In this document: piece by piece, positions 1 through 64,000 of the stretch
How the letters are laid out: each line of letters starts with the position of its first letter
How positions within the stretch are numbered: the first letter of the stretch is position 1
Assembly (NCBI GenBank): GCA_030704615.1
Contig: CM060733.1
Location: 27,900,001-27,964,000 of the forward strand
DNA: 64,000 nucleotides
Direction of reading: 5' to 3'
DNA from: Takakia lepidozioides
Lineage: Eukaryota > Plantae > Bryophyta
Notes under the pieces: generated by a model
What the model saw: only the letters and a program-made list of their open reading frames with translations
The model's database searches: none
What the model was told of the DNA's origin: nothing
Position numbers and translations under genes: made by a program

Positions 1-1190
1 ATCTCTGTTAAAGTCACCAGCTAGGATGATGTGGTGGTGTTGGTAATCTGGATGATTAATTGTGTGGGTGATAGTGTGTAGTATGTCAGGTATGAGGGGG
101 AGGTGGCCTGTATGAGAAGGCATATATAAGTGTATGAGAGTGATGGGGCATAGTGCCGGTGGGTGTAGCTGGATTATTTGAAGGTGGGATCGGATGGGGA
201 TAGGGACGGTTATCTTGGTAGTAGTGCTGGGAGAGTGGTGTGTACGAAGGATGTTGGTAGTAAGGGAGCCCACGTTCCATGAAGTGATAGTAAGTGCCTT
301 GAAGCAAGCCTCTGGGGTGGTGGGAGTGTGGTGTGGGGGTGGGGGGGGGGTGGGCAGGTGAGGGCTCCTCAGTATGGGATCTAACAGTTGGGGATCATAG
401 CCGGGTATCGGGGTAACTGCGTTAAGTGTGGCGGCCAGGATATCCGTGGAGAGGAAGGGGAATTTGTTAATGAGCTAGTGGTCTTGGTCGGGTGTGGTGA
501 CCGTTGCTAGGTGGTCCCCTAGGATATTATGTACAACCCCGGTTTGAGAGTCTAAACGTTTGAGGGAGTTCTGGATCTCGGATAAGCAGTGGGGGGGGGG
601 CCAAATATTGGTGGGGACACGAAGGTAGCTCTTTTAATTGACGTAGGGGGGATCTGACTTGGGAGATTGAGTGTAAGTAAAGATATCCATTACATATTTC
701 TGGGAGAGGGGAGATGATGACGACAAGGGAGAAAATGAGCTGTGATGCGGTAAAAATGGCCTGGAGAAAATACCGGAAATGGGTTGGTTGGGAAATCTTT
801 TTGGAGTACCTTAACGGCCATCTTACTAGGGTAGGGATTGACATGGGTAGTGGCACATTATAAAGGTGTGGATAGCATGAGTCAGCATAGGCTGGGTATG
901 GGAGGTAAAATAAAATTGGAGTAGCGGTTTGGCCGGTAGAGCATAATATTGTATAGAGGGAGTGTTCATATGGGGTATAGTGTACATATGGCGTATTGTA
1001 TGAAGGTACCATAATTGAGATGTGGGTTGGGTTGGGGTTTTCAAAGTGGATACTGGATGTAAATTAGGCGTCCGGTGCGGATGAATGATCACGGATGAAG
1101 GATCAAGTGGATTATGGATCAAGTGACGGTTAAGTATTGCCACATGGCGAGAGCGGGAGGGTCTGGTTGAGGTTAGTTTCCATATAAAAA
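1..1190 (-). mobile_element. Non-LTR retrotransposon (LINE) 5' coding fragment with AP-endonuclease domain, degenerate; runs off the window start
   Basis: Minus-strand translation of ~135-2 gives LYMPSHTGHLPLIPDILHTITHTINHPDYQHHHIILAGDFNRD, containing the APE 'Y.P' and 'IILAGDFN' motifs. The H/P/T-rich composition resembles the LINE at 39656-42396. The right boundary is approximate. Confidence 0.7.
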
Positions 1191-1689
1191 GTTAGTTGTG
1201 GCGCTAGGTTTTTTTTTTCCCCGGGCCAAATCGACTTTTATGGACCTCATGCATTGTGATATGCCATTCGGCAGTCCGGAATGCAATTTCCATTTGTCAT
1301 AGTTCAGAGCTTGGGTGGGGTCTTCAGGGTTTTATTTTTCTAATATATGGTGTCTTGCCCCGAGGAGTCCGGCTTCCCTGTGGCTGGGTTGGCGGCATTA
1401 CGGGAGTGTGGAAAGTCACTACAGCTTAAACTGAACCGTTTAGCTTGTGTCGTAGCTCCAGTTCCTTCGGCTAGTGTCACATGAGCTTCAACTCGTAGTT
1501 CCAATCTAATGGGCAGGGGAGCTTTTCTAAGTAGGTCGCACATTGGTGGTGTGCACGAGTGCAGGGAGGCCTCATGGTGTTGGTGTTGGCAACTCGACAT
1601 ACATTTACACTGCCCATACTCTCCCCTAGTAAGTTTCGATTTTGCTTACGCCATTGTTTGCCTACCAGCGGTTGTGTTAGGGTGACATT

Positions 1690-1955
1690 TGGTACAACTG
1701 CAGCAGAATCTTCAAGCATCGTATTCCACGACACCGTATCTCGTTCAACCATAGCATCAAACACTCCCTTTGCATCCTCAATGCACCCACATTTTGTATA
1801 CATGTCCACCAGGATATTGTTCAAAATGACAGTTGGTACAATTCCAGCTCTGAAAATGTCACCATGGACCTCTATGCCCTTTTCCAGATCTGCCAGGGCA
1901 ATGTGCAGAATGACATTTGGAACAACTACGGCTTTGATGATGTCATCAGGTATAG
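1690..1955 (-). pseudogene. PLS-class PPR gene fragments
   Basis: Translates to ..[57 protein letters not shown] (L/S/P motifs); truncated and rearranged. Confidence 0.85.
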
Positions 1956-2027
1956 CTTTGTGGGTGTAAAATATATCAAAATATGGTGTTTGAGTGTTGG
2001 GGATGGAGAGGAAACCAACCTAATAGA

Positions 2028-2470
2028 GGTGAGGAGAAGCTTTGGGGTGAACACTTTCCGACCCCAGTCACGGTGGGACAATGGAGACAAAAAGGTGAAT
2101 GCCTGTTGGATTACAGAGAGAAGCAGATGCATTTCAGATTGTGATAAGTAGGGTTGGGGTGTTTTGGGGAAGAACTCCACATCAGTATGGTTGGGATGTT
2201 TGCTGGTAGAATTCTAGGCTGTCAAAGGCATGGATAGCTGAAGGAGCAGGGATAGAGTGTGGGTCCAGATTCATCCAAGAGGGCTGGATTTCAAGCTCCA
2301 CATTACCTATGATTCCCTATGGAAGGATAGCTACAAGAAACCTACATGGGTAGATGGTCAACTGGAAGCCGCCGCAGCAACAGCACAATTGATCAAAGGC
2401 ACTGTTAATCAAGGCACATTCTTCAACACATTTCACCCTGTTTTTCCCTCTGATCAGAATTGGCCGTATC
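2028..2470 (+). pseudogene. Intron-split OSB-type PDF-motif module of the local PPR family
   Basis: EEKLWGEHF..PS.WWDNGDKK (1-nt indel), GT-AG intron 2095-2268, then IHPRGLDFKLHITYDSLWKDSYKKPTWVDGQLEA. Matches the OSB consensus W..FF.NP.EWWDNR..K.NP..PDFKHK.T..ALW...P.WV...L. Confidence 0.7.
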
Positions 2471-2949
2471 CAGAAGTATTGCTCTGTTTAACAGGGTCCT
2501 TGATTCAGCTAGTAGCAACAGAACAAACTAGTACAACAACAATTCAGCCCAGGTGTGGGCTTGCTTATTTTTTTGCTTACTGGGCCTTTTTAGGCATGAA
2601 TTTTTGGACCTTGTGGCCTTTGAGGTGTCCATTGGGACATTGGTCTCATTTGGATTTTTGTAATATAATTCACAGGGCGTGTATTCCCCTGTAGTCGTCT
2701 ATTTTCATTGTCTTGTGGTTGCTAGTATGCAGGAGGGGCATTCTGTTTTTATATCGGAATTTCACCATGTAATGAAAAATTTAAATCATTTAATTTATTT
2801 TATTTTTTATAATATTATTAAATTAAACAATACTACCATTTAATATAAAAAATCAAGCTGCTATTCCCCTGTTTTTTAAAATATAAATATAAATTTAAGA
2901 ATTTAAAATTACAAATATAAACTATTAAATTATTTTCAAAGAACATTCT

Positions 2950-3380
2950 TGATGACACGTGGCATAAACCCTGCTCGAACTAGAACACGTGGCATTATAT
3001 GACACGACATTCTTTTATCCATATTTTCACCACGTGTAAAGATAAGTAGTCATATATTCTGTCTAAGTGCCACATGTCCATCTGAAGTGCAACAGGTGTC
3101 GTGACGTATCGCCTGCGCAGTGGTGCACGTGTTACTCTAAAGCCTCTTCATGTAGGCAACGCTCAGCAGGCAATGTAGTCATAGAGTTGTGACTACATCC
3201 CTCTCTTATGGATGACTCATGCCACGCACGCAGTCACGGCTATGACTTGCAAAACGCAGTCCTAAAGACTAGTCGCTATGACAAGGTTTTTTTCACTACA
3301 GAGTGATGTAGTCATGAATGCATATAGGACTGAAAAAATAGTCATATGTGCAATCATAAAAACGCTCATCTGTTGTAGTG
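2950..3380 (-). mobile_element. CACTA (En/Spm) terminus with subterminal repeats
   Basis: ...CATCTGTTGTAGTG ends at 3380 (reverse complement CACTACAACAGAT), preceded by many GTAGTC/ATGACT/ACACGTG subterminal motifs. A similar end lies at 46519. Confidence 0.65.
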
Positions 3381-6095
3381 CAAGCTGTTATAATTTGATG
3401 AGTTGTTTCGTGTGCCATGTGCATATAGTGACCACTAGAAGAGAAACCGGCTTTTTCCACGGCTCTGCCATCTCACACCTGACACATTCCACGGCTTTTA
3501 TCACGGGTCTGTACACTGAGCCAAGGTGTGGGTCTAAATATGTGGCTTAGTTTACATGGCACATTACACACCTGTATGAAATGGGAACATACAATTATTT
3601 CCACTGATTGTGGTGTATGGGTTTAGTTAGTACTCCGCTGCAAACGAAATAAATCACGAACTTCGAAATCTGGTCTCAGAAATACAAAGAGATGGTCGCA
3701 CTACAATGTGTGACTCTCATGGCGTTCATGGGGGTTTTATTTTTTTCCCCATATAAAGTCCCATGCCACGGCCTCCCTATTTCATTTATTTATAAAAAAT
3801 AAAATAAAATAAAATAAAATAAAACTAGTTACATATCTCACCAACACCATAATTCCTGCATGTTAATTACGAAGTGTGGAATGGACCATACGGCGTGGAA
3901 AATGCACCGTGAGACCAGCCCCTAATGCCAAGTCACCACCGATGTGCTGGAAAAGACACAGGCATGATTTCCCTACGTGCGACTTGTCCATTGTCCACTT
4001 TGGCAGACAAGGTGGTTCCCGCACATTACCGAATGTCGTCTGCTTCCTTCATCTGCTTGCTTTGCACTCCAGTGGACTCTCTATCTCGGCAAAGCATTTC
4101 AAAGTGTGCAGGAATGCCTCCTCAATCGCAGGTGTGGAAACGGACCTCTCACTACCGCGAAGTCGAGCAGAAGCGTCTGCGAAACCAGCCAATTCTGGAT
4201 GAAATCATGGAGCACCGTTGCGCTTGGAATTGCGCATTCGATCTTCAAGTCAAAAAGTAGAAGGCAGCCCAAGAACGTGTACCAGGACAGAATGCCTGCG
4301 CAGAAAAAGCTATCATCGTCGTGCTCCACTGGTTGGGTCAGAGTGGCATCCACAAGAAGGAGCCTGTGGCCTACTTTTGGTGCCTTGCAAATTGCAATAA
4401 GAAGCTTCGATCTGTTGGCAAGAAGTACCCGTTGCTCCACGATTACTCCCTGTGGTACACATTGACTGGCCTTCCATGCCCTCTCGGATGAGCACGATGT
4501 CATGGTGATCATGGATCGAGGTGAGCGAGGATATACACAGTGTCATTGACATACACCGCAATGTAGATTCATGCACTGTAGCTTCCCGCAATCGTCTCAT
4601 GCATGACGTTTCTGCTTCAGTTTTCAGCGTTGGTACTTGTGGCCATGATGGTTTGGGGGTGAAGCAGTAGCAATGCAGAGACTATCCACATTTCAGCCTG
4701 CATACATTATCCTTTTGGGTTTTGCCTCAAGTTTAGGTACTTAACTGGCCTCTCCTGTCAAAAACTGAGTGTCCCCTGTACGATGTTCAGCTTGCCTCTT
4801 GTTATCTACTTCTCAGACCTTTCAACCATACTGCTTATGAATCTGTAATACTTTTGTTTCATGTGTGGTGCAACAACTTGGTAATGGGCGGTAAAATTAC
4901 AAGTGCACATGTGGTGATGTCCACATTCAAAACAAATAACAGCACATCTGGATGGTTGAAGGCATAGCGCCCATGAGCTTCCGGCTCTAGCAAGAAAGAG
5001 TTTTATTTTCGGAAGGACCAAATAATGTGGGGGGTTGCAAATCCATGCAAAGTACACACCCATAATGTGGACTGGTAATTTGTGTCTGTAACACATAATG
5101 GTCTCTGGATTGCTCACCTCAAGCCCCCCATACAAAGTATGTATGTTTTCAAAGAAAGGTCATCTCTACAATTCCAACTCGCAATCATGACAAAGCGGGG
5201 TGGTACATGCAGAGGGATGAAGCACCGAATCTCACAAACATGAGAAACAAAGAGAAATCACAAATCAAAAGATCAACTTTGGCTATATATGAATCTGGAA
5301 TCTCCATGATTCTGAATTCATGGGTTTTGAGGTGCCACAGACCTTCTTGTGATTCATGAACATTCTCCTCTACCATTGAGCAATGATAGAAACCTCATCC
5401 CTGTCATAGTGAGGGTTTTTAAACAAGCCAAAAATAGAGTAACCAACACACGAGCCCTCTCTATGAGTAAGTCAAAGCCATCATAAATAGGGCCACATAT
5501 TGTCATGTGCGGAGGAATTGAACCTGTAGCCAACTGAATGGCTCTGCCCCATGCACTACATGTGACCTGCAAGCACACAATAAAAAAAGTGGGGGTTTAC
5601 GAACTTGCCAAATCCCAAGCATGAACAGAGGGGTCCCATTAGTGGGGAAGACATGTGAATCACCATCCACAGTTGCAATGCCCATCAGATCCAACATGTG
5701 ACTTGCTGTGCAGATTGTCCCCCGACTGCACCAAACCAGAACAAACATCATAAAGAAGTACATCCCCAACACATTGCACCCAACCCCCACAATCTGAACA
5801 CAGGGAAAATAGAAAGCATGCTTTAGGAAAAAGAACAAGTGGAGTGGGGGAGTTGGCCGCTAGCTGAAGCACATGGTGTCCTGTAATTTGGCAAGCATTT
5901 TGTACAATTGATTGTTCAGCGTGAGTAATAGAGAGGGGGAGGGAGGAGCAGGGGCATCAGAATTCAGTTCATAGCTAGAGAGTAAGTAAGGCATGGATGT
6001 GGGAAGGGGGAGAGATAGTAGAGAGGTGGAGTAACAATTGAAGCAACATGACGCTATTGCCCTTTTACCAGGAATCATCTTCCTCGCTGCTACAT

Positions 6096-6490
6096 TCACA
6101 GGGAAAATAACCGCAACAAGTGGATGCTGCAGCACAGGATGTCCTGTGATTTGGGACTCAAAATGCCCTCATCAGTAATACGAACCAAAGCACCCAAACG
6201 CTTACAAGGATTGTGACCCTTTCCACTTAAACCCCTCTTCTCATGGTCAGTGTTGCAATCCTCACTATCTTGGTGCCATGGTTCGCCCCTTCGTGGGGGC
6301 CTCATCATAGCAATAGTAGCCATCTCAGCTTCGGTAAGGGTCGTTGAAGGTCCAAATTTTGTGTTGGGATTCACATCCTCCAATGCCTCCGCCACTTGCA
6401 TCCTTACGCATGGCTCATTCTCACCCAAGCTGACACCAGTGACATCATGTACCACGCGCCGTGAGCGCGGCTCCTTCTGAAGAAGACCAA
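6096..6490 (-). pseudogene. CACTA TnpA-like C-terminal domain fragment
   Basis: VTGVSLGENEPCVRMQVAEALEDVNPNTKFGPSTTLTEAE resembles the 'G.PLG....RV.V..V...' C-terminal domain of CACTA accessory proteins; compare 43648-43930. Confidence 0.4.
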
Positions 6491-8203
6491 TGCGGATGTG
6501 TTCTTGCAACCTCTGGTGGATGAGCTGGCCGTGTTGTGGGAAGGTGTTAGGGCTAATGATGCATCTCGCAATGAAGGATCAAGGACCTTTGTCATGAGAG
6601 TCATTCTGATGTGGTCAATACATGACTATCCTGCATATGCCATGCTAGCAGGGTGTGCAGTTGGGGGCTACAAGGCTTGTCCTGTGTGCGGGCCCAATCT
6701 TGATGCTAGGCACTCCAGTGCACTGAGCAAAATGGTGTACCAGGGGCACAAATTTTTTTTACCAGCAGGCCATCCATATAGACGCAATCACAACCACTTC
6801 AATGGAGCCTCCGATCACAGACCACCCCCCCCCCCCCCCCCCCCCCCAAGTATCCACTGTGGATCAGCTCCAAAATGCGGAGGAAAACGAGAGGTTCATG
6901 GAAACATTCGGCAGACGTCGCCGGAATGTGTGCCCTGCCAAATCCCATGGCATGAAGCGAAGGTTGATCCTTTGGAACCTGCCATATTGGAAGGTGGGTA
7001 TGTCTTCATTGTTTGTATGTCGGCAGGGCTGATTTCATAGTTGCATGGATACAGTTGTAAGGATCATCACACACGACTTAGATTTCAGCCTAATGCAAAT
7101 TGCATGAAGCAAGTTTGGAGTCGCCTATGTATGGCACATGTAACAGCAATATGGTTGTTTCCATGAAAATGTCTGGCTTTTGTCTCTCAAGATACTGTCT
7201 GCAGCATGCAAGACTGGTTTCTTCCTTTTCCCATTATTAAGATGTCATCTCTTGGCTTTACCATCAACGTATACCATATTGATGGTGGTTCCATGATTGC
7301 AGGATTTGTTGATAGGGTATACCCTTGATGTTATGCACTGTGAAAAAAACATTTCTGAAAACATATTGCGCACCATATTGGGGGAAAAAGGACACAATAA
7401 AGAGCAGGAAGGACATGGAGAATGAGGGCATACGACCTCACTTATGGTTAAAACCCCACCCCGGAGATGGCAGGAAGTTGGTGAAGCCGCAGGCTCCTTA
7501 CGTGTTGAATCGACAGGAAACTACTACCTTCTATGCAACTTTGGGTGCTCCAAAGACACTGACAGGGTATGGTGTTTCATTTAAGAAGCATATTGCTAAA
7601 GAACAAGCTTTCACACATGAAGAGTCATGACTACCATCTACTGATGCAACAAGTTCTACCTTTGTGCATTCGAGGTTTGCTGGGCAAAGGTCCAAGGCTC
7701 GCAATCATGAAGCTATCTCGTGTATTTCGCGCATTGTGCATGAAAACAGTGGATCCCGAGGAACTACCAGCCCTGAAGGAGGATGTGGTTGTAACGCTTT
7801 GTTTGTTGGAGAAAGAGTTTTCCCCCTCATTCTTTGATCTCATGACCCACCTTGTGTTACACCTTGTGGATGAATTGGAGGTTTGTGGTCCTGTTAGTTC
7901 ACGTTGGATGTACCCCATCGAGAGGTACATGAAAAATTTGAAGGGATATGTGAAGAGCTATGCCCGGCCAGAAGGTTGCATGGCCAGCAGGTATTCTCTT
8001 GATGAGGCTCTTGGCCTCCTCACAGAGTACATGGCTGCATTTCCAGGAACTCGTAGAAGGGTCTGGGATTCCAACGAAAAATAAAGTGTTGCGGGAGAAG
8101 TATTAGAGGGCGAAGGAACTCCAAGGAAACTGTCGGCTGAGCTTCGGGCCAGTGCACACGACTATGTGCTTCACAACACGGCGTGCATGAGACCGTTTCT
8201 GAG
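6490..8203 (+). pseudogene. CACTA TnpD transposase (Transposase_21/DUF4218-type), spliced and frameshifted
   Basis: DVFLQPLVDELAVLWEGV; WSIHDYPAYAMLAG; YKACPVCG; LWNLPYWK then donor ~6993; acceptor ~7302; LDVMHCEKNI; MKSHDYHLLMQQ; FFDLMTHLVLHL; GPVSSRWMYPIER. Several frameshifts and a stop. Confidence 0.9.
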
Positions 8204-8399
8204 GTAAGTATACATCATTTATTTAGCTTCACATGCTAACTCTGGGGTATTTTTCCGGATACAAAATTCGCGCATTCTCAATTCTCACTCAGATTGATAA
8301 AATCAGGCACTGCTACTCAAGGCACCTTCTTCAACACATTTCACCCTGTTTCTTGTTTTCTCCTCTAATTTGAATCGGCCCTAAATTGGTGAGGGCACC

Positions 8400-9352
8400 T
8401 TTTCTTCAACCTGTTTCAGTCTGTTTTGCCCTCTCATCGCTGAACACCGCGGCTGGGTGCCGGCACTTGGATCTAGGGACAAGAGGGATGGTTTGGATGT
8501 GACTGAGGAACATCATGCTGAGCTGCGAAGGATTCGGAGGAGCATGAGTGTCAGCGCTTCCACGAGAAACGCAAGAGTGAGATGGCGCTAATAACCAACT
8601 TGCTCGGGCATCGCCAACCACACAAACCAGCATTGATAGGAGAGAGCAGGAGCACTTCGTTGAGTTATTTGACCTTCATTTAGGCGAGCCACTACATGGT
8701 AGGGACGACTCTGAAGGAATTGGGGAAGGTTCAAATTCTTCATTGTTGCAAGGGACAAGTGCGGAAGAGCCTGTGTTGGCCTTTGGGAGAGGAGAGGGGT
8801 CATCTGATTTAATAGATCTTGCAAATGATTTGTCGCCGCCAAATGGCCGGTTTCAGGTAGAGAGATTGTCTCTCTTTCCAGATGCCAGTGATGTTGCAGG
8901 GGGCAGAGGGGCCGGGAGCTCACAAGCACATATCTCACTCTTAGAGAGCTCTGAGCCTGGACCCATAAATGGCACCAGTGAACATGCAGGGCCTCAGTGG
9001 TTTTCTCGGTTTGGCAGGGAGGCTCTTCGGGACATGGGAGAAGGCTCTCTTCGTGGCAATGAGGACAAGATCCTTAGGTTAGAGGAGACTGCAATGCAAG
9101 TAGATCCGTCAGATCTGAGAAGAAGCGGGGCATTTAACAACAACAATAGTTCAGCGGAGCCTGAAGCTTCCTCCAATCTGCCAATGCGAGAAGGGATTGG
9201 GCAACCAGGTAGAAGCTTTCCGTCAATTGCCAACAGAAGGCTTGGATGCTCAGTAGTTCGGAGGTGCCCACACAGGCGCATTGGGTCGAGGTCAGGGTTG
9301 GATGGTAGGGTTGTGAGAAGGGACCTGGGTATGGTTCCTATGCAAACAGATG
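8400..9352 (+). other. Probable captured or orphan host exon encoding a long, low-complexity, disordered-type frame, fused to an inverted PPR fragment
   Basis: Frame is open from ~8582 to the abrupt junction with minus-strand PPR DNA at ~9353. S/G/E/R-rich, with no TE motifs. Confidence 0.4.
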
Positions 9353-10433
9353 AGTCCCTTTGCATCCTGGATGCTCCCACATTTAGCATACATGTTCATC
9401 AGGGCAGTGTTCAGAACGGCATCTGGTACATTCCAGCTTTGATGATGTCACCATGGACGTCTTTGCCCTTTTCGAGGGCTGCAAGGCTTGCACATGCATT
9501 GCAAATGCAAACGAACGTGATATGGTTGGGCTTCACCCCTTCCTGCATCATTTGCTCATAAGTCTCCAATGCATTCCTACCACACCCATGCTTGGTAAAT
9601 CCTGCAATCATTATACTTGGTGTGCATCCATGATGCTCCCACACTTAACATACATGTTGCCCACGGTGTTGTGTATAATAACATTGGGTTTGAATCCACT
9701 TTGGATAATGTGAGCGTGCACCTGCTTTCCAGCTTCCATGCCTTTCATCTTGGTGCACTTATACAAGAGACAGACGAAATTACTGAATCTGCTGAAATTT
9801 GTCCTTGATATAAAGTCTGTAGAGCCTCTTTCAATCGCCCTGCCTCACATAGCATCCTCACATGCCCAAAAGTGCTAGAAGAGGCAGTGTGAACTCCTCT
9901 TGGCCGTCTACCGGAAGCTATGGACATAGTGGAGGTGCCTGGATTGATCAACTGTGCCGCTGCTTCTGCCTCCACTTGACCATCTACCCATGCAGGTTTC
10001 TTGTAGCTATCGATCCACATGGAATCAAGAGTAATCTTGTGTTTGAAATCCTGCCCTCTTGGATGAATCTGGACCCACGCCCCATCCCTGCTCCTTCAGC
10101 TATCCTTGCCTCTCCACCAATCCTTTATAGATCCTCGCCTTACTACTAGCAGCTGACAATGACATCCTGGTTTGTTCTAGCCAACACCCCAACCTTACTT
10201 ATCACACACTAGTCCCTAGGCTGAATTGCTCCAAGACTTATAAAATGTGATGGAGAGAGATAGGGGATGACAATTTCCAATAAAGCTTTGTGATGCATCT
10301 TGTTGTCTGCTTCTCTCTGTAGTCTAACAGGTATTCACCTTTTGCCTCAATTGTCCCACCATTGACTGGGGTCCAACAAATATTCATTCCAACACTTCTC
10401 CTCGCCTCTGTTATCTGTTTTTGGATACTTCAT
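9353..10433 (-). pseudogene. OSB-PDF motif + PLS-PPR fusion gene, 5' part, degenerate
   Basis: MKYPKTDNRGEEKCWNEYLLDPSQWWDN*GK, GT-AG intron 10338-10069, then IHPRGQDFKHKITLDSMWIDSYKKPAWVDGQVEA. This continues in frame to VRMLCEAGRLKEALQTL and then PPR L/S/P motifs (GVKPNHITFVCICNACASLAALEKGKDVH). Confidence 0.8.
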
Positions 10434-11399
10434 GTTGCCACATTTGTAGTACTTTGTCAAAATCACGCCAAACCACCATAGATCCACCCAACAAACCATA
10501 ACTCCCAGAATTCAACATAAAATATTAGGGATGTCTCTGATACCAGGGCACAACAAGCTGAAATGTGACATGTGAAGAGTTGCTCTCACGACATTGTCCT
10601 TGACCTTGTATCATGAAAGTAGCTAGCTTTTATTGAGGATTCAACCGACCATCAACCAAAAGGACCTCTTGTGTGTGCTGCTCATGTCTGTAGTCAGGTT
10701 ATCTCAGATTGAGACCACCACAGTGTAGCTGGGTAGCCATAGACTTAAACATGGCATCCTAAGACCAAGCTGACTCTCACAAGTACCTCGTAAACACCAG
10801 GGAAACTACATAATCATGACAATGACAGGAAGAGCCAACACTTGCAGCACGGACAAATTTTAGAAAGCCACACCTTGCAGTTGCGGTTGACCCACTGTAG
10901 TGAAGGATCTCTAAAAACCTCACGCCAGCGCTGCTCCATGCTCCGCAGTAGTCCTTCATGCCCAAAACTCCCCAACATCAACATTTTGCCAAGTTCTTTA
11001 TGGAGGAGTGCTAGTAAGCTTTCAGTAACATTCATACAAGTTCATTGGACTCTAATGAGGACCGTCTCAACCCTCCCAAGTACCTTACAAACTCTAGGGA
11101 GAAGACCTTGGGCATCCTACTTTCATGCCCTGCTCAGAAGGAACAATCTCCTACGCTTAAAAGCAGTTTTTGCAGATCAAAGCGACATTCTAACCTCACT
11201 CAGTAGAATTCAAACCACAAAAACATGAGTAGACCAAGTTCACTCAAACTCCTTCACATCCTACATGAAGAAAGCGCACCTTGTCGACGACCCACCATTG
11301 TGAAGGATCTTGTAAACAGGCGAGGGGCCGCATTCGAATCGTCAGCTCCGCCATGTGGTGCGGACATGACGCGAAAAGCACGCAAGCATGATGATTGCG

Positions 11400-11728
11400 A
11401 TCACCCTATGGCCATACATGACTATGTGTCACATCCTGGTATGTGAGGCCGGCCGTCATCATGGGATGATTGCAACACATGAATAAACGGATTCATGTGA
11501 TACATGTATACGGCTGGGGACCGGGCGGGCCTGAGGGGCGCTGGGGGTGGAGGGGGTGGGACGGGGTGGCGCGGGGAGGGGGGTGATGGGGGGAGGGGGT
11601 CTGGGGCCGCGGGGACCGCGAGCCGTGCAGGAGCTGCGAAGTGGGTGCGTCCGGGGGCGTGGGGAGTGCCACGCAGGCAGGACCCTTGGGCTCGCATTAA
11701 ACTCCCGAGCCTTTTCTAATGTGCGCCA
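11400..11728. repeat. GC-rich dispersed repeat, copy 1 (copy 2 at 63585-63868)
   Basis: Shared G-rich body and shared right end CTCGCATTAAACTCCCG(A/G)GCCTTTTCTAATGTGCGCC. Confidence 0.8.
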
Positions 11729-12202
11729 TCTTGTAGCACTGGTGCCCCTCCCCAGTCGCAAAGTCTGTTACGACTAGTTTTGCAGTCATAAGTGCAGTCG
11801 TTTTGGACAGACTTCCTATTGGTCGTGGCTTCTAGACGTAGTTGTCTCTCCTAGAATTATTTAGGGTTGTGAGTTTTGAGATCCCTGTTTCTTGATGGCC
11901 GGAGAAATTTTTAGAACCCATATAGACATCTTCCCTCCGATGCATGATTGGGGTTAGATATGCAACAACATCCAAGATTTATCGGTACATTTGCTTGTTT
12001 ATAACCACTCGAACTTCAAGCCATATTTCAACTTACAATCTTCTTGACAAGGCTATGAAATCCTCCCCCATAGAGGTTGCCAAATAATTTGTGCCCTCAT
12101 AAAACCGTGAGTCTCAAGCAGCACATTTTAAGACCTATATATATTCGCAGCCCGGGTCTTCATGTTTTGAATGACGTTGCGTGTAATCCATTGCATCCTT
12201 AG

Positions 12203-12452
12203 CAGAGTTTTTCTTTTTTAATTCGGAAAATAGCACGAGTGGCTACATGGTTTTGCAGAATTAGGCATATATTCTGTTCATCCATTCAAATTAGGACAGA
12301 ATCATCCACATCCATACTTTCATCCATATTTGGCGAATTCATCCATAATGATTTGTTTTTGGGAGAAATTTGGCGATTTAATTTGCTACAGAATATTCTT
12401 TTCTATTTTTTGAGGTCGCCATTTGGCGAAAATTCGCCAAAAAAAAATGCTG
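12203..12452. mobile_element. hAT-type MITE (250 bp)
   Basis: CAG..TTTTT / AAAAATGCTG ends with a perfect 8-bp TSD ATCCTTAG (12195-12202 and 12453-12460). A related copy lies inverted at 22607-22873. Confidence 0.85.
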
Positions 12453-12509
12453 ATCCTTAGCGCCACAAATCTAGAATGGCTGGAAATTCCATGTCATGTG
12501 GAGAGACTC

Positions 12510-12690
12510 AGTGGTGTTTTTTGACAGGTCAACCTACCTTCCTTGTGACAAGTTAATTTTTTTTTACCTTCACTATGACAGTCAACTTTGAAAAAATGCC
12601 TTTCACATGTTGACAGATTTTATGATTCTTCACACAACCATATCATACTAATTTATAAATTAAAAAAATGTGAACTTCTTACAATTAGCT
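12510..12690. repeat. Dispersed TGACAG-rich repeat (TE subterminal piece), also at 21736-21965, related to 23105-23245
   Basis: Alignable sequence GTGTT..TTTTGACAGGT..CCTACCTT..TTGTGACA..GTGAACTTCTTACAA in both copies. Confidence 0.6.
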
Positions 12691-13395
12691 TCGGTTTCTC
12701 AAGTCACACTACACATGTAATTTGTAATTTGATTGGCATTTTCCGAGTCTGAGAAGTCTTATCTACTTTCTAAGAAAATCTTGGAGAACTTAGAAGGTCG
12801 TGATGAATTTACAAAAAACAATTTCATACATCAATTCAATGTCAAGTCAACCGTCATTGAGATTTGGGATTATCATTCAGATTCTTTTCTTTTGTAACAA
12901 AGTGGGTAAATGGTGTACTTATAAATCTATATTCGGGTACGTACTTGAAACTTGGGTGTGGGTAATGGGAAAAATTGCCCAAGGTTCAAAGAATGCAACC
13001 AATGAAGTTAAGCACTTGTACCTTTTGGGTGTCATCTTTAATCTCCAGCCTTTATGAACCTTTATTGAAAGTTGACGTGGGTCTTTTCTTGGTCTTCCCA
13101 GATTTGATTACTTCCAAAGCCATAAACAATTCACTTCTCCAACTTCAGATTGAATTTTAGTATCCTACTCATGTGACGTATTCTTGTTCTTCTGTACCCT
13201 ATATTAGTGCTGTAATTTAAAGCTTGATTGGAGCCCTTACAGGAAAGAGGGATAGGTGTAGTGTTTGAAAGAAAAAGAAGGACAGTTGGCCAAGTGAGCC
13301 TTCCAAGTGGACTTACTAGTAAGATTACTAGTAATTATCTAATATATATATATATATATATGTGTATGTTTGTAATTCATGTATTTCTTTTGACA

Positions 13396-13600
13396 GAGGC
13401 AGTGCTTAAGTCAATGAGGTTCAAGAACCGAGAAACAGAGTATCTCGTGAAATGGAAGGGCTATCATCATGTGGAGGCATCTTGGGTGGGTGTCTCAGAA
13501 ATGAGAAACGCATCCGAGGCGGTTGTAGCGTTCGAAGGGCGACCTCAAAAGCGGAAGAAACGTTGATGGGGACATCAACCTGGGATCTTGGGAGAGGAAA
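13396..13600 (+). mobile_element. Chromoviral Ty3/Gypsy 3' end: chromodomain plus purine tract
   Basis: EAVLKSMRFKNRETEYLVKWKGYHHVEASWV chromodomain, stop at 13566, then a PPT-like GGGAGAGGAAA before probable LTR sequence. Confidence 0.8.
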
Positions 13601-15131
13601 TGCATGCTTAGCCCGACTTAGCTAGTTCGGGAATCCGATTGCAAAAACTTGTGTTGTACAAATTTTGTTATAAATGGTTTCCAAATGTTGCGCCTCCTAT
13701 TTTGTTTGGAATGGTGATGCATGTTATGGTTGGCTAGTGTGTAGAATGCATGCTAGCTTACAAAAGTGGGAGAGGTAAATTGGATTAATCGTGTGTTTGC
13801 GTAGTGCCGAAATCGGGTGACTCCCATCCAAGGGGCAATGAAACTTGCGCCTTCCTTGGAAGTTCAGGTGCTAGTGCACACCTGGCGCGTGCGCGTACTA
13901 TAACTGCGCTACCGAGGGGGTTGCCTTGTAGTGCGGGCTAACGCGGAAGCTACGTGCTTCCGTTCACGTACTATAATCGTGTAGCCTCGGCGAAGTCGTA
14001 GTGCGGCTTTGGCGTGTTCCCGTACCTCAGGCCAGCATTCCAAGGCGGACCCAATTGTAGTGATTGGGGCACATGGTTAGTTCAAGGTTATTTTCCTAGT
14101 AAAAAAGGGTTCAAGGTGAACCCTTGCTCAAGATGATGCCAAAAGCGGCATCATGAGTGATCGCAAGCAATGTTGTTGCAGTAAGGCGATTCAATCCTCG
14201 GGGAAGATCGTTCCTTGGCCTTGAAGTAGGCCAAGAAGAGTGCACTGGGTGGGGCTTGAGAGGCTCCACCGTTGGCCGGGACTTGGAGGAAGTCGGCCGA
14301 ACTAGCTAGTGGAGAGTAGAGTCAAGTGTGGGGGTTGGTTCTTTGCCATGGGACGCCATGGTATGGAAACAAACTCCTTGATGTGGGATGCCACAACTTG
14401 GATGTTTGTTTATACAAAATAGACAAGTCGATGAGGACATCGACTCCCTATTGGTAGGGGTGTGTGTCGTGGCCCTTTGCATTGAGGGCAGGGGGTCGGG
14501 ACACAGGAGGGGCTGCCCTTGTGGTGGGGGCAGTGGCAGCGATAAGTACGGGGGGCTGAAGCACCCTTGAGTGCCCAAGGCACTCGAGGAGGCGGAGGCG
14601 CTAACTAGGTGGAGCCCTGCACACCGGGTTGCGGTGGGGGTGGCTCCACAAGGGGTGGTGGTAGCTTAGCGGGACTTAGTGGGGGTGGCATAGGACGGTG
14701 GGGCGGAGACCTTGTGGTGGGAATCGTGGGGAGTCTTGGGACTCATCACGGTCCAATGGGGCCATGGTGGGTGGGCCAAGACTCACCGCGAATCATCACC
14801 GGGAATCGAGGGTCTTCGTGGTGGTTCGCCATAAAATGGCATGGTTGTTTGTGAAACCCCCGCGGACAGTCACAGAAGTATATATAGGGAGTAGTAACCC
14901 CGATAACGGTGCAAGCCCGTTGGTGACAAAAAACTAGTGAGTAAGCGAGCGGGCCGAAGAGTGAGCAAGGAGTGGGGAGCTATTCCGGACTGCCATATAC
15001 TAAAGGGAATTTACACTAGGCCCAAATAGGTGGATGGTCTTTTGGAAGAGGGAAGGAGGACCATTATGTCCCGGTGAGCAGCCAAAGCTCCAAGTTGGCC
15101 CGGTGGCCAGGTTGGGAGTTAGGCGCGTGCA

Positions 15132-15490
15132 TCAAAGCGAGGAACTATGACTTGAAGGGGAGCTTACCGAAGTGAGGTGTACGACAATCTGCTTCACTAC
15201 GGAATTCACTCTTTCCGTTTGGCCGTCCGTCGTAGGTCGGAAGGCGGTGCTCATCTTTAGCCTCGTCCCCATCTTTTTCCAGAATGCCCTCCAAAATTTA
15301 CTCGCAAACTTTGGATCGCGGTCCGTGACAATATCCTTCGGGAGTCCATGATGCTTGAAGACGTGGGCGAAGTAAAGTCGCCCCGTCTCCTGCGCCGTTG
15401 CCGTCTCCTTAATGGGGATGAAATGGCCCATTTTACTGAACCTATCCACCACCACCATGATCGCATCGAATCCTTTTGACAGCGACATAA
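15132..15490 (-). mobile_element. Ty3/Gypsy integrase core fragment
   Basis: GFDAIMVVVDRFSKMGHFIP; HGLPKDIVTDRDPKFASKFW; MSTAFRPTTDGQTERVN. Confidence 0.9.
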
Positions 15491-15900
15491 CATTTTTTGT
15501 GGTTTTTTAAGAAGGACAACAGTTGTGTATGCGTAGACTCAATTCCAATCTCCTGGTAGGGGCTCCGATCCAACCTCTTCAGCATCCCCTGAGTTCGAGA
15601 GATCCGATGTGAATTGGAAGCACATCAAGCCCTCTGCAACGGCCAGGCTTAGCTTCTTCAGATAGTCTGTTGCTATTTAGTGCTATTCGTGCCAACCGCT
15701 TAGGCTCTGTCTATGTGGCTCTGTTTGTCTAGGTCTTCTTCTCGTTCCCTACTTCCCCAGTCTCCTGGCAATCCTTCGTCTGTTCTTCAGGGCCACATAA
15801 CATGAGTCTCTGAGTTATGGTTACTCGACCAAGTTAATTCTCCGTTGCAGGCCACAAGTCTGGTAGGATCGCTCTTGCTGCTTGTGAGAGGTTATTTTCC

Positions 15901-17491
15901 GAAGGTAGCTACTGTGTGAGTAGTTCACGTGAGCACGTTCACGCTTTAAGTGGTAAACGTGAGCATAATCCCTTAAGCGTGAGCAGATTGCAAGCGTGAG
16001 CAGATTAGTGAATGAGAACCTACAACTGAGGGAAGAAGATGGCCTATTGCCATGGACAAAAACTACACTGCACGGACGCAATCTCCACCCCATCCGACGG
16101 AAGAATCCTTGTTGGGTGACGACCATATGGTACGAATATGTGATGAAAAGCTGTCGGATGAATGGTTTTGAGATGAATGAAAACATGAACAATGTTGGAT
16201 GACTTTTAGATGAAAGTGAGCGACATGAATGAACCATGGTGCATGTGCAGGTGCTCGGGATTAAGGTGTCGTCAACGACATCTTAATTCCCAGTACGAGT
16301 TGGCACATGACAGCTTACGGAAAAACCAAAATCCCCGAATTTTTTTTCCCAAAAACATTACCAAAAAAATTTCAACCCAAAAAACTTTCGAGGTGAAGAA
16401 GCCTTGGCGGTAAGGCGGTGTGTGTGCAGGTGGTGGAAATTAAGGTGTCGTCAATCAACGACATCTTAATTCCCAGAAAGTTTTCAAAAAAATAATAATC
16501 TGTTTTTGGTTTTTTGAATTTTTTTTCCTCTCGTTTGTGCCAGATTAAGGTGTCGTCAACGCCATCTTAATTCCCAGCAAGTTTTCAAAAAAACAAAAAC
16601 AAAAACCGTTTTTTTTTGTTTTTTTTTTGTTTTTTTTCCCTTGAATGTGCCAGATTAAGGTGTCGTCAATGACATCTTAATTCCCAGTTGGCACATGACA
16701 ATTCATGGAAAAACCAAAAACCCTAAAAAAATCACCCAAAAAATTTCAACCCAGAAAAATCTGATGGCGAACAGCCTTGGCGGTAAGACGGTGTGTGTGC
16801 AGGTGTTGGGGATTAATGTGTCATCAACGACATCTTAATTCCCAGTACGAGTTGGCCCATGACAATTCATGGAAAAACCAAAAACCCCAAAAAAATTCAT
16901 CCAAAAAATTTCAACCCACAAAAATCTAATGGCGAACAAGCCTGGGCGGTAAGGCGGTGTGTGTGCAGGTGCTGGGGATTAAGGTGTCGTCAACGACATC
17001 TTAATTCCCAGTACGTGTTTTGAAATGTTTATTTATAAAACACGAGTTCACCTCTCTGCCTTCTTTAGATTTGGGTGTGAGCATTTCTCTCAACCTTGGA
17101 TACCTGGGAAAATGACAAGTAACCCCTCCTCAATCCATAAAGCAATGTGGATTCATTGTTGGCAATATACACTGCACTTTCACAATGGATTTGCAAGCAA
17201 GACTAACATAAAGGATTTCGGAGCTACTACTACAAAACAACTTTGTATTATTTCATTTATTTCATTCATCCATGTCTCATTCATCATACAGACATTCATC
17301 CGCCATTCATCCCTCATTCATCCCAGCAGCATCCATAACCGAGCTTGTAATACTGGCCACTATGCGCAATAATAGGTCTTCTAAGTCGAGTAGGTGTCCG
17401 CGGATATAGGTGGGCAGATCCTGAAGCATGAGCAGATTTCTGCTCACGGATTTTTCTACTCGCGGGATCTGCTCACAGAATAGCATCCCCC
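15901..17491. mobile_element. Non-autonomous Mutator-like element with degenerate TIRs
   Basis: 10-bp direct repeat GTTATTTTCC at 15891-15900 and 17492-17501. Ends GAAGGTAGCTACTGTGTGAG and (reverse complement) GGGGGATGCTATTCTGTGAG match the two ends of the 53778-60996 element. Inverted GATGAA/TTCATC subterminal tracts. Confidence 0.8.
16255..17015. repeat. Array of six palindromic repeats inside the MULE
   Basis: ATTAAGGTGTCGT-CA-ACGACATCTTAAT(TCCCAG) at ~16260, 16439, 16544, 16653, 16812 and 16978. Confidence 0.9.
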
Positions 17492-17989
17492 GTTATTTTC
17501 CAAATATATGTTCGTCCCGTTCTGTTTACTGATCTAGAGTTATCCAGCATGGCCCACCGTGAGTCAAGCCTTATGGCAGCCTTCGGGCATTCAAAGGGTT
17601 TAATTGTTTCCCTTTAAATAATCATTTTCGGGGGCCATGAAGACAATACATTTGGGATACGGTGCCCGTGACCAGAGTTCACAGACGACATCAGATCCAT
17701 TATGTCCAGAATTCATATTGACCTAATGACTGAGGGAAAGAAGGATTGGGGGGTGCTTCTTGCAAATTTTTGCAGATGTTCAAAGACTAGGAGGCAAAAA
17801 GCTTCTCCAACATTTTGATATCTCATGGGAAAAGGACAACATCCTCCGCACAAGGGTTGCCAGACACGAGCATTTTTGGGCACAACTCTCTCCTCTCAGC
17901 ATGGGAGCCTACTGGGTGGCATGGAGGATGGAGAGGTCAATTGGAGGCACCGCAAAATCCATCCCCTAAAGAGCAATGCCCAGCCTGAT

Positions 17990-19370
17990 TTTGGGGCCTA
18001 ATTTTTGTTGTCTATTTTCTCTGTCTTGCTGCCCTCTGCTTCTTTCTTTTTTCCTCTTAAATTAGTTGCCTCCTCTTTTCAAGCTTCTTTATCCGGGCTG
18101 TAGCCAAGCTCTAGTTTACTTGTGCTTCACCTTAGCTCTCTGCTCTCTCACTGGGCTACCTCTTCTGTAAGAAGAAACACTTGAGGAGATTTCCGAATCT
18201 GCCATAAAGAGAGAACCCGCAGAGAAACCCAGACTGGGTATGAAGACCAAATATCCTCATTGAGAACATTTAGTATAGCAAGATGAGGATTGCCAAAAGA
18301 GAGGGCGCCGCCAAGGGGAGTAGAAATCGTTCATCAAGTGCTAGACTGTTGTTGCGCGAGGCTAGGAAAAAAGACAGTGCTCAATGGTCTCAGTAGAGAG
18401 AGGAGAGCAGAAAAGGCAGACAGGGCAAGGGGGTAGATGGTTCGGGCCACAGAGAGGATCTTATTTAAAAAAATTCCTAGAAACATTGATCCCGGCAGAT
18501 CGGTCTTTCCTCCACACATCCTTCCACATCTGAGACCAAACACCATCTAGGAGCCCATGGCCAATTTTTGTTCCAAACAGCAGATCGCTGCTCAAGCCTA
18601 ATTAACCAATCTTCGCAGTATAGCAAAAAAAAAAAGGAACAATTATTCTCCATCCATGTCTATTCCCTAGGATCAAATTACAAAGTCAAGAACAAAAGCA
18701 CATGCATCTCAAATGAACAAACGAAGCCAAGCGGCTAGCCGCTACATCCCCATCAGGGGGGAAATGGGTTAATCTTCCCAGTTAGGAAATTGTTGACTAT
18801 GATGTCTTCTAAACCATGACAATCAATGCTGACAAGTCCCAGGGGGACGAGCTCACCTTGGCCAACAGCCCTGAAGGCAAGACCACAAGCTTTGTCTCCC
18901 TGAAAAGTTTGGGTCAGCACAACCTGGAAAAGGAGATGCAAGGGGCAAGATTTCCACGATGGCGGGGGAGCCTGGAGAGGGCCCAAGCTGAGGAATTGGA
19001 GCAAAGAGGGAGAAAGATCTGAGGAGATGCTCCAACTGCTGGAGACCCTCATAGAACCAACGAGATCACTTAGCAGAGACTGTGAAAGAAATGAGCCATA
19101 ATTTTGCCACATCGATGACATGTGATACTCCAGCTGCTTCCCAAGAAGCCCTGCATTTCTTAGAGAGGAGGGCTAGAGGCTTGGAATCAAGGTTCAGATT
19201 CCTAAATAGCGGTTGTCGAAGAGCTTCAGCATAATTAGAGGGCATTCGTTGGGTCAGAAAAGAACGCATCTCCAAGCCACCCAGATAAATTTCGAAGCCT
19301 CAGAGCCATAAATAGAGGATCTAGAAGCACCTTGAATGATATAGCATAAAGAAGGGCCCATAGCGGAGAG
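17990..19370 (-). mobile_element. L1-type LINE ORF2 C-terminal remnant (zf-RVT region)
   Basis: Minus frames give RQPLFRNLNL, WSQMWKDVWRK, CPVCLFCSPLSTETIEHCLFS*PRA and WVSLRVLSLWQIRKS; multiple stops and frameshifts. Confidence 0.65.
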
Positions 19371-20417
19371 TTGACAGGGGAGTAGTGGATAAGTTGGGGC
19401 TTGCCTTTCACTGCAGACCGTGCGGGGCGTTCCTTAGTAGGTAACTTAAATTAGTAGTAAGGACGAGGAGTTGTCAAATGATTGAAGAATCCTGCGTGAT
19501 TTTTAATGGGGTTGCTAGAAGCATGCGAACTAGCGAGATCGCCAATGAGTGGTGCTAATTAGGCAGTGCGAGGCCACAGGCAGTGAGATAGCGTTGCACT
19601 ACCACCGCACGATCATAGCCTCGAGCTACGGGTTATGTCGTTGGCTCGTGAGAAAAAGATATTTATGTCTAACTTTCGGACCATGATATTTAGATCTTGC
19701 ATATTTCTATTGTTAGAACAAATGAAGCTTCGAATGATACTTAGTTAGTACTTGGGTTGGTGGGAGGTCTTTTCCATTTATGTGAGGTTGTGGTGGAGAC
19801 TACTAGAGTTTTTCAACTCCTCTTCACATTATTCTTTTCTTTATTCAAACCTGGGAGCCTTGAGGAGGGGGGGAAAAATTAACCCTCTTTCAGATAACCC
19901 ATTAGGCACACATTCTAATTCTAATCTAGTATTCTAGATACTTAATTGATACTTAATTTTTTCTTTTCTTTTTTCCCAATGAAACACCTGCCTTCCCTTT
20001 TTAGTTTGTGGACTTCATATAATTGGCTTTGTGCCTTAAAGACTTTTGCATCACGTTGAAGTCAATGGAGAACATATGGTCAACTAATCTTAGATTGTTA
20101 TTGGTCTAAAATATCTGTTACATGTGATGAACTAATTTTATACCATGTCAAGACCGTACTGGTCAAAATTATCAACTAACTTTACACTGTGTCAAGAGTG
20201 TGATTGGCCTAAAAAATAGATTATTTTGAGAACATGCCAAAATTCTAATTAGTTAAAAAGCTTTTACAAGTGTAAGCTAATTTTAAACTACGTACGGTCA
20301 ATCTATTCCCATTTTTATTTCAACACAGATATCATCCCCCTTCAATTAACCTCCCCTCTCTTTTGCCCCACCCAGGCAGTGGGCAACCGGGTAGCAATGA
20401 AATATCCAAGTTAAGAC

Positions 20418-20894
20418 CAGTGTTGGGCGGATATAGAGTCATCAGAATATCAATAGTAGGATATCAACCCAGATATCAATGTATCCAGACCCGGATCCGG
20501 CAACTATTTGATATCCGGCTATTATTCATATCCTGCGGATACATAAAACGGAGGATCCGGATAGGATCCTACCCGCCGGATATAAAAAGGTTTAATAACC
20601 GGATTGTATCCGGATATGTAGCCAAAATACTGGATCTCAACCGGATACAATAAAATAAAATAAAATAAAATAGTTTATTATGATGTTAATAATTTAAATT
20701 GATTAAATTTTTAAAAAAAAATTGCGAGTAAATCTTAATAAAGTTAAATCTGGGCTACAATGTACAATCCGCCCTTTTTTTTAAAAACAAATCGTGATTA
20801 TTTATATCCGGATCGGGAGGATATATCATTCTCTAATTTGTCAAGTATCCGGACCCGGCGGATATTAAAAAACACTAAGAACCGCCCAACATTG
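20418..20894. mobile_element. hAT-type MITE
   Basis: TIR CAGTGTTGGGCGG / CCGCCCAACATTG, perfect 8-bp TSD GTTAAGAC (20410-20417 and 20895-20902), ATCCGGAT-rich subterminal repeats. Confidence 0.9.
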
Positions 20895-22606
20895 GTTAAG
20901 ACATGGGGTAACGGCTGCCAACCCTCAAACCAATCGCTAAAACTAGCTATTTCTTTTTAAATAGAAAGGGCGAAATAAGTCTTTATTGAAAAACCTATAA
21001 AGGAAAGAAATTAAGACAGATTATATATTATATATTTTATTATTATTATTTAAGTAACAGGGGACCGAGGCCCTGGTTATTTTATTCAATTTCAAAAGGC
21101 AGAACCGAAGGTTCGAGAAGTACAAGAGGAAAAACTAACCTCTACCATGAGTGCCATGGAGGCTGACCCAGGAAGACATAGCTTCGTGACCAATTATATG
21201 TTATTTAAGGCACTCTCGTAATGTCTCAACTATAAACCTCTATTTTGGCTTAGCAAGTGATCTGCATCTTAAAAATTAATTTCCATACTTGATGAGTACA
21301 TTTATGATAAAATATTAAAACTCCCATGTTGCAAAAGATAATAATAAATAAGAAGTCTCGAGTCTCGAGTTAAGCCTTTCTATGAATGCTCACTGCCATA
21401 TTATAGTGTGGTTCATACGGATGATTTTCATCCACATCCTAGTTTCATCCCTCATTATAGTGTCTTCCAGGTTTGCTTTCCATCCCCGGCAGGAGCGTTT
21501 CCATCCATAAAAGAGAGGGTTAAACTCATCCACTTGGTCATGGCGGTCTTGACTCTTCACAACCTTGAGAGTGAGGGGATCAAATAGCCTGTAAGGAGGT
21601 AGTTCCGTCACATGTCTGTAAGGACCTTTGACTTCATCCAACAAGAGCCGTGCAAGATAAGATGGAAGGACATGATGTCAAATCTGAGGTACTGCTCACT
21701 GTGATAATGACCGACTGAGTAGAGGAAGTGTAAGCAGTGTTGTTTTTTGACAGGTAGCCCCTACCTTTTTTGTGACAGGTTAAATTGTTTTTTACTTTCA
21801 CTGTGACATACGACTTTGAGAAAATTCCTTTACATGACAGGTTGACAGATTTTTGACCTTTCACACAATTTTGTCATATGAAATTGAAACGAAAAATGAA
21901 AAGAAGTGTGAATTTAAAAAAACAAAAAAAACAAATAAAATGTGAACTTCTTACAACTACAATTAGTGAAGCTCCAGTCCTTGAATACATATGGTATTGT
22001 CTTTACTATTTTCATGGGTTCCAACCCATACATGTAGCATTTGTACCACTTATTCTCTAACTATAAGACTTTAGCATTTCATACGTAGTTCCCCGCTCTC
22101 TTTTTTGAGAGAGATTCTCTTGGCTTATCAATGAGCTAGGAATACAATATGCCAGTTGATTGTAAGTTAAGATTTTGAGTCATGCAGGATGGCCGTGTCG
22201 AATTAGGTGCAGTGGTTTGAATATGGCACCTCCTCCACAACAAATGCTTTTGAAACATGATCAGGAGAGGGACTCAAGAAGAATTTTTCTGGCACTGCTC
22301 TCTGGCTGTGGGTACACGATTTGAACCAGCAATTCATTTTGGCCGCCAGACTCCAGTACTTAATTGTGCATTTTACAAAGGTGTATCAAGAGTAAAGACC
22401 TAGAAACAAGAAAGCAAGTGCATGCCCACATTATCCAAAATGGATATTTCCAAATATCTGTCTATTCAACACCTGGTCTCCAAAAAAAAAAAAAAAAAAA
22501 AAAGAACTAAGAATGGAGGCTGGAGCACGCACAGGAAACAAAGAGGGAGAGCCTAAGTAAGCTGAGAGGTTTAAGGCTTGAAACACAAAGAAGGGCAGTT
22601 GGCAGT

Positions 22607-22873
22607 CAGCGTTTTTTCTATAGGCAAATTTTCGCCAGATTTCGACCTCAGAAAATAAAGGAATATTCTGTCAAAAGTCCCATGTTTTTCATGGATGAAA
22701 TTTATTTCTCCAAATAAAAATAAATTATGGATGCATTTGCCAAATATGGATGATATATATGGATTATGGTACAGAAGTGGATGATTTCAGTGGATGAACA
22801 GAATGTACTGCTATTTTCTGCAAAACTCAGTAGCCACTCGTGCTGTTTTCCAAATTTCCTAAGACAAACACTG
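22607..22873. mobile_element. hAT-type MITE (same family as 12203-12452, inverted)
   Basis: CAGCGTTTT...AAACACTG ends, TSD TTGGCAGT/CTGGCAGT (7/8 match), internal sequence reverse-complementary to 12203-12452. Confidence 0.8.
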
Positions 22874-23667
22874 CTGGCAGTGCTCGGTGAGGCTCCCCTA
22901 GGTGGACTTACTAGTAAGATTAACAAAAACTACTAACAATTTGTACCTTTTTTAGCCTCTCCTAGCCTCTAGGTGGACTTACTAATAAAATAGCTAATAA
23001 CTATCAGTAATCTCTGCAGATTTTCTATTCATTTGTAGCTTTCAGGCTTTGTGAGCCTCTCCTAGGTGGACTTAGTAATCTAATTACCCCTAATTATCAG
23101 AAATTTCTGCCTTTCTTTTGACAGGCTATTTTTTTTCTGACTTTCACTGTGACAGGCATTTTTTTCTCATTGCCTTTCTTTTGACAGGCTCTTTTTTTTT
23201 TTGGCCTTTTTTTGCCTGTCAAATGCCTTGTGACAGGTGCAAAAATCAGCTATGAGTGTAAGGCCCTACATAAAGTGTGCATTACACGGCAGTGGGTCTG
23301 CAACCGACCATGCCTTCACTGTCACACACTGACCCACATCTCACATTATTTTATGTCAATACCAACATTTTGGCTCAAATAACTACATAAATTACCTCTA
23401 TCCAGGTAGTTTCATATCACCCATTTATAGATAGTTCGACTAATTTTGATGTCAGTGGTCCCTAGTTCATTCATAACTCGCAGGTTGCGCGTGGATGGGA
23501 AAAAGGTGCCAATCGGGTGCCACCTTGGGAAATCCCCCTGCCACTGGCAGTCCGTACTGCTCACGGGCTCCGGCACTACGCCGGGAGGTACCCGCCGGGC
23601 ACAATCAAATTAATATTTGATTGACTTACTAATTGGGAACATATCTTTATATAAGGCACCTTAGTAC

Positions 23668-24343
23668 CATAGGGGGATAGCCGGTTAGGCACTTGCCTGC
23701 CTAATAATTATTTTTGGGGCAATTTGGCAGTTAGGCACTTTTGAGAATTCTTTTCAAATTAGGCAACTAAAAATAATGATCACAAAAATAAAAATAAAAA
23801 TACATAAAAATACAGCCGTTACCATGGATGAAAATTGAAAACTGAGTCCATGGATGTGTTTTAAATAAAAACTCAGCCGCTGCCTATCACCTACGGACCC
23901 ACTGCCTTAGCAGCTTTCCTCCGCCCTTCTTGTTATGGAAGATGTCCATGATATCTATCTTGATCCCAGTGTAGTTCATAGCATGAGTAGATGTTTGACA
24001 AATTTGCATATTGTAGACGAAGAGCTTCCTAATCTCAATGATAGTTCAGAGTCCGAATGAGCTTTGATACGAGGCTAACGATGATGAGATAGTTGAGTCA
24101 ATGGAAGGACCTATGTATCTGGAGCTAATATAAGCATCAAATAGTATGAGGTAAGAAAAAACTGGATCCCATTTTTAGATTTTTGTTTTCTATTTTTTAT
24201 GTTTTTCTAATCTAAATTCATGTTTTTATACCATTAGGCATTTTTAGAGTTTTTTTGAAAATTAGGCACTCTTGTCAAAAATAATTTATTTTGATTGGGC
24301 ACTTTTTTTTTGAATTAATTTCTGCCTAACCGGCTGTCCCACT
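23668..24343. mobile_element. TIR element / MITE (probably hAT-derived)
   Basis: Inverted ends GGGATAGCCGGTTAGGCA / TGCCTAACCGGCTGTCCC, with CTTAGTAC on both flanks and internal TTAGGCA subterminal repeats. Confidence 0.7.
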
Positions 24344-24809
24344 TAGTACGGTACGTACCCCAATCCTTCCAAAAAAAGATATCAAGCAAAGAAAATTGGA
24401 CATCTAACAAGCAGTCTATAGCCTGCTGGCCCACCTCATACATATATAGTGACATGGGACCAACAGTCAGTAGTTCAGTTGCCACTCAGATGATTTTGGG
24501 GTCAAATACTGCTACCTTGTGGTATGTTTGTCTCCCCCTTCCTTTGGGCGAGTGATTCCCTTGGCAGTGTCCCACGTCAAAGCCTTCACGGCGAGGTTAC
24601 TGCCGGTATTGACGTATTGTCGTATTGACATATAGGTACAAAGGGTGGACCTCGGTCTTTCCTGAATTTTCCACCACTGACCTCGGGCAAATACTCGGAT
24701 CTGGCGTGTATCATAAAACTATGAGGTTGGGTAGCGTGTGAGCAGATAGGCATGCTCCATAGATTCTCAAAATATCCTGTGAATATCACGCCACCCAAAT
24801 ACGAAACTA

Positions 24810-25215
24810 CTGAAAATTTTGTGCTCACGCGAAACTATCCTTTTTTTCTTAGTTGTTGTTTTGTTTTTGTTTTTTTCTTAATAGGGAACAGGGGACAGTG
24901 GCCCTGTGAGGAACTTTAAAAAAACAATTATTATTAAATTGTTTCATGATATTCTCTTTTGGAACTTATTATATCTCATACGAAACTGTTTGTGCTCGCG
25001 TGAGCACAGATTTTATTGTTTTGTTTTCTCTTTTCTGATATTCTCTTTGGAATTATTTCACAAACGATGCTGTTTGTGCTCGCCTGAGCACTGACTTTGA
25101 ATTAGTTTCGCTCACGAAATTATATATATATTTTGATATTCTCTTTTGGGAATTATTTCGCAAACAAAACTGTTTGTGCTCACATGAGCACAGATTTTGA
25201 ATTAGTTTTGCTGGA
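24810..25215. repeat. Short tandem array (~85-100 bp units) with palindromic GTGCTC(G/A)C(G/C/A)TGAGCAC core
   Basis: CTGTTTGTGCTC.C.TGAGCAC at ~24986, 25070 and 25170, plus a partial copy at ~24820. Confidence 0.75.
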
Positions 25216-25806
25216 ACTATATATATAAATGTAAAGCCTCAAAATTTTATAGATAATGGACCCAAATGTCCGAGAATCACAAAGGGAAATTGATAACATG
25301 TGGGACAGCTATTTATAAATTTTAATATAAATTCAGGGTTTTGCTATTAGATATGTATGTTTACATAGGATTTTACGTAGCAGTAGCCCTATGGGGTCAA
25401 GTGACATCATAAGTTACGCTTGCTTCGGCAACACGTCCACCTTTTTTTTTTTTTTTCCTCATAAGATTTTAGGTTAAATATATTGATAGACCATGTAACC
25501 GACCCTATTAACGTAGCAATATTCTATGTTCAAGTATGACTTCTATTTCGTTTGTAAACATATCTCCCCAATAACTGTGGATTCTGGTCACCCCGGAATT
25601 TCCCCCCTGCTCACGCCGTTTCTGCTTACCCTGTGCTCATGCCATACCAATCCCCTAAAACTATTGACCGACAAATAACCAGAACCGAATGTATCCTAAA
25701 ATAGGGCCAATACTCCGAACCGGCCGGTATCATAAATCTATTATCCGGCCAATAACCGGAACCGGACATATCATAAAATACGGTGAATATTCGGAACCGG
25801 CATGTA

Positions 25807-26340
25807 TCATAAAACTATTGACGCTCGGAAGGGGCGTGTACCACAGAACTAGTAACCGGCCAATAATAGGAACCGGAGGTATCATAAAATAGCTGGTGAC
25901 TACTCCAACTGGTGTTTATCATAAAACTATTGACCGGCAAAACAATAGGGTGAATGCTCGGAAGGGGCGTGTACCACAGAACTAGTAACCGGCCAATAAT
26001 AGGAACCGGAGGTATCATAAAATAGCTGGTGACTACTCCAACTGGTGTTTATCATAAAACTATTGACCGGCAAAACAATAGGGTGAATGCTCGGAAGGGG
26101 CGTGTACCACAGAACTAGTAACCGGCCAATAATAGGAACCGGAGGTATCATAAAATAGCTGGTGACTACTCCAACTGGTGTTTATCATAAAACTATTGAC
26201 CGGCAAAACAATAGGGTGAATGCTCGGAACGGGCGTGTACCACAGAACTAGTAACCGGCCAATAATAGGAACCGGAGGTATCATAAAATAGCTGGTGACT
26301 ACTCCAACCGGTGTTTATCATAAAACTATTAACCGCCGAT
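25807..26340. repeat. 133-bp tandem repeat, ~4 near-identical units, with degenerate flanking sub-repeats
   Basis: ATCATAAAACTATT at 25918, 26051, 26184 and 26317 (period 133); a shorter first unit begins at 25807. Confidence 0.95.
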
Positions 26341-27563
26341 AACCAGAAGCAGATGCTGGTGAAAAATCGCCAGATTTTGATCTGAAAACTCGGTCAGCTA
26401 CTTGTACAAAGGAATTAGGGGGGATAAAATCCGAGATTTTCGCCAAAAAGCACCAGCAGATGAATTTCAGGAGCCTAATCTTTCCGACGTGGACCAGTTA
26501 ACATGTGACACCTGGAATGTAGCCACTGTTCTAACTCTATCACCTCGATATTCTCGCCACATGGGCACTGGGTATAATTCACAGGTGGCCCCGCCAGCCA
26601 TTTTGGAAAAAAAAAAAAAAAAACACTGAGCGGATGTATCATAAAATAGGCCCGTGAATACTCATTATGGTAAAACTATTAACCGGCCAATAACCGGAAC
26701 TTGACGGAGCTGGGAGCTGACAGATATCTGCAACAAGAAAGATAAATATATCCGCAAGCCGACAAAGCAGTTACAGTGAAAAGGTAAGAGCCGTAGGACG
26801 GTGATGAGGACACAGAGACATGGCGGTAAAGTCCTGGCCCACGACTGCCCTCCATCTCTGGCGCTTGTCGCGAGGGCGGATTTTCCCTTGCTTCAAGCCC
26901 ACGTGTCCATATCTGACACCTGTCCAGGGCCGGGCCAGAATCTGCAGTTACAGCCCTCTGCCCCGCCGGCCAAACGTGTAATAATCCTGTATTGGGGCAA
27001 TGCGAAAATGTCAACATGTTTAACTTACGTTTCGTTTGACATCTTCCTATTGGATTTAACCTCTGGAAAAAAAAACCTCTAGATGTGTTACATCCTTCCA
27101 GAGTAAAGGTGCACCGAAAGCTTTTATACTGAACTTACCCTTCAACAAGGTAATACCTCAGCATGCACATAGTTTCAAGTGCTCTGCTTGAGTTTACCTT
27201 TGTGTGGGGGTAACACACAAAAACAAAGGAATGGTTTTTTCCATCCACCAAGCACTATTTTCATCCATGAATCAAAGAATGGCAGGCACAAGGAAGTTTA
27301 ACAAGCGGCTAGATGGGTATGGCTCCTCTTTGCAAATAGTGAAATCTACTTTCATCCTTAATAAACCTGAGAATTCATTCATTCATTTTTTCATAAATTG
27401 TTCAATAAGAAAGATGTTATCTGAGGGGAGGGATTACCTTGAGACGCACATAAGTAGTTTTCAGCAAAGGAGAGGAGATAACGCCTGGAAGGGGTTACCC
27501 ATTTTTGTCAACGATGCCTCTTTGGAATAAAGAGGAGCCAAAAATAAAACAAAAGACTCTAGT

Positions 27564-28160
27564 CATTATACACAGTCAAAGAAAAGTCCGTTGTGCCACT
27601 TATAGTTTCCTAATTTCCGTCAAGGGGGGAAGGCAGAACAGGGGCTTAGCGATTTTTGATGCCTAATTGACCGTTCCGTCAAGGGGGGAAGGCACAAAAG
27701 GGGCTTAGCGATTTTTGATCCCTAATTGATCGTTCCGTCAAGGGGGGAAGGCACAAAAGGGGCTTAGCGATTTTTGATCCCTAATTGAGCGTTCCGTCAA
27801 GGGGGGAAGGCACAACAGGGGCTTAGCGATTTTTTATCCCTAATTGATCGTACTGTCAAGGGGGGAAGGCACAAAAGGGGCTTAGCAATTTGTGATCCCT
27901 AATTGATCGTTCCGTCAAGGGGGGAAGGCACAAAAGGGGCTTAGCGATTTTTGATCCCTAATTGATCGTACCGTCCGTCGATGGGGGATGGCACAACAGG
28001 GGCTTAGCGATTTTTGACACTGATGCGTAGCCTCATTATACAGTCAAAGAAAAGTCGTGTGCGACTTATAGTTTCCTACTTGATCGTTCCGTCAAGGGGG
28101 GAAACCACAACAACAGGGGCTTAGTGATTTTTTATTCCTAATTGATCGTTCCGTCAAGGG
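27564..28160. repeat. ~59-bp tandem repeat (about 9 units) upstream of hexokinase
   Basis: GATCGTTCCGTCAAGGGGGGAAGGCACAAAAGGGGCTTAGCGATTTTTGATCCCTAATT repeated. The leader CATTATACA..GTCAAAGAAAAGTC is duplicated at 27564 and ~28035. Confidence 0.95.
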
Positions 28161-29531
28161 GTCGCCTCGACAAAATGGAGAGTTGTAGGGTGGTTCACTC
28201 CGAGGGTTGCGATATTGGATAATTAGCTTCAATTCCTTGTTGCTTGTAATTCACTACAGCAGTGGGATCTTATTCACCTATGATCTGGGTACGAATATAC
28301 TAGCAGGAAGAACCATTTAGGAGTCGATCTTACTTTTCTTTTCATCCATCCCCCTGAATCTCTGATATTAATAAAAGACCAAGCTAGGAAGAGGACAAGA
28401 CTGAATATGTTTAGAAATAACCTAGTCATAAATAACAGACTATTAGTGATATTATTAGAAGGATAAGTTCTGATTAAGGTTAAGTAATCACTTAAGCCTT
28501 GATCTAAGTAGGGATTAGGAGGTCTTAAGCAGGGTGAAGAGTTAAGGCAAGCAGGATGGTGGGGCCTTGGTAATATTCAAAGGGGCAGAGAGGGCGGGGT
28601 GATCGATACATACTAGTAGGGCACAGACCAGGATTCACACCCCGTTGAATATGTAGGCTGCGTTGAACTGTGCAGCAGCCCACGTTCTCTTGTGTTTCAA
28701 CTCATCGCCAGTCTCTTCAATCCTACTTGGGAAGTTGGGAGATCTGCTTGCTGCACAGTGTTTTTTCTTTTTTCCAGCAAGATTTCAAACTTGGGTTGTT
28801 GATCGATCGCTCTGAAGGGGATGCATTGCATATTTTTGGGAGGACAGGGATGGATGGGTTCTGCAAGCATTGCAAGGCCTTAGCAGTGATGGATCTGAGC
28901 CAGGGAGCAGCAGCAACAGCTTCTCTCCAGCTTCCATAGAGGTCACACACCTTCTGCTGCTCTTGGAGTGCACACGTTTGTGTTTGTGTTTTGGTTGAGG
29001 GGTCTCTGTCGGTGTCTGTAGGCTGGCGGGAGCTTCGGAAGAGTTAATTGCAGTCGATGAACGCGATCTGGTTCGGCGGTCGCTCGATCGATTAGCTGTC
29101 TCGGGCAATGATGGGGACACGTAGGCCCGAGACGAAGTGGTACCGTGCCATAAATTCCACTTAGGAAAGGAATGCTAATGCGGTTGTCGGTTCGACGTCA
29201 TAGCAACACTCCTCCTACGAGGTGTAAATCTGCTGGGAATACATTCGGAGTGGGGTCTGCGAGCTTGTTCCGCCTCTGCCAGGGTCCGTTGTTGTAGGTG
29301 AACGTGTGTGTGCGAGAAAACAAAAGTCAGTACACCCGATCGTCCAGAATAGTTTTTTTTTTTCCCCCTTTAAGCGTGGAAGTAGGTCCTGAGATGGCAG
29401 GCTTTGTGGTTGCGCAGACTAAGGAGGTGAGGCAACCAAGGGGTAGAATTCGCCAAGAACCTCAAGGCCACAAGGCCAGCTGAGCAGGTGTTTGTCATCA
29501 AGCCAGTTTTCCGGAGTCATTCCCCGGCAGC

Positions 29532-34925
<5,394 letters not shown>

Positions 34926-36307
34926 AAATGATGAATATGAAATTGTCAATCTGTTATTGACCATAGGTTACACAATGTAAAATACTTTCACACGTGACAG
35001 TGATACAATGTCCACTTGCCAGCAAGCCCCAGGGAGGTCAAAGGCATTTGGGACTAGATGAATTTTTCATACAACCCTTTTCTCGGATGGTACTACTCGG
35101 CATGCTGATAGAGAAATCTGTCCAATTTGTTAGTTGCAAGCTTCTGTGTGACTTTCAGTGGCTTCACGCCTTTGCTTAACACTTTGCACCTTGTCCTGCT
35201 TTCATTCAGCTCCTGGCAGGAAGGGTAAGATCTATAGTCAAACAACTTGATCCTTTGTAGGAAATCCTGAGGGAAGGTGTTGCATTCATGCAGTTGCAAC
35301 TGTGGACAATGAGGTTGAGCAAACTCAAAATATGGGTGAGGTCAGGTTCAGGAGAAGTAATTTGATCTTAGCAAGTGGGAATCTGTAGCACAATCTCATC
35401 CCATACAAACAGCATTATTCATGTGGAAGTGCTGGGGTAGCAGTAGTTCCAGGAGCAATTTGTACATACTTTTTTTGTGTCGTACAATTCAAGGAAGCAC
35501 ATCAGAACTTCATGTGGAGGACCAACAGGTTAGAAACCATTGGAAGGTGCTGTCTGTGATCCACACATGAGGAGCCTCAGAGGAGGCCTGGGAACTGTAT
35601 TGAAGTGGAGGAGTTGGAATTTTTGGTATGATCTCTGTGGTCTTGTCTTGACCATATTTTTAATCCAATAATATGCTTCACAGCAGTGTTTTTTTTGGGT
35701 CTTACGCATGTTGCTCTACTGGCGACAAACTGAGCAGTGAAGTGGGCAGTTGTGGCTATAAAGCAGGATTGATCATTGAAAATGAAGGCGATTTTTACTG
35801 CTCATGTGTAAGTGAAGAAGGCGACTGTGAATTGTCCTGTGTCGAATAGTTTTGGCTATTGTTCAGTTTTTACTGTAGCAGTTTTAGCGATGTGAGTTGT
35901 ATGGTTGTAAGCAGGCTGGCGAAATTACTAGTGTGGAGCAGATTGCATTCATTCATCAATCATGCAAACCCCACTCAAAGCAACAATACACGCAAGCATT
36001 ACATGGCCAAGTCAGTGTTGCAAACCAGAATACAATCAGAGCACAACAAATAACATGAACAATAACATACACTAGTGTGGGATGTGAACCCCAGTCCATA
36101 AGCCAATCCGACATGAGTGACCTGCACCCTACAACCCAACCCAGCCTACACATACACACAAAACCACTGAAACTCATGCCTGCTAGACTCCAAACAATAA
36201 TGTTGATCTTCACCTGCAATAGAACAAGAATGACAAAAGAACATAACTGAAATATAAGAGCAAAAATAAACATTATGTCAAATTGTCATTACTCTTTGTG
36301 GCAGCCC

Positions 36308-38640
36308 CTATGCATTGAAAGCATAGCGAGTCTTGGCATCTTTCCACTGCACAATACACTCTCCGAAAGGGAAAGTGTCAATGGTAAAGAACTTATGTGC
36401 AAACATGCGCACTACAAGTGGCAAATGCCTTGTCAACCGATTCTTGAGCTTTGACTTGACAAAAGTGAGAGTGCTAAATGTGCGCTCGTCTTCCACACTG
36501 TACTATAGCTATTTCAGCGATCTTCATGTACTCGGGGATCTTGGCTATCAACACTTGGGAACTTCCCAAATTTTGCCACAGTTTGATAAGAGGGTTCAGC
36601 TCAATGGGCTTCTCCAAAGCCATAACACAATTGTTCTTCATTGTCATCTTAAACAAAGAAGCTTGCAAGTCCAAATCTTGTGCATTCAAAAGAGCTGGAA
36701 CAGTTATATTACCAACCCACTTAGGAGAGCAATATGTCGCCTTGATGACATTGAGATGGTAAAGAAACCCCATGTGAGCATCATGGCATGTCCAGAATTG
36801 GGGGTATACAATACCCATAGTCTCCATGAGATTTTGGGCTAGAAAACGTCTTTCCAACTCCCTTACAAGTTGTGTTGCTACATCCTTACAGCGAGTCTGA
36901 ACATCAGCCAACACCCTCCTCCAAACCTCCTTAGTGACCCAAACCACTTCCATAGTCTGAATATTCATGTGCTTGGCCCAAACATGTTTTCCTTGACACT
37001 CAATTGCTAAATGGTCTGTTGAAGTAGCAGGAAGAAACCCACAATAATATTAAGGTGGAATGATTGACCTCAGCCAGACTTCGAAATTCAGCAAACTCGG
37101 GGCTTGTAAATGCCGTCGTGGCACTGTATACATAGCATAGACCTGTCAGATTGGCAAATTTTCACTGTTGTGATGAAATCAACCACAAAAGTGTCATGAG
37201 CTTGTGCAAACTTCATCAAGGAGTTCACAGCTTTGAGCAAGGGAAATACATAGCACAAACCCAAGAAAAGCTCAATATCAACAAGGAGGTCAAGGTTGGA
37301 AGCTGCTTTGGCCTCCCCCACGTTGTCCAACGCCATCTTAACCACAAGAGTCATATACTCAGCCATAACTCTCACGGCTGGTTTGAGCATACTGATCCAC
37401 CGGGTTTTAATGTTCCGAAGAATTTTGTTACCTTTGGTCTCTATCAACTCGGCTAACTTCTAAAATTCAAGGTGACGTTCTGGACTATGTGCAAAAATAA
37501 GAATGCAAGGATTGTAGGAAAGTTTCCAGCCGATTCACCAAGCTAAGGTCACTCAAAGTTTGGACTGCCAAATTGGTGCGGTGGGCCATACAATGGACCC
37601 CCACCATGCGAGGAGCATCTTTCTGCTGCAATTGCATAGTGACACCTATCCGCATGCCCTGAAAGACACTCACACCATCTGCGCCAAATGAATCCAGACT
37701 TTGGGCCAATTTCTCCCTCGTCAGACCTTCACCAATCAAGAGGGCTTCAACTATGACTCTCTTCAATGCAACCGCATTTGCACCATCACCATCTACAAGT
37801 CTCTCCAATGTGAGGAGTATGGGTAGTAGCTGAAAGGGGGCAGTAGCCGCAAGGCGAAGTGACCTTAGTTACGCCGGCCTCGGCCGGAGTCTTCTCTCTC
37901 TGCCAATTTTGGACACAATAAACATGAACAGATGCCCAATTTTGGTTATCAATTGAAGTTACCTCATCGGATGATACTGAAATGTACCTAGATGCCTTCA
38001 CAACCTCCCTGGTGGCTTGCAATACTTCTGAATCCATGCATTCCGCCATCTCCCAGCCGCTATTATCGGACCAATGTTTGTTTGGAGTTTTCTTTACTTT
38101 CGGCCGCTTGAAAAGATCTTTCACCCCATCAAAGTCAGCCATGGGCTTACCTTGGTTAAGGATGTGGCAAACAACAATAAATTGGACCAACTTCCTCTTA
38201 TCTTGGGCCATCTCTCCAGCAATTTGCATTTGAATCACTGAATCCCTCAAGGAAGCTGCATACAGAGCTTCATTCTTGCAATGTTGGCTCTCTTTGCTGT
38301 AGTAAAACTTCCCTACTGGTACTCCAGGCATGGCAGTTGTTGCCTTCCTCTTACTTGCATGCTTGATCAAGGAATCTAACTTAGGCACAAAGATTTTGTC
38401 TTTCCCTCAATTCTGGAGCAGACCTTGTACCTTACAAAATGAATCATGCCATCCTCCCCACAACACTTTCTGCCCATGTAATCTAACAGCCCAAACATCT
38501 TGAAACTTTCTGTTTAGGTCATATTGGGCTTGTTTCCTCTTCTTGTTGCTAGGAAAGGCTTCATTTGTGGACAAAATCAACTGTGCAGAGCTACATTCAC
38601 CAACAACATGAGTACAGGGACTGACACTAGATATTCCACC
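36308..38640 (-). pseudogene. hAT-superfamily transposase, disrupted
   Basis: ISVSSDEVTSID, FGADGVSV, VHCMAHRTNLA (CxxH), IKTRWISML, and the C-terminal dimerisation region VEDERTFSTLTFVKSKLKNRL. Contains stops, frameshifts and a ~70-bp insertion. A possible TIR CAGTGTTTTT lies at 35684. Confidence 0.9.
37826..37900 (+). mobile_element. ~70-bp copy of the LINE 3' end inserted in the hAT transposase
   Basis: TGAAAGGGGGCAGTAGCCGCAAGGCGAAGTGACCTTAGTTACGCCGG..AGTCTTCTCTCTC aligns with the reverse complement of 39660-39735. It splits YCVQNWQR / PILLTLERLVDG. Confidence 0.85.
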
Positions 38641-39412
38641 ATCTGAAGAGGTTCCTTGTGGTGGTGAGACAATTTAATACCCACTATGTGACAGGCCTGC
38701 ACTAGCTGAATTACTGTGGGATGAATTCAGGTTGGGTGAACGAGATTCAGGAACCCTGGAAGAAAATAAATACTTGTGTTTGAAGTTACTCGGCAGTTTC
38801 AGAGGACCCATTCCCACAGACCCGACTTCAACCTACAAGCTGATAGAGAGCAAGATGATCAGAAGTAGGGAAAAGATCGATCATTTTTCCAACACTCACT
38901 TGAGAAAGTAATGACTCTTGAGTTATAGCTTGAAGATCACAAACCTCACAAATCAGGCTGACCGCCTCTTTATCCATTGCAAACCTGCATTCTAAGCTGA
39001 ACCGCTTCTCATGAAAACACAAGTGTTACAAAACAACTCGAACCTGGCACTCACAGACTCGAGCTCCTCTTTCTCGAGTGATAAAGAGGGAATGATACAA
39101 GCATACAAGCTCTCTCAAACTCACACACTTGCACATGGAAACATCACTCATATATTAAGTCGAGCCAAGTGCACCCCACGCCATGGGGAATCCACACTAC
39201 GGCGCCATAGCTAGACGCGGTGAGGCTCAACTCGAGAAAGAAGAGCCCACCGCGATCTGCCGTGAAGATAACAATGTTAGGTGCCCAAACATATATTGGC
39301 CCCTGGATTGACACTTGGATCAATCCCAAATGTCAATACATAAAAGCTAGTTATTTCCTAGCTAACTTCACACTAGTGATAAAATAACTTGACATGCATT
39401 ATGGGTCTTTAC

Positions 39413-39655
39413 CAGTGTTGGGCAGTTCTTGCATTTGTGAAGGAACCTTCGGTTCCGATTCCACAATAATTTCAAGAGACGGTTCCGGATCCGGTTCTGA
39501 TTTTTTTTTCTTGAGCCGGTTCTGGATCCAACTTTTAAACAGGGGGGCGATTCCGGTTACCGATTAGTTGTTGAAAAAAACCACCGGTTCCCGGTTAGGT
39601 TCCAGTTCTATTTTTAAATTGTTTTTATTTACTCTAATTATTTTAAAAATATTTT
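39413..39655. mobile_element. Left half of a hAT-type MITE truncated by the LINE insertion
   Basis: CAGTGTTGGGCAG TIR as at 20418, with GGTTCC/CCGGTT subterminal repeats; ends at the LINE tail. Confidence 0.7.
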
Positions 39656-42396
39656 AGAGAAGAGAGAATAAGACTCTAGCCTGAACCGGCGTAACTAAGA
39701 GCCACTTCGCCTTGCGGCTCCTGCCCCTTTTCAGGGGTGGGCCTTATGTGAGAACCGGTGTCCAAATGACACCACTGGACAAGCAAAGGGAGTAGTACCC
39801 GTGGCGCAAGGGGTACAAGGTGGTACCCGTGGGGCCCATGGGTACCGACAAAGTACCCAGAGGCGCCCTGCACCTATGGGAGGGGAGGAGGGCTGGATTC
39901 GAGCTGGCGTTTGTTGCTGATGATAGCAGTGAGAGATCGAAGTGCGGTGAGGTGTATGGCTTTGAAGCATTTGTGGATGGAAATGATAGGGATTTGGAAA
40001 TTGTTTAGAAGGGCAAAGATGCTATCATTATGGATGCCCCCTCTGGTGCCAGCAGTGATGACAGTAAGTGGGCCTGTGGCCCATCCCCGTCGTCGGATAG
40101 CAAGGATGAGTGGTGCATATTTTTGGCGTTTTTCGAGGATGGAGGAGCTGGGGAAGCGGTCATGGCAGAACGTAAATTCTATGAAATGTATGGTGATGGT
40201 TGGGGATGGTACAGACGGTGGGATAGCATTAATGGGGAGGCCCTCGACTAGGAGGATGTCTGGGCATAGTCTCGCGGGACATGTACATGACGTGTGAGGT
40301 TGGCATCTACAAGGAAGTAGCCATGTAGGTACCGTATGGTCCGGAGGCCGGCCTTGGTAGGTGCCAGCATTGATGAGTGTAAACCATCTAGTTTCATTGC
40401 GTCATAATAGGAGTTTATGGATATGCCATACGGCATGGTTATGTCTAGCAATACGAAGTCCGTGAATGACGGGGTATGGACATTCGCTAAGAAGATGGGG
40501 CCAGGTATCGCGTGTGCGTGGATGTGGGAGTAGAGTGGGCAGTGCGGAGATGGGAATAGGGTAGGCCAGAAGGTGTGTTTGCGTTGATGGCCCATGTACT
40601 GGGCGTATCTGAATTTAAGTGTTTGTCGTATTTGTGCATCAGATGCAGCTTTAGTATTCCAGAAGTGGTTTGATAATTTATGGTGAAGGACAATGGAGAT
40701 GATCCATTTTTGGATCTGTAGTTTGGTGTGGCTAAGAGAGGCTAAAGCTTGTTTGTTGGCTTCTTTAGTCAGGGTGGTAAGGAGGTTACGAATTGGACAG
40801 GGTTTTAGGGGGTCAGGTATCCGGTGAATCAGCCAAAATGGGTGGACATCAGCAATGTGGATGGGGTCGGCTGACGGTTCTACTGGGGGTTTGGAGGCCC
40901 CCAGCTGGGCAAGGAAGTCTGCCTCCTCGTTGCCATTAATACCAGTATATGAACGAACTTTGAGAAAAGGACGGGTTTATCGATGGAGATGGCGAGGTTG
41001 ATAATAGCATAGATAAGGTTTCGATCGGGGTGGCGGTGGTGGGAGGAAGGGCAGGCAATGTGGTTACGAAGTATAAAGAGTGAGTTAAGGCTATCCGTGA
41101 AGATGTAGTATGGTGGCGGAAACGAGGCTAATTGTGATAGAGCTTAAAAAATAGCCATAAGTTCGGCACGGAGTATGGTTATGGAGCCTGGAAGTTGATG
41201 GGCGGTCCCATGGTTAGTGGCGGCATGGTAGACGCCATATCCGGCATGGGAGCCAGATTGGGAGCCGTCTGTGTAGTGTGAGTGGAGTGGGGGATATTTG
41301 GGGGAGGTAGGCCCCAAATAAACCGAAGGGGCATCGTGGGAGGTTACATTATGGAGGGTAATGGGGCGGGGTGGTGTCTTGTCCCATGCTTTGTTAGTTT
41401 TTGGCCTAGGGGGTGGTCTGGCGAGAGGGCTGTGTGCTGGCGGGGGTGAATAAGTGGTGAGTACCATGCCATGGATGTCGGATAGAAGATGTTTGAGGCG
41501 AGTGGGAAAGTCTGGCAGTATGGAGGTATGGGGGGTATTTTGGACGAGTAGAAGTAGGGTTAGAGTGGGTTCTTTGTGGCAGAGGTACTTGGGAAAAGGT
41601 AGGTTGCGTGTATAGCGAAGTTGGTTGGGTTCAATGGCTGCTAATGGTGTTACCCCCCTGGGGAGTTGTAGAAGGGGGTGTTGTTGGTCAGGTGACCTTT
41701 GCTGTGTGAGAATGAGGATAATGGTGGAGGAGGGGGAGGAGTGGGCGGCAAGGCGCCATTGAAGAGCCTCATGTGTGAGGGGCCCGGGTGGCGGGTGGGC
41801 AAGGCCGCTGCCCGACCAGGTATGTTCGGTTGCGGAGCTTAGGGCTCCGAATACACAGTCGCGAGGGTGCAGGCTGTCATAGGAATCGAGCTCAATGGGA
41901 CACGTGAGTGGACTTGAGTAATAGGAGTGGGTAATCTGAAATGAGGTAATGAGAAACTTGAGGATGTTTGAGGGGATGGTGCTATGTATATAGGCTTGAG
42001 CTAGTTTGTTGTGGGGTTTTTTTGGAGGGGTGTCGCTTATATATCTATCAACAAGCCAACAGACTTCAGTGGCGAAGTCTTGCTTTGGGGGTTGTAGCTG
42101 GCTAGTGTGAGTGAGGGAGGCAGTATATTTATCCCAGAGCCAGGCAATCCTGACATGAGAGATAGACCCGACAAAGCGACCATTGATTGTGTAAATATTG
42201 GATACTGTACGGCTGGGGCATATGATGGGGAAGACTTGGTTAATATCTTTGTCGGGGTTACATTCAGTGATTGTTATATGAATATTTGGGGCGACTAATG
42301 GGTTGCGAATGTATCGGGCGTCCATCGATTGGGTTTGGGAGATATGGTGTTTGTGGGTGTGTACCAAGTATTGGGTGTTAGTTGAGAGTACATGTC
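39656..42396 (-). mobile_element. Dualen/RandI-like LINE 3' part: RNase H + CCHC finger + restriction-like endonuclease + TC-rich tail
   Basis: RNase H: HYTDGSQ..AGYGVY..TILRAELMAI..IFTDSLNS..KVRSYTGINGNEEAD. Finger region: DTWPHLLSEC..ARHNHAV. REL: RLCPDILLVEG..IEFTFCHDRF..KRQKYAPL. Several stops and frameshifts. Confidence 0.85.
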
Positions 42397-45300
42397 CACT
42401 AGAAGAGAAACCGGCTTTTTCCACGGCTCTTTTCACACTTTTTGCCGTGGAATCCGCCCCAGTCCACACCTGCCGTAGGTGTAAGAAACGACTAGTGCTT
42501 TTGGACACCCCGTGGACGGCCTGGCTCTCGAGTGGCCCTGTGGAAAAGTCCACAGGTGGTTGAATCCACGGGTGGCCTTTTTCACGGGGTTCATGGCTTT
42601 TTCCACGGGCGACGTGTGCTTTGGCGAACACCGCAACGTGGATCCTAGATGTACAAAGGTGTGGACTTGTCCACACCTAAGGAAAAACCATGCGACAGCC
42701 TGTCACCAGGGTTTGACGACATCTGGGCAACGGTGTGTGCAACACGTGTATTTTTGTGAGGATGACACGTGTATGGACACGAAGAGGCGTTGTGCACGTA
42801 TGTGGAGCGGACATCTGGCGTGGCATGTGGGTGTGAAAAAAGCCATTCGGTGTGAGACCATCCACTGGCTCTTTTCACAGCTTCAGCAAGTTTGGAGGCC
42901 ACGTGTTCTTTGGCAAACACCGCCACGTGGATTCTAAACGTACAAAGGGTGTGGACTTGTCCACACCTACGGAAAAATGATGCGACACCCTGTCACCTGG
43001 GCTTGACGACATGTGGGCAACAGTATGGGCAACACGTGTATTTTGGAGAGGATGGCACGTGGCATAATCTGCATGGAGTGGGTGTGTAGTATTTTACTGC
43101 CTATACTGTAGGCCATTCCACATAGCTGTGGAGCATACCATAGTGGGTGTGAAATATTCTACTGCTGATGTTGTAGGTCATTCCACAAAAATGTGGAGGA
43201 TGCCACAGGCAAGCTGCGGTTGATTTCACATATTTGTGACGTCATGGTGTGCACAATTAATCCACAGGCATTATGATCATATCACAAATCGTGATATTGT
43301 CCACACTGTCAATTTCACAGTCCATGTGAAATATGACTCATATACATAAACACAATTCCAAAGCACCACGGCAACAACCTGCTCATGACATGTACAATTG
43401 ACTAAGCATGGCCAGAACAACAGAAAGAATGACCAGATGCAAGGGTGCTTCAAAGTTGGGTACGCCCTTCATTGCCCAAATACAGTTTAGTCTGAACATG
43501 CAAGTATTGTAGAGTCTGCACTGCTGATCACAACCCCACAATGTACCCAAATCCTACATTGATGCGCAAAATCACGAAGAAAAGGTGAAATCGATATGAA
43601 GTGGCGTTCAGTCAAAATTGCCTTCAAACTGAGGATCCCCCACAACCTCATGTTCGGGTCAGTTTGAGGAACTTGGCAGACCACAGGGCTGTGCTGCCTA
43701 CAGTGTCACTGAGCATCACAACGAGAGGCCTAACATCATTGTTGGGGTATGGTAGAGCAACATCTGCCCCATGTACTGTTTCAACCGAGACAACATGATA
43801 ATCGGCATGAACGACATAAGCCTGCCAGTCAGTCGACATGCCCAATATATGGCCCACGCTTGCCTTCCGTTTGGGTGCATTGGGGTCAAACATTGTGACC
43901 TTGTCACCAACCTGAAACTGGAACAGCCAACACCACCAATGTGTGCCCTTGTCATTTGTTATGCACATGAAACAGTTATGGACAGGGAAAACGCGAGATG
44001 TCATCATATAGCCAAAATACGGATGTACTTCCACGAAGGGAAACTTACAACAGGAGCCGGCGCTTTGAAGCTTCCCATACGACTCCCATCAACGTTGCTG
44101 GCAGCAAGTCTTGCGGACTTCTTGGTCATCTTCACCGCAACAATTTCCTTTGGTGGCTTCTGAATCAATAGAAACCCACACATGTACACATAATTCATGA
44201 ACGGCCTGCAGGTATTGCATAATCGACTTGGAACAGCACAAGAATATAGGAACACGAGTACTTACCTTCCGAACAACGGCCAATTTTGTTGTTGAATCAA
44301 TGTTCTTCCCTGCCCCAACAATAACCACTTCTGTGCCCTTAGCCCCTGCCCCTATGTCTTGGGCACTCTGTCTAAGTTCACTGCCGGTGTGATCCTCCAC
44401 TACAGGCACTCCCTTCTCAATAAGGGGGGATAGGTCATCATTGGCACCATAATTAAGGCAAGGATCGTCACATGCCATGTTCTGAACTTTGTCCTCACCT
44501 GTGGCATCTTCTTCCACAATACTGCCCCCTTTCCTTTGTCCACTGCCTCCACTGCTAGGAGGCTGCTCACCTGTACTTGTCATTTCCACAGTAGCCGCAG
44601 GTGGGACAACACCATGAACAGGGGGCAACAACTCACACACAATGTTTGATGCTGATGGAGATTCATCCCTAAGCAGGTCCAAACCGAGCTTCGCTGCCAA
44701 TGCCATGTTGAACTTCTCTGTCTTAGATACTGCAGCAGCAAACATGGATTTCACTACCTGCAATTCCAATTTGTGCTCCATTGAGCTGGCCTCCATTGTA
44801 TGTTTCCATCCTTCCAAGCCATCAAGCCGAGAAGCCAATGCTCCAAGGCCCTGCCACAAATAGAGTGCAAATACGATTCAATACATCGATCGCACTAGCC
44901 ATGCGAGGTAATTTATTGGCATATGTACAAGAAGGCAAAACCATAAATAATTGACAAGCACATCATTGCAACAAATGCAGGTGGGTTAGTTACTTACAGA
45001 ACGGGTGGCCCCTGCTGAATCAGAACCATACCCCTTGTTGCTATTCTTGCTCCCCGAAATTTCGGATAGAAGTGGAGGACGACCACTTGTCTTAGCCTAC
45101 ACATGGACATGATATGGGAATATTAGTGCCATCCTCTAAGAGTAAGATACAAATGACAAGACACCTCGCTACCTGAATATATTGGCAATGTCATGAGACA
45201 GGCAGATTTACCAGACGTTCCTCAACGCCGCTAAGGCCACTGCGTCCAGATCTCGAAGGGGCACCAACATGCCCCCGTGCATGCTTGCCATTATCAGTAC

Positions 45301-46519
45301 TACTTTCCAGTTACCAGCGTTGGAGGGCTCATCTGCAAAAAAAACTTGCTCGACTTGCCATGGAAATGTGAATGGTTCATCTCCCGGTGGCAGCATGCGA
45401 TCGAAGTCCACGAGTAGGAAACCATACTCATCCTTCTTCATGGTGCGGTTGCGACCTGTCAAGCTTGCTCTGACCCATTCACATATGAATACTACAGGAG
45501 TGACAGCACCATACTGAAGCTGTAAAATTTCACGAACAACACCAACACATTGCAGCTGGTTCATGACAGGGTTACCATCCACACCCCTTCCCGTTGACTC
45601 TTCGGCAAAAATCTGTGCAACCCCAGAGTCGAATGTGACATGGTAATCAACCACACCTGTTTCCACCACTCTGTAGTGATTTCCGTATGCCCACATAGAG
45701 CGAAATGAACGAGCAACAAACCCTGGTGGCTTACACAGATGACGAATATTTGCATCATACGCTGCTCCTCTTGAAACAACATTTTGTACTGCCGACTGTA
45801 TCCACATATGAAAAGCAGGCAAAGGCAACATGTTTTCGGGGGTATGGAACGGTGCGTTGGTGTGCATTTCTCCCTTGGGTGTTGTATGTGGCTCGAAATT
45901 TGGCTCTGGCTGATTCTATGGTGGCCTTCTCAATATCATAAAGTCTGGTCATACTCAATTCACACTTAGTCAGAACCATAATGTGTATGGTACTAACAGG
46001 AGCCAAGAGCCCATTGCGGTTGCGGTGCCGGTTGCGCTTCGCCCCTTCCTGCATCAGTAGCTCAAGAACAGGTCTGCAAAGCCTCCATCCCACGCCCCCA
46101 TCCTGCGATCATCGCGTTCCATGACCCAACACAACAGCTCGATACTAAGAAACCGCGCAGGAGAAAAAGAAAAGAAAAGCTAAGTCCCAACCCTCTCATG
46201 CACAACCCTATAAGCAAAAAAATTAATTTTCTTAACCTTTTGGCTACCAGGCTTGCACTAGAAGTCATTCGGGCGACTATTTGGTGGTGAGCTCACGCGG
46301 GTCAACCATCGTTGACCAACCATCCCTCTAGTGCGGAGCCATGCACTCATGACGACGTCTACCAAAGTAGTCACCAGGAGGACTACATAGTCACGTAGTC
46401 ATTTCAACGACTACGTGAAGCCCCATTTGGTCCAAAAATACAGGGAAGTCATGGTCAAAGTCAGGAAAACCATGACTACCACGGCTCGACAGTCAGATAT
46501 ACCGCAATCTATTGTAGTG
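42397..46519 (-). mobile_element. Internally deleted CACTA element
   Basis: Left end CACTAGAAGAGAAACCGG and right end ATCTATTGTAGTG (CACTACAATAGAT). DUF4216-type ORF at 45208-45867 (SMWAYGNHYRV, TFDSGVA, KKDEYGFLLVDF, QVEQVFFAD, WKVVL) and TnpA-like exons at ~43650-44860. Confidence 0.85.
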
Positions 46520-47735
46520 CATTTTGTCAAACACTCCCTTTGCATCCTTGACACTCCCGCATTTAACATACATGTCCATAAGGACAGTGTCCAGAATGAC
46601 ACCTGGTACAATTCCAGCTTTCATGATGTCAGCATGGACTTCTTTGCCCTTTCTGAGAGCTACCAGGCAGGCACAAGCATTGCAAGCAAAAACAAATGTG
46701 ACCTGGTCAAGCTTCGTCCCTTCCCAAATCATTTGCTCATAAGGTCCCCAAAGTCTCCATCCAGCATGCATGTTGGGCATATCATGTGATCATCGCATTC
46801 CAGGACACCAAATTTTGTTCAGCCATAGTGTCATTTGAGCATTCCCTTTGCATCTTCGATGCTCCCACATTTCACATACATGGCCACAAAGGTACTGTTC
46901 AGAATGGTATTTGATACAATTCCAGTTCTGAAGATGTCAGCGTGGACCTCTTTGCCTTTTTCCAGGGCTACCAAGCTCGCACACACATTGCAAACGCAGA
47001 CAAACGTGACCTAGGTGGGCTCACCCCTTTCCATATCATTCGGTCATAGGTCCCCAAAGCCTCCATCCCACACCCATGCTGGGTGTATCATGCAATCATT
47101 GCACTCCATGATACCACATTTCGTTCAGCCATGTTGTCAAACACTCCCTTTGCATCATCAATGCTACTGCATTTGGCATACATGTCCACGAGGGCTGTGT
47201 CCAGAATGACACCTGGTAGAATTCCAGCTTTCATGATGTCAGCATGGACCTGTTTGCCTTTTTCCAGGGCTCCCAGGTTTGCACATGCATTGCAAATGCA
47301 ACCAAACGTGACATGGTTGGGCTTCACCCCTTCCCGCATCATCTGCTCATAGGTATCCAAAGCCTCCATCCCAAACCCAGGTTGGACATATCCTTCGATC
47401 ATCGCACTAAATGACACCACATTTTGTTCAGCCATTCTGTCAAAGACTCCCTTTGCATCTTTGATGGCAGCTCCCACATTTGGCATACATGTCTACTAGA
47501 GCATTATCAAGAATGACACCTGGTAGAATTCCAGCTTTCATGATGTCAGCATGGACCTGTTTGCCCTTTCCCAGGGCTGCCAGGCTCGCACACGCATTGC
47601 AAACGCAATGAACATGACCTGGTTGGGCTTCACCCCTTCCTGCATCATTTGCTCATAGGTCTCCAAAGCCTCCATCCCACACCCATGCCGCGCATATCCT
47701 GCAATCCTAACACTCCAGGACACACATTTTGTTCA
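46520..47735 (-). pseudogene. Tandem PLS-PPR triplets (~4 x ~300 bp), frameshifted
   Basis: Repeated EALETYEQMMREGVKPNHVTF..NACA.L.ALEKGKQVHADIMKAGILPGVILDTALVDMYAKC.SI.DAKGVFD.MAE.NVVSW. Confidence 0.9.
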
Positions 47736-48189
47736 CTGTTGACTTTGTCTGTGGGCGCCCGTGCTCCTGGGACCAATATTGATTGTGTTGCACTTCAGGT
47801 GGCGGGGGATGAGAGGCTGGCGTGAGAGCTGCAGCAGGCTGAGTCTAAAGCAGTAAGAGGCGATCAACCTTGGGATGATGAAATATTGGCGAGGATGTTG
47901 CAACAAGAAGAGAATGCTCACGTCCAGGGGCTCCCTCTTGGACCATCCGTCACATTTCACGGGACTGGTACATCACGTATTCATGTTGTTTTGGGAGAGA
48001 TGGAGAACCAAAGGGTAGCTCGCATGCTTTTGCAAAGTGGGCTGGTCCGGGCCCAAGCTGAGAGGGTTTGAAATCCTGGTTCAAACTCCAAGGCAGCACG
48101 CATGCCCGGCCATGGCCGCAGCTCTACTGTGTCTGGTCTCCGGACATGACTACCTCCATGGAGGTAGTTTATAACTACTCTCATGCAGG

Positions 48190-51100
48190 TAGTTGTCAGA
48201 GCTGCAATTGTACCACATGTCATTCTGAACAATACCCTCGTGGACATGTATGAAGGGAGTGTTTGACAGTATGGCTGAACAAGATGTGGGTGTCGTGGAG
48301 TGCGATGATTGCAGGATATACACAGCTACGGTGTGGGATGGAGGCTTTTGAGAACTATGACCAAATGATGTGCAAAGGGGAGAAGCCCAACCACATCACA
48401 TTTGTTTGTGTTTGCAATGTGTGTGCAAGCCTGGGAGCTCTGGGAAAGGGGAAAGAGGTCCATGGTGACATCGTCAAAGCTGGAATTGTACCAGATGTCA
48501 TCATGAACACTGCCCTAGTGGACATGTTTGTCAAATGTGGGTGCATTCAGGATGCGGAGGGAGTTTTCCACACTCTGGCTGAACGAGATGTGTTGTCGTG
48601 GAATGCCATGTGTGCAGGGTATGCACAGCAGGGGCACGGGATGGGAGGCTTTGGAGACCTATGAGCAAATGATTGGGGAAGGGTGAAGCCCAACCACATC
48701 AGGTTTGTGTGCGTGTGCAAGCCTGGCAGCCCTGAAAAAGGGCAAAGAGGTGCATGGTTGCATCGCCAAAGCTGGAATTGTATCAGATGTGATTCTTTAT
48801 GGATCAATAGCTACAAGAAACCTGCATGGTAGATGGTCAACTAAAGACTGCAGCTGCAGCAGCACAGTTCACGAAACCTCAACCATGACCACAGCTTCTG
48901 AAAGAGGATCAAGAGAGGGAGTCCAAAATGCCTCTTCTGGCACTTCTGGGCATGTGAAGATGCTTTGCGGCAGGCAGACTGACGGAGGCTCTACAGACTT
49001 AAAACCAATGAGGCATTTCAGCAGATTGAGGTACGTATGTCTGTCCCTTGCTCAAGTGCAACAAGATGGAAGGTCTGGACGCTAGAAAGCAGGTGCACAC
49101 TTACATTATCCAAAGTAGATGCACGCCAAATGTTTTTCTACTCAACACCCTTGTCTCCATGTATGTTAAGTGCGGGAGCATCATGGATGCTCACCAAGTG
49201 TTCAACAGAATGCCTCAACGATCTTTGATCATGTAGAATATAATGTTGGCAGGAGTTCCCAAGCATGGGTGTGGTAGGAATGCTTTGGAGACCTATGAGC
49301 AATTGTTGCGCGAAGGGGTGAAGCCCAACCACATCACATTTGTTTGTGTTTGCAATGCGTGTGCAAGCTTGGGAGCTCTGGAAAAGGGGAAAGAGGTCCA
49401 TGGTGACATCATCAAAACTGGATTTGTACCAGATGTCATTCTGAACACTACCGTGGTGGACATGTATGCCAAATGTGGGTGCAGCAAGCCTGATGCGAAG
49501 GGAGAGTTCGACAATGTGGCTGAACGAGATGTGGTGTTTTGCTGTGCCATGATTGCAAGGTATGTGTAGCATGGGTATGGGATTAAGGCTTTGGAAACCT
49601 AAGAGCAAATGATGTGGGAAGGGATGAAGCCAGACCAAGTCATGCTCATTTGTGTTTATAATATGCATATGCGAGCTTAGCAGCCCTGGGAATGGTCAAA
49701 GCGGTTCAAGGTGACATTATCAAAGCTGGAATTGTACCAGATGTCATTCTGAACATTCCCCTGGTGTACATCTATGCTCACCAAGTGTTCAACAGTGATC
49801 TTTGATCATGTGGAATATAATGTTGGCAGGATTTACCAAGCATGGGTTGATAGGAATGCTTTGGAGACCTATGAGCAAATGTTGCGCGAAGGGTTGAAGC
49901 CCAACCGCATCACATTTGTTTGTGTTTGCAATGCGTGTGCAAGTTGGGAGCGTTCTGTTGTAGTGATTACTTTTTTGACCCCAGTCAACGGTGGGACAAT
50001 CAAGGCGAAAAGGTGAATGCCTGTTGGATTACAGAGAATAGAAGATGCATTTGAGCATAGGAACTAGTGTGATAAGTTGAGTTGGGTGTTTCCTAGAACA
50101 ATTCGAGGCTTTCATTGTCAGCTGCTAGCAGCAAGGCAAGGGTGAATGCATGATTTTGGCAGAGGCATGGATAGCTGAAAGAGCAGGGATAGAATGTAGG
50201 TCCAGATTCATCGAAGAGGGCTGGACTTCAAGCTCCTATGATTCCCTGTGGATCAATAGCTACTAGCAACCTGCATGGATAGATGGTCAACTGGAAGCTG
50301 CAGCAGTAGTGGTGGAATTGATAAATCAGGCACTGCTAATGAAGGCACCTTCTTCAACACATTTCACCCTGTTTTTCCTTCTTATCAGAATTGACCCTAA
50401 GTTTCCATGTTGAATTCTGCATGTTAGCTGGTTGAGTGAACCTTTGATAGTTTGGAGTGACTTGACATGATACTGCCAATGTGACAACAAGAAAGTATCC
50501 AGAAACAGATAACAGAGATGAGGAGAAGCTGTGGAATGAATACTTTTCTTACCCAGTCAATGGTGGGACAATTGAGGCAAGAAGGTGAATGTCTGTCTGA
50601 TTATAGAGAGTAGCAGATGCAATTGAGCATAGGAACTAGTGTGATAAGTTGAGTTGGGTGTTTCCTAGAATAAATCTAGGCTGTCATCGTCAGCTGCTAG
50701 CAGCAAGGCAAGGATGTATGCATGATTTGAGCATAGGCATGGATAGCTGAAGGAGCAGGGATAGAGTGTGGGTCCAGATTCATCCAAGAGGGCCAGAAAG
50801 AGGTCTATGGTGACATTGTCAAAGCTGGAATTGTACCGGATGTCATTCTGAATACTGCCCTGGTGACATGTATGCCAAATGTGGGTGCATTAAGGATGCG
50901 AAGGGAGTTTTCAACACTATGGCTGAACGAGATGTGGTGTCATGGAGCGCGATGCTTGCAGGGTCTGCACAGCAGGCCGGACGTGGTATGGAGGCTTTGG
51001 AGACCTATGATCAAATGATGGGGGAAGGGGTGAAGCCCGACCACATCACATTTTTGTGCATTTGCAAGCCTGGCAGCTCTGGAAACGGGCACAGAAGTCC

Positions 51101-52714
51101 ATGGCAACATTGTTAGAGCTGGAGTTTTACCAAATGTCATTATGAACAATACCCTCGTGGACATGTACATGCAAAATGTGGGAGTGCAATGATTGCAAGA
51201 TATGCCCAACATGGTTGTCGTAGGGAAGCCCTGCAACTATTTGAAGGTATGCAAAAGGAAGGCTTCAAGCCAAATGGTATCGCCTTTTTAAGTGTTCTAC
51301 AAGCATGCAGCCATGGGGGCCTAGTGGATGAAGGCAGACACTACTTTGATTCTCTGAGTCGAGATCATGGTCTCAATCTTATAGTGGAGCACTTCGGCTG
51401 CATGGTGGACCTTCTTGGCCGTGCAGGGCTGAAAGTTTGGAAGCGGCAGCAGTGCACAAGCTTCTTTCTGCAATAATCCCTATGGAACCAATATGGACTA
51501 CTACAATCCTTGGATCCCTGGTCTGGTTGCAAAGATTCAAAGACTGGTTGTCGAAGCCCAGGAGAAGCAAAAAAGACACCAGATTATTGATGATGTAACT
51601 TTTATTTGAAGTTAATCAAGAGCTTGATGTCAGAGATGGCTAGTTCTTCCTCATTGTTTCTGAACTGTCCTGTATTGTCAGAGATATTCTTGGCCTGATG
51701 GTCAGAGTCAAACAATGCTATATATCCTACCATAATTGTTTCCAACTGACAGGAAGAGAGAAATTGTACCGAGTACTGATTGGACCTGTCAAAGATGAGC
51801 TTGATACACTACTCAAACCTGAGGATACCCTCATGTTCGTGCCATATGAGGTACAATAGTAAATGTATGGTTTGCCTACTAGGGTTCAAGTGAGCTGTGA
51901 GATGCATGTTGCAACAAGGATTGACTGTGGTGTACTCAGGCCGAGTTGGTGTAGGGCCTTGAGACAACAGGCCTTCATTTCTCCCTAGAGCACGATCCTG
52001 TTGTGGGTGGAATAATGAAGAATAATCTAGGCATAACTTTATAATTAATACTCAGCAGTGCAGACGCTGATCTAATGTTGCCCCCCAAAAACAGCAAGAA
52101 TGAGAGATCAAACTCATCTTCAAGTAGAGGTGCTAATGTTGCTAAAGGAGAAAGCAACGTACTCGAAGACATTGTTTGTTGTAGCCTTGCAGCCCATGTT
52201 GCTAAAGACATTGATATTACTTAGCAGTCAGATTGTTCATCACTGGCTACATTCTATGGAACATAAGAGCATTCTGGTAACAATCAAGTTATAGTTACAC
52301 CAATGTAGTGGGCAAAAGTATGAGCACGAAGTTTGGAAATCGATGAAAACCCCTAAATCTGAGGTTGAGGACTTCATTAACGAAATGCCAGTCCAACCAA
52401 ATGTGGTGGTGTGGAAAGCCTTGCTTGGTGCCTGCAGAATTCATGGCAATGTGGAGGTGGCAGAACGAGCGGCAAAATCTATTCTTAGATGGGATCGACA
52501 GGATGCTACTACTAATGTGCTGCTATCAAATATCTATGTCGCAGCTGGCAGGTGGGATGATACTGCAAAGGTAAGAACAATGATGAAAATCAGAGGTGTC
52601 CGAAAGCAACTAGGTTCCTGCTACATGGAGATCGGCAACCGGGTCCACATTTTGTGGTACATGACAAACTGCATCCAGAGCTACCCAACAATTAAACCCA
52701 GGGCTCAGCCTTGA
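48190..52714 (+). pseudogene. Scrambled PLS-E(+) PPR pseudogene cluster with OSB-PDF modules and an insertion in the E domain
   Basis: PPR triplets at 48190-49945 and 50800-51430. PDF modules at ~48800, 49965-50345 and 50495-50790. E motifs EHFGCMVDLLGRAG (to ~51430) resume at ~52361 with EVEDFINEMPVQPNVVVWKALLGACRIHGN..LLSNIY..W..MKIRGV. E+ start (F)VVHDKLHPE is present; no DYW domain is seen. Confidence 0.9.
51753..51850 (+). other. Possible captured exon of a CHAT-domain (caspase/HetF-like) protein within the ~930-bp insertion
   Basis: AG/GT-flanked 98-nt exon reading REKLYRVLIGPVKDELDTLLKPEDTLMFVPYE, resembling the CHAT 'LY..LI.P......L..VP' motif. Confidence 0.45.
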
Positions 52715-52944
52715 GGAACGCCTGCCTCGAAACTTGACTGTGCGCCATGCTAGTTTTGTGTGGGCGCTTGTTTTTATAGGTGATTGGTCCGGATTTGATC
52801 ACCGGCCAGTCCTAGAGCAGATTATAAAGCAATTGCAGCTGAAACTAGAACCCAACCCATCTATCATTAAAGTGAAAATTCAGAGCTGAAAGCTGCCCAC
52901 CAAGGCTGCCCAAACATGAGACATTGTAAGACAGTGTCCCTCCC

Positions 52945-53240
52945 TGTGGCCTATGGGGCTGTGAGGGGCTGTGATAGGCTGTGGCCTTTGGGGCTGTGAC
53001 CCTGTGACCTTTGTACGGCTGTGACAGGCTGTGCCTGTGGCCTTTGGGGTTGTGATGGGCTGTGACAGGCTGTGACAGGTGGCCTTTGGGGCTGTGATAG
53101 GCTGCGGCCTGTGGGGCTGTGACCCTTTGACCTGTGTAGGGCTGTGACAGGTTGTGGCCTATGAGCTGTGTGGGCCTGTGCTAGTCTGTGGTGGCCCGTG
53201 TTGACCTGTGGACGGCCTGTACTGACTCGTGGAGGCACTG
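52945..53240. repeat. Degenerate GGCTGTGA(C/T)A minisatellite
   Basis: Dense GCTGTG/GGCCTGTG/TGACAG units. Confidence 0.85.
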
Positions 53241-54037
53241 GTGGACTGCCTAAGGACTGGTATGTGGTCTTGAAGGCCGAATTTTGAAGCTCGTGGAGGG
53301 CGGTTTGAGGAGTATCTTCATGATATTCCCATGGTCATGCAAGTGAGGGAAGAGAGGAGAGGAAGAGTGTTGGGATGAGGGCATGCTGGGGTAAGGCATT
53401 GCTTTAGCTTCTCTTCCTCGTAGTTTCACCTTCTCATTAGGCCAAGATCTTTTTGTAGGTGGAGGCAAGAGTCAGTCCGGGTTTGGGCTGGGGTGTCCTT
53501 GCAGGAGCAACACCGTGGAGTTGTTTTTGGTGTGGGGGAGTTGTCGTTCTGATTTCTTGTGTTTGGATCCCCTCCATACCTGACCTTTGCCTACTCTACA
53601 ACTGTGCAGTCAAATGACAACAATGTGTTACATGTGTCCTAGTTGGCAGCTATGGCTTCTGTTTGCTTCTGATTCTACCATCATTTACACCACCCTATAG
53701 GTAAAGACAGTTTTGTATCATTTGTTGACTATCCCCTATTTTCCCTCCCAATCTCTATGTGAGGTGTTGCCATATTCGGGGGGTGCTATTCCGTGAGCCC
53801 GGAGGCGTGAGCCTGTGAGCCCAGGAAACCGTGAGCCCAGCACAGGCTCACGCCACGTCAGCATGCATGTAGGGCCTATTTCCGTGGGTGTCACCTATTA
53901 CCGCGGGTTGAACAGCCATTTCCCGGGAATGCAGACTGGATGTGTTACATCCATTGTATCCATCCTTTGTATCCATTGCATCCATCTAGACGTTATCAAC
54001 ATACCAAGCCCCTGCATTGGAATGTGGGTACGTCGTG

Positions 54038-54262
54038 AGGAGGTGCACACTGACATCATCTAAAGCGGATCCCTGCGAAATCTTTTCTTACTCACCACCC
54101 TTGCGAACATGCCAGGTATGTGCGGGAGCATCATGGATGCTCACCAAATTTGAGAATGCCTGAACGATCTTTGATCACGTGGACTTCACCTCGATGGATT
54201 TACCAAGCATTCTTCTAGCAGGAATGGTTTGGAGACAAGCGAGCAAATGATGCGAGAATGCT
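54038..54262 (+). pseudogene. PPR fragment inside the MULE
   Basis: EEVHTDII*SG..NLFLLTTLANM..MCGSIMDAHQ..MPERSLITW..GFTKH..RNGLETSEQMMRE; homologous to 49090-49315. Confidence 0.8.
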
Positions 54263-55219
54263 CTACACGAACCAAAGTCGATTGTTTGTTTTTGAAATGC
54301 ACTCAAGCCTGTACAGTCCACAAAACTCTAAATAGATTGAAAGAACAATCCGGGAACAATCCGGGCTGTTGCGGCGGTGGCTGCTATACGCTCATTCTCT
54401 CTCCTCAAAGACACCTCCTGAGTTGGGGTCTCAGAAGGAGGGCAATCCAAATACCAACCACAAGCAGAAAGATGGTCTGGGCCCCAGTCATGCAAGATCC
54501 AGTAGTAAACATGGTCTGGTTGCCAGCAGGGACAAGCCAAAGGTCCACGAAATCAGGATGTTTGCCCAAGCAGTTCTCTTCCATGTGAACAAACTTTACG
54601 TACCTGCAGGAACAGAGACAGCCTCATTATGCAATGCAATTATTGTCTCTCAGCTTTTCCATCACACCAGGAAGACCCCCTTAAACAATATGCGGCACAG
54701 TACATTGCAACCACCGCACACAAAGTAACCTTAAGGCCCCAGGGTGTGTACCTTGGTGTTACTACACAGGGATAGAATAAATGAGTGTGCGGCACCGCAA
54801 ACTCATATAAGGGAGCCCAAAACAGGTTGGATGGAGGAGAGTGTGTATTTGCAAAACAAAGAAGCACAGTCCATTTCGCACATGTAAAGGCATCGTTTCC
54901 ATGCTTCCTCTCCTTTCTCTTGCTGGTCAAGCTCATTTGTTCGACTAATGCCACCCTTCTTGTTGAACTCTCTAAAGAAACAAGATTGTCACACTGTGGC
55001 TCTCCATTTCCTCATGTATGCTTGGAAGGAGACCTTCGGTGCTGTCATGGTGATGCCATAGTCATCCAGCTGAGTATGTAGAACCGACTGGGCCCTTTCT
55101 TCCAACTGCAAAACAATTCAAATGCAAGAATGAACCAAAAAACAATCACAGACAATGTAACAGCCAATGGAAAGAGAAGGACAGAAAAAGCGACAAGAAA
55201 GTGACACAGCAAAGGACAT

Positions 55220-58200
55220 CATACCTGGCTCCAGTAAGTGGCCTTGTGAAGCCATGTATCCAGCACATTGTCACTGACAGGAATGACACACTGTGTCTTC
55301 TTCTCTTTCTCCGGCCTGGGGAACATGTGGGTATCCCTAACAGTGGGATCAGAATTCCATATTTGTAGCCACTTCACCTTCTGTTCTGAAGACACAACGG
55401 CGGTAGACAACCTGTGTAACTTCTCCTGGGTCATCTCTGACTTGTCTGGCTTATTGTAATGGTTTTTTACCTCCAGAAGAAACTGCGATCCGAATGATGG
55501 GTCGGCAATTCTCAACTGCTTAACAAAAGCACTCATAATAGTCCTTCTTGTGGCGGTCATCTCTTTCTGGATGTGACTCTCAACCCCTTTGCTGTCCTTC
55601 TCTCCTCAGGGGTAGAGCTGTAGTATTCCAGTTTCCCACGCTCTCCTGCATCTGCAATGTCTTGCTGCAAGGGAATGCACGAGAGTTGCATCAACCCAAG
55701 GGCAAGGAAAACAAACAGCAAACATGTGGAAGCAGGAATATCGAAAAGGCCAGATGATGGAAGATGTATCTCACCGTGTACATATACTCCATGAAAGCCT
55801 CACGGGTCAACGAGTACCACGTTTCTGATGTCTTGGAGCTTTCGCACTTCTTGTACGTCTCTACTGAAAGGATGGTCTTGAAGTTGGTCAAGGGCATCTG
55901 CCCGATCCTTTGTATCATGTACAGTGTATCAACCAGACTCGTTTTGACATGCGATGTCTCCGTCCCTCTGCAGAATGATGTCTGAAAGTCAGAATGAAAT
56001 TCAAGGACCGTCAACAGAGGATTGGAACCAAAGAACCACGGAACCACAAGTGGAACATGTAGAATGAGAAACCAACTTGTTCACATCAATCATTGCCGTC
56101 AGAAGACCCATCATGTTCCCGTCACAATCCAGCACCATCGATCAAACAGAGTAATGCCAATCTTCCTCCTGTGAGTGCAGCCTCCCAATGACAGCCATCC
56201 ATGCAAGCAACCGGTGGTTGCCATCCCAAACATGAAACATCTTCCCTGAGAATGCCTGGGTGGAAGGTTTCCTGGAGAGAAGAAGTTCGAAGGATTCGTT
56301 CACCTGTCTCCAAATGGGATCCTAGGAGTCCACAATTGACTCATCCAGAAGGACCTCATTGCCTCTGGAATCCCTTGTAGAAACGTAAAAGACTGCGGAT
56401 CCATCCAAATACCCATGAACAAACTCGGCCTCCAGCATTAGGATGTCCTTGACGAGGGGTGGACGAACGACGGGCATGGAAACCAACCTACACAGGGGAA
56501 TCTTACGTGGCTGATTTTCACATGAAAAAAACAATGACAAGTTGGGCTCAAACAGTGTGCGTGGACGCACACTGTTTGAGCTGCCACTTAAGTGTGCATT
56601 GAAGCTCAAAGAGATGCCCTATGTTGCCGAGTTTCAGATTAAAAAAACAATGACATGGTGGGCTCAAACAGTGTGCGTTGACGCACACTTCTGGAGCTGC
56701 CAGGTAAGTGTGCATTGAAGCTCAAAGATATGCCCTACGTGGCCGATTTTCAGATTAAAAAAATAATGACATGGTGGGCTGGAACAGTGTGTGTTGACGC
56801 ACATTGCTGGAGCTGCCACGTAAGTGTGCATTGAAGCTCAAAGATATGCCCTACGTGGCCGATTTTCAAGAAAAAAAAAAAAAAGAAAAAAAAAACAATG
56901 ACATGGTGGGCTGGAACAGTGTGCGTTGACGCACACTGCTGGAGCTTCCACGTACGTGTGCATTGAAGCTCAAAGATATGCCCTACGTGGCCGATTTTCC
57001 AAAATAAAATAAAATAAAAGAAAAAAACAATGACATGGTGGGCTGGAACAGTGTGCATTGACGCACACTGTTTGAGCTGCCAGGTAAGTCTGCATTGAAC
57101 CTCAAATACATGCCCTATGTGGCCGATTTTCACATGAGAAAAACAATGACAAGTTGGGCTCAAACAGTGTGCGTTGACGCACACTGTTTGAGCTGCCACG
57201 TAAGTGTGCATTGAAGCTCAAAAAGATGCCCTATGTGGCCGATTTTTAGATTAAAAAAACAATGACATGGTGGGTGGGAACAGTGTGCGTTGACGCACAC
57301 TGTTTGAGCTCCCAGGTAAGTCTGCATTGAACCTCAAATACATGCCTTATGTGGCCGATTTTCACATGAAAAAAAACAATGACAAGGTGGGCTCAAACAG
57401 TGTGCGTTGATGCACACTGCTGGAGCTGCCAGGTAAGTGTGCATTGAAGCTCAAAGAGATGCCCTATGAGGCCGATTTCCAAATGAAAAAAACAATGATA
57501 AGGTGGGCTCAAACAGTGTGCATTGACGCACACTGCTGGAGCTGCCAGGTAAGTGTGCATTGAACCTGAAAGATATGCCCTATGAGGCCGATTTCCAAAT
57601 GAAAAAAACAATGACAAGGTGGGCTCAAATAGTGTGCATTTATGCACACTGTTGGAGCTGCCATGAAATTGTTGATTGAACCTCATAGAGATACCCTGTC
57701 TAGACGATTTTATTTTGGAAAAAACAATGAGAAGGGGGGCTCGAACAGTGTGCGTTGGCGCACACTGTTTGAGCTTCGTAATAGGGGTGGATTGAACCGG
57801 ACAGAGAGGCCCCTGTGTGCACCATTTCCAAACCAAAAAACAAGGCATAAGGGGGGCTCAAACAGTGTGCGTTGCCGCACACTGTTTGAGCTTCCAATTC
57901 GGGGTGGATTGAACCTGCCATAGTGGCCCTATGTGGCCGTTTTGCACATCAAAAAACAAGCAAAATGGGGGGCTCAAACAGTGTGCGTTGCCGCACACTG
58001 TTTCAGCTTCCAGTTCGGGGTGGATTCAACCTGCAAGAGATGCCGTGTGTAGGTTATTTTCATATCAAAATACAAGCACAACTGGGGTTCACATCAGCAA
58101 TGAAGCACAAAGGTGGGTCTCAAACATTGTACCTTTTTTTTGGCTGCTCCAGAAGACTCCCCAATCGTCGGGGACCCTTTGCGCTTCGGATTGCTCTCTA

Positions 58201-58590
58201 CGCCGAGCATGTTCTGAATCATCTCCCCCATCCTCTTTTCCACTATCTGGTTCTTCGTGAGGCCAGCATCAACATCATCTTCGGCGTCTGTCTCTCCCTC
58301 GGATGCAGTCTCCTCCTCACCTGTTCTTGGAAGTATGGCGGGCTGCTGTTCTTCTCCAGATTCTTGCTCTTCCATCGTCAGACTTTCGTCTTTGCCATAT
58401 TCTTTGCCCTTTTCCTCTTCGTCTACTATTTCCATCCTCATTCTATATTTGGCTCTATTCATGTTCCTAGTGCTCATGAAGTATAATGACTTTATTCTCT
58501 TCCTCCTCCGCTGGAAACAAGGGCTCCCCACGCTGCCTCTAGAGCTCTCCAGTTTGACGTTTGCAACAAGGGTTGCTATGGCATGTAACC
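55220..58590 (-). pseudogene. Spliced MULE accessory gene with ParB/Sulfiredoxin-like motif (ends uncertain; contains stops)
   Basis: Acidic N-terminal exon at ~58590-58130. After the repeat array: KIPLCRLVSMPVVRP..LEAEFVHGYLDGSAVFYVS..FSGKMFHVWDGNHRLLAW..LLTAMIDVN. Further exons include SHVKTSLVDTLYMIQRIG. Confidence 0.6.
56515..58075. repeat. Tandem array of 13 units (~116-131 bp), each with a 12-bp-arm palindrome
   Basis: AACAGTGTGCGT-TG-ACGCACACTGTT or variants at ~56551, 56667, 56784, 56915, 57047, 57163, 57279, 57397, 57512, 57628, 57744, 57861 and 57977. Confidence 0.95.
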
Positions 58591-59149
58591 AAAATAAAAA
58601 TTGGACATTGTTAACTGTATTTGGATGCGGGTGTTATCATTGTGGGTGAACGGAATTCATCCATTTCGGCGTCTTTGTATTGTCCAAGAAATAAAGTGCT
58701 AGAAAAAATGTACATCCGTTACATGTACTTGTGATATATGTTAGATGTACTTCGCCGCTTGCCAATATATGGCAGCCTTCTTGCATTCTTTCAAATTCGG
58801 AAGTGTCGTATAAATCTAATGCTAGTTCAATTTCGTGCAGTACTTGCATATTCGCAATAATTGTTATGCTTCACATATGCATCCACATGTGTTCTACTGC
58901 CTACTCTTTGGTTTGCATTTTGCCGTCACCGTCGCAATGGGGTCATTCGGTATAAAGGGTTTTGTCGGCAATGGTCATGTATTGCACACATTCGTGCGAG
59001 GTGTCTCCCGGAGTGTCAGTGTTTGTGCTGTGCTCTACTGGCACAGCACAACCTACCTGCGTTGGAATGAAATCGAGCGAGTCTATCTCGCTCCCTCGAC
59101 ATGTTTTCCTCCACTGATCGAAAGTTGCGATTCACAACGGAATCCCCGA

Positions 59150-60605
59150 ACTGATAGCCCGTAATTCTCGAAAGGGGATCCACCACAAACAAGGTTAGCA
59201 CTAACCCAAAGACTGCGGGCGATGCATGCAAAGGATGTAGGAATGACATGCACCAAACTTTGCAGACAACCACACTGAGAGACACCAACCAGAAAAACTG
59301 TTTTCAAAGACAAGAAGCCACAAGAAGCCGTGCTGTATTTGGATGAAAAACAAACCCTGAACATGACATGAAACCATCCATTATGGAAAGACGACAACAA
59401 CCCTGGAGAGCAGTAAACAGGAAGACCCCGAACTGACTACCACTACAGACGACGATGGGTTTGCAGTTGTTCATGAGGATGAGCTGGTTACAGTGTTCCC
59501 GCTGGAATTGGGTTCTCTCCTATTTCAAAAAGAGGTGTATGACGATGATGGGAATTTGGATTCTGGGCAGAAACCATTGGTTGGCGAGTGTGGAAGGAAG
59601 TGGAGAGTCCTTCCAGGCACATACCATGTCCTTGGAAAAGAGAGAAGACAATCAGCAGGATCAGTAGTTACCCCTGGCACTGCAGCATCAATCGTGCAGC
59701 AGAAGAGCACAGTTCATGTGAAACAAGAGGTGAGCACATCCACTACATTCGTGACTCTTTCAGACTCGTCCTCAGAGGATGTCTCTGAGATTCCTCCGCC
59801 AGTGCAGACTCCCATCTTGGATGATGACGAATTGCAGGAGATAACGAGTGTCATTCCGAAATTGAAAGCCCTCGCAGGGGTGCCTGGGTGCAATAACGAG
59901 CTGCGTTTTGTTGATTGGGAGTCCCTTCGTGTGCAGCGGATTCAATACGTGCCAACAGAGTTTGATGGGGACATCTTGTTTGAGCTCAACCCTCCCACGT
60001 CTTCCAGTGGACTGGCTGGGCTTTTACAGGGCATGGACAAGAAACATGACGGACACCCTTGGTGCAGGACAAAAACATCGAACATCCACAACGACATTGG
60101 ATTGAAATTTCGAAGGTCGATTTGCGTTGGGCATTGCAAGTTCGTGAATATTTCTTGCCCTCGGCTGAGAAACAGCGCTAATCGGCTGATCACGAATCGG
60201 GTGCAGATCGGGTGCAGATCGGGTGCAGATCACGAATGCAAGATGGAATCGGCTAGAATTTTGCAGGCTCGGGTGACTCGTATCACCGAAGTCCCTGCCC
60301 CGGGATATGGACGGATTTACACAGTGCTGTCTATTGGCTCAATTCTTCATGGCAAAGAATATCAGGTTACCGTGGGGAATTTCCCTAAATGCACTTGTCC
60401 GGATTTTGTAACGATGCGTGAGGGCGCTCTCGGCATGAGAAGGAAGTGGGTCCCCTGCAAGCATCAATATTACATATACATTGTAATTATGTGTTGCGAC
60501 GGTAAGAGAGACCAATTCATTCACCAAGCCACACTAGGCTACGGAAAAGTCATCACCCTTCTGCAGCAGGACACCTCACGTGGGGCTCCGCCAAATTCTC
60601 TTTAA
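59150..60605 (+). pseudogene. Mutator-like transposase with the catalytic core deleted
   Basis: DGHPWCRTKTSNI..RRSICVGHCKFVNISCP (N-terminal Zn/DNA-binding-like) is joined through a GATCGGGTGCA x3 junction to a SWIM finger CTCPDF..CKH. No DDE region is visible. Confidence 0.65.
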
Positions 60606-63584
60606 ACACATACGAGCCATGCCCGCTTCCCATGCTGGTTTCCAGGTTACCGTGTGAAGACTTTGCATTTATGACAAATACATTCATTTCGTTCACGGAA
60701 CCAGGGCAAATGCACATGCCATTCATTGTAAGCGTCTATCTGTGAATTGAAATAAAGTGTGTCAATCATTCTGAGCTCAAATCTGCCATATTTTCATATT
60801 CCTCTTTTTGTGCAGGCATTGCAGACATGGTGCATGGTGGCCCCCTTTGTTTTGTCCACGGTAATAGGTCCTCTTCCTGCAATCCTCGCCTATAGGACCT
60901 GCTTCTCCAGCAAATTTGTGCCGCTCACGCTTTGCAGCTTCAACGTGAGCTCAGCTCCCAGGCTCACGGGGCTGGGCTCACGCCGTAGCTACGCTGGCCA
61001 TATTCTTTACCCGTACAATACCACTCGACCATATACATGTCTAGGTCCATATTTGTCTTCCGTATTTTTCTCTTAGTCTGCTGGCTATGCTGCTTACTTC
61101 CTAAGCTCTCAAATCACAAGAAATATACTTGTCCATAGTTTGTTTTCGCTTGACACAATAAAGCTGTATTTAGAGTTAATAGCTGCTATTCTGCACATGA
61201 ATTTGGGAAGAGGTTGTGTACATCAAGTATGGTTAGAATTCTATGTTAATGCATCCTCATGTATGCCTTTTTGTGTGTGAGCGTGGGTTAGGTCATGCTT
61301 ACATTCTTGTGGCATAGGTCTTGTGTCCAGTTAGAACAGATCAGACTAGACTTCAATTTACAATTTACAACCTCCTCTTTAACAGTGCAAGGGGAAGAGG
61401 CTCTTATTTATATCAACTCCCTTTGGCATCATCTCACCCAGGCTCTCTCCAAGGGATTGCTCCCTTTCAAGAATAAAAATCAGTTAAGAAAACTGAGATT
61501 GGGCTTGGCCTGGCTGTAATCACATCTTTCCCCTCCCTCAGTCACATGACAGAGTCATCTTCTATGTTGACAGAGGAAGCCTAAACTTTCACGATGCAAG
61601 AAAATAAAATATGCACATTGAAAGGTTAATGTGCATGGTCAGTCCATTGACACATTGACCATGTGGATTTCCCACAATGACCACAATGACCACATGTTGT
61701 ATCCGGTGCAATGATTTCTCTCTACTACGTGTTTCTCTTATCTTTTTTGAGGTTTGAGAAGGGATAACAATGCTGCCTCTCTGCCAAGCTCAGCATGGAA
61801 GACTTCCCAAAGGTTGATACTTTTAGAGGAGCTTTCATAGCTTTCATAGCCCATCTATTTCTCAAAATGGATTGTGTGATCACCAAAGTGAAGATCTTCG
61901 AAATGTTCTTGGAGTGTTTTTTCAAACAATCAACTTGTTCTTATAGATATTCTTGCACTTGAGACTACACTCTTAGTAATATATAGATTCTTCACTGCCA
62001 ATGGTCTAGTCTCACCAGAAAGCAACAGTGGTTTGAGCCAGGAAAGATCACCATGCTTCAGGGTCTCCATCTTTGCTGTCGTTGAAGCTTGAAGGAATCC
62101 AGTAGGGGCTAGGTGTACCAGTATAGAGAAATGAATGCATAGAACACAACATGGTAGAATACAACCATGCATAAGAGAATAACCACGTCTTTCCACTTTC
62201 CAGGATGCTCCAATTTGTACATTGCGCCTCGAAGTTGGAGACAATTGTCAAGATCCATTAAGCCCCTGAATTCGGTCTCAAACATGCCCTGTCAAATCCA
62301 AAATGGCATCCATGTGGATAGTGAAAACTTTGTGGGTTTCTCTGTGCAACAAGGGTATGCTTGAAATTCAGTTATTTCTATTCTCACACCTCTTTTCCTC
62401 TTTTTTCCCAAACCAAACTGGGGATGGAGTCAATGAACATACTCCTAATTACAAAAAGCATTGCATGCTGAAGGATGAAACACAACCCAGACCACCAGAA
62501 TAGAGCTAAGCCCTTCATAATATATCTAGAAAAGCAGAGCATAAGATGGGGCTGATAGTTACCCGAATAGAATATGTGTGGAAGGAGATGTATGACACTG
62601 GATATGTCCAAATAAGCCTTGGAATGTCGTGAGCAAGTCAGAACTAGCCCCCAACTAGCAGAAATATGCTCTGCAATGTCCATTTAGAAATTGTGTTGGT
62701 ATTGTAAAGGGTATGCCAAAACTTGAAGACTACCGCACACAGATTTACATATTTATCTGTGGTGAGCTTTTTGTTCAGATCATGTTCATAGCACAAAATG
62801 ATCTGCCAAAATTTTTATTCAATGCTTGTTCTATGGCGAAGACACTGGCAGGATGCATACCTGAGATCCAGTTCCGACAACCATGGCCACAAAATAGTTT
62901 GGAACTATAGCTGCATCGCCATCATTAAGCTCTCAACTACCAGCAGACTGAAGAAGAGAACACCAACGAAATACATGAAGTGCCCAAATCCTGCATGCAG
63001 ACGCACAAAAACCTGCACATGGATAAAGATTTTGATTATTGTTTCCAGAATTATAGGCTTGAAGACGTTCAAGTTTCCAGAGGTTCACGTTGATTTCTAA
63101 AGCGAGAGTGAGCTTGGAAAATGCCTTGCTAGGTTCCATGCTTGAGGGTCTACAACAATGTTTGAGCACAAAAATGACACACATTCTCTTTGGATCTTAT
63201 GGAATTCAAGATTGCTTATTGAAATTTGTCAGTTAAAAAAAGTACTGTGAAGATGGTGGCTAAACAGTATGTAAGATCTATCGTTGTTGCTGAGATAGGT
63301 GGGTGAAGTCATATGGTTGAGAGAATGAACCTGCGTTTCCTGACAGTACAACGGGGAAGAAGCTTTGGCCAAAAACATCAAGTCCTCTAGTACAAAAAAA
63401 TAGACAAGAGGACCTAGCCTGCAGCATGCACCAAATGAGAATCAATTTCAGGAAACTTCCAAAACCCCCCTCATCCCCCTCGTCCCTTGTCCATAAAATA
63501 ATACTAGATTTCAAATTTCAAATTTCAAATTTGAACATGTGTAGCCATGTGTAACTATGCATATGATGGCTTCACTCCCACTAT

Positions 63585-63868
63585 GGTCATCATGTTAGGA
63601 TCATGACCACATGTGACATCTGCAATGTATGGGTGTATGTTTGACATGATTCATGTGTTGTGATGACGGCTGGCAGGCGGGGAAGGCGGGGGCGGGGGGT
63701 GGAGGGGGCGGGACGGGGTGGCGCGGGGCGGGGGGTGATGGGGGAGGGGGTCCCGGGCCGTCGAACCGCGAGCTGCACAGGAGCTGCGAAGTGGTGCGTC
63801 TGGGGGCGTGGGGGGTGCATGACCCTTGAGCTCGCATTAAACTCCCGGGCCTTTTCTAATGTGCGCCC
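63585..63868. repeat. GC-rich dispersed repeat, copy 2
   Basis: Aligns with 11400-11728 up to the same right end ..CTTTTCTAATGTGCGCC. Confidence 0.8.
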
Positions 63869-64000
63869 TAAGGGATTAGTTCATTCGATCAACGCAATAG
63901 AGTAGTGTCGGACAAGTTATGTCACTAGTTTAGGAATTTCATGGATGGAGCACATGACGCAACTGGGCAGATTACAAGGGTATTTGATTTTGACTTTGAC

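Follow-up and report, generated by a model that had tools for sequence, protein, structure and literature searches.

The described systems closest to the locus analysed here are the OSB proteins, among them OSB2 (identical to pTAC9), and the PLS-class pentatricopeptide repeat (PPR) editing factors, in which the PLS array reads RNA sequence and the DYW domain converts C to U. RRM-PPR fusions form a further point of comparison. In OSB proteins, the PDF motif is the ssDNA-binding part (PMC6963530, PMC6451138; papers are cited here by PMC number and for the parts accessible to us); AtOSB1 and AtOSB2 favour ssDNA over dsDNA or RNA, and the motif has been described as confined to green plants (PMC4166229). 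The extra domains given for Physcomitrium PPR proteins in the accessible part of PMC9459714 are RRM, LAGLIDADG, SMR, NYN, CBS and SAP; PDF is not among them.

Our analysis of a 64-kb window of Takakia lepidozioides DNA (64,000 nucleotides, the whole stretch analysed) reveals a decayed locus in which PDF motifs stand ahead of a PLS-type PPR array, and relates it to a family of such fusions in other seed-free plants. Like OSB proteins (AtOSB1-4), PDF-PPR proteins contain one to three PDF motifs with the same core residues and the same intron in the motif, but they lack the OB-fold/SSB domain, and their PDF is N-terminal, before the PPR array, whereas that of OSB proteins is C-terminal. With PLS-class editing factors of the E and DYW types (Physcomitrium PPR56 and PPR65) they share the PLS repeats, the E motif and, in 42 of 43 DYW-ended relatives, a DYW domain with HxE and CxxC; the difference lies in the extra N-terminal PDF, and the window locus itself is broken. 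The RRM-PPR fusions (PPR4; RRM-DYW and RRM-E) likewise place a general nucleic-acid-binding module on a PPR array (PMC13386178), but the PDF stems from a DNA-maintenance protein, matches no Pfam model and has no solved relative that we could find.

A decayed PDF-PPR locus

The locus lies on the minus strand and consists of the following parts:

11289..11315, minus strand: possible further first-half PDF remnant, weak (22 nt, 86% to 10910-10889, E 0.02; one contig joins 10703-11291)
10874..10945, minus strand: first half of the upstream PDF motif
10714..10873, minus strand: putative intron inside the upstream PDF motif (donor-like AAG/GT at 10874/10873; RNA-contig joint 10712-10874)
10591..10713, minus strand: second half of the upstream decayed PDF motif (GRLNP type, two stops)
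10431..10590, minus strand: putative intron separating the two PDF modules (with decayed splice sites; joint 10430-10591 in two run X1 contigs)
10339..10430, minus strand: exon with the first half of the PPR-proximal PDF motif (OSB-type proteins align)
10069..10338, minus strand: GT-AG intron (270 nt) inside the PPR-proximal PDF motif (OSB and PDF-PPR genes elsewhere are split at this codon boundary; 269 nt are missing here from RNA contigs)
9970..10068, minus strand: second half of the PPR-proximal PDF motif
9862..9969, minus strand: linker from the PDF to the first PPR-like helix, in open frame
9355..9861, minus strand: what is left of a PLS-type PPR array (the frame changes three times, abrupt end at 9355; blastx to P0179 and P0125)

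On re-reading, the upstream exon of the PPR-proximal motif reads EEKCWNEYLLDPSQWWDN, a stop (TGA, 10349-10347) and GK, with 1 nt missing at the donor; the stop, the 1-nt loss and the GT..AG intron at 10338-10069 had all been seen in the first-pass annotation and are borne out. The downstream exon starts with IHPRGQDFKHK, continues with PAWVDGQVEA further on, and stays in open frame as far as VRMLCEAGRLKEAL. The annotation had the exon running unbroken into PLS motifs and took the locus itself for an in-frame PDF-PPR fusion, neither of which holds: the frame shifts at about 9780, 9615 and 9425, and the PPR sequence ends at 9355, where loose RNA-contig ends go on as PPR-like sequence. Compared as an array rather than repeat by repeat, the remnant matches P0179 and P0125 along their PLS arrays, at 31-55% and spread over three frames. 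Nine of the 13 core residues are kept in the PPR-proximal PDF, two being lost at the breaks, and neither an E motif nor a DYW domain is left at the end of the locus. With one stop, four frame breaks and the loss of PPR sequence beyond 9355, the locus is not an in-frame editing factor; it is a pseudogene of the PDF-PPR family, and almost certainly the dead copy of a real one. The upstream decayed PDF motif had been overlooked in the first reading.

Further broken copies, and remnants of other elements, lie elsewhere in the window:

2021..2402, plus strand: broken copy B, a PDF exon pair (intron 2095-2268) with no PPR behind
6465..8081, plus strand: CACTA-type transposase fragments, past the truncation (Pfam Transposase_21 and DUF4218)
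48782..49503, plus strand: broken copy C, with linker, PPR array and some of the PDF second half (76% to the locus across 724 nt)
49956..50306, plus strand: broken copy D, a PDF exon pair (intron 50013-50205, frameshift in the second half)
50358..50793, plus strand: broken copy E, a tandem duplicate of D (572-nt spacing)
52295..52711, plus strand: E-motif remnant ending a second PPR pseudogene cluster (Pfam E_motif, E 1.4e-14)

As first annotated, the donor is still in phase 0 in the copy at 2094 (174-nt intron) and in that at 50012, yet both are broken at other places. A cluster of decayed PLS-PPR arrays with a periodicity of about 303 nt occupies 46500-54200 on both strands, and a DUF4216 transposon fragment lies at 45211-45915. 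The CACTA fragments are 1.3 kb from the locus; a search for terminal inverted repeats around it found CACTA/CACTG words and picked out no end pair. Gypsy-like pieces occur at 13228-15506.

The split motif is an OSB-type PDF motif

The PDF motif spans some 50 residues, and an HMM was built from 33 such motifs of 14 non-PPR proteins. With X at the breaks, the PPR-proximal PDF scores 57.5 bits (best of 2000 shuffles, 1968 scored, 8.5), a value that is not fully independent because the HMM seeds were drawn from matches of the window's own exon. The upstream PDF (10945-10874 joined to 10713-10591), which is split at the same place, scores 33.7 bits (best of 2000 shuffles, 1897 scored, 11.7). When the downstream exon was compared with 1.84 billion proteins by phmmer, 25 of the 27 matches contained the motif or its second half; Pfam assigns an SSB domain to seven, one bears the name OSB3 and two are PDF+PPR proteins. 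P0005 and P0015 were rejected as false matches. Profile and phmmer evidence thus agree in identifying the split motif as the OSB PDF motif, as the annotation had claimed. The SSB part of four OSB queries finds no match anywhere in the window, so the locus is not an OSB gene.

Other searches were negative: Pfam found nothing on the PDF exon of the locus, a word-based search with a 40-residue half motif gave no match, the best ESM Atlas score (0.80) is at chance level, and the viral contigs searched held no match. P0013, P0016 and P0003 are PDF-repeat proteins without SSB or PPR; one is named Effrenium voratum (a dinoflagellate) and one Welwitschia.

AlphaFold2 predicts a compact helix-strands-helix fold for the PDF motif alone (pLDDT 88.8, pTM 0.73), and in the model of a full-length Sphagnum protein the PDF likewise forms a domain of its own, in front of the PPR helices. 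Fold searches with the PDF model found no solved relative (Foldseek best E 6.2, VIA best Z 3.2, 0 phmmer matches); the lack of a clear fold match is no proof of a new fold. A predicted PDF homodimer scores 0.18, under the mark.

PDF-PPR fusions in other plants

The family set combines 76 matches, 120 listed of 149, and the phmmer matches into 164 clusters at 90% identity, with PPR status taken from the Pfam columns. The counts below are of clusters, not genes, are shaped by which genomes are deposited, and hold among the matches listed. PDF and PPR occur together in 125 of the 164 clusters, 35 have PDF without PPR, and 4 are without the full motif. The 125 are distributed over Diphasiastrum (98), Sphagnum (8), Ceratodon (5), Calypogeia (2), Adiantum (4), Pteridium (1) and others (7), and contain one PDF (96 clusters), two (22) or three (7). 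In 124 of the 125 all PDFs are ahead of the PPR array, and in 110 at least 20 residues precede the first PDF (median 73, counted by length). A DYW/DFW end is present in 43 clusters, with HxE and CxxC both kept in 42; 82 lack it, although some of these entries may be partial isoforms or decaying genes. None of the 125 fits a simple sequence pattern for the KP box/GRP-type end of the DYW:KP (U-to-C) subgroup, and PF00436 is not listed for PDF+PPR matches. Diphasiastrum P0062 consists of two fused units, with another PDF in its interior, and the DYW end of P0113 lacks the catalytic glutamate.

None of the 14 angiosperm-named matches listed in the word-based search has PPR repeats, which is weak evidence that the PPR-linked PDF is absent from angiosperms. 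No Physcomitrium or hornwort member is among the matches listed, and four Ceratodon DYW proteins carry the PDF; KAG0592855 is an intact Ceratodon member. The PDF-PPR proteins make up a genuine family with members in mosses, one liverwort, one clubmoss and ferns, and the fusion is not a local artefact.

A shared intron and a spliced fusion

A scan of metagenome contigs yielded 80 loci, 16 of them with PPR behind the PDF on the same strand, many as near-copies. Thirteen split-motif loci were examined: nine without PPR (seven with an SSB match) and four PDF-PPR genes. In every one of the 13, a phase-0 GT-AG intron follows the lysine that precedes it in the window, and this shared intron suggests that the PDF module derives from the PDF exons of an OSB gene. 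The PDF-PPR loci L046, L053, L056-L058, L062 and L063 are intronless, as expected of retrocopies (PMC13386178, section 6). L013 and its genomic counterpart L014, which has the shared intron, agree at 99-100% in blocks, and the introns are gone from L013. An open frame of 875 codons in L013 encodes PDF, PLS array and CGDYW end; it is an intact spliced PDF-PLS-DYW fusion from a peat-moss-like plant. With the intact members and this contig pair, the PDF plus PLS-PPR family proposed in the annotation does exist, and two conditions under which it would have been refuted, no HMM match to the PDF and no intact expressed PDF+PPR fusion, did not arise. Intronless genes of SSB plus a single PDF occur in L026 (3053-4303), L043 (3089-4117) and L070 (2-1351), whose contigs are rich in GC and probably come from algae.

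The RNA of runs X1 and X2 comes from the window's species, as judged with the hexokinase gene of the window as control: identity is at least 99% in 7 of 9 (X1) and 9 of 10 (X2) contigs, with 7 and 8 GT-AG joints. At 80% likeness, 4279 (X1) and 2223 (X2) contigs are placed on 9300-11400; they are paralogues of the locus, and contig depth was kept out of the evidence. The PDF intron is spanned by a joint 10070-10340 in four X1 and two X2 contigs, the short side being only 27-28 letters, and further joints agree with the upstream PDF exons. No Takakia contig spanning the PDF and the PPR array is among the X1 and X2 pieces listed. The exon 10340-10430 is found head-to-tail in RNA contigs (joint 91 nt back, 3 + 1 contigs), which suggests that paralogues with tandem first-half PDF exons exist.

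Selection and origin

Across 161 PPR-linked motifs, a set dominated by Diphasiastrum (130 of 161), the 13 core positions retain their residue in 2062 of 2093 cases, versus 1765 of 1846 in 142 non-PPR motifs. Pooled dN/dS is 0.13 over six pairs of four PDF-PPR loci, one of which (L053) has an early frame end; for window copies A (the locus) and B it is 0.76, from few changes. Judged from these comparisons, the PPR-linked PDF motif is under purifying selection, and core-residue conservation together with the low dN/dS suggests that the binding surface of OSB proteins has been retained.

In a tree of 82 motifs and 55 columns, for which 10 of the 130 Diphasiastrum motifs were sampled, the PPR-proximal motif of the locus nests with four moss-type OSB motifs (98/94; 67% identity), and the upstream motif is nearest to PPR-linked motifs. 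At the DNA level the locus matches only OSB-type loci among the 80 (73-78%), and its exon opens with the same GxY-like stretch as the OSB exon. An AU test rejects the grouping of the locus motif with bryophyte PPR-linked motifs (p 0.026, for a group named after seeing the tree) but does not reject one clade of all PPR-linked motifs (p 0.095). A second capture of the PDF from OSB in this lineage is likely on these sequence relationships.

Possible functions of the PPR-linked PDF

We tentatively favour the view that the PDF in living members is a sequence-independent single-strand anchor holding a predicted editing factor at nucleoid DNA near new transcripts. PDF exons from an OSB gene would have joined the front of a PLS-PPR gene, as the shared intron suggests, and likely did so a second time in this lineage; the PLS array would read RNA sequence and a DYW domain, own or borrowed, would turn C into U. 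The PDF would bind exposed ssDNA, in transcription bubbles, R-loops or replication intermediates, and anchor the protein at the nucleoid, and such anchoring may raise the local concentration of many low-abundance factors, each near its target. Since the core is unchanged from OSB, retention of the ssDNA ligand is the simplest reading, and many PPR proteins are associated with nucleoids (PMC10226603). Against this view, a shortened PPR56 in which only 14 residues precede the first repeat is an efficient editor in E. coli (PMC10482289), so an N-terminal module of any kind is unneeded for PPR56 catalysis; because the PPR56 repeats start near residue 213 (PMC7611903), such a module, if any, would go unseen with the 14-residue construct.

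A possible, if somewhat unlikely, alternative is that the PDF grips single-stranded RNA 5' of the PPR footprint and keeps the target unfolded, as a built-in accessory in plants without MORF proteins. Its N-terminal position in 124 of 125 clusters (among the matches listed) corresponds to the 5' side of the target by PPR-RNA orientation, and sequence or structure upstream of the target alters PPR56 editing (PMC10482289). The preference of AtOSB1/2 for ssDNA over RNA (PMC4166229) and the lack of divergence of the core residues from OSB speak against it, and the absence from seed plants is drawn from word-based searches, with 120 listed of 149 matches.

Rather improbable is a role of the PDF as a protein-contact or folding module, by which DYW-less members would borrow the deaminase of DYW-bearing ones or the array would be stabilised. 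Many members would need a deaminase in trans if the 82 of 125 clusters without DYW end (among the matches listed) are taken at face value, and AtOSB2 is a tetramer (PMC6963530), but DYW-less entries may in part be partial isoforms or decaying genes, and ssDNA binding is the sole function of the motif reported in the accessible parts of the literature searched (PMC6963530, PMC4166229, PMC6451138).

It is very improbable that PDF-PLS-DYW proteins deaminate C in organelle ssDNA at sites read by the PPR array. No report of DNA deamination by DYW was found in the accessible parts of the literature searched, targeted DNA mutation would remove the editing sites that the factors serve, and two thirds of members have no DYW; on the other hand, designer PPRs bind ssDNA by the same code (PMC5992170), 42 of 43 DYW ends among the matches listed look catalytically complete, and the DYW site superimposes on DNA-bound APOBEC3A (PMC7611903). 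If it were true, with the PDF clamping ssDNA, the PLS array reading and the DYW deaminating, seed-free plants would possess natural programmable ssDNA cytidine deaminases, and edits would occasionally be written into the organelle genome.

That the PDF exons have simply been carried along, without selection, as PPR genes multiplied is extremely improbable: the decay of the window copies (dN/dS 0.76 for A versus B, few changes) amid transposon remnants would fit, but the idea is largely refuted by the dN/dS of 0.13 and by 98.5% core conservation across mosses, a liverwort, a clubmoss and ferns. The chance of a purely local artefact of pseudogene decay, in which an OSB remnant came to lie beside an inserted PPR piece, is negligible, despite the 67% identity of the PPR-proximal PDF to a moss-type OSB motif and the lack of PPR behind copy B, for no SSB/OB-fold match to four OSB queries exists in the window, one open frame takes in the PDF half, the linker and the first PPR helix, all of which occur again in copy C, and the 2.1-kb stretch is covered by 4279 and 2223 RNA contigs, some of them joined across the PDF intron.

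Relation to earlier descriptions

No description of the PDF-PPR fusion was found in the literature searched; subscription papers and most supplements, which lie outside it, could mention one. PDF is lacking in the accessible domain lists of PMC9459714 and PMC13386178, the PDF passages of a review with both pentatricopeptide and PDF motif are silent on PPRs in its accessible part, and 'PDFKHK' is nowhere in the literature searched. The accessible parts of PMC6397227, PMC9508816, PMC10226603 and PMC5992170 hold no description of the fusion, and the 10 supplementary files of PMC6397227 contain neither 'DFKH' nor 'WWD'. New here are the same-codon phase-0 intron (13 of 13), the spliced contig with an intact PDF-PLS-DYW frame, the evidence of purifying selection and the suggested second capture.

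Few plant gene families have received as much study as the PLS-PPR editing factors, yet the literature searched appears to contain no account of this N-terminal domain, which is conserved in members from four seed-free lineages. It has probably escaped notice through the lack of a Pfam model, the intron that splits it and its routine removal with the targeting peptide in assays. PDF-PPR proteins link organelle DNA maintenance to RNA editing and give a handle on two questions: does editing depend on a connection with the nucleoid, and which helpers serve editing factors when a plant has no MORF proteins? Since four Ceratodon DYW proteins carry the PDF, these can be tested in a model moss, and the PDF may serve as a part for engineered PPR editors. 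The window locus itself is only a fossil of the family.

Other features of the window

The hexokinase gene (28900-34200, plus strand) looks intact, with eight GT-AG introns spliced in RNA contigs. A 510-codon open frame at 41144-42676 (minus strand) is probably a retroelement; it has RNase H matches and a weak PCIF1_WW match below the cut-off, and a strongly G-skewed stretch (40001-42000) adjoins it. Tandem arrays occupy 25690-26335 (133 nt), 27556-28027 (59 nt) and 56408-58133 (116 nt). A G-rich element of about 200 nt is present in two copies (11490-11700 and 63648-63840) that are 79% identical, the first of them directly upstream of the PDF exons.
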